Assembly (NCBI GenBank): GCA_963693055.1
Contig: OY843751.1
Coordinates: forward strand, 2,210,248 to 2,274,247
Origin: a bacterium
Lineage (GTDB): Bacteria > Zhuqueibacterota > Zhuqueibacteria > Residuimicrobiales > Krinioviventaceae
Direction of reading: 5' to 3'
Length of the DNA stretch: 64,000 bases
Numbering within the stretch: the stretch's first letter is position 1; each line of letters opens with the position of its first letter. Shown piece by piece: positions 1 through 64,000 of the stretch. The notes below the pieces were generated by a model that saw nothing but the letters and a program-made list of their open reading frames with translations, ran no database searches and was not told the origin of the DNA. A program made the position numbers and the translations under genes.

Positions 1-531
1 TTCATTTGAAAATGTATCCAGCCTCCAGACCGGATTGGTGGTGTTACTAGACGCATAAATACCCAACCCACCGCCACTATCTGTAGTTATCTTAAGCGCG
101 TCATTTGTTCCTTGAGAATAATCAGTCTGTACAATTTCGAATTTACCATTTGGTGCAATTGTACCAATACCTACCTTGCCCCAACATAAAGTCATTACGT
201 CAATTAAGTAACCACTTTTATTTGTTTGAAAGGACATACGATTTCCGCTACTATAGTCATTTTCATATGTTGTGTAAATTTTTCCTGAAATAGCAGCAAC
301 TGCAGCTGGATCCTGTATTATATTGTTTGTTTTAAAACTTATATCAGCAACTGCTCTTACGGTATTACTAGTTTTATATAATGTTAGCAATGCATCCGGA
401 GAACTTGTCCCTAAACCAATTTTTCCAAGGGTTGTTGTTTTAACTGTTGAATCATCCCAAACATTACTTTGAGCTGTTAGTATAGATGTAATTGATATTA
501 AAATAGCAAAAATAATTAATTTTAATTTCAT
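1..531 (-). CDS. tail-fibre-like secreted paralog, 5' part (gene runs off window start)
   Basis: rc ATG at 529-531 with GAGGG RBS; translation MKLKLIIFAILISITSILTAQSNVWDDSTVKTTT...GIGT = signal peptide + DDxW..TTT..GIGT motif shared with paralogs; absent from ORF track because it has no stop inside window. Confidence 0.55.
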   Translation of the reverse strand, partial: MKLKLIIFAILISITSILTAQSNVWDDSTVKTTTLGKIGLGTSSPDALLTLYKTSNTVRAVADISFKTNNIIQDPAAVAAISGKIYTTYENDYSSGNRMSFQTNKSGYLIDVMTLCWGKVGIGTIAPNGKFEIVQTDYSQGTNDALKITTDSGGGLGIYASSNTTNPVWRLDTFSNE

Positions 532-557
532 GTTTTTGCCCTCATTGGTTTGTTAAC

Positions 558-1808
558 TCATTGTCCATTGGATTTATCAAATACCAGTTTTTCAATTATT
601 TGATTCTGTTTTTTATTTTCTTTCTCAAGCTCAATTACATACAAAGTCAATTCTTCAATCTTTTGCAAGAGCTTGGTTTGCATTTCACTGACCTGTATGC
701 CGTTTTCCTGCATTTCTTTTACAGAGGGGATTTCCGGCAGGTGCTTGTTTGCTTTAACGAACTGTTCTACGTGGTAAAGAGAGGGGAGGGCATAATCCTT
801 TTCGAAAACAAAATCCGCTCCGGCGTCTGCTTTTATAGTAATGTCCCGCGCGCTGATCTTGCCGTTAATGGTTAATTTTGCGTCTGTATCCGGTGAACTT
901 GTGCCAATGCAGACTTTGCCGTCATTATCAATTGCAATGCCTTCATCATCACCATCCCCGGAAATGTAATTTGAATTCAATTTAATATTGTCTGAACCAT
1001 TTATATCTATTTCTTTATTGATCTTAATATTTTGAGTGAAATTTATTATGCCATCCTGTTTAATCTCATAAATTTGAATGTCATCACCTTCTAATGCTTC
1101 TGACCATAATTCAAGATCATTATTATTTCCAGAACCGGTCCCTTCATATTTCCAATAATAACCATAATCATCTGTATTAGTACCGATCTTTAAATAAATA
1201 TCTTGATTATCAGGTGTTTGAATATCAATAGCTGTCCCTATTCCACCGCTAATACTACTAATAAATTGTTTAGAGTATACATTTTTAAAAAATTTTGTCA
1301 AAGAACCAATATTATAATAAAAATTTGTATTAGGTAATAAATTTCCTTCAGAAGTTATGATAAATCTTGGAGCATTGTTTGTCCAAAATTGTAAATCCCA
1401 ATTTTCCCGTAGTCTGAAATAACCAATTTTTGTATTTGCGTCTGTTAATAGACCTATTGAAAAACCATCTTGAGCAGTGTGACCGGAAGAGTCTGCAGTG
1501 AAATGTACATATGGTAATGTAGAGTCAAATACATGTAATTTCCGCTGTGGAAAACCACCTACACCTAAAGCTCCACTGATTGTTACATTACCGCCATCGT
1601 CTACACGAACACCTTCATTGTCACCATCATTTGACAGATAAAAATCATTCAGTTCAATGTTTTCATTTATTACTTCGGTAGTAACATTTTTTTTATCTCC
1701 CGGATTTGGGGAAGTATCTGAGGGATTATCCGCAGCTGTTAAAAATGCAGTTCCAATAAAAAGAATGAACAGAGTAAATCGTATTTGTCGTAATGATACA
1801 GAATACAT
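558..1808 (-). CDS. tail-fibre-like secreted protein, paralog family member (conserved C-terminal coiled-coil module)
   Basis: ORF 416 aa; signal peptide; NDGDNEGV..DGG.V motifs; C-terminal ...ADFVFEKDYALPSL.HVEQFVKANKHLPEIPS..EMQENG..VSEMQTKLLQKIEELTLYVIEL; GGGAGG RBS before ATG. Confidence 0.8.
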   Translation of the reverse strand: MYSVSLRQIRFTLFILFIGTAFLTAADNPSDTSPNPGDKKNVTTEVINENIELNDFYLSNDGDNEGVRVDDGGNVTISGALGVGGFPQRKLHVFDSTLPYVHFTADSSGHTAQDGFSIGLLTDANTKIGYFRLRENWDLQFWTNNAPRFIITSEGNLLPNTNFYYNIGSLTKFFKNVYSKQFISSISGGIGTAIDIQTPDNQDIYLKIGTNTDDYGYYWKYEGTGSGNNNDLELWSEALEGDDIQIYEIKQDGIINFTQNIKINKEIDINGSDNIKLNSNYISGDGDDEGIAIDNDGKVCIGTSSPDTDAKLTINGKISARDITIKADAGADFVFEKDYALPSLYHVEQFVKANKHLPEIPSVKEMQENGIQVSEMQTKLLQKIEELTLYVIELEKENKKQNQIIEKLVFDKSNGQ

Positions 1809-1854
1809 GTACGCCTCCCGAAAGTTTTATGAAATTATATAAAATGATTAGAGA

Positions 1855-1884
1855 TATTATTTAATTATTTCCCCAAATAATCCC
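1855..1884 (-). promoter_or_regulatory. conserved leader inverted repeat (TTATTT-GGGG-AAATAA variant)
   Basis: shared motif upstream of transcription-unit first genes. Confidence 0.5.
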
Positions 1885-1947
1885 ACATATGAAACGTACG
1901 AAAAAAATGATTTTTAATCAAGGAATGATAACAGGGTTTATAAGAAA

Positions 1948-1976
1948 AAAAGGGGGAAATTATTATTTCCCCCTTT
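1948..1976 (-). terminator. rho-independent terminator of gene 1991..3469
   Basis: AAAGGGGGAAATTATTATTTCCCCCTTTG hairpin followed by T-rich run. Confidence 0.6.
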
Positions 1977-1990
1977 GTGTATGAGGATAA

Positions 1991-3469
1991 TTATTTAGAG
2001 TTGATGATTGTTCTTAATTCTTGATTTTCGTTTTTCAGTTCAGATATTTCTTTTTTCATATCTATCATATACAAGGTCATTTCTTCAATTTTCTGCAAGA
2101 GTTTAGTTTGCATTTCACTCACCTGCACGCCGTTTTCTTGCATTTCCTGAGCGGAGGGGATTTCCGGCAGGTGTTTGTTTTCTTTAACGAACTGTTCTAC
2201 GTGGTCAAGAGAGGGGAGGGCATAATCCTTTTCGAAAACAAAATCCGCTCCGGCGTCCGCTTTGATAGTAATGTCCTGTGCGGTGATCTTACCGGCGACA
2301 GTGAGTTTGGAATCATTTTCTGGTGAACTTGGACCGATACAGACTTTTCCGTCAAAGTTGATTGAAAGACATTTATGTTCTCTTGTAAAAAAAGACATTT
2401 CATCAATTTGATGATCATAGTAAATTCTACCTCTTGTAACACTTGTATTACTACCAAATAAAATACAGCCTTTACCAGTATTGGGACATAATAAGCTGAT
2501 TCCTGTATTATTATTTGTTTCTAAAACCAGGTCATCGCTTGCACTGTTTGCTGGCATAGCCCCGGAACTCCCCATTCGTGAATGGATAGGATATAACGGA
2601 GAGGTGTTAATTCCCAGTTTATCGCTTACCATTACGTCCCCATCATTTTCAACCTGTACGCCTTCATTACTACCATCGTTTGATATAAAGTTAGAATTTA
2701 ACTTTATATTTCCATTAAATTGTATATTTCCGGTACCTGCTGGAGTAAGTTGAATACTGTTATTGTTATATAGTGCTTTAATATCCATGTAACCTTCTGC
2801 GTTCCATCCATAGCGTGCTACATCAGTATTATTTGATTTTATTGTAATCTCTGAAGTTTGTGGTCCTGTACCGCTTTTATTAAGAGTTAACAGGCTGGTA
2901 GGAAAAATTCCTATACCTATTTTATGAGTTATTTTTACATCGCCATCATCTTCAACAATAATACCTTCATCGTCACCATCATTAGAAATGTAATTACTGT
3001 TTAAATTAATATTCGAATTATATAGTATTACTTTATTATCAACAATTTGCAATCTTCTTTCTTGATAGTTAGTATTACCAGACCAAACATTAAATCCCTG
3101 ATATGTACCTGTTCCGCCACTACAGATGAATTGTAATCCTCCTGCTGCAGCATCACTAAACTGATACCCAAGCCATACATTATCATCATAATTTTGACCT
3201 GCAAAAGTACCCCCTATACCTGTAAATAGAGCTCTGCTGTTTGGTTGAGAAATTTTACTTATTATTCCACTATTATCACCCGGGCTTTTTACTTCAAAGA
3301 AATAAGTGGGGGAAACCCCTATACCCACTTTGTCGTTTGTAGTAATTTTATCTGTACTATCATTCACCCAGTCATCGGCAGATGTATCTTGGGCCAAAAT
3401 AAAATTGAAACAACATAATACCAGAATTATCGAGAACGACAAGTTTTTCCATATGGAATTGTTTCTCAT
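1991..3469 (-). CDS. tail-fibre-like secreted protein, paralog family member
   Basis: ORF-track ORF extends to 3583 but the GGGAGG RBS + signal peptide MRNNSIWKNLSFSIILVLCCFNFILAQDTSADDWV start at rc-ATG 3467-3469; same C-terminal module. Confidence 0.75.
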   Translation of the reverse strand: MRNNSIWKNLSFSIILVLCCFNFILAQDTSADDWVNDSTDKITTNDKVGIGVSPTYFFEVKSPGDNSGIISKISQPNSRALFTGIGGTFAGQNYDDNVWLGYQFSDAAAGGLQFICSGGTGTYQGFNVWSGNTNYQERRLQIVDNKVILYNSNINLNSNYISNDGDDEGIIVEDDGDVKITHKIGIGIFPTSLLTLNKSGTGPQTSEITIKSNNTDVARYGWNAEGYMDIKALYNNNSIQLTPAGTGNIQFNGNIKLNSNFISNDGSNEGVQVENDGDVMVSDKLGINTSPLYPIHSRMGSSGAMPANSASDDLVLETNNNTGISLLCPNTGKGCILFGSNTSVTRGRIYYDHQIDEMSFFTREHKCLSINFDGKVCIGPSSPENDSKLTVAGKITAQDITIKADAGADFVFEKDYALPSLDHVEQFVKENKHLPEIPSAQEMQENGVQVSEMQTKLLQKIEEMTLYMIDMKKEISELKNENQELRTIINSK

Positions 3470-3516
3470 CAAAGCCTCCCTTGAGAAAATAAAATTGAAT
3501 GAATAAAACAGAAAAT

Positions 3517-3545
3517 GTTTATTTGATAGACAGCCCCAAATAAAC
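3517..3545 (-). promoter_or_regulatory. conserved leader inverted repeat GTTTATTTG-N11-CAAATAAAC
   Basis: read directly; 9-bp arms. Confidence 0.5.
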
Positions 3546-3606
3546 CCACGATGAAAAGTACAGAATTTGGACATGGAAATCAATGTGTAAATTGGAAAAG
3601 ATAAAA

Positions 3607-3634
3607 AAATGACAACAGATTTCTGTTGTCATTT
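3607..3634 (-). terminator. terminator hairpin after gene 3643..5115
   Basis: AATGACAACAGATTTCTGTTGTCATT. Confidence 0.5.
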
Positions 3635-3642
3635 AATGTATT

Positions 3643-5115
3643 TTATTGCTCAAGGTCAATGATGCGGGATTTTAATGAGAAGATTTCGTTTTTCATTTTA
3701 TTGTTTTCACTTATTATTGCCATATTTTCTTTTTTCATTTCAATCATGTAAAGCGTTAGTTCTTCAATTTTTTGCAAGAGTTTAGTTTGCATTTCACTCA
3801 CCTGTACTCCGTTTTCCTGCATTTCCTGAGCGGAGGGGATTTCCGGCAGGTGTTTGTTTTTTTTAACGAACTGTTCTACGTGGTCAAGAGAGGGGAGGGC
3901 ATAATCCTTTTCGAAAACAAAATCCGCACCTCCGGCATCTGCTTTGATAGTAATGTCCTGTGCGCTGATCTTGCCGGCGACGGTGAGTTTGGAATCAGAT
4001 TCCGGTGAGTTTGTACCAATACTGACTTTACCATCAGATTTAATTGTAACTCCTGAAGTAGTTGAACCTGCTGTACCGATATACATTTCATCAGTTGGAT
4101 TGTAATAGTGTATTATTCCTCTACTTATTTGATCTTTATCACCAATATGAATTCCACCTACACCCTGAATACCGGTACCGGATTCTCCGGCAATTATACC
4201 TAATATAGAGTTATTCGTTGTTTCAATATTATTTTGAAATAATGCTACATGTGATCCTACCGATGGCGTGGCACCTTCACCATTCGGCCCGATAACATGT
4301 AATCTTTTTAAAGGATTTAATGTACCAAGTCCCAAAAATCCGTTTGAACTTTTTATAAACATTGCTTCTTTATGCGATCCACCGGCTCCAATTGCCAAAC
4401 CGGTTACACCATCTCCTCCACTTCGTATTATCGGATAAATGGATTGTGTCCCATCTGCCTTGTAGCCAATAATTAAACCGGATTCTGATGTGTTTGTTCT
4501 TCCGAACCATGAAACACTGTAATCTGTAGAAGAAATACCCCCATTTGATCTCACTTCAAAATTATAATTGGGGCTTCCGTTAATTCCCAATTTATTGCTT
4601 ATTATTACATCTCCATCATCTTCGACTGAAATACCTTCATCATCGCCGTCCCCTGAAATATAATTAGAGTTTATTGTAATATTACTGCCAAAGGATACTT
4701 TTCCATCCGATTTAATTGTGACTCCTGAAGTGGTTGAACCTGCTGTACCAATGTACATCTCATCAGTTGGATTGTAATAATGTATTATACCTCTATTTAT
4801 TTGATCTTTATCACCTATTTGAATGCCACCGACACCCTGAATTCCGGTACCAGATTCACCAGCAATAATTCCTAATACTGCGTTATTTGTAGATTCTACA
4901 TTGTTTTGAAATATTGCTACCTGTGATCCCAGCGATGGTATAGAACCTTCACCATTTGGACCGATAACATGTAATCTTTTTAAGGGATTTATTGTGCCAA
5001 TACCAACATTTGTTGTTGTTGTTGTATTCGTACCATTTGTAACCCAGTCATCATCACTGGCTAAAAGGTTCATAATATAAATAAAGAACAACAGAAAGCA
5101 GAGTTTGCATTTCAT
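3643..5115 (-). CDS. tail-fibre-like secreted protein, paralog with internal ~105-aa tandem duplication
   Basis: 490 aa; SP MKCKLCFLLFFIYIMNLLASDDDWVTNGTNTTTTTNVGIGT; duplicated block LNPLKRLHVIGPNGEG...TIKSDGKVS; conserved C-terminal module. Confidence 0.8.
   Translation of the reverse strand: MKCKLCFLLFFIYIMNLLASDDDWVTNGTNTTTTTNVGIGTINPLKRLHVIGPNGEGSIPSLGSQVAIFQNNVESTNNAVLGIIAGESGTGIQGVGGIQIGDKDQINRGIIHYYNPTDEMYIGTAGSTTSGVTIKSDGKVSFGSNITINSNYISGDGDDEGISVEDDGDVIISNKLGINGSPNYNFEVRSNGGISSTDYSVSWFGRTNTSESGLIIGYKADGTQSIYPIIRSGGDGVTGLAIGAGGSHKEAMFIKSSNGFLGLGTLNPLKRLHVIGPNGEGATPSVGSHVALFQNNIETTNNSILGIIAGESGTGIQGVGGIHIGDKDQISRGIIHYYNPTDEMYIGTAGSTTSGVTIKSDGKVSIGTNSPESDSKLTVAGKISAQDITIKADAGGADFVFEKDYALPSLDHVEQFVKKNKHLPEIPSAQEMQENGVQVSEMQTKLLQKIEELTLYMIEMKKENMAIISENNKMKNEIFSLKSRIIDLEQ
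3999..4989 (-). repeat. intragenic tandem duplication (two ~315-bp copies, ~85 % nt identity) in gene 3643..5115
   Basis: copies approx 3999-4314 and 4674-4989. Confidence 0.7.
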
Positions 5116-5149
5116 TTCATTCTCCCTATGAATTCAATAAATTTGCTAA

Positions 5150-6115
5150 TTAATTATTCTCTTTAAGTATCTCGATTTCCTTTTTTAATTCAATTACATA
5201 CAAAGTCAATTCTTCAATCTTTTGCAAGAGCTTGGTTTGCATTTCACTGACCTGTATGCCGTTTTCCTGCATTTCTTTTACAGAGGGGATTTCCGGCAGG
5301 TGCTTGTTTGCTTTAACAAATTTTTCAACATGATCAAGAGAGGGGAGGTTATAATCTTTTTCGAAAACAAAATCAGCGCCACCGGCATCGGCCTTGATGG
5401 TAATGTCCTGTGCGCTGATCTTGCCAGCAACAGAGAGTTTGGATTCATTTTCTTGTGAACTTGTTCCGATATAGACTCCATCGCTTGCAATTATCATTCT
5501 GTTTTTATTTTCTGTGAAAAACCAAATTTCATCAGTAGGGTGATTATAATAAATTCTTCCAACAGTTGGGTTGCCTTCATCTGCGAAAAAAATTGAACAT
5601 TGTCCACTACTAGGACTTAATAAACTGATCCCTGTATTATTATTTGTTTCTAAGACCAAGTCATCGCTTGCACTACTTGCTGTGGCTCCGGAACTCCCTA
5701 GTCGTGAATGTATATTATATAAAGGAGAAGTATTAAAACCAATTTTATTTTTAATAATTACATCTTTATCATCTTCAATTTCAATTGCTTCATTATTATT
5801 TGTTCCAATACTGAATGAATTAGTTGAGTGATTGTACCTGATATAGCCTCTGGCATTGTCCCCGGGATCCGTACCATCGGCGAAATAGATGGAACCAATC
5901 CCGCTTGTATTAGATGCAATAGTTAATCCCCCATTACCGCTTTCATAAATAACCAAATTGTCTGCGTCCGAATGATATATAGTTGTAGTATTGATACCAA
6001 TTCCAACACTTCCGGTTGTTGTTGTTGAAACAGATGAGCCTTCCCAGGTGTTTTGAGCCCATACAAAGCTGCCGAATAAAATTAAACACAAGAATGTGAT
6101 AGTTAATTGTCTCAT
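5150..6115 (-). CDS. tail-fibre-like secreted protein, paralog family member
   Basis: 321 aa; SP; TTTTGSVGIGINT; conserved C-terminal module; AAAGGAA RBS. Confidence 0.8.
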   Translation of the reverse strand: MRQLTITFLCLILFGSFVWAQNTWEGSSVSTTTTGSVGIGINTTTIYHSDADNLVIYESGNGGLTIASNTSGIGSIYFADGTDPGDNARGYIRYNHSTNSFSIGTNNNEAIEIEDDKDVIIKNKIGFNTSPLYNIHSRLGSSGATASSASDDLVLETNNNTGISLLSPSSGQCSIFFADEGNPTVGRIYYNHPTDEIWFFTENKNRMIIASDGVYIGTSSQENESKLSVAGKISAQDITIKADAGGADFVFEKDYNLPSLDHVEKFVKANKHLPEIPSVKEMQENGIQVSEMQTKLLQKIEELTLYVIELKKEIEILKENN

Positions 6116-6163
6116 GCTGTATTTCCTTTCTGAATTGTCGATGAGTTGTGATTTACGTAAAGT

Positions 6164-7678
6164 TTAATGACGTTCCAATTTCGAGAGTCTTGATTCAAGT
6201 GCTTTAATTTTTTTATTTTGTTCAATAATGTACAATGTCAATTCTTCAATTTTTTGTAAATGAAGAATTTGCATTTCACTGACCTGTATGCCGTTTTCCT
6301 GCATTTCTTTTACAGAGGGGATTTCCGGCAGGTGCTTGTTTGCTTTAACAAATTTTTCAACATGATCAAGAGAGGGGAGGTTATAATCTTTTTCGAAAAC
6401 AAAATCAGCGCCACCGGCATCGGCCTTGATGGTAATGTCCTGTGCGCTGATCTTACCGGCGACAGTGAGTTTGGAATCATTTTCTGGTGAACTTGGACCG
6501 ATACAGACTTTTCCGTCAAAGTTGATTGAAAGACATTTATGTTCTCTTGTAAAAAAAGACATTTCATCAATTTGATGATCATAGTAAATTCTACCTCTTG
6601 TAACACTTGTATTACTACCAAATAAAATACAGCCTTTACCAGTATTGGGACATAATAAGCTGATTCCTGTATTATTATTTGTTTCTAAGACCAGGTCATC
6701 GCTTGCACTGTTTGCTGGCATAGCCCCGGAACTCCCCATTCGTGAATGGATAGGATATAACGGAGAGGTGTTAATTCCCAGTTTATCGCTTACCATTACA
6801 TTTCCATCATAATCAATTTGAATACCTTCATTGCCACCATCACCAGATATAAAATTTGAATTCGTTCTGATGTTACCATTACATTGAATATATCCCGTAC
6901 CGGATGGGGTGAGAAGAATATTGTTATTACTATAAAGAGCTCTTATATCCAGATAACCACTAGCATTCCATCCATAGCGTGCCACATCTGTATTGTTTGA
7001 TTTAATAGTAATCTCTGAAGTTTGTGCTCCTGTACCGCTTTTGTTAAGGGTTAACAGGCTGGTAGGAAAAATTCCTATACCAATTTTATTTGTTATTTTA
7101 ACATCACCATCATCTTCGATTTGAATTCCTTCATTATCACCGTCATTGGAAATATATTTGCTATTTAATTGAATGTTACCCAGGTTTAAACCAAGGTTAC
7201 CTGTTTCATCAATTTCAATTGTTTTTCTCCATACACCATTTATTCTTTGGAAAATTCCAAATTTAGTATCTTCAGAACCTGCAGTCAGGTCAATATATTG
7301 CATACCAATACCACCCATATGCGCAGTACTGCCGGATAAATTTCTTGCCCCAAATAAATAACCCGCATACGTATTATTTAGTTGACTGTCATTAAATGTC
7401 TCGAATCCCCATGAACTCCCATTAGCACCAAAATTTGTATCAGAATATGTAAATACTGCTCGTATTTCAGCCTCACCACTTGCACCTGTCCAGGTTCCGT
7501 TGTTCATTTCCAAGCCTCCATTAGAAATTTCAACATTCCCCGTTGTTGTTGTATTGCCACTTCCATCAGTTGTCCAGCTGTCGTCGGTAGTATCATCAGC
7601 CGCCGAAAGTTTTATCGGATTCATTGCGAAAACAATTATTACAATAACTAACAGAATGAAACAGGATTGCCTTTTCAT
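6164..7678 (-). CDS. tail-fibre-like secreted protein, mosaic paralog
   Basis: 504 aa; SP; DDSWTTDGSGNTTTTGNV; 3' third is a near-exact nucleotide mosaic of genes 5150..6115 and 1991..3469. Confidence 0.8.
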   Translation of the reverse strand: MKRQSCFILLVIVIIVFAMNPIKLSAADDTTDDSWTTDGSGNTTTTGNVEISNGGLEMNNGTWTGASGEAEIRAVFTYSDTNFGANGSSWGFETFNDSQLNNTYAGYLFGARNLSGSTAHMGGIGMQYIDLTAGSEDTKFGIFQRINGVWRKTIEIDETGNLGLNLGNIQLNSKYISNDGDNEGIQIEDDGDVKITNKIGIGIFPTSLLTLNKSGTGAQTSEITIKSNNTDVARYGWNASGYLDIRALYSNNNILLTPSGTGYIQCNGNIRTNSNFISGDGGNEGIQIDYDGNVMVSDKLGINTSPLYPIHSRMGSSGAMPANSASDDLVLETNNNTGISLLCPNTGKGCILFGSNTSVTRGRIYYDHQIDEMSFFTREHKCLSINFDGKVCIGPSSPENDSKLTVAGKISAQDITIKADAGGADFVFEKDYNLPSLDHVEKFVKANKHLPEIPSVKEMQENGIQVSEMQILHLQKIEELTLYIIEQNKKIKALESRLSKLERH

Positions 7679-7725
7679 GGAAAATCTCCCTCAAATTTAT
7701 GAATGTTTAAATGATTGAAAAGGTA

Positions 7726-7753
7726 TTATTTGATAACTTCCCCAAATAATCCC
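7726..7753 (-). promoter_or_regulatory. conserved leader inverted repeat
   Basis: TTATTTG-N10-CAAATAA; whole intergenic region about 95 % identical to 1855-1976. Confidence 0.5.
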
Positions 7754-7817
7754 ACATATAAAACGTACGAAAAAAAGGTTTTTTAATCAAGAAATGATAA
7801 TAGGAATTATAAGAAGA

Positions 7818-7845
7818 AAGGGGTAAATCATTATTTACCCCTTTT
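7818..7845 (-). terminator. rho-independent terminator of gene 7858..9206
   Basis: AAAGGGGTAAATcattATTTACCCCTTTT. Confidence 0.6.
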
Positions 7846-7857
7846 ACAGGAAGAAAA

Positions 7858-9206
7858 CTATTTAGAAGTGATAATTGCTTTTAATTCCTGATTTTCGTTT
7901 TTTAAGTCTGAAATGGTATTATTCTGTAATTCAATTTTTTTATTCATATCAATTACATACAATGTCAGTTCTTCGATTTTTTGCAAAAGTTTGGTTTGCA
8001 TTTCACTCACCTGCACACCGTTTTCCTGCATTTTCTGTGAGGAAGGTATTTCCGGCAGGTGTTTGTTTTGTTGTATAAATTGTTCAACATGCTGAAGAGA
8101 GGGAAGGGCATAATCCTTTTCGAAAATAAAATCCGCTCCGGCGTTTGCTTTGATAGTTATGTCTTGGGCACTGATTTTACCGGCAACGGTGAGTCTGGCA
8201 TTTACGTCAGAAGATGTGGTACCTATACATAAATTCCCGCCATTAAAATACGAATTTCCATTGGGATGAAGTTGTACTGTAATATTACCTTCATTGGTTG
8301 TACAGTTATACAGTCTCAACACATTGTTGGACAAAACCATTTGCGGTACCCAGCTAATTCCTCCTGAAGCATGACCCCATTTAAAGATTTCACCATCTCT
8401 AAAACCCCTGAACCGGAACTCTCCGGTACCCGCGTCTATATAATCAAGGAATAATCCAGGGTACAGATTATCATTTGTTGCACCAATGGCAGTATTTCCT
8501 CGTACATCCAGTTTAGAATCAGTATGATATACTGAAGTTGAACCGATTATTACGTTACCATCCGAGTCGATCCTCATTTTTTCCTGTCCCAATGTGTTGA
8601 ATGACATTGAATTGTCTGTATTATCATATCTGATTTGACCTTCCGAATCTTTTTCTTCATCACCAAACAGGATGCCAGCAACATCGTTAAGCTCAGTGCC
8701 GGTACTTACAAGACTGAGCCATGTATTTGCGCCATTTTGTATAACAAGTTTTCTGCCCGGATTGTTTGTTCCGATACCAACATTTCCACCGGTAAAATAA
8801 GTATTGCCGCTGGGATGAAGCTGTACGGTGATATTGCCTTCATTGGTTGTACTGTTATACAGTCTCAGCACATTGTTGGATAAAACCATTTGCGGTACCC
8901 AGCTAATTCCTCCTGAAGCATGACCCCATTTAAAGATTTCACCATCTCTTATGCCCCTGAACCGGAACTCTCCGGTACCCGCGTCTATATAATCAAGGAA
9001 TAATCCAGGGTACAGATTATCATTTGTTGTACCAATGGCACTATTTCCCCGCACATCCAGGATATACCCCGTGTAATTGGTAGATGTGCCTATACCCACA
9101 CTGCCGTTAGTACTGGTTTCTACAGATGAATTGTTCCAATAGTCCACTGCCAAAATAGTGTTCAAAAACCTGCAACCATTAAAATAATGAAGACCAATTT
9201 TTTCAT
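7858..9206 (-). CDS. tail-fibre-like paralog, frameshifted (signal peptide in -1 frame relative to body)
   Basis: body ORF (7858..9255) lacks a signal peptide; rc-ATG at 9204-9206 (overlapping upstream stop as ATGA) encodes MKKLVFIILMVAGF then hits TGA; a 1-nt slip at the T5 run (A5 at 9164-9168 on + strand) joins it to ...LNTILAVDYWNNSS..GSVGIGT. Confidence 0.6.
8217..9063 (-). repeat. intragenic duplication (two ~300-bp copies, ~95 % identity) in gene 7858..9206
   Basis: copies approx 8217-8517 and 8763-9063 (protein ...DVRGN.AIG.TNDNLYPGLFLDYIDAGTGEFRFRG... twice). Confidence 0.7.
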
Positions 9207-10912
9207 AGAGATTCCCTTCCAGTATTATTGAATTTAGTTGTTTTTTCGAGTTCATCAATTCTTGCTTCTAGTTTTTTATTATATTTATCCTGATTAATAA
9301 TATACAGGGTCAATTCTTCAATCTTTTGCAAAAGTTTGGTTTGCATTTCACTCACCTGCACACCGTTTTCCTGCATTTCCTGTGAGGAAGGTATTTCCGG
9401 CAGGTGTTTGTTTTGTTGTATAAATTGTTCAACATGCTGAAGAGAGGGAAGGGCATAATCCTTTTCGAAAACAAAATCCGCGCCACCAGCATCGGCCTTG
9501 ATGGTAATATCCTGAGCACTGATCTTGCCGGCAACAGTGAGTTTGGAACCTGATTCAGGATTGCTGCAGCCGAGAATCACTGAACCATCATAGAGTATCC
9601 TCATTCCTTCATTATTTGTACCAACTCCTAAAATTAATGAACCGTTTTCGGTTGACCTGCCTCTTAAAACAGTATCCCCTGCTTTGCTTCCATTAATGAA
9701 ATTATCATTACCAGTTGCTATTCCAAAGAAAGCCCTGTCAGAATCAATATTGTCAGTATTATTTGTGTTAAGCCGGATTTGAGGTGTGGTTGTTTTGGTT
9801 ATCAGAATTATTCCTTCATCCAAATGCATCTTTTGCAAAGGATTGGTAATACCGATCCCTAAATTCCCTCCAAACCTTTGTAGAATCAATGGTTTCACTC
9901 CAACTCCGTCGTGAGTAGCTTGTATAAATCCCTGATCATTTGTTATATCAAAGCCTATTTGCATTTCTTTAGCTGCGTTTGTTTGCCCTCCGATTATCAG
10001 TTGCGGATTGCTTGTTCCATTCCAATCGCCACGAATTGTCAGAACAGCATTTGACGATCCTGTTGCCTGAACTGTTCCTCCCAATACTACATCACCATTT
10101 ACATTTAATTTTGTGGTAGGAGAGGGCGTACCAATACCCAGATTCCCATTTTCATCCAGTACCATTCTGTTTATTTCAGCGTCAACATCTCTGAAAATCA
10201 GTTTGCCTGCTCCTGATGTAGCAACGTTTGCGGTACTACCAATCATATATGACTTACCGTTGGAATTGGGTTCCGCATTTAAATAAATCCCAGGTCCATA
10301 CCCATTACCTGCCCTGGTTACTTTTATATTTCCATCAACATTCAATCGTTCAGTTAAAGTTGTGGTGCCTATTCCAACATTACCCGTTATATTGGTGTCC
10401 CAGTTTAGATCTATTCCATAATCATCAATGATAATTGCATCATTATAATACCAATTATTTCCTGTTCCAAGTTTATCATAATATCTTCTTGTGCCTATAT
10501 ACATTCTGCCTGTTGCATTGCTATTATTGGTATTTGCTGGAGTAACCAGGATTCGCCCTTGTCCCCATTGTCCTGAACCGTCGGTTGATGAAGGTGCTGT
10601 AAACTCTAACATTGAACCTGATTCTGTAGTTCTTGAAGTATTATTGGCATGTATGATAAAAGCATTATTCTGATCTGTAACAGTGTTTATTGTAGTTGCT
10701 GATGTAAAAACGAACCGGGCACGTCCGCCGGAAAAGTCAAGTTTGTAAGTTGGAGTGATTCCAATACCTACATTAGTTGTCAAAGTAGTTGTACTGCTGC
10801 CGGATGTTTCCCAATCATCATTTGTTGTGTCTTGTGCAGCAAGGTTATAAAAGAAGCAACTAATAAAAAACAGGATATTGATTAATCCAAATAGCCATTG
10901 ATTCGTTTTCAT
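9203..10912 (-). CDS. tail-fibre-like secreted protein, paralog family member
   Basis: ORF to 10984 in track; GGAGGAAAGG RBS and SP MKTNQWLFGLINILFFISCFFYNLAAQDTTNDDWETS favour start 10912; conserved C-terminal module. Confidence 0.75.
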   Translation of the reverse strand: MKTNQWLFGLINILFFISCFFYNLAAQDTTNDDWETSGSSTTTLTTNVGIGITPTYKLDFSGGRARFVFTSATTINTVTDQNNAFIIHANNTSRTTESGSMLEFTAPSSTDGSGQWGQGRILVTPANTNNSNATGRMYIGTRRYYDKLGTGNNWYYNDAIIIDDYGIDLNWDTNITGNVGIGTTTLTERLNVDGNIKVTRAGNGYGPGIYLNAEPNSNGKSYMIGSTANVATSGAGKLIFRDVDAEINRMVLDENGNLGIGTPSPTTKLNVNGDVVLGGTVQATGSSNAVLTIRGDWNGTSNPQLIIGGQTNAAKEMQIGFDITNDQGFIQATHDGVGVKPLILQRFGGNLGIGITNPLQKMHLDEGIILITKTTTPQIRLNTNNTDNIDSDRAFFGIATGNDNFINGSKAGDTVLRGRSTENGSLILGVGTNNEGMRILYDGSVILGCSNPESGSKLTVAGKISAQDITIKADAGGADFVFEKDYALPSLQHVEQFIQQNKHLPEIPSSQEMQENGVQVSEMQTKLLQKIEELTLYIINQDKYNKKLEARIDELEKTTKFNNTGRESL

Positions 10913-10943
10913 CTTTCCTTTCCTCCAATGAGATAGAATTTGA

Positions 10944-12695
10944 TTAATTGTTTTGAATTGTTTTGATCCATTTTTTGATTTCACTGTTTTCTTTTTTTAT
11001 GGAATCATTTTCTTTTTTTAATTCAATGACGTATAATGTTAATTCTTCTATTTTTTGTAACAGATTTGCCTGGAACTCACCAATATCAATTCCCTTATTT
11101 GTTGCTTCATCTGCGGAAGGAATACCGGGCAGGTGTTTATTCTGGTGGATAAATGCTTCGGTTTCTTCTATAGACATGAGGTCATAATCATCTTTAAATA
11201 CATAATCAGGTAATGATTCCTGCTGTAACTGGATTTCCTGTGCTTTGATTTTATTGTTTACAACCAGTTCTTTATTTACAGTTACCTGGTTATCCGTATT
11301 TATTGACATTGATACATTATCAGATTCATCGAGAAAAATTATATTATTCCCTTTAATACCCACGGGAGTTGTCCAATCGTTACCGTTATATGCGTCCCAT
11401 AGCATCGTACTTAGTCCACTATTATAATATAATCGTCCTTTTAACAATCCATTACTATTTATACCAATCGAGCCATTAATATCCAGAGTATGGGTGGATT
11501 CCATATTGATACCCAATTTATTTATCTGTGTATAAGCATTTTCCAGATTTATATCAAAAATATTTACATAATTAGAACCACGGATAAATAAATGTTTTGA
11601 GGTTCCTGATTGCTCTTGAATATAAAAATTTCCATTTGCCACTGACATAGACCAATCCATATTTACATCATCTTCTGAAAACCATATAACCGGAGAAGCA
11701 CTTTTAATTTGAAATGAATAATCTGGAGATATTCCAATACCTATTTTGTTGGAAATAAATATATCTCCATCATTTTCCACTTTAATTCCTTCATCATCTC
11801 CATCACCTGATAAAAAATTGGAATTCAGTATGATTTTACCAGTAAGTAAATTCAGATCACCACCTGCATTAATATCAATTAACGGTGTTGAGAAATTTGT
11901 AAATCTAAAGAGAGGTCTGGCATTGACTGTAGTAAATGTTCCGTTTATGGGATCGCCACTGTGAAGTTGACCAATAAATGTTATTAGGGGAACATTTCCA
12001 ATGTCATATTCACTTGTAGTCATTCCCTGGAATATTAATGAATGCCTGGTACTGGATGGAGTTGTACCATAAAAAGCTGGTTCAAATATTCCGGTAGAAT
12101 ATGTAGAATTTTTAATTCCGAATTGATATCCGGTTGCATCACTTACTGTCGCTTTTATAATACTTTCACGGCTCGTTGATTCTGCTAAAGAAACAATATC
12201 AATGGTTGAATTAATATTTGTTGTATTAACGCCTAATTTTCCATTTTCATTAACCCTGAATAATTGTGAGTTTATGTCATTATTATGACTTATAATTAAT
12301 GCAGCATTTTCGTCATTTGTATCCGAATCCAGGTCGATAATGTAATTTCTTAAACCCGATGTCCAGGCATCCCTTGTATCTGTTAGTCGTGTACCGAATA
12401 TTGCATTATTGATTTTTATTTTGTCTAAACCATATGTAGTTCCAATTGTTAATTTTTCTGTTGGATTAATTCCGATTCCCAGTTTACTACTTGCGACTAC
12501 ATCGCCATCATTTTCAACAGTGATTCCTTCATTACCTCCATCATTGGACAGGTAATACCCATTGAGAGAAATGTTTTCGGTAAGCACTTCATCAATACTG
12601 TTACTTGAAGAATTCTCAACAGCAACCAAAAAATTTACCATTGAAAAAAAGAACAACAAAAACAGTTTACCTGTACACATTGTAAGGTTTTTCAT
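10944..12695 (-). CDS. tail-fibre-like secreted protein, divergent paralog
   Basis: SP MKNLTMCTGKLFLLFFFSMVNFLVAVENSSS at rc-ATG 12695 with AAGGTGGG RBS; divergent C-terminal module ...NKHLPGIPSADE..LLQKIEELTLYVIELKKEN. Confidence 0.75.
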   Translation of the reverse strand: MKNLTMCTGKLFLLFFFSMVNFLVAVENSSSNSIDEVLTENISLNGYYLSNDGGNEGITVENDGDVVASSKLGIGINPTEKLTIGTTYGLDKIKINNAIFGTRLTDTRDAWTSGLRNYIIDLDSDTNDENAALIISHNNDINSQLFRVNENGKLGVNTTNINSTIDIVSLAESTSRESIIKATVSDATGYQFGIKNSTYSTGIFEPAFYGTTPSSTRHSLIFQGMTTSEYDIGNVPLITFIGQLHSGDPINGTFTTVNARPLFRFTNFSTPLIDINAGGDLNLLTGKIILNSNFLSGDGDDEGIKVENDGDIFISNKIGIGISPDYSFQIKSASPVIWFSEDDVNMDWSMSVANGNFYIQEQSGTSKHLFIRGSNYVNIFDINLENAYTQINKLGINMESTHTLDINGSIGINSNGLLKGRLYYNSGLSTMLWDAYNGNDWTTPVGIKGNNIIFLDESDNVSMSINTDNQVTVNKELVVNNKIKAQEIQLQQESLPDYVFKDDYDLMSIEETEAFIHQNKHLPGIPSADEATNKGIDIGEFQANLLQKIEELTLYVIELKKENDSIKKENSEIKKWIKTIQNN

Positions 12696-12736
12696 AGACC
12701 CACCTTGATTTTTTGATATGATTAAATAATGAAAGT

Positions 12737-12765
12737 GTTTATTTGATTTGAATCCCCAAATAAAT
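12737..12765 (-). promoter_or_regulatory. conserved leader inverted repeat GTTTATTTG-N10-CAAATAAA
   Basis: read directly. Confidence 0.5.
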
Positions 12766-12826
12766 CCACAATTATTATACAAAAATGGACTCTATTATCC
12801 AATTACTAAATGACGATTTGCAAATA

Positions 12827-12859
12827 AAAAAGGGACAATTTATTAAAACTGTCCCTTTT
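12827..12859 (-). terminator. rho-independent terminator of gene 12889..14265
   Basis: AAAAGGGACAatttattaaaacTGTCCCTTTT. Confidence 0.6.
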
Positions 12860-12888
12860 AAAATCAGTAAATTATTGTGGATCAATAA

Positions 12889-14265
12889 TTATTTTGTTTT
12901 TAGTAAAATATTTTTTTCCAGTTTTTCAATTTTTTTATTCATCTCTATCATGTGCAACGTCAGTTCTTCAATCTTTTGTAAAAGTTTGATCTGCATTTCA
13001 CTCACCTGTACTCCGTTTTCCTGCATCTCTTTTGCAGAGGGGATTTCCGGCAGGTGCTTGTTTTCCAGAACATACTTTTCAACATGTGCAAGAGAAGGGA
13101 GGGCATAATCATTTTTGAAAACAAAATCCGCTCCGGCGTCCACTTTGATGGTAATATCCCGTGCGCTGATTTTGCCGGCAACTGTGAGTTTCGCATCAGC
13201 AACAGGAGATGTAGTTGATGTACCAATACAAACTTGTCCATTAGAATCGATTGAGATGCCTTCATCATCGCCATCACCTGAGATATAGTTGTTATTTGTA
13301 TTAATCGTTCCTTGTAGATTAATATTGCCAGCTGAGCCCGCAACCAACTTTAACATTCCTGGAGAAATTGCATGGTTTTCACCATAGCTTACAATATATG
13401 ACCCCCTGTTTGAACTGATCCCGCCTCCACCGGAAATAGCGACTGATTTTTCATCATTCCCTGTTGTTGTGTTTGTTCTTAAAGTTGTTGTTGATAGTCT
13501 TCCAATAAATGCACCGTTACATTCGATATTGCCTGAGAATGAAGCTATACCTGAATCTGATATTTGTAATCCTTCATCGTCACCATCATTTGAAATAAAA
13601 TTATTATTCATCTCAATATTTGTATTTGTAAACCTGAATGTTCCTTCATTTTCATCAAATCTTCCAACTTCAATGCCATTATTTACATGAAAAACAATAT
13701 CTGCTATATTCCCGGATGAAAAGCCCAAAGCACCTGATGAAGTCATTTTTACAGCAGAGCCTCCCCAACCATTGAAATTCAGTGAAGCTGAATTGTTTAA
13801 TTTAGAAAATTTAACATCCCCATCATTCCCTATTTGAATACCTTCATTATCCCCATCATTTGAAAGATAATTCGAATTTAATATTAAATTTCCATTATTA
13901 AGATGGATATTATCATTTTGATCAATTGATAATGAAATTCTTCCGGCAGTACTGTTAACTATTTGAAAGTAATCTAAACCTGTACCTGAACCGTTGACTC
14001 GCATTGTCCATTCTCTGGCGTCATTTTGTAAACGTAATGTTGCATTTTGGTTCAATGTTGTTGATTTAATTCTCAAGTCAGCCACAGATGTTTGAATGTC
14101 AAAATCATAATTAGGAGATAAACCAATACCCACATTGCCAGTTGTTGTTGTATTGCCATTTCCATCAGTTACCCAGTTATCATCTGATGCTTGTATAGTA
14201 CATGAATAAAAAATAGCAATAAAGATACTGATGAAAAATTTTTTTAACATGGATACAGATTTCAT
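12889..14265 (-). CDS. tail-fibre-like secreted protein, paralog family member
   Basis: 458 aa; SP; SDDNWVTDGNGNTTTTGNVGIG; GDGDDEGI repeats; conserved C-terminal module; GGGAGG RBS. Confidence 0.8.
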   Translation of the reverse strand: MKSVSMLKKFFISIFIAIFYSCTIQASDDNWVTDGNGNTTTTGNVGIGLSPNYDFDIQTSVADLRIKSTTLNQNATLRLQNDAREWTMRVNGSGTGLDYFQIVNSTAGRISLSIDQNDNIHLNNGNLILNSNYLSNDGDNEGIQIGNDGDVKFSKLNNSASLNFNGWGGSAVKMTSSGALGFSSGNIADIVFHVNNGIEVGRFDENEGTFRFTNTNIEMNNNFISNDGDDEGLQISDSGIASFSGNIECNGAFIGRLSTTTLRTNTTTGNDEKSVAISGGGGISSNRGSYIVSYGENHAISPGMLKLVAGSAGNINLQGTINTNNNYISGDGDDEGISIDSNGQVCIGTSTTSPVADAKLTVAGKISARDITIKVDAGADFVFKNDYALPSLAHVEKYVLENKHLPEIPSAKEMQENGVQVSEMQIKLLQKIEELTLHMIEMNKKIEKLEKNILLKTK

Positions 14266-14317
14266 GTTCGCCTCCCTAAATACATTAAAGAATTTGTGTA
14301 AATAGAATGATTAATGT

Positions 14318-14346
14318 GTTTATTTAATATACATCCCCAAATAAAT
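14318..14346 (-). promoter_or_regulatory. conserved leader inverted repeat
   Basis: GTTTATTTA-N11-CAAATAAA downstream of promoter 14356-14384. Confidence 0.5.
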
Positions 14347-14355
14347 CCTCGAAAG

Positions 14356-14384
14356 AATATAGATATATATTTTGAGTGAATCAA
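14356..14384 (-). promoter_or_regulatory. sigma70-like promoter for the unit 12889..14265
   Basis: minus strand TTGATT-17 nt-TATATT. Confidence 0.45.
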
Positions 14385-14400
14385 TGAATTGTTGAAAAGA

Positions 14401-14432
14401 AAAAGGGGAGACGTGGAATAATTTCTCCCCTT
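14401..14432 (-). terminator. rho-independent terminator of gene 14449..15444
   Basis: GGGGAGAcgtggaataatTTCTCCCC + TT. Confidence 0.55.
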
Positions 14433-14448
14433 AATAGTTAATAGGATT

Positions 14449-15444
14449 TTATTTTGCAGAAATCATTTCTTTTAAACGATGATTTTCTTTTTCAAGTGAA
14501 TCTACTTTTTTATTCACTTTTATCATGTGTATTGTCAGTTCTTCGATTTTTTGTAAAAGTTTGCTTTGCATTTCACTCACTTGCACACCGTTTTGCCGCA
14601 TTTCCTGTACTGAGGGGATTTCCGGCAAGTGCTTGTTTTTCTGTATAAACTGTTCAACGTATTCAAGTGAAGGGAGCGCGTAATCTTTTTCAAAAACAAA
14701 ATCCGCACCGGCGTCCACTTTGATGGTAATATCCCGTGCGCTGATTTTGCCGGCAACTGTGAGTTTCGCATCAGCATCAGGAGATGTAGTTGATGTTCCA
14801 ATACAAACTTGTCCATCAGAATTAATTGAAATGCCTTCATCGTCGCCATCATTTGATATATATTTTGTGTTAATCTTTAAATTTGCACCAAATGCAATAG
14901 CATCAGGTGTTGCTGAGTTTTGTTCAAACCAGAAAAAACTTTTTCTGTATGTGTAATCGTCATTCATTGCCTGAAAATACAGATTACCTAATGTTGTGTT
15001 AATTCTCCAATTCTTTTGGTTAGTTGCGACATCATTTTCTTCAAATAATAATTCTGGACTATCTCCATAGACATGTAATAATGATTGCGGATTGGTTGTA
15101 CCAATTCCAACTTGACCACTATTTTTTAGAAACAATGTGTTTTTTAAAATTCCATCTAGTTGTGTTCGAAATTGTAGATTCAAGTTTGTGGTTCCAGATT
15201 CATCTCGTGCTTGAATAAAGGCAGTTCCGGAAGTACCCTCACCATTATAAGAATACAAATAAATATGCCCTCTTCCGTAATAATCGCCATTTACATGTAA
15301 TGATTTTTTGGGATTTAATGTCCCTATCCCAACACTACCGTTTGTAGTCGTTTCAACTGTTGTTGAACCATTCCAGTAATCTTTACTCATAGATTTATTG
15401 CTAAATAAAAATAAAAATGCAAATATCATAATATGCTGTTTCAT
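14449..15444 (-). CDS. tail-fibre-like secreted protein, paralog family member
   Basis: 331 aa; SP; KDYWNGSTTVETTTNGSVGIGT; conserved C-terminal module; AAGGAG RBS. Confidence 0.8.
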   Translation of the reverse strand: MKQHIMIFAFLFLFSNKSMSKDYWNGSTTVETTTNGSVGIGTLNPKKSLHVNGDYYGRGHIYLYSYNGEGTSGTAFIQARDESGTTNLNLQFRTQLDGILKNTLFLKNSGQVGIGTTNPQSLLHVYGDSPELLFEENDVATNQKNWRINTTLGNLYFQAMNDDYTYRKSFFWFEQNSATPDAIAFGANLKINTKYISNDGDDEGISINSDGQVCIGTSTTSPDADAKLTVAGKISARDITIKVDAGADFVFEKDYALPSLEYVEQFIQKNKHLPEIPSVQEMRQNGVQVSEMQSKLLQKIEELTIHMIKVNKKVDSLEKENHRLKEMISAK

Positions 15445-15632
15445 TCATGTTCTCCTTATAAAATGAGATTTTTTATTTATTTTTTAAAAAAAATATGCAA
15501 TTTGTATGGGAATCCAATAAATTTTAAGGAAATAAACTTAACTTTTTAAGCTAATTTTTATAATTAATACGTGTTGACATTTTTTTCAAGAATGTAATAT
15601 TTTAATTAACTTTTAAACGAACAGTTGTTGCT

Positions 15633-15895
15633 TTATCCAATACTGAGTTTTCCGCTTATAAACACATCTCCATCATTTCTATTTGAGATCTTCATTATCT
15701 CCATCATTAAACAGGTAATCCTGTTGAGAGATATGTTATCATCGAGTATAAGCATATCTTCAGTATTGTTATAATTTTGGCTGTTAATCCTATTGCCGGT
15801 ATTTTTTGCATTTTTAACAGCAATGAACAAGTTTCCCAATAAAAAAAAATGAGCAACAAAAATAATCTGCCAGTAAGCATTGCCATGTTTTTCAT
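15633..15895 (-). pseudogene. 5' remnant of a tail-fibre-like paralog (signal peptide + first repeat, frameshifted, body deleted)
   Basis: two overlapping small ORFs MKNMAMLTGRLFLLLIFF... and ...ISNRNDGDVFISGKLSIG resemble the N-terminus of 10944..12695 (MKNLTMCTGKLFLLFFF...NDGGNEGITVENDGDVVASSKLGIG); preceded by a copy of the family leader motif. Confidence 0.6.
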
Positions 15896-15934
15896 TGTAC
15901 CGACTTAATTTTTTTATAATTGATTGAAGGAAAG

Positions 15935-15965
15935 TGTTTATTTGTTTTACAACACGAAATAAACC
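15935..15965 (-). promoter_or_regulatory. conserved leader inverted repeat upstream of paralog remnant
   Basis: GTTTATTTG-N12-(C)AAATAAAC. Confidence 0.4.
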
Positions 15966-16495
15966 AATAACGAAATATACAAAAATAGGATAAGTAAATC
16001 AATGTAGTAAGTTGGAATGATATTAAAAGGAAAACAGAATTTTATTGCCTTTAAATTCTGGGGGTGGTGCTATACATGAATATAAACTATAGGGTATAGG
16101 TTCCGAATGTACCTATGAAGGAATGAACCGATGTCTTCAATCAATAGTATCCAACTTGAGGTGTATTCTGCTAGCTAAAGGCTGTCATGCACTCCGCTAA
16201 GGGAGTTTTTCCTCTATCACTTTCCAATTTTAAATTGGATGAATTGTTAAAAGTACTTAAACGTCGAATTCACCAGTTTGTATAATACCCATACGTATAT
16301 GCTGATTTAGAACAAATCAATACAAGTTGGTAATTGGTATATTTCAATTCGTCCAAAAAAGAGGGCCCTAATGGAGAAACAGGCTAGAATCCCTACCTAA
16401 CAAAGTATAGAGGAGACTGTCGTATCGTAGGTGCGCACGATGCAATGAGAGGAGATGAGGCAGATAAATATCCTCCCTCATCTCTATCTCGATTA

Positions 16496-16798
16496 TTATA
16501 TCTCAAGAAGTGGGTTCTTCATCATATCCGATACATTAGAAAAGTCTGATAATTCCGGATGAGTATAAATATCCGTAGTTGAAATGGATGAATGTCCCAG
16601 AATCTCTTTGATCAAAATTGGATTTTTTGTAAGACGCATGGCGTTTGTTGCAAAACTGTGTCTAAACCATTTAGGAGAATAACGGGAGTCCAATCCACTT
16701 AGCTCTAAATATTTCTTGAATATTTTTGAGGGTCTTGAACGTTCATGTAATTTGTCATAATTAATTTGAGGAAAGACCCGTTCAGAAGTTTTGGGCAA
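16496..16798 (-). pseudogene. tyrosine recombinase/integrase, C-terminal catalytic fragment only
   Basis: ...WFRHSFATNAMRL...ILGHSSISTTDIYTH motifs (R-H-R-Y box II); only ~100 aa; N-terminal two-thirds missing; IS3 element immediately upstream. Confidence 0.6.
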
Positions 16799-16929
16799 GG
16801 ATTGGGGCGCTCCCCATTGTTTAGACAGTTTTAGGTATTATTTAAGGTGTGGAACATCTTTGGTGATAACTTCAGGAGCCCGTAGGGCGACTGGAGTTAT
16901 CACCAAAATAGCTAATTAATTTTCCACGT

Positions 16930-17760
16930 TCAAGTCATTTTTAAATAAATTTGTGCAGGTGTTTGGTATTCCAAACCCTGATGACGCCTTTCGTTGTTAA
17001 AAAAATCAAAGTACCATTCCAAACCCGAATAAAGGTCGAGTCCTGTTTCAGGCGCATTAATATAAACATATTCGTACTTGACGCAACGCCACAACCGCTC
17101 GATAAAAATGTTGTCAAATGCCCGACCCCGGCCATCCATGCTTATCTGGATTTTTTGAGTGTCAAGAACAGCAAGAAAATCTTTGCATGTAAACTGGACG
17201 CCTTGATCGGTGTTAAAAATTGTCGGATCACCATGCTTCTCGAGAGCGCATGTTAGTGCCTCAATGCAAAAAACGGCATCCAAACTGTTCGAGATTCGCC
17301 AGGCCAGAACATATCGGCTAAACCAGTCGATCACCGCAACTAAATACAAAAAACCGCTCGGCATCGGTATATAGGTTATATCTGTACTCCAGACTTGATT
17401 AGGTGCCGTAACTTTATAATCTTTCAGCAGATACGGGTATATTTTATGAACAGCACCATCGTTTTTGAACCGGGGCTTTGGGTAGATTGCCTCAAGCCCC
17501 ATTAAGCGATATAACCGTCTGATTCTTTTCACGTTAACCTTATATCCACGGCCAAGAATATACTGATGCATGCGCCTGGCACCGTAGAATGGTGTTTTCA
17601 TAAACTGAACATCCATAAGGCGCATCAGTTCGAGATTGAGCGCACTTTCCGGTTGTGGCTGATAATAATAACCGGACCGACTGATCCCTAAAAGCTCACA
17701 TTGTCGTCCAATAACGATGTGTTTATATGACGGATCAATCAGCGCACGTTTTTGATGGTG
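16930..17760 (-). CDS. IS3-family transposase OrfB (DDE integrase core), expressed by -1 frameshift from orfA
   Basis: open in -1 frame from 17760 (LTEHHQKRALIDPSYKHIVIGRQCELLGISRSGYYY...); rve-type motifs ...WSTDITYIP..., ...FNTDQGVQFT... Confidence 0.75.
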   Translation of the reverse strand, partial: HHQKRALIDPSYKHIVIGRQCELLGISRSGYYYQPQPESALNLELMRLMDVQFMKTPFYGARRMHQYILGRGYKVNVKRIRRLYRLMGLEAIYPKPRFKNDGAVHKIYPYLLKDYKVTAPNQVWSTDITYIPMPSGFLYLVAVIDWFSRYVLAWRISNSLDAVFCIEALTCALEKHGDPTIFNTDQGVQFTCKDFLAVLDTQKIQISMDGRGRAFDNIFIERLWRCVKYEYVYINAPETGLDLYSGLEWYFDFFNNERRHQGLEYQTPAQIYLKMT

Positions 17761-17761
17761 T

Positions 17762-18046
17762 TCAGTTAAGACACTTTTTTTTTAACCAGTCCAGCTCTAC
17801 TTTGAGTTGACCTATTTGTTTATACAGTTCTGCTTCCAGGTTTTCTTGTTCTTTTTCCTTGCGATCTCTTTTGTTGGAAAAAACGTTCTCAGCCTCAATC
17901 AATAACTGTTTTTTCCAAAGACTAATCTGATTGACGTGAACGCCATATTGGCTGGACAGTTCACTCATTGTTTTTTGTTCTTTGAGTGCCTCCAATGCAA
18001 CTTTTGATTTGAACTTTGCACTGTATCGTTTCCGTTTTGCTTGCAT
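17762..18046 (-). CDS. IS3-family transposase OrfA (HTH)
   Basis: MQAKRKRYSAKFKSKVALEALKEQ...; ends at A9 slippery run. Confidence 0.75.
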   Translation of the reverse strand: MQAKRKRYSAKFKSKVALEALKEQKTMSELSSQYGVHVNQISLWKKQLLIEAENVFSNKRDRKEKEQENLEAELYKQIGQLKVELDWLKKKCLN

Positions 18047-18106
18047 GGCTCCTCCTTTATTGGATAATAAGGTAATAATTCCACACCTTATTTCACTGTC
18101 CTAAAT

Positions 18107-18964
18107 TTGGGGAGCATTATAAGTAATGAGTTTAGTAATTTGTTTTGGTTAGATGATAATTCAATAGTTTATACACGATCAACCGGTAAGAATTGGGATC
18201 ATACACCTTTCACATTAAATCCGACTGATATATACTTGCTTGATCTTGAAAGCAAAATGGAACAACAGATCACACATATGGGAAATGTTGATGAAATTGT
18301 CAATTGCTATGAGAATAATACTATACTCTTCAAAACTCTCGGAAAACACACAGAGACATCTGTTGTTGATCAGCGAGTCAATGATATCTATTCCGTCAAT
18401 AAGGAATGCTCTTTACTTAATATTAACGATTTATCGATTAACGAAATAATTTTACCAGATGGACAAATTTCCCCTGGATTTGAAATGATACTTCAACAGG
18501 ATAATAAGAATATGAAAATAGTTGATCTTGAGTCAATGATGCTTTTGGACAAAATCACTATTCCTGTAACTTGTGAAGATCAATCAATTAAATGGCTTAC
18601 AGAGAATCTTATATTTATTGGTTGCCAGGATGAAAGTTTGTCCCCAATAATATATATATATGATTTGTCTACTCGTACATTGCAAGAAGATACGCTTTTG
18701 ACTGAAGAAAAAAATATTTTTAATAGTTTTTTTCAAATTGCACCGAATAAAAAATGGTACAGTGCATCAAAATTAATTAACAGAAATTATATACTTTACT
18801 ATCAATACGTTGATCACCAAAATATTTATTTAATTTCCAATGATAGTATGTATGGGATATGGTCACCAAATTCTAAAAATATCGCATATATTGAAAAACG
18901 AGTTGATAGTAATAGTAACATAATGGAACTTTTAAAAGTTGAAGAAATACCTTTCAATCTTTAG
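18107..18964 (+). CDS. hypothetical beta-propeller-like protein; possible orphan RHS immunity gene truncated at 5' end by the IS3
   Basis: starts immediately at IS boundary; followed by the same terminator + cassette junction repeat that follows the two bona fide immunity genes. Confidence 0.35.
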   Translation: MGSIISNEFSNLFWLDDNSIVYTRSTGKNWDHTPFTLNPTDIYLLDLESKMEQQITHMGNVDEIVNCYENNTILFKTLGKHTETSVVDQRVNDIYSVNKECSLLNINDLSINEIILPDGQISPGFEMILQQDNKNMKIVDLESMMLLDKITIPVTCEDQSIKWLTENLIFIGCQDESLSPIIYIYDLSTRTLQEDTLLTEEKNIFNSFFQIAPNKKWYSASKLINRNYILYYQYVDHQNIYLISNDSMYGIWSPNSKNIAYIEKRVDSNSNIMELLKVEEIPFNL

Positions 18965-19083
18965 TAATTGTATAATACCAAGAAGCCTTTGCCACTGTCA
19001 CTGGAAAAGAATTGTTTTGTACAATTATATATAGGAATTATTAAATCCAAACTAGTATATTTGGCACAAGTTTACAATTTCAA

Positions 19084-19125
19084 GCGCCGGCACACTGCTA
19101 ACTATACAGTGTTCGGCGCTTTTTT
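19084..19125 (+). terminator. rho-independent terminator
   Basis: GCGCCGgcacactgctaactatacagtgttCGGCGC + TTTTTTG; paralogous copies at 21184-21230 and 23578-23628. Confidence 0.55.
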
Positions 19126-19700
19126 GTCTGAATTATGATTCATAGGATTATAGGATTACAGGATTGAATGGACGTTGTAATTCTAATCATGGGGAGATTG
19201 TCTTCGTCACAACTTTGATTATATCTCTTAACTCTCATTTTGAATACTTTGGGTGATTTGCAGTTTCGCTCTATTTTATCAAGAGGTCCGCCTGCTAATG
19301 AAGATAAATGATGTGTCAAGTCGGGTCCTGCCGGGTCCGTCTGCGCCGGTCAAAAGAAATGAATTTCGTTCTACATGTAATCCCCTGAATAATCTCAGAG
19401 GCTTCTTGCGGGGCTGGTCCTGAGCTTTCAAATCCCGGAGGAAAAGTGCCGCGAGTTGAGGGAGCGTGATCCGTTACTTACGGGATGGGGACTGAATCAG
19501 ATTTGCAGTACACGACGCTTGAGCAACTCTGACATGACCCGCGATTATACCCCATTTGGTGAAACCCTGGTCGCTTCAGGGAACAACGATAATAATTACC
19601 AGTACTCGCAAAAAGAGCTTGATTCGGATATCGGACTTTATTATACTCCATAGGCGCACCTCCGCGTTGCTGCGGTTTTGGAGCAAGATACTATAATCCC
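19126..19700 (+). repeat. RHS-cassette junction repeat copy 1 (AGGATTA direct repeats, then rhs core 3' fragment ...NNYQYSQKELDSDIGLYYTP)
   Basis: ~90 % identical to 23629-23938; 3' part identical to 21395-21490. Confidence 0.6.
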
Positions 19701-19718
19701 GGCATTGGACGCTGGTTT

Positions 19719-20252
19719 GTGCCCGACCCCGCCGGACAGGGATTCAGCCCGTATGTGTATTGCGGTAATAATCCGTTGATTATGGTGGACCCGGATGGGG
19801 AATTTTGGCAATTTGTTTTTGGTGCAGCTATTAATGTCTTTACTCATTGGGATGAGGTTAAACATGGCAATTTTTGGGATTTTTTAGGATTTGCCTCTGT
19901 AGGTGCTTTAGGCACAGGTTTGAGTATGATTGGCAATCCATCAGCATGGTATGGATTTCAAAATATTATTACTGGTGCAGGACAGGGTGCATTAATAGGA
20001 GGATTAAATTCATCTTTAAGCGGTAATAAGTTTTCTCAAGGTTTAAAGGGAGGAAGTATTTCTGGTGCTGCATTTGGCTTAATATCAACTGAACAGTTTC
20101 AAAATACCTTACGTGGAAATCTTTGGAAATCTGATCAACAGGTATTTGAGCAATTTGCAAGTTCAGAGGATTTTCAAGGAGCTATTGATTATTTCGGAGG
20201 AGAAGGTGTTTATGATCCAAATAATCAAGTATTTCAAGATCATCCAAATTGA
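19719..20252 (+). CDS. orphan RHS C-terminal toxin cassette 1 (frame opens 19623, no ATG; GARYYNPGIGRWFVPDP...MVDPDGE motif); terminated by in-frame TGA
   Basis: RHS core-end signature followed by Gly-rich hydrophobic segment. Confidence 0.6.
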   Translation: MPDPAGQGFSPYVYCGNNPLIMVDPDGEFWQFVFGAAINVFTHWDEVKHGNFWDFLGFASVGALGTGLSMIGNPSAWYGFQNIITGAGQGALIGGLNSSLSGNKFSQGLKGGSISGAAFGLISTEQFQNTLRGNLWKSDQQVFEQFASSEDFQGAIDYFGGEGVYDPNNQVFQDHPN

Positions 20253-20585
20253 GAAGCAGCGACTACTGATAATCCAAATGTCCGAACAATTTATAGTGAT
20301 AATTCATTTGCTGATGTAAATACATTAAAAACTAATATTTTTCACGAAAGTATTCATCGAAATCAGTTTTTATCTCATGATTTTTCTACTGAAGGTGTTA
20401 ATAATATGACACAATTAGAGAGATTCGATTTTACTGCCGCAATAGAAACACCAGCTTGGATAGCTTCTTATAGAAATCAAGGTTTAAATGGGAAGTCCAT
20501 TTCTTCTTGGAATATTTCACATTTTATAGGTGAAGAATATCAAAAATGGTGGCATTTTATCTATAAAATGCCACGAAGGTATTAA
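20253..20585 (+). other. in-frame continuation of toxin 1 past TGA (HExxH metallopeptidase-like motif NIFHESIHRNQ)
   Basis: same frame open for 110 more codons to TAA 20583-20585; next gene opens 9 nt later exactly as in cassette 2. Confidence 0.5.
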
Positions 20586-20606
20586 TACTTTTATATGAGG
20601 ATCATA

Positions 20607-21113
20607 ATGAAAAGTAGATTATTGATTTATTTTATTTTGCTATTATCAACTACTAATATAAGATGTGGTAGTAATCGTCAAAATTCTCAGTTATATGTAA
20701 ATCCAATGTTGATTATGTCCATTGAAACAAATAATAGTCATTATATAAAAAATGATAGTTTATTTTTACATACTTGGATTGAAAATAAAACCAATAAGGA
20801 ATTAACATTTTTTTTTAATGAAATTTTATTCGAGTTATTTATAAGTAAAAATGACTCGATAATCGATTTTTACAATATTGATGCAGAACAGCATGGTTTT
20901 GGTAAAATGTATGATAATATTTATAAAATAAAACCAAATGATAAATTGAATTTAATGTTTCGAATTGACAATGTTATTCCAAAAAGTTTTACTGGGAGAT
21001 ATAATCTAATGTTATTATATAGATCCCAAATATCAAAAAGATATAATAAAGATGTATGGACCGGAAATTTATTATCAAATGAAATTGAGCTGTTTATTGA
21101 GGAGAAAGAATAA
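20607..21113 (+). CDS. putative secreted immunity protein for RHS toxin 1
   Basis: GAGGA RBS; SP MKSRLLIYFILLLSTTNIRCGS (ORF-track start 20595); position directly after toxin. Confidence 0.55.
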   Translation: MKSRLLIYFILLLSTTNIRCGSNRQNSQLYVNPMLIMSIETNNSHYIKNDSLFLHTWIENKTNKELTFFFNEILFELFISKNDSIIDFYNIDAEQHGFGKMYDNIYKIKPNDKLNLMFRIDNVIPKSFTGRYNLMLLYRSQISKRYNKDVWTGNLLSNEIELFIEEKE

Positions 21114-21183
21114 TAACGAAACGATATTTGTCGATTATACTGAATAGTCCGTTGCCCGCACCAATTGGTGCGGGTTTTTACTT

Positions 21184-21500
21184 TAAGCGCCGGCACACTG
21201 CTAACAATACAGTGACCGGAGCTTTTTTTGTCTGAATTATGATTCGTAGGATTAAAGGATTGAGTTGACGTTGTAAAACAGATCATAGGGTAGATTGTCT
21301 CTGTCACGGTTGAATTATACCTCTTTGCGCTCATTGCGAATGTTCTGAGAGCTTTGCGGTTTCTGACCTCCGGGCGGTCTTTACCCACCGGTTCTCGCCA
21401 AAAGAGCTTGACTCGGGTATTGGACTTTGTTATACTCCATAGGCGCACCTCCGCGTTGCTGCGGTTTTGGAGCAAGATACTATAATCCCGGTATTGGGCG
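21184..21500 (+). repeat. RHS-cassette junction repeat copy 2 (terminator + 5' conserved part + rhs 3' homology; middle deleted)
   Basis: alignment to copies 1 and 3. Confidence 0.55.
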
Positions 21501-22419
21501 CTGGTTTGTGCCAGACCCCGCCGGACAGGGATTCAGCCCGTATGTGTATTGCGGTAATAATCCGCTGATTATGGTTGATCCGGATGGAGAGTGGGCTTTT
21601 TTGATGCCAATTATAACAAGCGGCTTAATTCGAGCTTTTTCTGGCAATCCGTCTAATTTTGGCAAGAATTTTGGTATTGGAGCGGCGTTTGGAGCTCTGG
21701 GCGTATTATCAGCTGGCGGCATTAGTGCTTTTACCTCAACATCATTTTTACAAGGAGCAGGTACAGCAATGACTGTGCTTGGTGCGGAAACCGGATCAGG
21801 ATTATTATGGGATATGGCAAGAAATAATACGGGGTTTGGTAATATTATTGATAATCAGATGGGTTCAGTAATTGGCACCGCATTTAATTTTATTGGTCCT
21901 ACTATACTGGAAAGTGAGTTGTTTTTACGTTTTACAAAGCCACCTGACCATATTCAAACGTTTGCTGCTGAAACGCAGAAAGAAGAAGAAATTATACAAG
22001 AGTTATTGGTTCCCCAAAAAGGTGAAAGCTCCTTTGAATTTAAAAAGGGTCAAATCGGCAGGTATGCACATGAGGGAAATATGGCAAATGGCTCCTATTT
22101 TATAGTAAATACGAATGATATGAATGTTTCTATTGTACGATTTGGGAAAGGAAATCTTCATGGCGCAGTTGCTGCACGAAAAGGTTTATTTATGGCGTCA
22201 GAACGCCCTCCGTGGCAATATATCTCGCGGGATGTTTGCCTTCAACAAGGTGCAAGGTCAATAAGAAAAGCAGTCGGCGGTGCTTTCTTAGCAAACCAGT
22301 TGTTCGGGAATTCGGTGTTTACACGATTATCATCAGCCGTTTTTAGCGGTGGATATGGGCCTGCTGCAGGGCTTCAGTGGATGGGAACACAATATTATAA
22401 TTATCAAGAAAAATATTAG
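21427..22419 (+). CDS. orphan RHS C-terminal toxin cassette 2 (frame opens 21412, no ATG; ...GARYYNPGIGRWFVPDP..MVDPDGEW + novel CT)
   Basis: RHS end motif; Gly-rich hydrophobic region then unique C-terminus. Confidence 0.6.
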   Translation: MLYSIGAPPRCCGFGARYYNPGIGRWFVPDPAGQGFSPYVYCGNNPLIMVDPDGEWAFLMPIITSGLIRAFSGNPSNFGKNFGIGAAFGALGVLSAGGISAFTSTSFLQGAGTAMTVLGAETGSGLLWDMARNNTGFGNIIDNQMGSVIGTAFNFIGPTILESELFLRFTKPPDHIQTFAAETQKEEEIIQELLVPQKGESSFEFKKGQIGRYAHEGNMANGSYFIVNTNDMNVSIVRFGKGNLHGAVAARKGLFMASERPPWQYISRDVCLQQGARSIRKAVGGAFLANQLFGNSVFTRLSSAVFSGGYGPAAGLQWMGTQYYNYQEKY

Positions 22420-22428
22420 GGCAAATTA

Positions 22429-23481
22429 ATGAAAGCGAAAATGATTCTGTTTTTTATATTGTTTTCAAAGACCATAATGTCTGCTGAAACACCCTGGATG
22501 GTTTATATGGAACCCGCGGCAAATGACCAGAAAAGATTAGTAGTTTATGATATTGGTAACGATTCATTGGTAACAGATTTTTTTACACAATTATCAGGGT
22601 CTTTTCTGGTAATGAAGTTTTTTTCAAACACCGGACTCATTGGTTTTGCATCTGATAATCATTTATACAAGATTGATATTGAAAACAAAAAAATAGAAAA
22701 CCTTCCCGAATTAAATAGTTCGGCATTAAATTATGGGCAGGATATATGGATTATCTTATATGGTGATATTTTGAACGTGAATGTGCCAGGAAAATCGTTT
22801 TCAATGGATTTGAAAAGTATAATCAATCACAAATACCGTGAAATTGTCCGTTTTGAATGGGTATTGAAAAAAGAGGAAACAGTTTATATTGGCGTGTTGA
22901 CAATTGATGATAAAAATAAATATCACCGCGTATTGATCAAGAAAACCTTGAATGAAATAATATGCTGTAATATTGAAAACAAAACCGGATTATCGTTTTG
23001 GGATAGGAGCTGTATTGAAGAAAAGAGTAATCCTTTTAATGATTATGTTGGATTAATTTATGTTAATTCAAAAACATTTAAACGGGAATTGGTCTTTTTC
23101 GATTTGCGGAAAAATGAGCTCATTCATGCGGCGACAAATGTAGATGATTTTGTGTGGTTGAATGGTGATTCATTGGCGTTGTATTCGTATAATCGTGATG
23201 CAGGAGAATATCAGATTGATATGTTTGATTCTGTGACTAAAGAAAGGACTGAATTGTTTCAATATGATCATATTGGCCATAATCAAAATTTGTTTTACTT
23301 TGATAATTCTTTATATTTTAAACATTTTTCAAGACACATGGAAATTTTTACAAAAATTAAATTCAGAAAATATAATGTGTTAACAAATGATGTTACAGAT
23401 GTTCTTGAATTTAATAAAAGCCGAGATTCCTATTATAACATTTTTGATTGGGATATTAGAATTGTGAATCTTGAAGAGTAG
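22429..23481 (+). CDS. putative secreted immunity protein for RHS toxin 2
   Basis: 350 aa, SP MKAKMILFFILFSKTIMSAETPW; 9 nt after toxin stop. Confidence 0.55.
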   Translation: MKAKMILFFILFSKTIMSAETPWMVYMEPAANDQKRLVVYDIGNDSLVTDFFTQLSGSFLVMKFFSNTGLIGFASDNHLYKIDIENKKIENLPELNSSALNYGQDIWIILYGDILNVNVPGKSFSMDLKSIINHKYREIVRFEWVLKKEETVYIGVLTIDDKNKYHRVLIKKTLNEIICCNIENKTGLSFWDRSCIEEKSNPFNDYVGLIYVNSKTFKRELVFFDLRKNELIHAATNVDDFVWLNGDSLALYSYNRDAGEYQIDMFDSVTKERTELFQYDHIGHNQNLFYFDNSLYFKHFSRHMEIFTKIKFRKYNVLTNDVTDVLEFNKSRDSYYNIFDWDIRIVNLEE

Positions 23482-23577
23482 TTATTAACCTGGGCTTATA
23501 GCCCAGGTTTTTCTTATCCGGTATACATTCTGTTTTTACGAGTTTAGAATTACGAAATATACTAAACAATTTAGCAC

Positions 23578-23938
23578 CGTCTCACTGCAAACCATGCAGT
23601 GCCCGGCGTTTTTTTTGTCTGAATTATGATTTATAGGATAAAATATGACAGGATTGAATTGACGTTATGAAACTGTTCATGAGGGAGATTGTCTCCGTTA
23701 CAACTCTGATTATCCCTTTTAACTCTCATTTCGAATATACTCTGGGGGCTTTGCATTTTAATCCTATTTTATCATGAGGTCCGCCTGCGAATAAAGATAC
23801 ATGATGCGTCAAGTCGTGTCCTGCCTGCCGGGTCCGTCTGTACCGGGCAAGCGAAATAAATTTTGTTCTACATATAATCCCCTGAATAATCTCAGAGGCT
23901 TCTTGCGGGGCCGGTCCCGAAGTGAATTCAGAATGACC
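23578..23938 (+). repeat. RHS-cassette junction repeat copy 3, truncated before the GARYY region
   Basis: homology breaks at ~23938. Confidence 0.55.
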
Positions 23939-24135
23939 TCTAAATCATATCCCTTGAAACCAAAAAATCCCCAGAAAAATTCTGAGGCTTTTTGTGTTCT
24001 TACTTGAATATGTTATTCATGCCGCCTCGTGCTGCCTTATAAAGGCCCCTTGAGCGTACGTCCTAAACGCTGCATGCGCAAGTTTAAACAAGAAGTTTGA
24101 TATAGTTGCTCAAAATCCAACGTTTTTGAGACACT

Positions 24136-24168
24136 TTAAAAGCCTGAATTTTCAGGCTTTTTTTTATG
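24136..24168 (+). terminator. rho-independent terminator hairpin (AGCCTGAAttTTCAGGCT + T8) nested inside a 10-bp inverted repeat TTTGAGACAC/GTGTCTCAAA
   Basis: read directly. Confidence 0.5.
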
Positions 24169-24379
24169 CCTGATTGTGTCTCAAAAGTCGTCTCATATTC
24201 TAATTCTTAATTCCTCAACATTATACCCTTTTTGAGACTTTCCCAAAATCATCATATGATGAAATTAATCTATTTTTTTCATTTTTTTTCAAAAAAAATA
24301 CCAAAAAATTGAACTCTCCTTGTATTTATAAATGAGAGCCAATAGGACTCATAAATTTTTATTAAAATTAGGAGGTAAC

Positions 24380-25222
24380 ATGAAAGAAATGTTACTACCT
24401 GATGTAGTTAATCAAAACTTGCAGAGCATAGCTGATGCAAGACAAACCCCCTTACTCTCAATCATGTGCGGAAAGTCCGGCATCAATTGGCGTACGGTAG
24501 ATTCGATGTATAACAGTTTACATGGCATCGAACTAGCGAAACTTGATCTTTTAATCCAGGCAAATGACTCGGATTACGATGTAATTTCGCAGACACTTGA
24601 AATTCTGAAGAAATCAGTGGATGAATTACATGTAATTATACCAGCACCTCTTGTGAGATTGTCTGGCTTAATCGCATTATCATCAAGCTCTATTACCCTC
24701 GGAACATTTGGGTCAATTACTCCAATTACACCTGGCTATGATCCAAACACTCCTGAGAATAGTGAAAAAGCGATATCTCACTTTTCTGTAAATGGTTTCA
24801 ATGTTGTGAACAAATTGCAATTTGACGCCATCGAAACGTTACAGTGTAGAATCATCGATGCCAGCGGTGATAATGTATCTGTAAAGGATGCCTGGGACAT
24901 CGCAGCCAGTTTTGTATCTGAAACCAGCTATGAGAACATTGATGAGAAAACCGCTAATAACTATGATTCTGTTAACGCGACCATCGATGCTGTAAAAAGA
25001 GCACTGGACATAGGGAACTGTGTATCAGGGGAGAATGATGAAATCGCAAAGAAACTGGTCACCGGGTTTTCGAATCCGAACCAATTCATCAGATTCGATG
25101 AGTTAAAGGCGATGGGTTTTAATGTGAATCGTGCTGATGAAGATCTTGATTTCACTTTATACGAGTTATCAGCACAACCGGACTCTACAAAGTGGGCTGA
25201 TTTATTTAAATGGGTAATTTAA
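24380..25222 (+). CDS. hypothetical protein (no signal peptide, no recognisable domain)
   Basis: AGGAGG RBS 6 nt upstream of ATG 24380 (ORF-track start 24332). Confidence 0.6.
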   Translation: MKEMLLPDVVNQNLQSIADARQTPLLSIMCGKSGINWRTVDSMYNSLHGIELAKLDLLIQANDSDYDVISQTLEILKKSVDELHVIIPAPLVRLSGLIALSSSSITLGTFGSITPITPGYDPNTPENSEKAISHFSVNGFNVVNKLQFDAIETLQCRIIDASGDNVSVKDAWDIAASFVSETSYENIDEKTANNYDSVNATIDAVKRALDIGNCVSGENDEIAKKLVTGFSNPNQFIRFDELKAMGFNVNRADEDLDFTLYELSAQPDSTKWADLFKWVI

Positions 25223-25622
25223 ATTTTTTCGGATTTGAAAAAGCAGTTAAAATAGCAGGTTTTATTGCTTTGCTATATTCTTTTATCAATTTAGGGCCTA
25301 TAATTTATTTCTCGCAATTTTAGTATAGTTACATTAATTAAGAGGCAACGATTATTTTTAAAAATTGCATAGTTATTTTTTTGTGAGTTAATGTGCTATT
25401 TAGCAAAAAAACCTTGTTATGTTCTCCAGAATTTGTTAGTATAATATCTACTTTAGATGGTAATTGTACTGATACCTCCTCCGGGTGATATAATACATTT
25501 GGATTTTTTCTACAGGTTAGAAATAATAGGTTCTGGTTTGAGGTTAATAGATTAGGGTAGGTTTTTGATAAAATAATTTGAGACAAACTGACACCGATAA
25601 TTATTTCCAACTATTTTGAAAG

Positions 25623-26285
25623 ATGCTAATGACAAAAATACAAATTTTGCTAATTGAAGACAATGACCTTCTTCGGGAAGGCATTGCAGCTATGCTCAAT
25701 GATCATCATGAATTCAATGTCATTGCACGATCTGAAGATGGTAATATTCTGCAACAACTCAACAAGCTGGGGGAATTACCCAATATCGTCCTTTTAGACC
25801 TGGGATTGGAAAAAGTAAACAGTTTAATGTTGATGAAGCAACTTTTTGAAGAATTACCAACGGTCAAAATCATTGCCATGGACATCCTTCCCGATCACGT
25901 CGATATTGTCGAATTTGTTAAAGCCGGTGGCTCCGGTTTTATTCTTAAAAACGCCCCTTCGCAAGATTGGATCGAAACAATCAAATCCGTTGCTGTGGGC
26001 GCCAAAGTACTGCCCCCGGGTTTGACCCAATCACTGTTTACACAAATCATCGAAATGGCCCTCAAAAACAAAGATGGCATACCTGCCGACTCGGTCCGCT
26101 TTACGAACCGGGAACGTGAAGTTATCAACCTGATTACTGCAGGTCTGAGCAACAAAGAAATCGCGGAATCACTTCACATCTCCACTTATACCGTCAAGAG
26201 CCATGTGCACAATGTCCTGGAAAAGCTGGAACTCAGTAGCCGACTTCAGATTGCGGCACATATCCGCAATGAAGGCCAAATATAA
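25623..26285 (+). CDS. response regulator, NarL/FixJ (LuxR-type HTH) family
   Basis: REC domain (LLIEDND...D..L) + C-terminal LTNREREVINLITAGLSNKEIAESLHISTYTVKSHVHNVLEKL. Confidence 0.85.
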   Translation: MLMTKIQILLIEDNDLLREGIAAMLNDHHEFNVIARSEDGNILQQLNKLGELPNIVLLDLGLEKVNSLMLMKQLFEELPTVKIIAMDILPDHVDIVEFVKAGGSGFILKNAPSQDWIETIKSVAVGAKVLPPGLTQSLFTQIIEMALKNKDGIPADSVRFTNREREVINLITAGLSNKEIAESLHISTYTVKSHVHNVLEKLELSSRLQIAAHIRNEGQI

Positions 26286-26555
26286 TCGTCCCCATATACT
26301 GATTATCATTCACTCCATTATTAGCAATTATAACAACCTCCTGATACATACTAACTGCATAACAAATTCACAGTTTTCTTGAAATTTGATTTTTCCCTCA
26401 AATAGCTCTAGTCCTTTATCAAACTTGGGAATTAGTTCTAAATTCAATCTTTTGCCCGATTGTTATTATGGTTAATTTTGAGTAACTATAATAGTCTAAA
26501 ACTGTATCCAATGGAAAAGATTATGAAGAAATTTAGAAACAAAAGAGGTTAAGCA

Positions 26556-27269
26556 GTGCAATTGAGTATTCATTATTATGTCTTGTCATTGAGTGATCAA
26601 TTAAGCATTCTTTATGAAGCTTTTCGGGACAAACTTATTTCGATCCAAAACTCAAATTTCCCGTTTGAATCTTTTATTCACGCAGATCATTCTGATAATC
26701 AGGCATTTAGAAACTCCCAATTGAAAGAATTTTTCCGCCAGACAGACCAGCATTTTATTCATTATTATGATCAGGACCCGCTTTACCTTGTAGTTGTAGG
26801 CGAAAAAAACAACCTGTCCATTTTTGAAACCCTGATAACCCATCGGGACGCATTAATCGGACACATTGAAGGTAATTATATTATAACCTCTCCTCATGAT
26901 TTGGGAAAAATTGTCTGGCCAGTTATTAAAGAAGCCATATCCGGCTCAAATAATAATGCTTTACGTGAACTGACAAAGGCGGCAGAAGCGAGTAATGTCG
27001 TCTCCGGAATTGATGCAGTAGGGCAATCCGCTGAAACTGAAACAGGCCCCATGTTATATGTTGAAGAAGATTATCATGTAAAGGGTAGTCTTCGAAAAGT
27101 AGATCAAACAACAATTGTACGTTCAAAACATGTGGAATTATGGGATGTTATCGATGACGTGGTGGATATCATCATCGAAAAAGTACTTGAAATGGGTGGC
27201 ACTGTAATCTTTATGAAAAATGACTCATTGAAAAATCATGAGAGAATCGCTTTGGTCCCAAGTAGTTGA
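26556..27269 (+). CDS. hypothetical protein (GTG start)
   Basis: AAGAGG RBS then GTG; 237 aa. Confidence 0.5.
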   Translation: MQLSIHYYVLSLSDQLSILYEAFRDKLISIQNSNFPFESFIHADHSDNQAFRNSQLKEFFRQTDQHFIHYYDQDPLYLVVVGEKNNLSIFETLITHRDALIGHIEGNYIITSPHDLGKIVWPVIKEAISGSNNNALRELTKAAEASNVVSGIDAVGQSAETETGPMLYVEEDYHVKGSLRKVDQTTIVRSKHVELWDVIDDVVDIIIEKVLEMGGTVIFMKNDSLKNHERIALVPSS

Positions 27270-27323
27270 TCACCATGATAGAGTTAACAATAAAGAAAAT
27301 GTAGTAAACAAAAGGTATTGAAC

Positions 27324-27596
27324 ATGACAAATAGTGAAAAGCAGCTTTTTGAGGATTTGTCAATCGAGCATATGGATAGTTTATATACCAACGCGATTCG
27401 ATTGGCACGAAGTACCATAGGCGCTGAATATCTGGTGCAGAAAACCTATGCCTATGCTTTTTGTTTTTTTGATCAGTATGACAAAAACTCTAATTTCAAT
27501 AATTGGCTGAACGAGATTTTGATAATTATCTATACCAATGTTAACCCATATGTTCAAGCACCAATCTACACGAGTTTAGTTGAAATAGAAAAATAG
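27324..27596 (+). CDS. truncated ECF sigma-factor-like protein (sigma-2 region only)
   Basis: ...AEYLVQKTYAYAF.FDQYDKNSNFNNWLNEI resembles sigma70 region 2; no region 4. Confidence 0.4.
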   Translation: MTNSEKQLFEDLSIEHMDSLYTNAIRLARSTIGAEYLVQKTYAYAFCFFDQYDKNSNFNNWLNEILIIIYTNVNPYVQAPIYTSLVEIEK

Positions 27597-27611
27597 AAAA
27601 GGGAGCAAGTT

Positions 27612-27761
27612 ATGTTATGGATTGTCGCTGTTGTACTGATCATTTTGTGGCTTTTGGGACTGGTATCATCTTATACTATGGGCGGGTTCATCCACATTCT
27701 GCTGGTAATTGCCGTCATCGTAATTCTGGTTAAAATTATTCGCGGACGAAAAGTTATTTGA
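27612..27761 (+). CDS. small membrane protein, lmo0937-family-like (49 aa, two TM)
   Basis: GGGAG RBS; MLWIVAVVLIILWLLGLVSSYTMGGFIHILLVIAVIVILVKIIRGRKVI. Confidence 0.5.
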   Translation: MLWIVAVVLIILWLLGLVSSYTMGGFIHILLVIAVIVILVKIIRGRKVI

Positions 27762-27942
27762 TAATCATGCCGTGAGCTGGTTGGTTCCTTGCAGTTGTTA
27801 AGATGATTTCATCCAGCTTTGAAATGTTGGTTGTCTAACCATATACTACCGGAAAAGGACACCAAGCCTTACCAAATTTTATTTTAGATTCTCAAACTGT
27901 GTTGCATCTATTTTGATTATTAATCCAAATTGGAGGTTCCAA

Positions 27943-29523
27943 ATGAGACAAGTCATGTTTTATTTATTGCTGGGTATATTGCTTTTAGCCATTATACCAA
28001 GTTATGCACAATTCGACAATCCTAATATAGGATTTGGTTTTGCCGCTGGTGGCGCTGCTGGTGATAATAGCAATGCTGACAAATGGGTAGTTCAGTATCG
28101 TGGATATCTGCAATATAAAATAATCTCTCCTGTATTGCTGGGTCAACTCGGTGTGGGATACACCAAACTCAACGCTCCGAGCGTGTATGAAACAGAAACC
28201 GTCACGGCTGATATCAGGTTCCTGCTTGTTCCTTTTTCTTTGGAAAAGTTGAACCCATTCTTATATGGTGGTTTTGGTGTAGCCAAAGACATTGCTGAAA
28301 CAGGTTCAGATTACTTGCCAATGGTCCCAATGGGGGCCGGCATTCAGACACGGCTCGGCAGCCAAATGCTTTTGGAACTGAGTGGAGGATATAATCTGGT
28401 TATGTCAGACAAGCTCGATGGGCGTCAACGCACGAGCGCCAATTATAATAGTCTTACCAATAAGAAACATGATGGTTACTTTGGCTTTCTTATCGGACTT
28501 TTGTTTACCGGCACTTCCGGTGCGGATTCCGACGCTGACCATGATGGATTAACTAAAAAGGTTGAAAAAGAACTGGGGACTGATCCCAAGAATGCGGACA
28601 CAGATGGCGATGCTTTGAATGATGGCGCTGAAGTAAATTCATACAATACCTACCCCCTAAAGACAGATAGTGATGCAGACGGTTTGAGCGACGGCGTTGA
28701 AGTGAAAAAATATAAAACCGATCCACTCAATGAGGACAGCGATGAAGACGGTTTGAGTGACGGCGATGAAGTGAATAAATACAAAACCTATCCCCTCAAG
28801 AAAGATAGTGATGCAGACGGTTTGAGCGACGGCGATGAAGTGAAAAAATATAAAACTGATCCACTCAATGAGGACAGCGATGCAGACGGTCTGAATGATG
28901 GTGATGAAGTTAAATATAAATCCAAACCATTAAAAGAGGATTCCGATGGCGATGGTATTAATGATGGTGTGGAAGTAAATCAATACAAATCTGATCCGGC
29001 CAAAGCAGACACGGATGGCGATGGTCTGAGCGATGGCGATGAAGTAAATAAATATAAAACCAGTCCGATTAAAATCGACACGGATGGTGGTAGTGTAGCC
29101 GATGGCGCCGAGATCACAAATAAAACGAATCCGTTGGATAGTCAAGACGATATTAAAAAGCCAATGATTAAACTTGAAAAAGGCAAAAAAGTGGTCCTTA
29201 AAGGAGTTAATTTCGAATCCAATAAAGCGACTTTAACGGCAAACTCTGCAAGTATTCTGGAAAAGGCCTATAACGCACTTGTTGCCAATCCTGATGTGCA
29301 GATTGAAATTTCCGGTCACACAGACAGTCAGGGCAGCGATGAATATAATCAAGCGCTTTCGTTGCGCCGTGCCCAGGCCGTTAAAAATTGGCTGGCACAA
29401 AGAGGTATAGCAGGAAATCGTATGATGACAGTTGGTAAAGGTGAAATGGAACCCATTGCGAATAACAATACGAAAGAAGGCCGTGCGGAGAATCGTCGTA
29501 TTGAATTCTATGTTCAGCAATAG
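27943..29523 (+). CDS. OmpA-family outer-membrane protein with thrombospondin type-3 (Ca-binding D.DxDGxxDxxD) repeats
   Basis: GGAGG RBS; SP; about 10 DSDADGLSDGDEV repeats; C-terminal OmpA_C (...ISGHTDSQGSDEYNQALSLRRAQAV...). Confidence 0.85.
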   Translation: MRQVMFYLLLGILLLAIIPSYAQFDNPNIGFGFAAGGAAGDNSNADKWVVQYRGYLQYKIISPVLLGQLGVGYTKLNAPSVYETETVTADIRFLLVPFSLEKLNPFLYGGFGVAKDIAETGSDYLPMVPMGAGIQTRLGSQMLLELSGGYNLVMSDKLDGRQRTSANYNSLTNKKHDGYFGFLIGLLFTGTSGADSDADHDGLTKKVEKELGTDPKNADTDGDALNDGAEVNSYNTYPLKTDSDADGLSDGVEVKKYKTDPLNEDSDEDGLSDGDEVNKYKTYPLKKDSDADGLSDGDEVKKYKTDPLNEDSDADGLNDGDEVKYKSKPLKEDSDGDGINDGVEVNQYKSDPAKADTDGDGLSDGDEVNKYKTSPIKIDTDGGSVADGAEITNKTNPLDSQDDIKKPMIKLEKGKKVVLKGVNFESNKATLTANSASILEKAYNALVANPDVQIEISGHTDSQGSDEYNQALSLRRAQAVKNWLAQRGIAGNRMMTVGKGEMEPIANNNTKEGRAENRRIEFYVQQ

Positions 29524-29584
29524 ATTGTTTAAAATTCAAGTTTAATCAATCAAAAAGCTGGTTAATAAACAATAAAGAAACAAG

Positions 29585-29640
29585 AGAACGCAAGCCTTTG
29601 GCGGCATCGGCCATTAACCAAAAGCTTGCCCTTCTTTTTA
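29585..29640 (+). terminator. rho-independent terminator after ompA-like gene
   Basis: GCAAGCCTTTGG...CCAAAAGCTTGC + CTTCTTTTT. Confidence 0.5.
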
Positions 29641-29673
29641 CAATAATAGTTACACATGAAAAAGAGGTGTTTT

Positions 29674-29796
29674 GTGAAATTTAAAATGAACATTGGGGCC
29701 GCAGTGGCGCTTTGTGTTACGGCCGCTATTCTGATAGGGTGTAGCCTCAGTAACGCAATGAAAGAGGGCGGGACTTGGAAGAGCAGCTATTGTTGA
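29674..29796 (+). CDS. small lipoprotein (40 aa; entericidin-like size)
   Basis: AAAGAGG RBS; VKFKMNIGAAVALCVTAAILIGCS lipobox. Confidence 0.35.
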   Translation: MKFKMNIGAAVALCVTAAILIGCSLSNAMKEGGTWKSSYC

Positions 29797-30009
29797 AAAT
29801 CATTACTTTATCAGCAAATGGTGTATCTGCTTTCTTGTATCAATCGGGCTTCCCCAATGCGCGCATTGACGATCCGTCCGAGCAATCAATACTTGATGTG
29901 ATCAGGGAATCGTTACGATAAATTAATGCGTTGTTTTTGAAAAAATGTTTGATATTAAAAAAAAACAACGATTATTTTGTTCACTTTTTTAAATAAAAGA
30001 GGTCATAAC

Positions 30010-30135
30010 ATGGGTGACAAAGGTAAAAAAGATCATGAAAAGAAACAAAAACAAAAGTTGCTTCAGGAAAAGGCCAAGACTAAAAAGAAACAAGAAATGG
30101 ACCAAGAGGCAATTCAATGGAAAGACAAAAAATAG
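30010..30135 (+). CDS. small Lys-rich protein (41 aa)
   Basis: AAGAGG RBS; MGDKGKKDHEKKQKQKLLQEKAKTKKKQEMDQEAIQWKDKK. Confidence 0.3.
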   Translation: MGDKGKKDHEKKQKQKLLQEKAKTKKKQEMDQEAIQWKDKK

Positions 30136-30261
30136 TGTTCGTGTTTAGAGAAAACTGGTAATAATCTCTTTTTGGAATAAGATTTAATTTATTGATCAAA
30201 TCCAACTTTTTTTTTAGAAATGTATCAGATTTCGAACAAATCAGCAAGGATAGAGGTAATT

Positions 30262-30576
30262 ATGCAGAGCGATGGAAATATTATATTTGTTGGTATGAAA
30301 ATTAATGAAAGACTTCAAGAACATCTTGATGCCAGCAAGCCTTCTATGAAATCATTCTATGAGACTAATAATCCAGAATTTCTTCAGATCATGAATATTG
30401 ACCATGATGATTACATTGGTAAAGTTATTAAAAGTGGTTCCTCTATTGAGATTTTTAGCAACATACTTTTGAATGTGAAATCTATGCTTAAAATGATATG
30501 CCCCAGATTCATCTTTGCTGATAACACTTTTACGATTTTGGCACTTAACACAATGCCGTCTAGAACTTTTTACTAA
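30262..30576 (+). CDS. hypothetical protein
   Basis: ORF (track start 30220); GAGG RBS before internal ATG. Confidence 0.35.
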   Translation: MQSDGNIIFVGMKINERLQEHLDASKPSMKSFYETNNPEFLQIMNIDHDDYIGKVIKSGSSIEIFSNILLNVKSMLKMICPRFIFADNTFTILALNTMPSRTFY

Positions 30577-30647
30577 TAAGTATTGGATTGTATAGCGATT
30601 ATTAATCCAAAAAAGTTGTGAACATTTTAATCAAAAAGGAAATTACT

Positions 30648-30929
30648 ATGAATATTTATGTAGGTAATCTGTCATCTGACGTAACCGAAGATGATTTAAG
30701 AGAACCATTTGAAGCTTTTGGCAAGATTGATTCCGTTACCCTTGTCAAGGACAAATACAGTGGTGATTCAAAAGGCTTTGGATTTGTAGAGATGTCTTCT
30801 AAAAATGAAGCACATTCTGCTATCGATGGCTTAAATGGCAAGAACTTGAAAGGTAAAAGTATCACAGTTAATGAAGCTCGGCCTCGACCAGATAAAAATA
30901 AACGACATGGAGGAGGAAGACGTTTTTGA
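30648..30929 (+). CDS. RNA-binding protein (RRM domain, Gly/Arg-rich tail)
   Basis: RNP-2 IYVGNL, RNP-1 KGFGFVEM. Confidence 0.85.
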   Translation: MNIYVGNLSSDVTEDDLREPFEAFGKIDSVTLVKDKYSGDSKGFGFVEMSSKNEAHSAIDGLNGKNLKGKSITVNEARPRPDKNKRHGGGRRF

Positions 30930-31555
30930 AAAAACGATTCTATGAATAAACATTAAATATTATATCCCGAGCGCTTTACAGTTTTATCAAACCCAATTAC
31001 TCACAGTCTACCTCTCAATTAGATAAATTTATATGACTATTAATGAGATTAATTGTCCGGTTTAAAATTTTGTGAGTATAGACCTGATTAACTGATTGTA
31101 AAAAACAAGTTAGTGGGCTAACGTTTTCATAGGACATAATTCGCTAACAAGCAAATAAAGAGAAAGAAGATCAACAATATGTCGAATTCAGAAAACATCA
31201 GAGGCGGAACACGTTCTCCTGGTGGGCGGGTGAGAGATTTTTTTTACTGGTTGAGTGGACTTTGGTCGCCTAAATATACTCCCACAAGATCACGATATGG
31301 AGACAAAAAGAGGAAATTAATGTACCGGAATTCAGATTCTAGAGCTCAGTCACAAGAAAAAGATAAGAGTAAATGAAGGATATAACCTTCTGCGTTTTTA
31401 ATGCTTTATTAGCAACATTACTAATAAAAAAAATCAATTTACAGGATTGTTGTTGTAAATACTTGCCGGGAGTGTTTTTAACTTGCAGAAAAGAACAATT
31501 ACCGGAAATAACAACTTTTTTCTGTTGAAAGAAATATTAAATCAGGGAGAATAGC

Positions 31556-32446
31556 ATGATCTTTATTATAGCAGTACTTGTTTCCATTACAGCCTTTTTT
31601 ATATGGCGACATGCCAGGCAGATGGTAAAGCAGAAAAATGTAGCATATCAGACTGTAAAAAACGGAAGCCTTTTGGCTTTAGTGATATTTGGGGTTTTTG
31701 CAATGATTCAATGTTTTACACAGGTCCCGGCAGGGCACGTTGGAGTTGTTGATTTTTTTGGTATTGTGTCAGAAAGAACGCTTCCTTCTGGTATCAACTT
31801 GGTGAATCCATTTGCACGTGTAATCAAATTTTCCATTCAGACCAAAGAACACAAGGAAACCATGGAAGTGCTCTCGCGTGAAGGGCTAACTATTGGTTTA
31901 GAGATAAGCGCACTTTACCGGCTAAATCCAGACTCTTCGGCACGCGTTTACAAGACTGTTGCCGGAGGCGACTATGAAACCATTATTCTAATCCCGCAAT
32001 TTCGTTCCATCAGCCGCGCCGTTACGGCAAGTTTTCAGGCTAGCGCCCTCTATTCAACCGAACGTGACCAGCTTGGCATGGCCATTCAGGAAGAGCTTGC
32101 CAAAGTTGTTTCGCCGCGCGGTGTCATTATAGAGACAACTCCATTGCGTAATGTAGCGCTGCCGGTTCAGCTAACCGAAGCGATTGAGCAAAAACAAAAA
32201 GCCGATCAGGAGAGCCAGCGGATGGAATTTATACTGACGAAAGAGAAACAGGAAGCTGACAGAAAACGGATAGAAGCAAAGGGTATTGCCGATTTTCAGA
32301 CTATTGTGGCAGCAGGTATCAGCGAGCAATTGCTGCGTTGGAAGGGAATAGAAGCCACGGAAAAACTCGCAAGCTCTCAAAACACCAAAGTGATCATTGT
32401 CGGCGCTGGGAAAGACGGATTGCCGATAATCTTGGATACAAATTAG
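31556..32446 (+). CDS. SPFH/band-7 (prohibitin/HflK-like) membrane protein
   Basis: N-terminal TM, SPFH core, coiled-coil EQKQKADQESQRMEF. Confidence 0.7.
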   Translation: MIFIIAVLVSITAFFIWRHARQMVKQKNVAYQTVKNGSLLALVIFGVFAMIQCFTQVPAGHVGVVDFFGIVSERTLPSGINLVNPFARVIKFSIQTKEHKETMEVLSREGLTIGLEISALYRLNPDSSARVYKTVAGGDYETIILIPQFRSISRAVTASFQASALYSTERDQLGMAIQEELAKVVSPRGVIIETTPLRNVALPVQLTEAIEQKQKADQESQRMEFILTKEKQEADRKRIEAKGIADFQTIVAAGISEQLLRWKGIEATEKLASSQNTKVIIVGAGKDGLPIILDTN

Positions 32447-32948
32447 GATGTCTCTATTGATTCGATTTATTGAATCCCAACATATTGTTTTTTCTTGGTG
32501 AACGGAGTTATGTTATTGTTTATCAAACATTTTTCACAAAAAAAAGTTAATTGAACAATATATGAAAAAAACAAAGTTTCAAAACAATAAAGAGTCCAAT
32601 ACTTATAAAAAACTCGCGTTGCCATTTCAACGTCGTCTTTATCGAACAGCGCTTATTTTGACAAAAAGTTCAAATTTGGCAGAAACGCTGGTTGTCGAGA
32701 CTAATATTAAAGCCAGAAAACTATATCATCAACAAAAATTAGATAAAAATTTTAACATTGGCGTCTTGTTATTTCAGTTTTTATTAAAAAATTTCAAGTC
32801 AGATTAGGAAAAATTAGGATTGATATGATATTTTGTACTTTATTATTTGCCTTTATAAGTATAATGATCATTCAATACTTGCAATACAATCCATTTTTGA
32901 AACACACAAATTTTACAACTAATATAACAAAGTAAAATGGAGACTTTA

Positions 32949-33413
32949 ATGTATGTTGAGAAGAATAGAGTGGTCACACTTTATTATACACTGAGTTTGG
33001 ATTCAGGGGAAATAATAGATTCAACGCCCCTACAAAAACCGTTGCATATTCTTGTTGGGTATCATCACATTCTTCCAGGATTGGAAAATGCAATAATTGG
33101 AATGAAAAGTGGTGATAAAAAAAGTGGTACAATTGAACCCAAAGATGCATATGGACTTGTTGATGAAAAACTTTTTAAAGAATATCCGCGAGATCTTTTC
33201 CCCGTGAACATTACTTTACAAAATGGCCAAAGATTAAACAAACTAATGAAAAATGGTCAGCAGATTAAAGTGGTTGTAAAATCATTTAATGCAACTAGAG
33301 TCGTTCTCGATTCAAATCATCCTCTTGCCGGGCAAGAATTGAAATTTAAAACCAAGATTGTAAATATCAGGAAAGCTACTCTTGAAGAACTGAAATCTGG
33401 AATACAAAATTGA
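32949..33413 (+). CDS. FKBP-type peptidyl-prolyl cis-trans isomerase (SlyD-like)
   Basis: MYVEKNRVVTLYYTL...PLHILVGYHHILPGLENAIIGMKSGDKKSGTIEPKDAYG. Confidence 0.75.
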   Translation: MYVEKNRVVTLYYTLSLDSGEIIDSTPLQKPLHILVGYHHILPGLENAIIGMKSGDKKSGTIEPKDAYGLVDEKLFKEYPRDLFPVNITLQNGQRLNKLMKNGQQIKVVVKSFNATRVVLDSNHPLAGQELKFKTKIVNIRKATLEELKSGIQN

Positions 33414-33580
33414 TGGATTAAAGATATGTGTTTACTTTTTCTTGAAAATAGATAGTCTGGATTGAAAAGAACAGTAACATTATTTTTACTGGTGAATTTG
33501 CTACTTTTTTAATTTTTAGCTTAACAAAAGTAAACCAGATGTTTATCAAATTTATAATGATATAATTGAAAGGCTTGTGT

Positions 33581-35266
33581 ATGAAAAATTTATTGGAAAA
33601 AGGAACCCGGTGCCTCATAATACAGTCTGAATTTTCAGAATATAGTTACTGGAATTACACTGATATATGTAAGCTTTTGGGAGCAAAATATCCTGCCGCG
33701 CCCCTGGGCTTGATGACTGTAGCTGCTTTGTTACCACAGCAGTGGAAATTCAAGTTGATTGATAAAAATGTTGAACCTTTACTGGATGAGCACTTTGAGT
33801 GGGCAGATATTGTTTGTATTGGAGGTATGCTTCCTCAGCAAAAAAGTATGATATCTATCATTAATAAAGCACATCAATATGGTCTTCCCGTTGTTATCGG
33901 CGGACCGGACCCAACGTTGCAACCCCAAATGTATCAATCAGCAGATTACCTTGTACTTGGTGAAGGCGAGGTCACCATTCCCATGTTCATACAAGATTTG
34001 GAAAAAGGCAGTAAGAGAGGTGAATACAGGTCAGATGAGAGAGCAGATATGACCCGAGCTGTGGTCCCAAGGTTCGATTTAATTCGTTTCAAAGATTATA
34101 TCCAGGTGGGGATACAGTATTCCCGCGGTTGTCCCTTTAATTGTGAATTTTGTGATATTATAGAACTCAATGGCCGGAAATCGCGGACCAAAACCGAAGC
34201 GCAGGTCATAAAAGAACTCCAAAAGCTTTATGATCTTGGCTATCGGGGGCATATTGACTTTGTGGATGATAATTTTATTGGTAACAAATATAATGTTAGA
34301 AAAGTACTGCCCGTAATTAAGGAGTGGTCTATTGAACACCATTATCCCTTTTATTTTTCAACAGAAGCTTCATTAAATTTGGCCGATGATGAGGAGCTTT
34401 TACAAATGATGCAAGATGTGGATTTCAGGTTTGTATTTATTGGCATTGAGACGCCGGATAATGCAATATTAAAACAGACAAACAAGACCGCAAATATCAA
34501 CATTTCCATTGATAAGGCGATAAGCAAGATTTACGCTTATGGCATGATTGTCAATGCAGGTTTTATCATTGGTTTTGATAATGAAACCGATCAAACCGCT
34601 GAAAACATGATCAGCTGTATTCAGGATTCAGGGATATGCATGGCAATGCTGGGAACGTTGTATGCACTTCCAAATACGCAATTATCCCGGCGTTTGCAAA
34701 GTGAGGGTCGATTGATAGAAGAGGGATCTGAACTTAGGAAGGACATGTCCTTAATAGATCAAATGACCAGCGGCTTAAACTTTATCACTTTAAGACCCAG
34801 GATTGATGTTTTGAAAGACTATGTCCAGGTTATTAAATATATCTATGAGCCAAAACGCTATTATGAGAGAGCCATCCATATGGGCCTTCAGTTGAAACCA
34901 GATTATAAATACAGACCGACTTTGAGAAAAAAATTCAAGTTAGCAAAAGCATTCCTAAAACTTGGTATAAAAGCAGGATTTAATAACATAACAGGATGGC
35001 ACTATTGGAGGATGCTTACCACAATTGCATTTAAAAATCCAAAAGCACTTGAAGCGATGGTAAATTTAGCGGCCATGTATATACATTTTCAAAAGATGTC
35101 AAAATTTATTATTGACCTTACAACCATAGATATCCAAAAATTAGAGCATGGTGAAAAAGAGGTCTCAATTCAATTCTTGTTTCAAAACGAAAAATTTATA
35201 CAGATCCACTCCTTACAAAAAGAGATTGTGGCAAACAGAGCTGCACCGCTTGTCACTTTTAAATAG
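33581..35266 (+). CDS. B12-binding-domain radical SAM protein (class B)
   Basis: CPFNCEFCD CxxxCxxC motif; N-terminal B12-binding-like domain. Confidence 0.8.
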   Translation: MKNLLEKGTRCLIIQSEFSEYSYWNYTDICKLLGAKYPAAPLGLMTVAALLPQQWKFKLIDKNVEPLLDEHFEWADIVCIGGMLPQQKSMISIINKAHQYGLPVVIGGPDPTLQPQMYQSADYLVLGEGEVTIPMFIQDLEKGSKRGEYRSDERADMTRAVVPRFDLIRFKDYIQVGIQYSRGCPFNCEFCDIIELNGRKSRTKTEAQVIKELQKLYDLGYRGHIDFVDDNFIGNKYNVRKVLPVIKEWSIEHHYPFYFSTEASLNLADDEELLQMMQDVDFRFVFIGIETPDNAILKQTNKTANINISIDKAISKIYAYGMIVNAGFIIGFDNETDQTAENMISCIQDSGICMAMLGTLYALPNTQLSRRLQSEGRLIEEGSELRKDMSLIDQMTSGLNFITLRPRIDVLKDYVQVIKYIYEPKRYYERAIHMGLQLKPDYKYRPTLRKKFKLAKAFLKLGIKAGFNNITGWHYWRMLTTIAFKNPKALEAMVNLAAMYIHFQKMSKFIIDLTTIDIQKLEHGEKEVSIQFLFQNEKFIQIHSLQKEIVANRAAPLVTFK

Positions 35267-35325
35267 ATTTGTTTAAATCAAACCATTTTCTTTCTTGGTT
35301 AAAAAAAAACACAAAGAGAACCACT

Positions 35326-37620
35326 ATGATAGATGAATTTAAAGGTCCCATAATAAAACGCATTGCTTTTATTGGTAACTATTTGCCCCGCCAATGTGGA
35401 ATTGCCACATTTACTACTGATTTGTGTGAAGCCATTGCTGCCGAATACAGCGATACAACATGCATTGCATTACCCGTAAATGACAAAGAAACCGGATACG
35501 TTTATCCACCCCGTGTACGTTTTGAATTGACAGAAAAGGACATCGACTCGTATCGCCGTGCCGCTGACTTTATAAACATCAATAATGTTGACCTCACATG
35601 TCTTCAATTCGAATATGGTATCTTTGGTGGACGAGCTGGCAGTCACATCCTGGCGCTCTTGCGCGAGCTGTGCATGCCTGTTGTCACAACTTTGCACACG
35701 ATTTTACGCGATCCCAGTCCTGAACAACGTCGTGTTTTGGAAAAAGTCGCAGCGCTATCCGATCGGTTGGTTGTTATGAGTGAACGGGGTGTAGAATTTT
35801 TAAAAAAAGTCTATAAAGTGTCACCAAATAAGATAGATTTTATTCCTCACGGAATTCCTGACGTGCCTTTTGTCGACCCGAGCTTTCACAAAGATCTGTT
35901 TGGTGTTGAGGGCAAAACCGTTTTACTGAGCTTTGGCCTGCTCTCTGCGAATAAAGGCATCGAGACTGTTATTTCGGCACTTCCTGCCATTGTCGCCCGT
36001 TATCCTGACTTGGTATACATCATCCTTGGCGCCACTCACCCACATGTCATTCAACACGAAGGTGAAGCTTATCGTTTATCCCTACAATTGCTGACTCAGG
36101 AGAAAGGTGTGGAGAACCATGTTGTTTTCTACAACCAGTTTGTCAGTTTAGATGAACTTGTGCAGTTCATTGGGGCGGCAGATATTTACATTACACCTTA
36201 TCTCAATGCAGCGCAGATCACCTCTGGTACACTGGCCTATACTCTGGGTGCAGGTAAAGCCATTATTTCGACACCGTATTGGTATGCAGAAGAAATACTG
36301 GCCAAAGGAAGAGGGGTTTTGGTTCCTTTTCAGGATCCGAACGCAATGGCCAGTCAGGTGATTAACCTTTTAGATAACGAATCCCAGCGCCACGCCATGC
36401 GAAAGCGAGCCTATGTATTTGGACGTGATATGATTTGGCCGCAAGTGGCACGACGTTATATGGAAAGCTTTGAACGCGCAAGCGCCGATCGCAGGCATTT
36501 CATTTCGGCCGGTTTAGTGATCAAACCGCTCAAACAACGTTCAAGTGTCTTGCCGTCAATCAAACTCGATCACCTGCATCATATGACGGACGATACCGGT
36601 GTGTTACAACACGCTTCTTTTATAATACCCAACTATTACGAGGGATACAGCATTGACGATAATGCCCGTGCTCTAATAGTGAGCACCTTTCTTGCAGAAT
36701 TGGAACCGGGTAACAGAGAAGCCTTGGACCTGGCTTCTTGTTATCTCGCATTTATCGGCTATGCATTCAATACTGAAACCGGCCGTTTTCGTAACTTTAT
36801 GAATTATCAGCGAAACTGGCTAGAGAAAAGTGGTTCGGAGGACAGTCATGGCCGCACATTGTGGGCGTTGGGAACTGTTTTGGGCCGTTCCAGCAACCCG
36901 GCCCTGCAAAGCATGACCGGCAGTCTGTTTGAACAAGCCTTGCCATCTATTCTCAACACAACCAGCCCACGGGCCTGGGCCTTTACCCTCATTGGTATAC
37001 ACGAATATCTGCGACGTTTTGATGGCGATCGCCAGGCCAGTCAAATTCGCGATAATTTAGCTGAACGTTTACTAAAGTTGTATCATAGTAATCGATTTGA
37101 TGATTGGCTCTGGTTTGAAGCAGGATTAACGTATTGTAACGCTGTACTGTCACAGGCCATGCTGATGTGCGGTCAATGGATCCCGAACAAGGCTATGACT
37201 GAGGCCGGACTGGAATCGCTCGGTTGGCTGGCTGAAATACAAAGAGCAGAAACAATGGGTGGGCATTTTGTACCTATCGGCTCTAACGGATTTTTCGAAC
37301 GTGGGGGTGAACAGTCTAGATTTGATCAACAACCGGTAGAGGCCCAAACTATGGCTTCCGCCTGTCTTGAAGCTTTCCGCAACACAGGTGACGAACGCTG
37401 GCTTAAAGAAGCACGGCGTGCCTTTGATTGGTTTTTGGGGCGTAATGACTTGAACCTGCCTGTTTATGATCCAACAACAGGGGGATGCCGGGACGGCCTA
37501 CATCCTGACCGCCCAAATGAAAATCAAGGTGCCGAGTCAACACTTGCGTTTCTACAGACTTTGTTAGAGTTGCGCCTGTCTGAGAATTTTTCACTATCAA
37601 TGGAGACACAAACAAAATGA
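35326..37620 (+). CDS. glycosyltransferase family 4 (GT1-fold) fused to C-terminal (alpha/alpha)6 glycoside-hydrolase-like domain
   Basis: RIAFIGNYLPRQCGIATFTTDL..; C-terminal six-hairpin-like region. Confidence 0.7.
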   Translation: MIDEFKGPIIKRIAFIGNYLPRQCGIATFTTDLCEAIAAEYSDTTCIALPVNDKETGYVYPPRVRFELTEKDIDSYRRAADFININNVDLTCLQFEYGIFGGRAGSHILALLRELCMPVVTTLHTILRDPSPEQRRVLEKVAALSDRLVVMSERGVEFLKKVYKVSPNKIDFIPHGIPDVPFVDPSFHKDLFGVEGKTVLLSFGLLSANKGIETVISALPAIVARYPDLVYIILGATHPHVIQHEGEAYRLSLQLLTQEKGVENHVVFYNQFVSLDELVQFIGAADIYITPYLNAAQITSGTLAYTLGAGKAIISTPYWYAEEILAKGRGVLVPFQDPNAMASQVINLLDNESQRHAMRKRAYVFGRDMIWPQVARRYMESFERASADRRHFISAGLVIKPLKQRSSVLPSIKLDHLHHMTDDTGVLQHASFIIPNYYEGYSIDDNARALIVSTFLAELEPGNREALDLASCYLAFIGYAFNTETGRFRNFMNYQRNWLEKSGSEDSHGRTLWALGTVLGRSSNPALQSMTGSLFEQALPSILNTTSPRAWAFTLIGIHEYLRRFDGDRQASQIRDNLAERLLKLYHSNRFDDWLWFEAGLTYCNAVLSQAMLMCGQWIPNKAMTEAGLESLGWLAEIQRAETMGGHFVPIGSNGFFERGGEQSRFDQQPVEAQTMASACLEAFRNTGDERWLKEARRAFDWFLGRNDLNLPVYDPTTGGCRDGLHPDRPNENQGAESTLAFLQTLLELRLSENFSLSMETQTK

Positions 37621-38558
37621 ATCTAAAATATTCCGAACTTTTTCACCGTTACCAGTTGAATCCTATTTTGACTGCTGCCGATTGGCCTTATCCGGTTCAT
37701 ACGGTATTTAATCCTGCTGCAACACTGTTACCCAATGGTATGACTTTGCTTTTGTGTCGGGTTGAGGATCGCCGCGGGCATTCCCATTTATGTGCTGCGC
37801 GTTCCGTCAATGGAATGAATGATTGGCAGATTGATCCCCAACCCACTTTCCTGCCCGATCCTGAAAACTATCCGGAAGAATTGTGGGGTGTTGAAGATCC
37901 ACGTATAACCTTTGTTAGCGAACTAAACAAGTATGCTGTCGTTTATACTGCCTACACACGCGATGGTCCTGGTGTCTCTCTGGCCCTGACAGAAGATTTT
38001 CACCATTTTGAGCGCTATGGTTTGATTATGCAGCCGGAAGACAAAGATGCTGTACTTTTACCGCATCGCATTGATGGGAATTGGGCATTGATACATCGCC
38101 CGGTTAGTTCGCCAGGCGCACATATGTGGATGTCCTTTTCAGCCGATCTAAGACATTGGGGCAGCCACAAGCTGATACTGGAAGCGCGGCGTGGTGGGTG
38201 GTGGGATGCAAATAAAATTGGTCTTTCACCTCCCCCTATAAAAACTTTAAAAGGCTGGCTGGTGATCTACCATGGAGTGCGACAAAATGCAGCAGGTGCC
38301 ATTTATCGGCTTGGTTTGGCCTTGTTTGATTTACATGCACCGCATATTTGCCTTAAACGTTGTAACGAATGGATTTTTGGTCCTGATGAACCTTTTGAGC
38401 AACGTGGCGATGTAGACAACGTTGTCTTTCCCTGCGGCTACACTATCGCTTCCGATGGAGACACAATCCAATTGTATTACGGCGCGGCAGATACGTGCAT
38501 TGCTCTCGCCACAGCTAGTATAAATTCCCTGTTAGAGTGGTTGGATCAACAAAATTGA
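37617..38558 (+). CDS. glycoside hydrolase family 130 (beta-mannoside phosphorylase/hydrolase-like)
   Basis: ATGA overlap with upstream gene; NPILTAADWP..VFNPAATLL..GVEDPRITFV. Confidence 0.75.
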   Translation: MNLKYSELFHRYQLNPILTAADWPYPVHTVFNPAATLLPNGMTLLLCRVEDRRGHSHLCAARSVNGMNDWQIDPQPTFLPDPENYPEELWGVEDPRITFVSELNKYAVVYTAYTRDGPGVSLALTEDFHHFERYGLIMQPEDKDAVLLPHRIDGNWALIHRPVSSPGAHMWMSFSADLRHWGSHKLILEARRGGWWDANKIGLSPPPIKTLKGWLVIYHGVRQNAAGAIYRLGLALFDLHAPHICLKRCNEWIFGPDEPFEQRGDVDNVVFPCGYTIASDGDTIQLYYGAADTCIALATASINSLLEWLDQQN

Positions 38559-38830
38559 TATAGGACTTTTCTATTTTACACGATCTGGTTGGTAATTACC
38601 GAATCAAGGAATCTTTTTATCCTTACAAAACCCAATAAATAGTAACCATGGCTGTGATGTGTGGCTTTAATACCGTTTTGCCGGATTGGAGGTCAAAGAC
38701 GTCCAGGAGCTTTTCGGCCATTCTGACATAGATACAACAATCGTAGTGTTTCCGTATAAAGTTTAAGAATAAAATATTTTTAGTTTAGTGCATGGATTAT
38801 TATCTTGTAAAAGAAAGGAGCATAAAATCC

Positions 38831-39118
38831 ATGCCAAAACAAAAGTATACATCAGAGTTCAAGGTCCGCACAGTGTTAGAAGGTCTCAAGTCACCAGACG
38901 GGATTGCCGCCTATTGTCGCCAAAAAGGGATTAGTGAGGTTCAATTTTATGGTTGGCAGAGACAGATGATCGAGAATGCGGATTCGGTATTCCACAAGAT
39001 GTCCAAAGCTCAGGAACGCAAGGTTTCGCAAATGGAAGCAGATCTGAAACGCAAGGATGAAATCATAGCGGTGGTTACTGAAGAAGCGTTAGAGCTCAAA
39101 AAAAAACTGCGCAAATAA
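38831..39118 (+). CDS. IS3-family transposase OrfA
   Basis: AAGGAG RBS; MPKQKYTSEFKVRTVLEGL... Confidence 0.7.
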   Translation: MPKQKYTSEFKVRTVLEGLKSPDGIAAYCRQKGISEVQFYGWQRQMIENADSVFHKMSKAQERKVSQMEADLKRKDEIIAVVTEEALELKKKLRK

Positions 39119-40103
39119 AGCGTTACCGCCATCTGGATATTGCAACGCGAATGGATCTGTTAGGGATGCTGGAGCGCTATGCCAATACGGATGGAGTAAA
39201 GAATCAATATGCCGGAAATGGGGCCTCAGCCTCAATTCATTTTACTCATTCAATCCGGCTCCAAAAGGAAAAGCAGGTTCGTTGAAAATCCAGATAAACA
39301 AGATCACTGACGAAGAAAAGACCAAAGTCATATCTTATGCTCTTTCCCATACGGACCTGAACCATAGAGAAATGGCGTATCGCATGATTGATGAGAATAT
39401 TGTTTTTATGAGTTCATCGAGCGTGTATCGCATCCTTAGAGAAAACAATCTGTTAGTACGTCGCCAGCCGAGACCAAAGCGAGATTATTGGAATGCTCAT
39501 ACTATGTTAACAGGCCCCGATAAAGTCTGGCAAACCGATCTGATGGTGGTCCGGTATAAAAATCGGGATTATTATCTATTGTCTTACATGGATGTGTTTT
39601 CACGATGTATTGTATATTACAAACTTTGCAGCAGCATGACAGGTGACACAGTTAAGGAGGCAACCCTGGAAGCATTTGCGGTAACAAATAAAAAGCCGGA
39701 GGTTATCCAATCCGATAATGGCAGCTGTTATATTAGCAGTGAGTACAAAAAGTGCTTTGCCAACTGCCCAATGGAACACCGTTTTATACATCCACACTGT
39801 CCGAACGAAAATGCCGAAATCGAACGATATCACCGGACACTGCGGGAAATGATAGATCCGTACGATGCCAGAGATTTTAATCAACTGTGCGAACTTGTCA
39901 AAGAACAGATAGAATATTATAATCATAAACGCTATCATTCCGGTATAGGATTTGTACCGCCCTGGCTGAAATATACTGGTAAGGCGGATTCACTGATCAA
40001 GTCCAGAAAACAAAAGTTACAAATAGCCAAACAGAAACGTATGAAACAAAACTGGACAAATTATCAAAGTGCAATTCAAACAATCAAACAAAAAGCAGCA
40101 TAA
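39093..40103 (+). CDS. IS3-family transposase OrfB (rve/DDE), -1 frame
   Basis: frame open from 39093; ...WQTDLMVV...; ORF-track portion 39282..40103. Confidence 0.7.
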   Translation, partial: SSKKNCANKALPPSGYCNANGSVRDAGALCQYGWSKESICRKWGLSLNSFYSFNPAPKGKAGSLKIQINKITDEEKTKVISYALSHTDLNHREMAYRMIDENIVFMSSSSVYRILRENNLLVRRQPRPKRDYWNAHTMLTGPDKVWQTDLMVVRYKNRDYYLLSYMDVFSRCIVYYKLCSSMTGDTVKEATLEAFAVTNKKPEVIQSDNGSCYISSEYKKCFANCPMEHRFIHPHCPNENAEIERYHRTLREMIDPYDARDFNQLCELVKEQIEYYNHKRYHSGIGFVPPWLKYTGKADSLIKSRKQKLQIAKQKRMKQNWTNYQSAIQTIKQKAA

Positions 40104-40422
40104 TGTACTAAACTAAAATTTTTCCATTTTTAATCATTATGTGTGAAACAATTAGAAAGTACTCTATTATGTGATAATTACCCTTTATTTTGTAGTAATA
40201 TACAAATGTTAATACTGTTAAAAACATTATTTAACAGTTATTATCTGGATATTTGCTTTATTTATTAATACTATACTAAAGATTAATAATTGTTATGAAT
40301 TATTTTGATCTTGTTATTTTGTTATATATGTAGAAAAAGATAACTGATTTTGATGTAACATATTTTTATCCATTTTTATCTTCCAGAATTATCAGAATTT
40401 TATGCGATTGGAGGTTATAACA

Positions 40423-43314
40423 ATGCGATGGTTGCAATATCTTTTCATTACTTTAGGGGTACAATTAACACTCACCTTATCTGTCTATTCTGCAGTTATT
40501 CAAGGTAAAATTACAGACAAGTCTACGGGAGATCCTTTACCTGGGGCTAATGTACTCATTCAAGGTACTGCAATTGGTGCTGCTACGAATTTAGACGGAA
40601 AGTATTACATCTCCAAGGTTCCACCTGGTAATTATACCCTGAACGTTACTTTTATCGGATATAAATCAAGCTCAAGTAATGTGATTGTAAATGCCAACAA
40701 ACCTGCTGTCGTAGATTTTACTCTGGTTTACGATGTGGTTGAAGGAGAAACAGTAACAATTACTGCACAGGCTGAAGGGCAAATAGCTGCTATTAATCAA
40801 CAATTGCGGTCTAATACAATAAAAAATGTTGTTTCTTCTGAAAGAATATTGGAATTACCTGATGCGAATGCTGCTGAATCTGTAGGAAGGTTACCCGGTA
40901 TTTCTATCAAACGTAGTGGTGGTGAAGGTAATCAAATTGTAATACGTGGATTATCACCTACTTATAATACCATTACCGTTGGAGGTGAAAAAGTACCGGC
41001 AACGGATCTGGATACCCGTAGCGTTGATTTGAACATGATCTCACCGGAAATATTAGATGGAATTGAAGTCACAAAGGCGCTTACACCCGATATGGATGCA
41101 GATGCTTTTGGTGGTGTTGTTAATTTCAAACTTGCTGAAGCACCATCGGGTTTCCGATCAAATATGCGATTCCAACAAGGATACAACCAACAACGTGATG
41201 AACTGGGTCAATATAAAGGCAGTGTTACTTTGAGTAATCGTTATATAAGTGATAAATTGGGTATAATGGTTACAGGAAATGTGGAAAGAGCACAACGTGG
41301 TTCGGATCAATATGAAGCCAGTTATGGAATTGTACGTGAAAAACGTGAAGGTGAAGAATATGCTCCAGTATCCGTAGGGCAGGTTAACCTAATATATGTA
41401 GATGAAATTCGTGAACGTCTGGGTTTCAGCCTTCTTTCTGATTACAAGCTAAAGTATGGAAAAATTATGTTTTCAAATTTCTTTAGCCGGTTAAATCGAG
41501 ATGAATTTAATTTACAAAATTCTTACAATGATGGCAGCAATTGGCATGAATATAGATCTACCGATCGTCAACGTCAAATAGATATTATGACCAATTCATT
41601 TTCGGGTGAACACAGTTTGTATTTTGGTATGATCGATTGGCGTCTTTCACGTACTGCTTCTATGACTCGGCACCCTTATGACAGCAGATTTCGTTTTCAA
41701 GAAAAAAGTGCTTTTGATCAATCCATGTTGCCACAATATGCAACTGCTGATCAGTTGATAGCAGCAGCAGTTAATGATCTGGACAAAACATTCTTGTATC
41801 AGGGCAATTATTATGAAGAAAAAGCATTTGAACGTGATTATAATGCCCAGTTTAATGTTGAAATTCCCTATATGATTATAAATAATATTGCAGGAAAGTT
41901 GAAATTCGGAGCAAAGTATACCAGCAAGAGTAAAATTCGAGATCGTTTACATGCAAACAAACGATTAGATTCCAGCAGTGAAGCTTTTGAGCGTCATCAT
42001 TCTAAATATGGAGACCCGGATTTTGAATTTCAGAGAATTGCTGGAACACATTTTCCATCAATTTATAATTATGTTGATCCTGATTTTGATGCAGGCAACT
42101 TTTTAAGTGGAGATTATGATTTCCCCATTGGCTTGGACCGTAAAGAACTGGACTATTTTCTAAGTTCGTACCTGATAGATTCAACTTATGTTTTTTCATC
42201 ACTGGCTGATATGGATGATTACGAAACTTCTGAAAATGTTGGTGCTGGATATATAATGACCGAGATTAATTTGGGAAGATCATTAATGTTTATGCCAGGT
42301 GTACGGTATGAGCATACATTTAATGATATGACCGGACGAAAAGGAAGTATAGCAGAAGAGTTTTACGAACCTGATCTTAATGATCCTTTTGTTTCTGATA
42401 CAACTGCGACAAACAAGTATGGTCGATGGTTTCCAATGATTCATCTCAGGTATAAACCGTCAAGTTGGTTTGATATTCGGGTTGCATATACTCGAACTTT
42501 ATCTCGTCCTCGATTGTCATGGATGCTTCCCAAACGTAAAATTCATGGCTCCGCGCAAACGGTAGAGTTTGGTCGTCCGGATTTATTACCCCAGATTGCT
42601 ACAAATTATGATATCTTTTTGTCATTTTACAGTAACAGAATTGGATTGTTTACTTTGGGTGGGTTTTCTAAAGATATTGATGATCTGATATTTGAGAGGG
42701 AAGGGCATAAAATTCTCGATCCTGAAGCTGAAGGATTTACAAGTGACCTTAAAGGCCTCTGGCTCGACCGTCCTGAGAATAATCCATACAAGACTAAAAT
42801 TCGTGGGCTAGAGATGGAATGGCAAACCAATCTTAATTGGCTGCCCAAGCCTTTTAATGGGTTTGTTATTAATGTAAATTATTCACATATTTGGTCAGAA
42901 ACGCGTTTTCCACGTTCTTATGTGGTTTCGGACAAAATTCCTGTCTTTCCTTTTGTGGTTACAACGGTTGTTGATACATTTCGTGTAGGTGATATGCCAG
43001 ATCAGCCGGATGATATTGCAAATATTGCACTTGGTTATGATAATGGTCCTTTGTCAGCCAGGTTGTCCATGTTGTACCAGGGTAAGACTTTATCATCTGT
43101 TGGTGAACGGGAAGAGTTGGATGGATTTACCGCTGATTTATTAAGATGGGATTTATCCGTCAAATATCGTTTCAATCGACAAATTGGGCTTTTTGTTAAT
43201 TTAACAAATATTAGTAATGAAGCGGATGAATCTTTCATGTTAAACCAAAAGTATCTGACTTTGAGAGAATATTATGGTTGGACTGTTGATCTCGGTATTG
43301 CTTATTCATTATAA
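40423..43314 (+). CDS. TonB-dependent receptor with N-terminal carboxypeptidase-regulatory-like domain (no SusD partner)
   Basis: GGAGG RBS; SP; CarbopepD_reg, plug, beta-barrel. Confidence 0.8.
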   Translation: MRWLQYLFITLGVQLTLTLSVYSAVIQGKITDKSTGDPLPGANVLIQGTAIGAATNLDGKYYISKVPPGNYTLNVTFIGYKSSSSNVIVNANKPAVVDFTLVYDVVEGETVTITAQAEGQIAAINQQLRSNTIKNVVSSERILELPDANAAESVGRLPGISIKRSGGEGNQIVIRGLSPTYNTITVGGEKVPATDLDTRSVDLNMISPEILDGIEVTKALTPDMDADAFGGVVNFKLAEAPSGFRSNMRFQQGYNQQRDELGQYKGSVTLSNRYISDKLGIMVTGNVERAQRGSDQYEASYGIVREKREGEEYAPVSVGQVNLIYVDEIRERLGFSLLSDYKLKYGKIMFSNFFSRLNRDEFNLQNSYNDGSNWHEYRSTDRQRQIDIMTNSFSGEHSLYFGMIDWRLSRTASMTRHPYDSRFRFQEKSAFDQSMLPQYATADQLIAAAVNDLDKTFLYQGNYYEEKAFERDYNAQFNVEIPYMIINNIAGKLKFGAKYTSKSKIRDRLHANKRLDSSSEAFERHHSKYGDPDFEFQRIAGTHFPSIYNYVDPDFDAGNFLSGDYDFPIGLDRKELDYFLSSYLIDSTYVFSSLADMDDYETSENVGAGYIMTEINLGRSLMFMPGVRYEHTFNDMTGRKGSIAEEFYEPDLNDPFVSDTTATNKYGRWFPMIHLRYKPSSWFDIRVAYTRTLSRPRLSWMLPKRKIHGSAQTVEFGRPDLLPQIATNYDIFLSFYSNRIGLFTLGGFSKDIDDLIFEREGHKILDPEAEGFTSDLKGLWLDRPENNPYKTKIRGLEMEWQTNLNWLPKPFNGFVINVNYSHIWSETRFPRSYVVSDKIPVFPFVVTTVVDTFRVGDMPDQPDDIANIALGYDNGPLSARLSMLYQGKTLSSVGEREELDGFTADLLRWDLSVKYRFNRQIGLFVNLTNISNEADESFMLNQKYLTLREYYGWTVDLGIAYSL

Positions 43315-43469
43315 ATAATTTGTATTGTTGTCCAGCTAGTGAATTTGAATATGATTATAATTAGATTTATCTAGTTAATTCATTTTAAAACTTTGACAAG
43401 GAGGTGATTGAGTACAATAATTTTTATTAATTCAATTAATTCGTTAAAACTTATCATCGGAGGTTTTGT

Positions 43470-45116
43470 ATGAAAGTTCTATTTACAATTTTGTTATCAA
43501 CAACTTTTTGTTGTTTATTGGTTATGCCAGCAGTAGCCCAAGATTACTTGGATGTTGAACCGGGTTATGAAACATTGAACCTTGCCATTGAAGGTGATAC
43601 AACTGCCGCAGGTGAGCCGGTAAGCCAGAATAGGGTTTATCGACTGCAACGTGGCGGATATTATCTTTTGAATGGTTCTATACAAAACTCGAAAGACATG
43701 CCACTGGTAATTGTAGCCGCGGAAGGCGATGGCGCATTACCCATAATTATTCCTGCAACAGATGAAACCGGTGCTTCTTCCAGAGCATTTGCTTTGCCCG
43801 CTGATTGTACGTTGAGGAATTTATATGTTTCCGGAATTGATAACCTGGGAAATCAGGCATCAAAGAACATGTTCCGTTTGGAAAAAACAGGTGGCCGTTA
43901 TATTGTTGATGGCTGTTTTTTTGATCACGATGCACAAGCCTTTGTAAGGATGAATGCTGATGACCAAAAATTATACATCTATGACTCTATCTTTCGTAAT
44001 TCAATACTCCTTGCAGGTCCTGGAAATGGTCGTTTTATAGATACACGTGGTAATACTGTCGATACCATGATGGTTCAAAACTCTACTTTTTACATGTGTT
44101 CAAGCAGCATGGTAAGAGATGGTGGCGGAATTATTCAAAATGTATTGTTTGACCATGTTACAGTATACCAGGGAAATGGTAATTTTGCATTTAATAAAGT
44201 ATTGAATGGACATTTCAATGACTGTCTTATTATTGATGCACGTTGGGAAGGTGATGTTGAGCCTACTGATCCTGCTGCAGCATTAGCTGATAGTCTGGAA
44301 ACAGATATCATATCAATTGATTCTTTGAATGCACCTGACCTGATGTCTGAAGGTGAACGTGCTTTTCAGCTCAAGAATAATATCTATGGCTGGACACCAG
44401 AAGTCACTGAATTTATTGCCGGCATAGATTCATTGCAAAAGGCTGTTTTGTTTAATGCACGTGCCCAACGTTACTTTGATGTGTTTGATGGTTTTGTAGA
44501 CGAAAATAATGTTGAAGATACTGTTGTTTTTAGTGATGCTCCAGCTCCTGCCAATGTTATTACTTTTGCTCAATATCGTATTGATACTGGTTTCAGTGAT
44601 GAGAATAATCCTGATCCACGAGCAGATCGTAATGGTTTGGCTGCTTTGTCTGAAGATCCAGAAAGCATTGGACCGGCTCCGGATGAATATGATTTTGACT
44701 ACAATACCGATGCTCAAGCTTATACGCATGCAGCAGGTGGATTCCCTGTTGGTGACTTGAACTGGTTCCCTGATAAAAAAGCAGAATGGGAAACCTGGGT
44801 AACAACAGATATTACTGAAAATAATGCTACTCCGTCAACTTTTAGCATGAAACAAAATTACCCCAATCCATTTAATCCTACAACTACTATTGATTTTGCG
44901 TTAAACAAATCTTCTCAAGTTGAATTAATAGTTTATAATGCATTGGGACAAAAAATAAGAACATTAATGGATGGTAAAATTCAGGCTGCAGGCACCCATA
45001 GTATAAATTGGGATGGTCGCAATGATAATGGTACCAAGGTTGCCAGTGGTATTTATATGTATCAGATCAAAGCTGGTAATCAGGTCGAAACTAAAAAGAT
45101 GGTTTTAATGAAATAA
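43470..45116 (+). CDS. secreted right-handed beta-helix protein with T9SS C-terminal sorting domain
   Basis: SP; C-terminal NYPNPFNPTTTIDFAL...GIYMYQIKAGN..KKMVLMK. Confidence 0.7.
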   Translation: MKVLFTILLSTTFCCLLVMPAVAQDYLDVEPGYETLNLAIEGDTTAAGEPVSQNRVYRLQRGGYYLLNGSIQNSKDMPLVIVAAEGDGALPIIIPATDETGASSRAFALPADCTLRNLYVSGIDNLGNQASKNMFRLEKTGGRYIVDGCFFDHDAQAFVRMNADDQKLYIYDSIFRNSILLAGPGNGRFIDTRGNTVDTMMVQNSTFYMCSSSMVRDGGGIIQNVLFDHVTVYQGNGNFAFNKVLNGHFNDCLIIDARWEGDVEPTDPAAALADSLETDIISIDSLNAPDLMSEGERAFQLKNNIYGWTPEVTEFIAGIDSLQKAVLFNARAQRYFDVFDGFVDENNVEDTVVFSDAPAPANVITFAQYRIDTGFSDENNPDPRADRNGLAALSEDPESIGPAPDEYDFDYNTDAQAYTHAAGGFPVGDLNWFPDKKAEWETWVTTDITENNATPSTFSMKQNYPNPFNPTTTIDFALNKSSQVELIVYNALGQKIRTLMDGKIQAAGTHSINWDGRNDNGTKVASGIYMYQIKAGNQVETKKMVLMK

Positions 45117-45250
45117 TTCAGTTTGCCGGTTTGATTGATTAATTTTAAAAACCGGATTGGATATTCTTTCAGGTTGCAGCAGGTTCAATGCTACACCTGC
45201 TGCAACTTTTGATAATAATAATTCCTGAATTTTCATGAAAGGACCTGAAC

Positions 45251-46051
45251 ATGAAACATATTCTTATGTTTTTGCTCGTGTTTATTTTCACATCTGTTGG
45301 GAGTTTGATTGCCCAGGAGAATAATGATATATCTTTACATTTGTATGGTACATTTTCACTTCCTACTGGTGATTATGGTAAAGATATTACTGACAATTCA
45401 ATTCCCACTCGTCGTTTCGGATTCAGTATTGGTGATAAAATCGGGTTGGCAACAACAGGTTTTGGCGCAGGTGCTGAATTGACATCCGCTGTGTGGTTTA
45501 AAGGATTACAATGGATGTTTAGTGTTAATTATATTCTCAATCCTGCAGAAAATTCAGCTCTGGAATCTGTTTATAATGACATGCTTTCAGATACATCAAA
45601 AAGTGTATCCGTAGATTTAGAACTGGGGCAATGGATCAATGTCCCGATATTTAGTGGATTTCAGTACAACTATGATCTTTCTTCCGATTTTAGGGTTTAT
45701 GGAATATTGCAGGGCGGTATGAATTTTTCTAGACGTCCTTCTCAAAAAGCTGTTGTACAAATTGTTCCAAGTGAAGGCAGCACAGTAGTTGCACGTTCTG
45801 ATCTTGTTGCAGAAGATACCAGTTATGAATTTGCACGTGATTTTGGATTCGGTACAGGTTTGGGTATTGTTTTTAAACAGCGTATTAATCTTGGTGTAAG
45901 ATATTTCAATCTCAACCAACCCAAGTATGAAGGTACCCGCCAATTATCTGAAAAAGTTTTCCCGGAAATATATGCCAGAGAAAATTACATCCTCGGTGAA
46001 GAACGCTCTATTTCCATGTTACTGGTTACACTTGGTATAGTATTATTCTAA
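45251..46051 (+). CDS. outer-membrane beta-barrel protein
   Basis: SP; alternating hydrophobic strands; C-terminal F. Confidence 0.5.
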   Translation: MKHILMFLLVFIFTSVGSLIAQENNDISLHLYGTFSLPTGDYGKDITDNSIPTRRFGFSIGDKIGLATTGFGAGAELTSAVWFKGLQWMFSVNYILNPAENSALESVYNDMLSDTSKSVSVDLELGQWINVPIFSGFQYNYDLSSDFRVYGILQGGMNFSRRPSQKAVVQIVPSEGSTVVARSDLVAEDTSYEFARDFGFGTGLGIVFKQRINLGVRYFNLNQPKYEGTRQLSEKVFPEIYARENYILGEERSISMLLVTLGIVLF

Positions 46052-46061
46052 AGATGCCCAT

Positions 46062-47108
46062 ATGAAAAAGAACTTGATTGTATCTATCCCTGTTTATTTG
46101 CTCTTTACAATGATTTTTTTTCATTCTTGTGAGCAAACAAGTATAAAAAAACCGATCAGATCAATATCCAAAATTGTATTTTTGTCTAATCGGGATTCTG
46201 CACCAAGGCAATTTGATGTTTTTACAATGAATCTTGATGGCAGCAAACAAATCAATTTAACGCGTGATTTAAATACTATTCAAACAAATTCAAAACCTTT
46301 ATTTTCTCCTGATCAGAATAAAGTGGCTTTTACAGCATTTGAAAAAACAGGTCCGGTTTTAAAATTGTATGATTTACAAGATAGTACTTTGGTTACGCTT
46401 TGTCTCTTGACACATGATGCACCTCATGCTGAATTTTCTCCTGATGGCAAATCCATTGTCTTTGTTCAAAAAGTAGCTGACCGTCGGCAAATTTATTTGA
46501 TTAACACTGATGGATCCGATGAAAAGAATATTTCAAACAATTCTTTTGATGAATATAATCCATCTTTTTCCAGTAATGGAAAACACGTTGTTTTTGTATC
46601 AGATCGACATAATTCCTATATGTTACGTATTATTGATCTTGAAACTTTCAAGATAGATGATATAAATTTAGATTGCGGTAAACCTGCTAATCCGAAATTT
46701 TCTCAAGACAATTCAATGATTGTATTTTCAGCTGAGCAAAAAGGTGTGTCAGATATATATATTATGAAATCTAATGGAACGCGATTACAAAACCTGACCC
46801 TTGGTCGATACCGCAATACTTTTCCACAATTTACACCAGATGGTTCAACTATTGTGTTTTTATCAAATGAGCGAGGCATGAAATATCAGGATATTTGCAC
46901 AATAGATGTTAAAGGAAAATTGTTTACAAATCTTACTCGTGATTTAAATTACATTAATCAGCATTTTATTATTACACCAGGTGGCCGGTTTATTATTTTT
47001 GATTCTGTCAAGTTTAATGATTGTGAAATTTTTCAAGTTGAAATTAAATCAGGTGAATTGGTCAATCTTTCTAATCATCCCAAATGGGACCAGTCACCAA
47101 ATATTTAA
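46062..47108 (+). CDS. TolB-like PD40 beta-propeller lipoprotein
   Basis: FHSC lipobox; repeated FSPDG../FS.DG..VF. Confidence 0.6.
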   Translation: MKKNLIVSIPVYLLFTMIFFHSCEQTSIKKPIRSISKIVFLSNRDSAPRQFDVFTMNLDGSKQINLTRDLNTIQTNSKPLFSPDQNKVAFTAFEKTGPVLKLYDLQDSTLVTLCLLTHDAPHAEFSPDGKSIVFVQKVADRRQIYLINTDGSDEKNISNNSFDEYNPSFSSNGKHVVFVSDRHNSYMLRIIDLETFKIDDINLDCGKPANPKFSQDNSMIVFSAEQKGVSDIYIMKSNGTRLQNLTLGRYRNTFPQFTPDGSTIVFLSNERGMKYQDICTIDVKGKLFTNLTRDLNYINQHFIITPGGRFIIFDSVKFNDCEIFQVEIKSGELVNLSNHPKWDQSPNI

Positions 47109-47218
47109 AATAAAATTTAGAAACAAAGAGTTGGCTTTGTTGAATTATTTCACCAAAAGGTGAAATAAAGTGTGAATGATATTGATAGATTTACACTTTT
47201 CAGTAAATGGAGGTCCAA

Positions 47219-50113
47219 ATGAGATCTTGGCATATACTTTTAATGCTGGCAGTTTTGTTGTCTTATAATTTTGAGGCTTTTGGAGCAACTGGTCAAATTC
47301 AAGGAAAAATATCAGACCAGGTTACGGGAGATCCTCTACCAGGTGCTAACATTATCCTGGAAGGAACAGCTATAGGTGCCGCTACAGATTCCAAAGGTGA
47401 ATATAGAATAACTAAAATTCCACCAGGAAGTTTTAATCTCAAAGTCACCTTTATTGGTTATAAAACGGCTACCTCTTTTGTTCAGGTAACTGCGGGAAGA
47501 TCTACTACTGTGAATTTAGATCTTGTTTATGATGTAGTAGAAGGTGAAACTGTTACTATTACTGCTCAGGCAGAAGGTCAAATTGCAGCTATTAACCAGC
47601 AATTACGGTCCAATACAATCAAAAATGTTGTTTCTGCAGAGCGCATCATGGAGTTGCCGGATGCGAATGCAGCTGAATCTGTAGGAAGATTACCCGGGGT
47701 TTCAATAAAAAGAAGTGGTGGAGAGGGGAATAGAGTGGTAATCCGTGGATTGTCTCCAACTTATAATAACATTACAATTGGTGGTGAAAAAGTACCTGCG
47801 ACTGATCTTGATGATAGAAGTGTTGATTTGAATATGATTTCTCCTGAAATACTTGGAGGTATTGAGGTAACCAAAGCCCTTACCCCGGATATGGATGCTG
47901 ATGCATTTGGCGGTACAGTAAATTTTAAACTTGCAGATGCTCCATCAGGATTTCAAAGTAAATTCAGATTTCAGGAAGGTTATAATCAACACCGCGATCA
48001 ATTTGGATTATACAAGGCGAGTTTAACTCTCAGTAATCGTTACCTTGAAGAAAAATTTGGAATTATGATTACGGGTAACATGGAAAAAGCGCAAAGAGGA
48101 TCTGATCAGTTTAATGCTAGCTATTCAATTGTTCGTGAAAAACGCGAAGGTGAAGAATTTGCACCTGTTACAGTTGGAAGTGTGAATTTGGAATATTCTG
48201 ATGAAATACGTGAAAGAATGGGATTTAGTGTTTTATCTGATTATCGTTTAAAGAATGGTAAAATATTATTTTCAAATTTCTTTAGTCGTCTTGATCGTGA
48301 TGAATATATTACCAGCAGCGATTATTCAGTGGAAAGCAATGCTCATGATTATAATTTCTCTGACTTGCAGCGCCAGATTGATGTAATGACCAACTCTCTA
48401 TCCGGTGAACATAGTCTTTATTTTGGTACGGTTGATTGGAAGTTCTCTAGAACCTCATCTTCAACACGTCACCCATTTAACAATGAAATTGGAATGAAAG
48501 AGTTGAGTGCGTTTGATCAATCTCTTTTATCACAGTTTAATACTGCAGATGATTTAATTGCATCTGCTGTTAATAATTTGGATAATACTTTTCTCTATAC
48601 AGGTCACTTTAGACAGGAAAAATCCTGGGAACGGGATTATAATACTCAGATAAATCTTGAAATTCCCTACACATTAACGAATAGAATGGCTGGTTATATT
48701 AAAATGGGATTCAAGTATACAGATAAAGAAAAGAATCGTGACCGTTTTCATATGAATCATAGATTAGACGACTGGCATGATGCGTATATTCGTTATCATA
48801 CCCAATCTGGTGATCCCAATTTTGAATTCCAAAAAATTGCAGGTACTGGGTATGCATCTATCCGGAATTATATTGACGAATCAGTTGATATAAGTAATTT
48901 TTTGGATGGACAATATGATTTGGGGGTAGCCCTTGATCGGGATGAACTTAATAATTTATTTAACCAATATTTATTAGATTCTCTCTATATTTATTCTTCA
49001 CTTGAAGAATTAGATGATTATGAAACAAACGAAGAGACAGCAGCTGGCTATATCATGAGTGAAATTAATTTTGGACGATTTTTCATGCTGTTGCCAGGTG
49101 TTCGTTATGAAAAGACCTCTAACGATATGACAGGGCGCATTGGTAGTGTACCTTCAGATCATATTGAACCGGAACTTGACAGTCCTTATGTTGCAGATAC
49201 TTCAGCGACTGCATCCTATAGTAACTGGTTTCCAATGATTCATGCACGGGTAAGGCCCACTAATTGGTTTGATATTAGATTGGCTTATACGGAATCAATA
49301 TCAAAACCTCGACTTGACTGGATGCTACCAAAGAAAAAAGTTAGAGGAAACAGACAATCTGTCGAGTATGGTAGTCCACATTTGAGACCGCAATTAGCAA
49401 CCAACTATGATGTGTTTTTATCCTTTTATGGAAACCGCCTAGGTTTATTAACTCTGGGTGGATTTTATAAAGAAATTAAAGATTTGATATTTAAACGTAA
49501 TGGACACAAAATACTGGATGCTGAAGGTGAAGGATATCCACAAAATTTGCAGGGATTTTGGCTAGACCAACCCGAAAATAATCCGTTTACAACAGAAGTC
49601 AAGGGATTTGAAATTGAATGGCAAACCAATTTCAACTGGCTACCTAAACCATTTGACGGATTTGTTATAAATGCAAATTATACGCATTTGAATTCAGATA
49701 CCCGGTTTCCGCGTTCATTTGTAGTTTCTGAAAAAATACCGGTTTTTCCTTTTGTAAAAACCACTGCTATTGATACATTTCGTGTAGGTAACATGCCTGA
49801 CCAGGCTGATGATATAGCAAACCTTGCCATTGGTTATGACAAGGGGCCGTTTTCTGCAAGATTGTCTATGCTGTACCAGGGTAAGACTTTAACATCTGTT
49901 GGCGAAAGACCCGAGCAGGATGGCTATACGGCAGATTTGCTTCGATGGGACATGTCTGTTAAATACAGAGTGAACCGTCAAATTGGTCTCTTTTTAAATT
50001 TTGCCAATATAACCAATGAACCTGATGAATCGTTTATGCTTGATCAAAAATATTTAACAGCACGTGAGTTTTATGGCTGGACCCTTGATTTGGGAGTAGG
50101 ATACGAATTCTAA
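47219..50113 (+). CDS. TonB-dependent receptor, paralog of 40423..43314 (~75-80 % aa identity)
   Basis: GGAGG RBS; same architecture; C-terminal F. Confidence 0.8.
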   Translation: MRSWHILLMLAVLLSYNFEAFGATGQIQGKISDQVTGDPLPGANIILEGTAIGAATDSKGEYRITKIPPGSFNLKVTFIGYKTATSFVQVTAGRSTTVNLDLVYDVVEGETVTITAQAEGQIAAINQQLRSNTIKNVVSAERIMELPDANAAESVGRLPGVSIKRSGGEGNRVVIRGLSPTYNNITIGGEKVPATDLDDRSVDLNMISPEILGGIEVTKALTPDMDADAFGGTVNFKLADAPSGFQSKFRFQEGYNQHRDQFGLYKASLTLSNRYLEEKFGIMITGNMEKAQRGSDQFNASYSIVREKREGEEFAPVTVGSVNLEYSDEIRERMGFSVLSDYRLKNGKILFSNFFSRLDRDEYITSSDYSVESNAHDYNFSDLQRQIDVMTNSLSGEHSLYFGTVDWKFSRTSSSTRHPFNNEIGMKELSAFDQSLLSQFNTADDLIASAVNNLDNTFLYTGHFRQEKSWERDYNTQINLEIPYTLTNRMAGYIKMGFKYTDKEKNRDRFHMNHRLDDWHDAYIRYHTQSGDPNFEFQKIAGTGYASIRNYIDESVDISNFLDGQYDLGVALDRDELNNLFNQYLLDSLYIYSSLEELDDYETNEETAAGYIMSEINFGRFFMLLPGVRYEKTSNDMTGRIGSVPSDHIEPELDSPYVADTSATASYSNWFPMIHARVRPTNWFDIRLAYTESISKPRLDWMLPKKKVRGNRQSVEYGSPHLRPQLATNYDVFLSFYGNRLGLLTLGGFYKEIKDLIFKRNGHKILDAEGEGYPQNLQGFWLDQPENNPFTTEVKGFEIEWQTNFNWLPKPFDGFVINANYTHLNSDTRFPRSFVVSEKIPVFPFVKTTAIDTFRVGNMPDQADDIANLAIGYDKGPFSARLSMLYQGKTLTSVGERPEQDGYTADLLRWDMSVKYRVNRQIGLFLNFANITNEPDESFMLDQKYLTAREFYGWTLDLGVGYEF

Positions 50114-50647
50114 TTATTACACAGCAATTCAGGATATATTTAATTTTCCTGAGTTGCTGTTAAGTTTTATTTAGGATCGGAGATTTGGTTTTTTAGTTCC
50201 TGAATTGATTTGTTATAGTCTGTAATAAAATAGATTTGGTTTTTTTTGTTATCCGAGATTATAGAATGCTTTCTTTAAAACATCATATCCAGTTGAAAAT
50301 GCTTTTCAATGAATCTGTAGCAGGTTTTGATGCATTAAGCATCGGTATTTTAATTTTATTTTCAATTCTCAAAATAATTCATACATCTTGCCACAAAACA
50401 TTATTTACTCTTATAAATGTCTCAAAGTATTCTATAACATATCATTAATAAATGATTAACGTTTGATCAACAGTCTTTTATTCTTAAAAATTCAAATTTA
50501 ATATTCTGGACAATACATCTTTTTTTAGTTTTTTTAAGTGTTTTTGATTTGCAATACCATATCGTCAGCATTCATGAAATGTAATAATAGCTTTTTTAAG
50601 CATTGTTAGATTCGAAAATAAGGATTCTAAATGAAGAGAGTTTTGAA

Positions 50648-53146
50648 TTGAAAAATATTAACAGTATAAAGATCTATCTCTTTCTGTTTTTGATTGTTTC
50701 TTTGCATACCCGTGTTTTTTCTCTGGATCATCCATATATGATTGTGCAGGAACAAGATTTTTCATCTTTACACGAAAAGGCAGAAATTTGGCCCTGGTCT
50801 GTTATGAAAACCAAGGCAATTTCCACTGCAAAAAGTATGAATTACAATTCTACCTGGACACTGGATAAAAAGTGTTCAAGAATACATGAAATGGCCAGTG
50901 CTATTTCCCTGGCTTTTATATTAGATCAGGAATCCAGGTCAGTTTATATAAACAAAGTTGAAACTCAAATAGCTCTGGGGATCCATTCTATTCGGCTTTT
51001 AAAAGGTACAGATGCTGATCATGCTTATAATGTTGCTCCGGCACATGCAGCCTTTATGGTTTATCTTTTACTGGATATCATGTATAATGATCTGTCTGTT
51101 GATGTCAGGCAAGCTATTGAAGATGATTGTGATTATATAGCATCTAATCATGTTCATTCATGGTTTGCCAGTGAATATTCAATAAAAGGTATGTTAGAAT
51201 TGTATCATAATGGCAATACTAATGCATTTAAAGCCTGGAAAGATTTATACAAAAATCATATTCTGGATCTAACAAGCTCAGAGGGTGTCTATTCTGCCGG
51301 CCCTGGTTACACCAAGAGTCGTCTTTTTATGGACAACCGTATGCAAAAGAAAATATTTATGGATATTTGTGAATATCAGGGATATACAGAGTTTTACAAC
51401 AATCCCAAATTGCAGTTGCTGTACGAATGGGTTATGGGCTATATAGTAACTCCTTTTAACCGATCCTATACCTTTGGAGATACTCCACCAACAAAAGATT
51501 TGGATTACTGGACTGTTGCTGCTATGCGAGTCGAAAAGTTTTCAGAGTTGGCCGCAGGCTATGCGGCATGGAGATTAGGCCCCTTAAAAGACGATGATAT
51601 TATTGGCGGGTTATTACATTTTTTGATTTATAAATCTATATCGGTTCAGCCCATTAAACCCCAAAGCCGAATCTTTCATAACGGTGGAACATGGTTTCTG
51701 GAAGATTCGGAATCTAAAAAATCACTTGCGGCTGCCTTGTGGAATATCAATACGGTTAAAGATAGTCACAGACATTTTGATATTAATGCAGTACATATTG
51801 CCGGGTACGGTGCACATATCCTTCGTAATTCCGGGTATGATGGTTCCGGGGCACCTGATCCTGTTACCTGGGATTGGATTAAATATACTGCCGAGTCTTC
51901 AAATACCTTGATGATGAATAATCAGAATCATGCTATGGTTCATGGTTCAGGTATTGATGAGGGCCTGATTGGTGGCAGCTTTGAATATGCGTGTGGTAAT
52001 TCAGGTTCTGCTTTGCCTTTGGGAATCCATAAAAGAAATATGATATTTGTTAGACCTGAAAACGATAATGTTAATGGATATTTTATTTTTTTAGACCAAT
52101 TACGTACCATCTTTCAATGGGATGCAACTGCTCTTGTTAACATTGCCTGGCACCCCAATTCTTTTCATTCACCAAGTGTTTCAGAAAATGGTTGTGAGTT
52201 TTGCTGGCAAATTGACGGATGTGACTATGGGGGGGATGGAGTAGGTGTTTCAATTCATACTGTTACTCCTGCAATTAATTATGAGATTAGAGATGGCTAT
52301 TTGGCATCATATAACGAATGTAGCCGTTTTATTGGTAAATATCTTTATAATACCTATCAGTGCAGTAGTGGCCTTGCCAGTATAATGACAATTATTTATC
52401 CATTTGACGCAGATCATACAGTTGCACAAATGAAAGCGCTCAAGATAACAGGAGGTGATGGTTATGAAATTACCCATAATGATTCTGTTGTTGACTATGC
52501 CCTGGTATCGCAGGATTCTAGTGTCAGCTATGAAAGCGTTTCGTTTACCGGAACAGGTGTTGTATGGCGTGAGTATAATGGTGCCTTGTCTAACCTGTTA
52601 GCGATCAAGAGCACAGAATTTATTGATAATGATTCTAAAATTGGTTTCAAAAGCAAAGCTGAAATATCCATTCAATTGGATGATAATGCAGGAGAATTGA
52701 TTACAAAAGGTGGAGAGATAACTTTTTTTAAGCATGGAATAGAACAAATTAAAATTGATGGAGCCATATTACCTGTATTAGCATCCGGTGACAATTGGAT
52801 GACAGTTTCTGTTGATTCAGGACAGCATGATATTGTTTTTAAAACTGTCTCAACCCATGTTGATGACGCAACAATTATGATGAATCATTCCAATGTGCTG
52901 TTGCAAAACTATCCCAATCCGTTTAACAACTCTACGGTGATTAGTTTCAGTATCGATTCTGTTGAAAATGTTGAATTATCAATCTATAATATTAAAGGTC
53001 AGTTGGTTGATCAATTGATGAATGAGCCAAGGTCCGCCGGGAGCTATCGTGTAAACTGGGATGCCCAAGGTTTGTCGCGAGGTATTTATTTTGTGCGGAT
53101 CAGGACTGGTGAATTTAAACAGGTAAAGAAAATTATTCTTCAATAA
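50648..53146 (+). CDS. heparinase II/III-like (alginate-lyase-fold) polysaccharide lyase with T9SS C-terminal sorting domain
   Basis: no ATG before the signal peptide; TTG start at 50648 (low confidence, ORF opens 50603); C-terminal ...NYPNPFNNSTVISFSI...GIYFVRIRTG. Confidence 0.55.
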   Translation: MKNINSIKIYLFLFLIVSLHTRVFSLDHPYMIVQEQDFSSLHEKAEIWPWSVMKTKAISTAKSMNYNSTWTLDKKCSRIHEMASAISLAFILDQESRSVYINKVETQIALGIHSIRLLKGTDADHAYNVAPAHAAFMVYLLLDIMYNDLSVDVRQAIEDDCDYIASNHVHSWFASEYSIKGMLELYHNGNTNAFKAWKDLYKNHILDLTSSEGVYSAGPGYTKSRLFMDNRMQKKIFMDICEYQGYTEFYNNPKLQLLYEWVMGYIVTPFNRSYTFGDTPPTKDLDYWTVAAMRVEKFSELAAGYAAWRLGPLKDDDIIGGLLHFLIYKSISVQPIKPQSRIFHNGGTWFLEDSESKKSLAAALWNINTVKDSHRHFDINAVHIAGYGAHILRNSGYDGSGAPDPVTWDWIKYTAESSNTLMMNNQNHAMVHGSGIDEGLIGGSFEYACGNSGSALPLGIHKRNMIFVRPENDNVNGYFIFLDQLRTIFQWDATALVNIAWHPNSFHSPSVSENGCEFCWQIDGCDYGGDGVGVSIHTVTPAINYEIRDGYLASYNECSRFIGKYLYNTYQCSSGLASIMTIIYPFDADHTVAQMKALKITGGDGYEITHNDSVVDYALVSQDSSVSYESVSFTGTGVVWREYNGALSNLLAIKSTEFIDNDSKIGFKSKAEISIQLDDNAGELITKGGEITFFKHGIEQIKIDGAILPVLASGDNWMTVSVDSGQHDIVFKTVSTHVDDATIMMNHSNVLLQNYPNPFNNSTVISFSIDSVENVELSIYNIKGQLVDQLMNEPRSAGSYRVNWDAQGLSRGIYFVRIRTGEFKQVKKIILQ

Positions 53147-53183
53147 CGCGGTTGTTATGTGGACACTGAAATTTGAGTTGAAT

Positions 53184-54605
53184 ATGAAAGCTGGTTTAAA
53201 ATATAAATTATATATACATATATTTTTTGGGGTTTTAATCATGCTGTGTATTCCACAGGATGGTTGTACGGAGACAATTCAAACCATTTATATTTCACAA
53301 CAAGACGGAACGGATATTGATAATATTGGTAATGACAAAAACAAACCCATTCGTACATTGGCAAGGGCCAGAATTATTGCATTATCGAATTGGAGAAATG
53401 TGGATGGTTTTGAGATACTTTTTAAGGGGGGCGAACAATTTGACGAGTTTATACCCATTACAAATCAGGTTCTAAAAGATTATGATCCATTACGCAATTC
53501 GTTTGCATTTGTCTGGGATATTGACAGGTCTTTGAAAATTTCTACTTTTGGATCTCAAGAAAAAGCCATCATGTATTCAGACAAATATACGCATGAAGGA
53601 GGCCCGCAGACAGCAATAGCTGTTACAACTCCCAGTAGCCGGAATGTTATTGTTGAAAATATTCATTTCAAACATTGGCAGGTTTGCGCTTTTTTTGCGT
53701 ACAAGACCCGTAACATTCAATTTTTGAACAATATTGTTGAAGAAATTGGAACCCTTTATTTCCCTGATGAAAAAACACCGGGGATTTATGGAGCGGGTGC
53801 CATATATCCCAAAAACTCTTCCAATGTATTCATTAAAGGAAACTATATTCTCAATATTCATAATCAGTTTGATATGCTCGACAAGATGCATGTTTTTTAT
53901 TTAACCCGGTTGAACAATTCTGAGATATGTGATAATATTATAATAAACGCAAGCGGACCACCGTTAAAGTTTCGTCGTTCTCAGACCAATAATGTTTATG
54001 TGCATGATAATGAATTTTACTATACCGGACCCTCACAATCCTTAAATCAGGTTCAGGAAGGCTGGGTGAGGTATAGCGGAGATGCTGATGATGGCTGCCC
54101 CTATGCAATAGTCATAGAACACAATTTGTTTTATTATCCATATTGTTGGGAAGGCACGCAAGCTTGTGATAATGCTTTGGCTGTAAAATACAGTATAAGC
54201 AATACAAGCGTTTGTGGTACGGAGGCTTGCGAGGATGATGAAAAGGTAAAGTGGATTGATAACGACTATCGTTATGAATGGGAATCCTATACTGTACCAG
54301 ATATACCTACCCGTGTTGAAAATACAATAGCCAGTGATGTCGGAACATTTGAATTGTTTGAAAACTATCCCAATCCATTTAATCCGGTAACAGAGATTTG
54401 TTTCCGAATACCAACCCGTAATCAAACCCGGTTAAACATATACAATGAATTAGGTGAAATTGTACGTAATCTTGTTGACAAAAGTTTAGAACCCGGATAT
54501 CATCATTTCACTTTTAATGCCAGTGAATTACCATCCGGAATTTATTTTTACAGACTTGAAAGTGGAGAATTGAACAAAACAAACAAGATGGTACTGATAA
54601 AATAA
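53184..54605 (+). CDS. secreted beta-helix protein with T9SS C-terminal sorting domain
   Basis: SP MKAGLKYKLYIHIFFGVLIMLC; C-terminal ENYPNPFNPVTEICFRI...GIYFYRLESG. Confidence 0.65.
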   Translation: MKAGLKYKLYIHIFFGVLIMLCIPQDGCTETIQTIYISQQDGTDIDNIGNDKNKPIRTLARARIIALSNWRNVDGFEILFKGGEQFDEFIPITNQVLKDYDPLRNSFAFVWDIDRSLKISTFGSQEKAIMYSDKYTHEGGPQTAIAVTTPSSRNVIVENIHFKHWQVCAFFAYKTRNIQFLNNIVEEIGTLYFPDEKTPGIYGAGAIYPKNSSNVFIKGNYILNIHNQFDMLDKMHVFYLTRLNNSEICDNIIINASGPPLKFRRSQTNNVYVHDNEFYYTGPSQSLNQVQEGWVRYSGDADDGCPYAIVIEHNLFYYPYCWEGTQACDNALAVKYSISNTSVCGTEACEDDEKVKWIDNDYRYEWESYTVPDIPTRVENTIASDVGTFELFENYPNPFNPVTEICFRIPTRNQTRLNIYNELGEIVRNLVDKSLEPGYHHFTFNASELPSGIYFYRLESGELNKTNKMVLIK

Positions 54606-54710
54606 GGAAAATTTTCCGGTAGGTTTTGGAAAAAAGGCGGTTATTTCATATAGTATTTACTAGAAGTAACCGGAAGTCAAACAAAGATTTTAAAACTTAC
54701 CGGAGGACAA

Positions 54711-55538
54711 ATGTACAATACTCGTAGTAGTTTGTATGACAGGATATTAGAAAAAACACCCGAGCAAGTATTCATCAATTCTTTACGAAAAGAATTTGAA
54801 TTATCACCGGCAGAAAGTAAAGGGATATTGGATTTAGCCAAGCAGTGTTTATTTGGCGAGGTTCCCCAGACAGTTGGTAAAATAAAATATATCTGCGCAT
54901 CCACCAAGGCAAAACATGGCAAGCCCCTGGGTGAGCAGGAATTGAAAGAAGTAGAGTTAACACTGGATGCCGGTGTAGAAGATTTAAATGTATTAAAAGA
55001 AAGCGGTCCCAAGGCACTGCGCCAGTTAAAGGTCTTACGATTGACCGAAGAAGCCTGGGATCAGGAAGGTTCTTTGACACAAGAGGATTTGGCCCGGATC
55101 CTCCAGGTTACGAGTCGCACTGTACGCCAGGATATAAAGTCTTTGCAGACTGATGGCAACTTTATTCACACGCGCGGAACAGACCATGACATCGGTCGGA
55201 GCTTGTCACACAAAAGCCACATTATTGAACTGTATTTGCAGGGAGACACATACGATGCAATTATTCGTAAAAGTCGTCATAGCGCGTTTTCAATAAAACG
55301 ATATGTGTGCAGCTTTGGCAGGCTGTTGTTATTACTGAATCATGGTATGCAGGATATCAAAGAGATCAGTCGGTTATTAGGCCAAAGTGAGCGTTTGACC
55401 CGTGAGTACCTGGATATTTTTGAGCATCATAAACAGGGTGACAAATGGCCGCCGATCTATGTAGAGTTATTGGAGCAATTAAAGGTGTTATACCCCTCGA
55501 AAAAAAAACAAACCAAGGAGGGGACCGATGAAGACTAA
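54711..55538 (+). CDS. multi-HTH protein A (DUF1670-like?), first of an overlapping paralogous pair
   Basis: GGAGG RBS; HTH-like LTQEDLARILQVTSRTVRQDI, IIELYLQGDTYDAIIRKSRHSAFSIKRYV, IKEISRLLGQSERLTREYL. Confidence 0.6.
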   Translation: MYNTRSSLYDRILEKTPEQVFINSLRKEFELSPAESKGILDLAKQCLFGEVPQTVGKIKYICASTKAKHGKPLGEQELKEVELTLDAGVEDLNVLKESGPKALRQLKVLRLTEEAWDQEGSLTQEDLARILQVTSRTVRQDIKSLQTDGNFIHTRGTDHDIGRSLSHKSHIIELYLQGDTYDAIIRKSRHSAFSIKRYVCSFGRLLLLLNHGMQDIKEISRLLGQSERLTREYLDIFEHHKQGDKWPPIYVELLEQLKVLYPSKKKQTKEGTDED

Positions 55539-56343
55539 GCCTTTAAATCGTTATGAATCAATAGCTAAGCGTAGCTTTCAAAATGCGATTATTCGATTAC
55601 TGGAAGAAAATTATAAAATGCTGGGAAGCCACAAAGTCATCCGGATGATTGCAGAAGATATTGTCGCATTGCAAAATGAATTTTATCCAGAGCTGGAAAA
55701 GAAAAGTTTTGGTCAGATTATCTGGCGGACAACCAAAGCGACAAACCGAAAGCCAAGCTATGGCACAAAAGCGGAAGATTATGAGGTTCAGACAGTTGTG
55801 CTACCGTTGGTAACAGATGCGGATATTGACAATCGTATCAAAAGCCATTATTCTTATCCCCCAAAAGATGGCAGTGCTAATTATGAAAAACAAACAGAAC
55901 GGGATATTAAAGTAATGGCGCGGTTATGCAAGAGTGCGGCAGAACAGGGCGGCTGGTTGACAGGTGCAGAACTCAGTGTATTGTTGAATCGCTCATTAAA
56001 CACTATTGGTCGGTATATGACAATTTATCATGAAACGCATGATGATATATTGCCGACTAAAGGAATGATGCTGGATCAGGGCAGTAAGCCGACGCATAAA
56101 GCCGCAATTATAGATTTGTACGAGCAGGGATATCCCGAACCGGATATCGCCCGGATTACAAATCACACAATTGAATCAACGAGTCGGTATTTAAAGAGTT
56201 ACAAGAACGTAAAATCATTATTGGAAAAAGGTTTTAATTTAATGGAAATGGTAAGAATAACCGGATTAGGACGGAGTACAATATTACAATACCGTGATCT
56301 GGTTTATCATTATCATTCAGATTTAATACAAAAGAAAACTTGA
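55528..56343 (+). CDS. multi-HTH protein B, paralog of 54711..55538 (11-nt overlap)
   Basis: AAGGAGGGG RBS inside upstream gene; LTGAELSVLLNRSLNTIGRYM, AAIIDLYEQGYPEPDIARITNHTIESTSRYL, EMVRITGLGRSTILQY. Confidence 0.6.
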   Translation: MKTKPLNRYESIAKRSFQNAIIRLLEENYKMLGSHKVIRMIAEDIVALQNEFYPELEKKSFGQIIWRTTKATNRKPSYGTKAEDYEVQTVVLPLVTDADIDNRIKSHYSYPPKDGSANYEKQTERDIKVMARLCKSAAEQGGWLTGAELSVLLNRSLNTIGRYMTIYHETHDDILPTKGMMLDQGSKPTHKAAIIDLYEQGYPEPDIARITNHTIESTSRYLKSYKNVKSLLEKGFNLMEMVRITGLGRSTILQYRDLVYHYHSDLIQKKT

Positions 56344-56384
56344 AAATTTGAAAAGGAATTAATAGGTTAGGTTGTCATTGTTTT

Positions 56385-56427
56385 TCAGCTAACTCCAGTC
56401 GCCCTACGAGCTCCTTTCGTTAGCTGA
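56385..56427 (+). repeat. hairpin element sharing a 24-nt core (AACTCCAGTCGCCCTACGRGCTCC) with 16865-16908 inside IS3 #1
   Basis: read directly; may also be the terminator of 55528..56343. Confidence 0.45.
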
Positions 56428-56512
56428 AAAAATGAATAAATGTTCTAATCTTAAAAACAACCTACCGGAAATATTTCCTAAACGTAAGTAGGAAAACTAT
56501 TAATTAAAGGAT

Positions 56513-58078
56513 ATGGATATGTTTTGGTTAAAAAAAATATTTAAAACTTTTTTATGTCTTATTATAATCTCTACAGTTTTACCTGCGGCAGAGGTTAATT
56601 TCAATGTGTTGGATTATGGTGCAGTGCCTGATGGAAAAACATTGTGCACAACCGAGATTCAAAAAACCATTGATGCCTGTAATGAAGCCGGGGGAGGTTA
56701 TGTTGTTTTTCCAAAAGGTGAGTTTTTAACCGGTACAATTGAGCTAAAAAATAATGTATTTATGCAAATCCATCCTGCTGCAACATTGTTGGGTAGTAAG
56801 AACATTGCTGATTATGATCCCGGTTTTTTGATATATGCTGAAGGAATTTCTCATGCGGGGATACTTGGTAATGGTACGATTAATGGACAAGGAGATTCTT
56901 TCTGGAAAGGCAAAGAACGTCCATTTAACAGACCCGGACGAACTATAAAGTTTTTAGATTGCAGGGATATTGTTTTTAAAGATTTTCATTTGATCAATTC
57001 TGCAAGCTGGTGTATTGATGTTGAAGGTTGCGATCGAGTCACTTTAACAGGGCTTTCAATTATTAATGATCGTGATGCTCCCAATACAGATGGTATTGAT
57101 CCTGTTTCTTCATCAAATGTGTTTATTTCAGATTGCTATATTGATACAGGTGATGACTGTATCTGCCCCAAATCCAATGATATTAACAAACCCTGTGAAA
57201 ATCTGGTTGTTACGAATTGTGTGCTCATTAGTGATGATTCCGCAATAAAATGTGGAACCCGATCTAATGGAGCAATACGAAATTGCACATTTAGTAATAT
57301 TGTCATTCGTAATGCCAAATACGGCATTGGATTTTATATGAAAGATGGTGGCAGCTATGAGGATATCCAGTTTTCTAATATATCTATTGAAACAATCATC
57401 CCTGCTGATTTGGAAAATTCAAAATGTACAAACAGTTTTGCAATTTTTATGGATATTGAGAGCAGAGATGAACAAACCCCATTAGGTACAATTCGTAATA
57501 TCATGTTTAATGATATTAACATACTTTCCTATGATGGGAATTGTCTGTTTGCCGGCATGCCGGAACAGAATATTAAAGATTTAACCTTGAGCAATGTACG
57601 GATGAAAGTGTTGAGACGCACTGATTTGACAAAAAGGAGAAAACCCAGAGGTACCCGCACCTTGAAAAATATTGCTGTTAATGATCGTGCAGGAATTCAA
57701 TCGTATTTTACTTTTGTAAACATTGATGGATTAACTATAAATAATCTGTTTATTGATGACGAATCTGTTACAAATACTGTTAAAAGTTATTTCCTCTGGG
57801 GACAAAATATCAAGAATGTTACACTTGAAGGATTTCAAAATCGTCAGTCAGTTAGCAATGAAAATTTTCCATTGGTTCTATTTGAAAACATTTCGAATCT
57901 TTTTGTTAGTCGCTGTCAACCGGTTTCGGCAACAACACCATTTTTATCACTCCAGGATGCTCAATCTTCCGATATAACTTTGTTGAATAATAATTTTTCA
58001 AGAGTTTGTAAACCCGTTTCAGTGGGGCCGAACGTTGATTCAAAACAGGTTTATATGGATAATAATCGATTGCAATAA
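56513..58078 (+). CDS. glycoside hydrolase family 28 (polygalacturonase-like)
   Basis: SP; NTDGID, DTGDDCI, beta-helix repeats. Confidence 0.8.
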   Translation: MDMFWLKKIFKTFLCLIIISTVLPAAEVNFNVLDYGAVPDGKTLCTTEIQKTIDACNEAGGGYVVFPKGEFLTGTIELKNNVFMQIHPAATLLGSKNIADYDPGFLIYAEGISHAGILGNGTINGQGDSFWKGKERPFNRPGRTIKFLDCRDIVFKDFHLINSASWCIDVEGCDRVTLTGLSIINDRDAPNTDGIDPVSSSNVFISDCYIDTGDDCICPKSNDINKPCENLVVTNCVLISDDSAIKCGTRSNGAIRNCTFSNIVIRNAKYGIGFYMKDGGSYEDIQFSNISIETIIPADLENSKCTNSFAIFMDIESRDEQTPLGTIRNIMFNDINILSYDGNCLFAGMPEQNIKDLTLSNVRMKVLRRTDLTKRRKPRGTRTLKNIAVNDRAGIQSYFTFVNIDGLTINNLFIDDESVTNTVKSYFLWGQNIKNVTLEGFQNRQSVSNENFPLVLFENISNLFVSRCQPVSATTPFLSLQDAQSSDITLLNNNFSRVCKPVSVGPNVDSKQVYMDNNRLQ

Positions 58079-58095
58079 ATAGGAAATTTAAGAGT

Positions 58096-60645
58096 ATGAA
58101 GAATTTATTTAAAATTATCTTTCTTTTATTAATATTTAATGCTCTTGGATATTCAATAATGTTGAATAAAACATATTACTGTTTTGATGCAGGAGGAGAT
58201 AATTCTAAAATAATTGATGGGGCAATTCAACTTGACGTTACGGATTCTTTTTCGGATGATATCGGATATGGTTGGACTGTATCCCCAAACAAGTCATTTG
58301 AAAGAGAAAAATTATCTAACAGTCGTGATGCATTTGATATTGATGGTGTTATTGCCAAAAACATTGGATTCAAATCCAACTTGCCCAATGGACGCTGGTG
58401 GATTTCACTTTTTATGGAATCCGGATTGGAAGATTCCGCAACAACAAAGATTATACTAAATGGAGATTTGCAAAATCCGGAATGGCAAAGTTTTAGACCG
58501 AATGCAGAAGGTAGAATTAATTGGGCGGATGATTACCGTGTTTTTCACACCCCGGTCCATGTCGAAAATCAGGAACTGTTGTTGGAAGTGTTGGGTGTAC
58601 AGGATTCGGTCAGGATTATTGGGATCAAGTTATATCGGGATCCTCAACCCGTTTCTGAAACAGATAAACGATTTTTAACTCAAATAAAGGCTGTTGGAAA
58701 ATTTGCTAGTGCAATTCCATTGGATAGTCTCAATGCGGGACTACCGGAATTAATAGATAAATTAAAACAGGTAATTGATAAAGATCCAGAGAATGCATTT
58801 TTCAATTACTGGTATGATCAGTTATCCTTGTTGTATAAAGCTGAAAATTATATAAAGATGATGGGGTGGGAGTGGGAAACAGATAGAACCGGATTAAATA
58901 TTTTTGACAGATATACAGCAGCAGTAATGCTTCTTGATGGTTTGTTGAACCAGCCAGACCCGGAAAATAATCCATTATATGAGCGGGCACTCTGGCAGCG
59001 TAGCCGGGTGTTGTTTTGGCTGGATATGGAACGCCATGGCAAATATGAACGACAAACTGCACTCAGGGATTTATCTATTTTATTTATCAAGTATCCTGAT
59101 AATAAATTGCTAGCCATGTACAACGGGAACAAGATAGAAACCGATATCTGTCATTTAAAAACAAGCCCCAATGCACCCAAATGGTCTGTTGCACAGCTAC
59201 AGGTACTATGTCATTTAAGGTCTATTGTGCATTGGTGGGTTATGGAAAGACAGGCAGATAATGGCGAGTTTGGTGGTAAATTGGGAGACGATGTTGAATT
59301 ACTGCGTGCATTTCCACCTCTGGTATTGTCTGGTGATACTTTGGCATTCAAAGGTTGGCAAAAGCTGGCAGACCGGGTTTGGAACAGTGAGCAGATATTC
59401 AAGGGATATGCACGTATTGCCAGTGATGTTGAACACGCATCTGAACTGGTTTCTGATGTAGCGCCTGAAATGGTAATGTATACTGATGATCCGGAATATG
59501 CAAAAAGACTTGAATGGTCTGCGAATTATTTCAGGGATTTATGGACTGGGAAAACCAAATCCGGATTGCGTTATTTCAAGTCATCCTGGTTCAGTTCAAC
59601 ATCAGTTAGAACTGATCCGCCTCGGGACCGTGATGTTGAAATGAATTCACGAGCTGTTAAAGCTGTTCGATATTTGGCATGGAAATCCAGAGATCCAATA
59701 GTTATTGAAACGCTTCATGAATGGTCTTTAGCCTGGGTAAAAGCCGCGCTGAGAACGGATAAAGGAAAGCCGGCGGGTATAATTCCCGCATCAATTCGAT
59801 TTGTGGACGAATCAATAAATGGTGATGGCCCCAATTGGTACAATGCAGATATGTATTGGGATTATTATAACTGGAGTCATAATGCCGGTTCAATGATTCT
59901 TGACCAATTGTTATTTACATATACCTTGACACATGATGAAAAACTTTTAGAACCTTTGATAAAAACATTGACGTTGATTCAAAACTCAAATGCATCAAGC
60001 TCAGAGTTGATTGATGTTGAGCCAGGTTCTGAAATGTGGACTGTAAAAATATTAATTTCAAAATCCGGTTTTTGGAATGTAGTAGAGCAATGGAGACTGT
60101 ATACCGGTGATCAGCGTTTTGATGATTTAATACTCAAATATGGTACACCTTATATTCGGTACCGCTTAGCAGGAGATGAATCATATCTTGTAGATGGGCT
60201 TGAAAATAATTTAGAGAAAATTAAATATAATTTTCCACTTTTGACCCGTGAAGTATTACATACAGACCGGGTATATCTTAGGGGCGGTTCTGCCAATTTG
60301 GGCACTTTTCATTTAAATGCAATGCTTACTGGTAGTGGATTACAAACGTCTCCATATAATGCAATTAGCTGGGAAAATACAAATCCCATGTTTACTGCTT
60401 TGATAAAAGATTCCGGAGAAAATAAACTGAGTGTAGATGTTTTTAATCATTCTAAAAATAAAACAAATGTAACCCTTCGGCTTTGGCAATTTAAACCCGG
60501 AAAATATAATGTGTATTCTGTTATAGATGGCAACAAACATGATGAATCTATTATGAACTTGAAAAAAACAGGTGATCGTATTTTACTTGAATTACCGGGC
60601 GAAAAGTTGATTAATTATGTTTTTTATTCTGTTGATCCAAAATAA
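58096..60645 (+). CDS. large secreted hypothetical protein, probable carbohydrate-active (beta-sandwich + alpha-helical toroid) enzyme
   Basis: SP; 849 aa; context between GH28 and PL22. Confidence 0.4.
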   Translation: MKNLFKIIFLLLIFNALGYSIMLNKTYYCFDAGGDNSKIIDGAIQLDVTDSFSDDIGYGWTVSPNKSFEREKLSNSRDAFDIDGVIAKNIGFKSNLPNGRWWISLFMESGLEDSATTKIILNGDLQNPEWQSFRPNAEGRINWADDYRVFHTPVHVENQELLLEVLGVQDSVRIIGIKLYRDPQPVSETDKRFLTQIKAVGKFASAIPLDSLNAGLPELIDKLKQVIDKDPENAFFNYWYDQLSLLYKAENYIKMMGWEWETDRTGLNIFDRYTAAVMLLDGLLNQPDPENNPLYERALWQRSRVLFWLDMERHGKYERQTALRDLSILFIKYPDNKLLAMYNGNKIETDICHLKTSPNAPKWSVAQLQVLCHLRSIVHWWVMERQADNGEFGGKLGDDVELLRAFPPLVLSGDTLAFKGWQKLADRVWNSEQIFKGYARIASDVEHASELVSDVAPEMVMYTDDPEYAKRLEWSANYFRDLWTGKTKSGLRYFKSSWFSSTSVRTDPPRDRDVEMNSRAVKAVRYLAWKSRDPIVIETLHEWSLAWVKAALRTDKGKPAGIIPASIRFVDESINGDGPNWYNADMYWDYYNWSHNAGSMILDQLLFTYTLTHDEKLLEPLIKTLTLIQNSNASSSELIDVEPGSEMWTVKILISKSGFWNVVEQWRLYTGDQRFDDLILKYGTPYIRYRLAGDESYLVDGLENNLEKIKYNFPLLTREVLHTDRVYLRGGSANLGTFHLNAMLTGSGLQTSPYNAISWENTNPMFTALIKDSGENKLSVDVFNHSKNKTNVTLRLWQFKPGKYNVYSVIDGNKHDESIMNLKKTGDRILLELPGEKLINYVFYSVDPK

Positions 60646-60664
60646 TTTATGAAAGGTGTGTATA

Positions 60665-61804
60665 ATGCGAAATATAATAGTTTTGTTATTCCTGGTTATA
60701 ACTGTAATGTCTGCGGCTCAGACTGATGCTGTAATTGAATGGAAAAAAAGGCCTGATCTTGTTACAGAGCGGATTGTATGGCAGATAACCAGCCATGATT
60801 CTGCAAGTGAAGCTGTTTATTTTGAGCAACAACCCTTTACCTCTGATGATAGATATCTGGTTTTCAAGTCTAAGAGAACAGGTGACTGGTTAATTTATCG
60901 TGCGGATCTGCAAACCGGTGAAATCATGCTGGTATCGAAAGAAATAAATCCGGGTACAATTTCCATTGGTCCGGATGGACAACATGTATGGTATACAAGT
61001 GATAACAAATTGTTTAAAACAGATGTTGCCACACTGGAAGAAAAAATAGCATTTGATTTTAAAGACAGCTTTAAAGATCAGCATATAAGCTTTTCAGGGT
61101 CTCTCAGTGCAGATGGCGTTTATACGCTTGTCCGAACATCTAATGAAACATCACGATCAATATATCGTGTAAGTCTGGAAACGGGCAAGGTAGAGCATGC
61201 ATTGACAGTGAATAAATCAGAGGGTACATTTTCTCATCCTCTTATCAATCCCATGTACCCGCATTTAATCAGCTATGTGCCGGGACCAGACACGCAAAAT
61301 GATATGACACTGCCCATGGAAAAAAGGGCCAGAACCTGGATCATCAATATGAAAACCGGGGAGAACAAGCAATTTCTGACCATGCCTTATGGATTTAGAG
61401 CAACTCACGAGAAATGGTCTGCAGATGGTGAATTGTTTACATTTTTTAGAAAAACCGTACCAGGGTGGACTCCTGTAAGTATATGTTCAATTAATAAAGA
61501 TGGATCAAATTTTCAGGTATATTATTCTCATAACAATATCAGGCTTGGTCATGGTTTATCATCCGATGATGGGAAATGGTTTGTCTCAGATGGCCAGGAT
61601 CCCCATTATAATCCTATTATTTTGATAAATATGGAGACAGGACTCGCAACAACACTTTGCTGGCCCAATTCAAGTATATATGGCGGATTAGGTACAACCG
61701 GCCATGTTCATCCATCTATAAGTAAAAGTGGGCGTTTTGTTTGTTACAGCTCTGACCTTAGCGGTGTTCCGCAGGTTTATGTTGTGCCAACAGGGATTGA
61801 ATGA
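60665..61804 (+). CDS. oligogalacturonate lyase (PL22 family)
   Basis: SP; ...FTSDDRYLVFKSKRTGDWLIYRADLQTGEIMLVS... beta-propeller Ogl-like. Confidence 0.7.
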   Translation: MRNIIVLLFLVITVMSAAQTDAVIEWKKRPDLVTERIVWQITSHDSASEAVYFEQQPFTSDDRYLVFKSKRTGDWLIYRADLQTGEIMLVSKEINPGTISIGPDGQHVWYTSDNKLFKTDVATLEEKIAFDFKDSFKDQHISFSGSLSADGVYTLVRTSNETSRSIYRVSLETGKVEHALTVNKSEGTFSHPLINPMYPHLISYVPGPDTQNDMTLPMEKRARTWIINMKTGENKQFLTMPYGFRATHEKWSADGELFTFFRKTVPGWTPVSICSINKDGSNFQVYYSHNNIRLGHGLSSDDGKWFVSDGQDPHYNPIILINMETGLATTLCWPNSSIYGGLGTTGHVHPSISKSGRFVCYSSDLSGVPQVYVVPTGIE

Positions 61805-61925
61805 TTTTTTTTTTAGTATTGATTACAAGCAGTTAGAATCTACCCAGCATAATAAAAATAATATACAAGATTGGTGAGTATGTTCTAACTGCTATTTTTT
61901 TGAATTGATACGTGCTGAAATTATA

Positions 61926-63200
61926 TCAATCATGAAGTTTTACCAAGTCGATATTTGGAGAGATGGGGAATGATGCTATCAGTTTGGTGCTGAAACCAAT
62001 TCGGCTTATTGTGTTTACTTCCAAAGCCAGTTCATAATATTCAGGAATTACCCCATGTTTTTCTCTCAATTGCGCTTCAAGTTGTTTTAGAGATTCTTTT
62101 TCAGTTAATGCATTAACTGCTTCGTAAACGCCTGCCAAATCAGTACAAGTTATAATCATGATACTGTTTTTTTTGTTCGGCCCGGGTAATTTGCTAACCA
62201 TAACATAATCTTTTCGGGGGCCTGAACCTTGTATACCTTTGGGAGAAAAAGTTTGAACTGAATCAGGAGAATGATTTACAATGAGCTGATGCGGAAAGAC
62301 TTTATATTGAATATGAAGCTTGGATAATAATGGATTTAGTATACCCAGTGTTTTGGTTATGCCAATGAAAATAATGTTATAGTTTTGTAAATCAGATCCA
62401 TTCAACTCTGATGCAAGCTTCATTTCAAAATTGTCATTATAAAAGTCAAGAATGGGATATAACGAACGAAACGACCACAAGATTTCTTTTTCAATGATTG
62501 CAGGTTTATAAGGCTTGAACGAAACAAGTGATGTATCTGCCTCTATCATTGTTGAATAATTATTCAAATCATCAATAGAATTGATTCTACTGAATCTCAT
62601 GATTTTCATTCCAACGAGTTCATGAATATTGTTTGGGTTGTTATTGCTTTCAATAAAAAAGAATTGGTCACCTACTACAAATAATACAGGTTGATCATTT
62701 GTAATTGAATTATTCCAAATTGGACTTTTATGAATATATGACAACTCTCTTGAATGTCTTGGATTTGTGTAATTGTAGTAAATCCATTGCAGCAATAACA
62801 GTATACTAGGTATAATAATTAAAATATATTTTAATTTTTTAATATTGAAAAAAAATGAACCGGATTTTTTCTTAACATTATTTGTGATGAATTTTAAATT
62901 GTATCCACCTTTGGGTATCTCTATTTTAATTTCATCATCTTTGCCTTCAGACAGATAATAGGTGTAAAGTTTTTTTCTGAGGTTGTGGGTGTGAACTCTA
63001 ACAATAGAGTCTTCAGCAGGATTAAAGTAAGAGTTTTTTGAAAAGACTTCATTCGCTATTGTTGTTTCATTTAGCGGTTCTTTATTAAAAGTGTTTTTGA
63101 ATAAATATAAAAGTAGCTTTTTTTCAGTTTTACATGATTCAAATTCTTTACTATTTAGAATCTTTTCAATTTGTTTTGAATATATCTGCATGTTGTTCAT
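61926..63200 (-). CDS. ToxR/CadC-like membrane-anchored transcriptional regulator (N-terminal OmpR-type winged helix, one TM, periplasmic domain)
   Basis: ...IANEVFSKNSYFNPAEDSIVRVHTHNLRKKLYTYY... then TM LKYILIIIPSILLLLQWIYY. Confidence 0.6.
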   Translation of the reverse strand: MNNMQIYSKQIEKILNSKEFESCKTEKKLLLYLFKNTFNKEPLNETTIANEVFSKNSYFNPAEDSIVRVHTHNLRKKLYTYYLSEGKDDEIKIEIPKGGYNLKFITNNVKKKSGSFFFNIKKLKYILIIIPSILLLLQWIYYNYTNPRHSRELSYIHKSPIWNNSITNDQPVLFVVGDQFFFIESNNNPNNIHELVGMKIMRFSRINSIDDLNNYSTMIEADTSLVSFKPYKPAIIEKEILWSFRSLYPILDFYNDNFEMKLASELNGSDLQNYNIIFIGITKTLGILNPLLSKLHIQYKVFPHQLIVNHSPDSVQTFSPKGIQGSGPRKDYVMVSKLPGPNKKNSIMIITCTDLAGVYEAVNALTEKESLKQLEAQLREKHGVIPEYYELALEVNTISRIGFSTKLIASFPISPNIDLVKLHD

Positions 63201-63705
63201 AGTCTTTTTAATTCATGTATTAATTAGTTTTTACAGATGTAATCAACAAGAACGTTTTTAAAGTAATAGTATAATATTTAAAATGCAATAGTATTGTTAA
63301 GCATGTTAAAAACAAAAATTAACAGTTATTATCTGGCAATTTGGGATAAATATTAATACCATAAAAAAACATTTCTTATCAATATCTTTACTGTTTAATG
63401 GGTTTTGATATTTTATATAACATTATAAAGCTTTAAAAACATACACTTGATGCAAAGATTTTTTAGCATAATTGTTTTGTAAAAATTGTTAATTAAATTG
63501 AAAAAAATATTGTGTTTAAATATTTATGATGACTTTTTAAATCAAATATCTGCTGCTTTTCATTATTTTGATATGTTATATGATAAATTATATTTTTCAC
63601 CATGGCTCTCTAATGCCTCACCAAAGGAACTACGGTTTGCGATATAATCCATAGCAATTAATAAGGATACATTATTAATTAAAACAATACAGGTCAAAGG
63701 AAGAT

Positions 63706-64000
63706 ATGAAGCTCGGAGTTTGGGATTATATAATACTTGTAGCATACTTGATGATTGCCCTTGTTTTGGTAGGTCTTTATTTTAAACGTGCAAGCAAAGG
63801 GGTAGAAGAGTATTTTGCAGCCGGGCGTTCTTTGCCTTGGTGGCTTTTGGGCACATCTATGGTTGCCACTACCTTTAGTACCGATACGCCAAATCTTGTT
63901 GCAAATCTGGTTCGTGAAAATGGCGTGTCTGGTAATTGGGTGTGGTGGTCTTTTCTGGTTACCGGAATGCTGACCGTGTTTTTTTATGCACGACTATGGC
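63706..64000 (+). CDS. sodium:solute symporter family transporter, N-terminal part (continues beyond window)
   Basis: MKLGVWDYIILVAYLMIALVLVGLYFKRASKGVEEYFAAGRSLPWWLLGTSMVATTFSTDTPN. Confidence 0.55.
   Translation, partial: MKLGVWDYIILVAYLMIALVLVGLYFKRASKGVEEYFAAGRSLPWWLLGTSMVATTFSTDTPNLVANLVRENGVSGNWVWWSFLVTGMLTVFFYARLW

Follow-up and report, generated by a model that had tools for sequence, protein, structure and literature searches.

Pfam family PF07900 (DUF1670) has no assigned function; no paper mentioning DUF1670 or PF07900 was found in the literature that could be searched, and searches combining T9SS, insertion sequences and stop codons returned nothing relevant. A mobile-element context, inverted repeats, a target-site duplication or a preferred target are, as far as could be checked, not part of the family description. 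Several described mobile elements share individual features with the DUF1670 gene pair examined here. In Tn7, TnsD binds the conserved 3′ coding end of glmS and insertion occurs just downstream, which spares the gene; the 14-kb element has a single target site, inserts about 25 bp downstream and makes a 5-bp duplication. Members of the IS630/Tc1-mariner superfamily encode one transposase with a DDE_3-type catalytic domain and duplicate a TA target. IS3-family elements encode orfA and orfB, which are fused by a −1 frameshift, carry an rve (DDE) domain in orfB, have TG...CA ends and duplicate 3–5 bp. MITEs and other non-autonomous elements exhibit inverted repeats, a short duplication, many copies and no recognisable transposase gene, and MITEs by definition carry no conserved coding capacity.

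The gene pair lies in a 64,000-nt window, the whole stretch of DNA that was analysed (contig OY843751.1, positions 2,210,248–2,274,247), among genes encoding TonB-dependent receptors, T9SS-tail proteins, GH28 and oligogalacturonate-lyase-like proteins. An earlier note, made from the sequence alone, had described two overlapping, paralogous multi-HTH proteins of DUF1670 type, without sensor, kinase, receiver or anti-sigma partner, and had proposed that they act as a heterodimeric regulator of the polysaccharide locus or represent a domesticated transposase DNA-binding module. What the note observed is confirmed. Genes A and B overlap by 11 nt, and an AAGGAGG motif lies 6 nt before the ATG of B. 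Both proteins match PF07900 far above the 25-bit gathering threshold (A, 160.1 bits, E 6.6e-47, model positions 30–220; B, 163.9 bits, E 4.9e-48, positions 1–220 of the 220-position model), and BLASTP demonstrates that they are paralogous (31 % identity over 139 aa, E 2e-13). NCBI names their relatives 'DUF1670 domain-containing protein'. AlphaFold models (mean pLDDT 85.8 for B and 75.0 for A) show the same predicted plan in both, namely N-terminal helices, a beta-hairpin and three HTH-like helical bundles. Pfam detected no sensor, kinase, receiver or sigma/anti-sigma domain, while the statement that typical PUL regulators such as HTCS, SusR, ECF sigma/anti-sigma and AraC proteins are absent holds only locally, as a LuxR-type response regulator is encoded elsewhere in the window. 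The note's interpretation is partly supported; the role of locus regulator is not supported. The note did not report that the pair is bracketed in intergenic DNA by a 21-nt inverted repeat (19/21 complementary), whose 13-mer core occurs only at these two places in the 64 kb, as does the palindrome motif GGAA[AG]NN[CT]TTCC. Each end comprises a 12-bp palindrome of the form GGAAA(A/T)(T/A)TTTCC plus GGTAGGTT, and the GC content is higher than in the flanks. The features of the unit are listed in the table.

Table. Positions within the 64,000-nt window of the element, its host gene and other features discussed in the text
Feature	Position	Strand	Description
LuxR-type response regulator	25623–26285		Outside the immediate neighbourhood of the pair
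A9 run in an IS3-type copy	39098–39106		Analogous to the A9 run of gene A
Host target gene	53157–54605	+	Beta-helix protein with a T9SS C-terminal sorting domain (Pfam Por_Secre_tail and Beta_helix), ending ...NKTNKMVLIK
Last two host codons as now read	54600–54605	+	AAA TAA, chimeric: AA from the host, A+TAA from the element
Left copy of the duplication	54600–54601	+	AA, first two bases of the last sense codon of the host gene
Whole mobile element	54602–56485	+	1,884 bp
Left end	54602–54625	+	4-nt tip ATAA (third base of Lys plus a new TAA stop), palindrome and inner motif
Left palindrome	54606–54617	+	GGAAAATTTTCC, 12 bp, perfect
Left inner motif	54618–54625	+	GGTAGGTT
Arms of the 21-nt inverted repeat	54605–54625 / 56459–56479		19/21 complementary
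Left subterminal region	54626–54710	+	Contains further CCGG motifs
Promoter-like sequence	54626–54654	+	TTGGAA-17-TATAGT (weak evidence only)
CCGG motif	about 54635	+	GGCGGTTA
CCGG motif	54666–54676	+	GTAACCGGAAG
CCGG motif	54694–54706	+	AACTTACCGGAGG, inverted copy of the inner repeat motif, overlapping the ribosome-binding site of gene A
Gene A	54711–55538	+	DUF1670 protein, 275 aa; predicted N-terminal helices, beta-hairpin, three HTH bundles and C-terminal helix
Reading frame of B (+1)	open from 55483	+	
A9 run at the end of gene A	55500–55508	+	Candidate slippery site
AAGGAGG before gene B	55515–55521	+	Inside gene A
Gene B	55528–56343	+	DUF1670 protein, 271 aa, same architecture as A; family-wide conserved linker motif LPxRGxxHDxGxxxTHK at residues 175–191
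Optional 3′ hairpin module	56381–56431	+	13-bp stem with a conserved 25-nt loop
Right end	56459–56485	+	Inner motif, palindrome and 7-nt tip
Right inner motif	56459–56466	+	AACCTACC
Right palindrome	56467–56478	+	GGAAATATTTCC, 12 bp, perfect
Right tip	56479–56485	+	TAAACGT
Right copy of the duplication	56486–56487	+	AA
Displaced third base and stop of the host gene	56488–56491	+	G TAG

The boundaries of the unit were defined by the positions at which seven near-identical copies of related elements in one complete 5.45-Mb chromosome (OY769902.1) stop matching, and by conserved tips in more than 30 further elements. These seven copies, which differ by 0–5 positions in 1,799 bp, have sharp common boundaries and unrelated flanks. 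The window's own 6.5-Mb genome contains at least three protein-A variants, and hundreds of metagenome contigs of 1.8–2.1 kb carry the pair; most homologues lie on contigs of this size, the signature of collapsed repeats. The ends are conserved in all 34 distinct full-length elements compared. Exact look-ups of two genomic copies and of the flanking host proteins returned no record, no synteny was found between the window and any retrieved locus, and no left flank was found joined to its right flank in the retrieved DNA; indirect support for empty sites comes from unoccupied T9SS gene ends.

All 16 upstream ORFs in genome loci end in a canonical T9SS sorting domain, as do 79 of 87 distinct left junctions overall (...K-M-x-L-x-K followed by the stop). 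Insertion occurs after base 2 of the last sense codon and is accompanied by a 2-bp duplication that follows the target: AA/AA at 46 junction pairs, AG/AG in locus L002 (last codon AGA) and CG/CG in locus L146 (last codon CGA), with one mismatch on a contig that may be chimeric. Of 28 distinct right flanks, 27 read dinucleotide, purine and stop codon; this sequence varies among otherwise identical copies in one genome, and the information content beyond it is about 0. All 58 occupied ends are followed directly by the left palindrome, and across the junction listings the stop there is the TAA of the element except for TAG variants in L146 and in the truncated locus L054, while the 24 unoccupied T9SS ends use TAA, TAG and TGA (9/8/7), the same mix of stop codons as that seen beyond the right end. 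A 24-nt target matrix trained on other loci (17.3 bits) ranked the real site and the only other Lys-ending T9SS tail first and second among 124,180 positions in the window.

Both genes exhibit pN of 0.10–0.24 against saturated pS of 0.82–0.92, all 34 distinct full-length elements keep both frames open, and no other ORF is conserved. An A8 or A9 run is present in all 34 elements although synonymous sites are saturated, and loss of one A in the transcript or a +1 ribosomal shift would give an A–B fusion; the offset is +1 in 31 of 34 elements. Natural in-frame fusions exist, although slippage itself is inferred. Alignment of nine diverged elements revealed the CCGG motifs of the left subterminal region. 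The 3′ hairpin is present only in some lineages, with one compensatory stem change, and no Rfam family was matched within the element.

Two distant subfamilies (35 % and 45 % identity, in GC-rich hosts and Anaerolineae) have the same A-then-B pair, inverted repeats and a 2-bp duplication, which is TC/TC in one distant subfamily and AA/AA in the Anaerolineae one. The latter even has the same tip–palindrome–tip layout, without the T9SS target and without a stop codon in its left tip. Distant subfamilies in phyla lacking T9SS share the architecture but not this target. In all three subfamilies the inner repeat motif recurs at the start of gene A with a subfamily-specific sequence. A further profile search returned mostly close B orthologues and did not reach archaeal members, among them the Methanosarcina founders of PF07900, and no relatives were found in the plasmid or phage collections.

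Searches for a catalytic domain gave negative results. Neither A nor B was found to contain a catalytic fold or a conserved acidic triad, nor does the element encode a transposase of a recognised class (DDE/RNase H, DEDD, HUH, serine or tyrosine). B has a resolvase-type HTH_7 hit, but the N-terminal resolvase catalytic domain with a nucleophilic serine that characterises small serine recombinases was not found. The label 'GIY-YIG endonuclease' carried in JGI by protein P0392 is not supported, as this protein and P0391 are N-terminally truncated A fused in frame to B, and family members of 530–950 aa are only tandem DUF1670 units. The PDB sequence hit 8vd6 is a designed HTH-repeat protein. Resemblances of the conserved H...Y spacing to tyrosine-recombinase box II and of the HK motif to PLD nucleases were considered but dropped, because the residues sit in ordinary HTH recognition-helix or linker positions and no fold match supports them. 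No informative PHROG hit was obtained, and the pair does not match known anti-phage defence systems, as PADLOC yielded only weak HTH-level hits to CasR, WYL and CARF-associated HTH models for A and none for B.

The element fits the generic definition of an insertion sequence in being a short unit (<2.5 kb) bounded by terminal inverted repeats, in its direct target-site duplication whose sequence follows the target and in its several near-identical copies at unrelated sites in one genome, but not in encoding a transposase of a recognised catalytic class. In comparison with the described systems, the element resembles Tn7 only in its targeting logic, in that a conserved protein-coding 3′ end (here the coding tail plus the stop) serves as the address for a harmless insertion next to the stop codon. 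No TnsA/B/C/D or TniQ homologues were detected, insertion occurs inside the last codon with the stop codon rebuilt, and the target is a paralogous family of many genes per genome. With respect to IS630/Tc1-mariner, no DDE_3 domain was found, the duplicated dinucleotide is AA, AG or CG, and there are two paralogous proteins with three HTHs each. As in IS3, there are two overlapping ORFs with a conserved slippery-type A8–9 run just before the overlap and the downstream frame open across it, and an IS3-type copy in the window shows an analogous A9 run; however, there is no rve domain, the duplication is 2 bp, the ends are not TG...CA, and the downstream ORF is a paralogue of the upstream one with its own ribosome-binding site and start codon. 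Unlike MITEs, the element is filled by two intact ORFs under purifying selection across phyla.

We therefore conclude, with good confidence, that the pair is the complete coding content of an undescribed insertion-sequence-like mobile element and not a regulator of the surrounding locus. The analysis itself establishes the palindrome-based terminal inverted repeats, the multiple copies and recent spread, the 2-bp duplication, the position inside the last sense codon of T9SS sorting-domain genes in this subfamily with restoration of frame and stop by the left tip, the purifying selection on both proteins, and the absence of other conserved ORFs. What the proteins do is inferred: A and B, as a hetero-oligomer and perhaps also as a fusion made by slippage on the A8–9 run, would bind the palindromic ends and the repeated CCGG motifs, one of which overlaps the ribosome-binding site of A and would give autoregulation. 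With six HTH modules between them, they would also read the roughly 20-bp codon-periodic DNA encoding ...K-M-x-L-x-K-stop and direct a 2-nt staggered cut after AA, which would result in a safe-harbour insertion between a stop codon and its terminator, at a sequence present in many copies per genome. The chemical step remains unresolved; that A and B are themselves an unrecognised kind of transposase is regarded as somewhat more likely than that an enzyme encoded elsewhere acts in trans, although both readings are tentative.

A non-autonomous element, in which A and B only bind DNA for end recognition, target choice or copy-number control and a transposase or recombinase encoded elsewhere in the genome does the cleavage and joining, is a serious but less favoured possibility. 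It is suggested by the lack of a catalytic fold, by solo and truncated ends such as those found in families moved in trans, and by the two IS3-type DDE transposase genes in the window. However, none of 120 metagenome loci retrieved by the repeat sequence holds a different cargo or a transposase between such ends (GGAAANNTTTCC), solo matches were chance hits in coding sequence or truncated ends, and the IS3 copies do not share the ends. A tyrosine-recombinase fragment near the solo end in locus L074 shares only about 27 nt of end sequence with loci L120 and L076, and so is a neighbour and not cargo. Moreover, the two ORFs stay intact and under purifying selection across phyla and down to 35 % identity, always as the sole content, which would require an unseen partner to travel with the element through Bacteroidota-like, Calditrichota, KSB1, Chloroflexota and Thermodesulfobacteriota hosts.

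The remaining explanations appear unlikely. A conservative site-specific recombination, in which a circular intermediate integrates by serine- or tyrosine-recombinase-like crossover at a fixed AA core rather than by transposition with a staggered target cut, could be suggested by the HTH_7 hit, by the abutted ends, which form a near-palindrome around the dinucleotide (perfect in the Anaerolineae subfamily, CCTAATT-GTA-AATTAGG), by the 12-bp palindrome shared by the two ends and by a 23-bp tip–palindrome–tip remnant in locus L153. Nevertheless, AG/AG and CG/CG at both junctions fit duplication of target bases rather than exchange with an element-borne AA core, which would need a matching core in the circle, and no recombinase catalytic domain was found. 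It is equally unlikely that A and B, through binding sites (the palindromic ends) placed behind many T9SS cargo genes by the spread of the mobile element, act in trans as a global modulator of secreted-protein genes, for example by affecting termination, read-through or mRNA 3′ ends, even though dozens of identical pairs of these putative binding sites lie directly after T9SS cargo stop codons, solo ends persist behind T9SS genes, and A and B are predicted DNA binders; there is no evidence of any effect on host genes, subfamilies without the T9SS target have the same proteins, so that the ancestral role is element propagation, and the insertion geometry looks designed to be neutral to the host gene. 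The dedicated two-protein regulator of the earlier note, which rested on multi-HTH proteins without another assigned function among TonB-dependent receptor, GH28 and lyase genes and with no adjacent conventional regulator, is already contradicted and very improbable, since identical or near-identical pairs sit in many unrelated contexts with different neighbours at each locus, are bracketed by inverted repeats and a 2-bp duplication, and in other phyla have no CAZyme or T9SS neighbours.

The element has every structural hallmark of a transposable element but no recognisable transposase; either a new catalytic class exists or there is an unusual dependence on a host enzyme. A tentative reading, which the data do not rule out, is that DUF1670 A/B is a new class of transposase, built only from HTH modules and a small helix/beta-hairpin domain and with no known catalytic fold, that cuts with a 2-nt stagger and in one subfamily has evolved to read about 20 bp of protein-coding tail DNA, so that it lands inside the last codon of T9SS cargo genes and rewrites their stop codon. 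This would add a new enzyme class to DNA transposition and provide a natural, compact (two proteins of about 270 aa), sequence-directed safe-harbour insertion system. These elements also break metagenome assemblies at T9SS cargo genes and seed misjoins, and they will be mis-annotated as regulators of CAZyme loci, as happened in the earlier note. The insertion between bases 2 and 3 of the last sense codon of a paralogous gene family, with the third base and a stop codon supplied by the element itself, is an extreme case of harmless insertion and shows how a degenerate, codon-periodic coding sequence can serve as a DNA address. For DUF1670, which has 708 representatives at 50 % identity, these observations place the family as the signature of an IS-like family found in bacteria of several phyla.

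The observation made in the earlier note, that two overlapping paralogous genes encode proteins with several HTH-like segments within this polysaccharide locus, was confirmed. ORF A (275 aa) and ORF B (271 aa) overlap by 11 nt, the B start codon ATG is preceded by AAGGAGG, and both proteins match PF07900/DUF1670 at E about 1e-47, while NCBIfam has no model for them. The two proteins are paralogous, sharing 31 % identity over 139 aa (E 2e-13). AlphaFold models predict the same plan for both (B: mean pLDDT 85.8 from a 74-sequence alignment; A: 75.0), namely two or three N-terminal helices, a beta-hairpin and three HTH-like bundles, with a conserved loop motif, LPxRGxxHDxGxxxTHK, between the first and second bundle. 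The neighbouring genes encode TonB-dependent receptors, T9SS-tail proteins, a GH28 and oligogalacturonate-lyase-like proteins. The nearest conventional regulator, a LuxR-type response regulator located next to a bacterial eRF1-like protein (baeRF_family3), lies 29 kb from the pair.

The pair is bracketed by a 21-nt inverted repeat (19/21), which had not been recognized in the earlier note. The 13-mer core of the repeat occurs only at these two places in the window, against 1.3 loose matches expected by chance, and the palindrome motif GGAA[AG]NN[CT]TTCC also occurs only there in 64 kb. The left arm starts at the stop codon of the upstream gene, while the right arm ends 34 nt before the ATG of the next gene, and the pair is GC-richer (0.42–0.47) than its flanks (0.33–0.38). 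The positions of these and other features are listed in the table.

Positions of the features of the DUF1670 element, of other genes in the window and of related ends in retrieved loci (L numbers)
Feature	Sequence	Position	Strand
ORF A	window	54711-55538	
ORF B	window	55528-56343	
Inverted repeat, left arm	window	54605-54625	
Inverted repeat, right arm	window	56459-56479	
Whole element (1,884 bp)	window	54602-56485	
3' hairpin	window	56381-56431	
G TAG, in the insertion model the original third base and stop of the host gene	window	56488-56491	
Unoccupied Lys-ending T9SS tail	window	45112	
IS3-type DDE transposase ORF	window	16930-17625	-
IS3-type DDE transposase ORF, with upstream orfA	window	39282-40103	+
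A9 run of the second IS3-type element	window	39098-39106	
TonB-dependent receptor gene downstream of the second IS3-type element	window	40402	
Tandem array of ten paralogous ORFs	window	558-15444	-
baeRF_family3 protein	window	26556-27269	+
LuxR-type response regulator	window	25623-26285	+
Pile-up of DUF1670 elements	L062	1-3731	
Mini-remnant and second left end	L153	about 2039-2090	
Solo end	L074	2143	
Solo end	L120	8604	
Solo end	L076	4043	rc

Hundreds of homologues at 70–90 % identity exist, most of which are found on contigs of 1.8–2.1 kb, the size of the bracketed unit, as is characteristic of a repeat after assembly collapse. The genome to which the window belongs, a 6,535,007-bp contig, carries at least three protein-A variants. 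A scan of species-representative genomes returned 17 loci, seven of which are in one complete 5.45-Mb chromosome (OY769902.1), with sharp common boundaries, unrelated flanks and only 0–5 differences in 1,799 bp. Moreover, exact-protein look-ups showed the same A-then-B pair beside different genes in many samples.

From outside to inside, the left end of the element consists of a 4-nt tip ATAA, a 12-bp perfect palindrome GGAAAATTTTCC and GGTAGGTT, while the right end consists of AACCTACC, the palindrome GGAAATATTTCC and a 7-nt tip TAA(ACG/TAG/TCG)(T/A). The left subterminal 85 nt holds further CCGG motifs, one of which is an inverted copy of the inner motif that overlaps the ribosome-binding site of gene A. 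A hairpin in the 3' untranslated part, with a 13-bp stem and a 25-nt loop of conserved sequence (TCCAGTCGCCCTACGAGCTCC...), is present in some element lineages (the window and loci L001, L018 and L028) and absent from others, and one stem position shows a compensatory change. No Rfam family matches the hairpin or any other part of the element.

All 16 upstream ORFs in the genome loci end in a canonical T9SS C-terminal sorting domain (YPNPFNP...G.Y[FL].[LM]...K.M.L.K, followed by the stop), as do 79 of 87 distinct left junctions over all the DNA retrieved, where the last residue is K in 66, R in 11 and Q in 2; the remaining eight are pseudogenised tails, nested elements or chance matches. Beyond the right tip, 27 of 28 distinct flanks read dinucleotide + purine + stop codon (TAA, TAG or TGA), which differs among otherwise identical copies in one genome, and the information content drops to about zero after it. 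The dinucleotide is the same on both sides, being AA/AA in 46 elements, AG/AG in locus L002, where the last codon of the host is AGA, and CG/CG in locus L146, where it is CGA, while one mismatch occurs on an 18-nt flank. Unoccupied T9SS gene ends in the same DNA use all three stop codons (9/8/7) and several last codons. All 58 occupied ends are followed directly by the left palindrome, and across the junction listings the stop there is the left-tip TAA, with TAG variants in L146 and in the truncated L054. In the simplest model, the target is the last sense codon plus stop (NNR TRR), and insertion follows base 2 with a 2-bp duplication. The ATAA of the element would then supply a new third base and stop, so that the host protein is unchanged, while the original third base and stop would end up beyond the right end.

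Locus L153 holds a 23-bp mini-remnant ATAA-GGAAAGTTTTCC-TGATAGT (left tip, one palindrome and right tip) between AA and AA, directly followed by a second full left end, while L020 has a tandemly duplicated right tip; these may be excision or deletion footprints made through the palindrome shared by both ends, and they show re-use of the regenerated AA/ATAA site. In L019, compared with L027 and L066, the same host T9SS gene appears with the element joined about 55 nt upstream of the normal position, so that the last 18 or so codons are missing, which is either an element-adjacent deletion or an assembly artefact. Locus L062 (also L103 and L112) contains a pile-up of DUF1670 elements, comprising the right end of one element, then a 30–35 %-identical DUF1670 pair in reverse orientation with its own inverted repeats (TATCAAATGACC.../...GGTCATTTGATA) flanked on both sides by ACAGTAAATA, and then a second full element. 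Right flanks starting ATAG-TATCATAT... in L019, L022, L025, L123 and L164 look like ends or remnants of that second element type.

The left-flank profile is codon-periodic, with T at -4, -7, -10 and -13, and AA at -16/-17 and -1/-2. A 24-nt matrix built only from other loci holds 17.3 bits. On the window with the element removed in silico, the two top scores among 124,180 positions belong to the only two Lys-ending T9SS tails, the unoccupied one (23.9 bits) and the real site (22.9 bits), while the next best score is 18.7. Direct DNA reading by a multi-HTH complex is therefore sufficient in principle, although that the target is chosen in this way remains an inference.

Both genes are under purifying selection, with pN of 0.10–0.24 while pS is saturated at 0.82–0.92. 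All 34 distinct full-length elements in the correct orientation keep both long open frames, and no other ORF on either strand is conserved. All 34 also keep an uninterrupted A8 or A9 run 25–30 nt before the B start, and in all nine diverged elements examined in detail the frame of B is open across it. Natural in-frame A-B fusions and 2–4-unit tandem proteins exist as well. These observations point to joint action and possibly to programmed slippage, as in IS3-type elements. One genomic copy of protein A (P0005), from the same 6.5-Mb genome as the window, ends exactly at ...YPSKKK (266 aa), at the poly-A run, which suggests run-length variation among copies. The window itself contains two IS3-type DDE transposase ORFs (HTH_21/rve/rve_3), which are not similar to each other at the DNA level; the second has an upstream orfA ending ...LELKKKLRK before its stop, with a classic A9 slippery run, and sits just upstream of a TonB-dependent receptor gene. 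The window also holds a tandem array of ten paralogous ORFs (321–612 aa, 33–85 % identical to one another), along which a 13-mer TTTCCGGCAGGTG recurs 8 times in register; none of the four tested has a Pfam match.

No catalytic domain was found in the proteins by Pfam and NCBIfam searches, by inspection of family members with extra length, by Foldseek (nothing at E <= 0.001) or by a PDB sequence search, which returned only a designed HTH repeat. Family-wide conserved residues include a single acidic residue. A metagenome scan with the end sequence, intended to reveal a partner enzyme, returned 120 loci, comprising intact A+B elements, contig ends at the repeat, chance hits in coding sequence, and truncated or solo left ends behind T9SS tails, with no other cargo. 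Three solo ends (L074, L120 and L076) share about 27 nt (AAGGAAATATTTCCGGTAGGTT[GC]CTT) and then diverge completely; L074 is followed by a tyrosine-recombinase fragment, and L120 by a putative SIR2-like ORF, judged by eye from its GAGAS-type motif, and a further unidentified ORF. They look like truncated ends abutting other islands. No relatives were found in the plasmid or phage collections, and there was no defence-system match.

The interpretation offered in the earlier note was only partly supported. The proposal that the pair regulates the surrounding locus is wrong, while the resemblance to transposase DNA-binding modules was a good lead, although the module is not domesticated but is the whole gene content of a live, previously undescribed IS-like element. 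No paper in the literature searched mentions the family, and NCBI names the proteins only ‘DUF1670 domain-containing protein’, although prior description under another name cannot be fully excluded, since ISfinder was not covered. The mobile-element identity and the codon-precise target model rest on direct sequence evidence and are held with high confidence, whereas binding of A/B to the ends, reading of the target and slippage are inferred. With respect to the catalyst, the possibility that A/B are a new kind of transposase is tentatively preferred, without reaching even odds, while an enzyme acting in trans remains possible but somewhat less likely.

The organization of the element is not restricted to the hosts of the T9SS-targeting subfamily. 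A subfamily only 35 % identical to B is again an A-then-B pair on contigs all under 2 kb, with inverted repeats of about 28 bp, the same dinucleotide (TC) on both sides and the inner repeat motif at the start of gene A. An Anaerolineae subfamily (45 % identity; 1,844 bp) has the same layout as the element in the window, flank-AA / ATTA-GGAAACATTTCC ... GGAAGCATTTCC-TAATTGT / AA-flank, but its flanks are unrelated and are not T9SS genes, and its left tip contains no stop codon. Named hosts include KSB1, Caldithrix, Balneolales, Ignavibacteriaceae, Neomarinimicrobiota, Bacteroidota, Anaerolineae and Thermodesulfobacteriota. The architecture is therefore ancestral to the family, while the T9SS address and the stop-restoring tip are specialisations of the subfamily to which the element in the window belongs.
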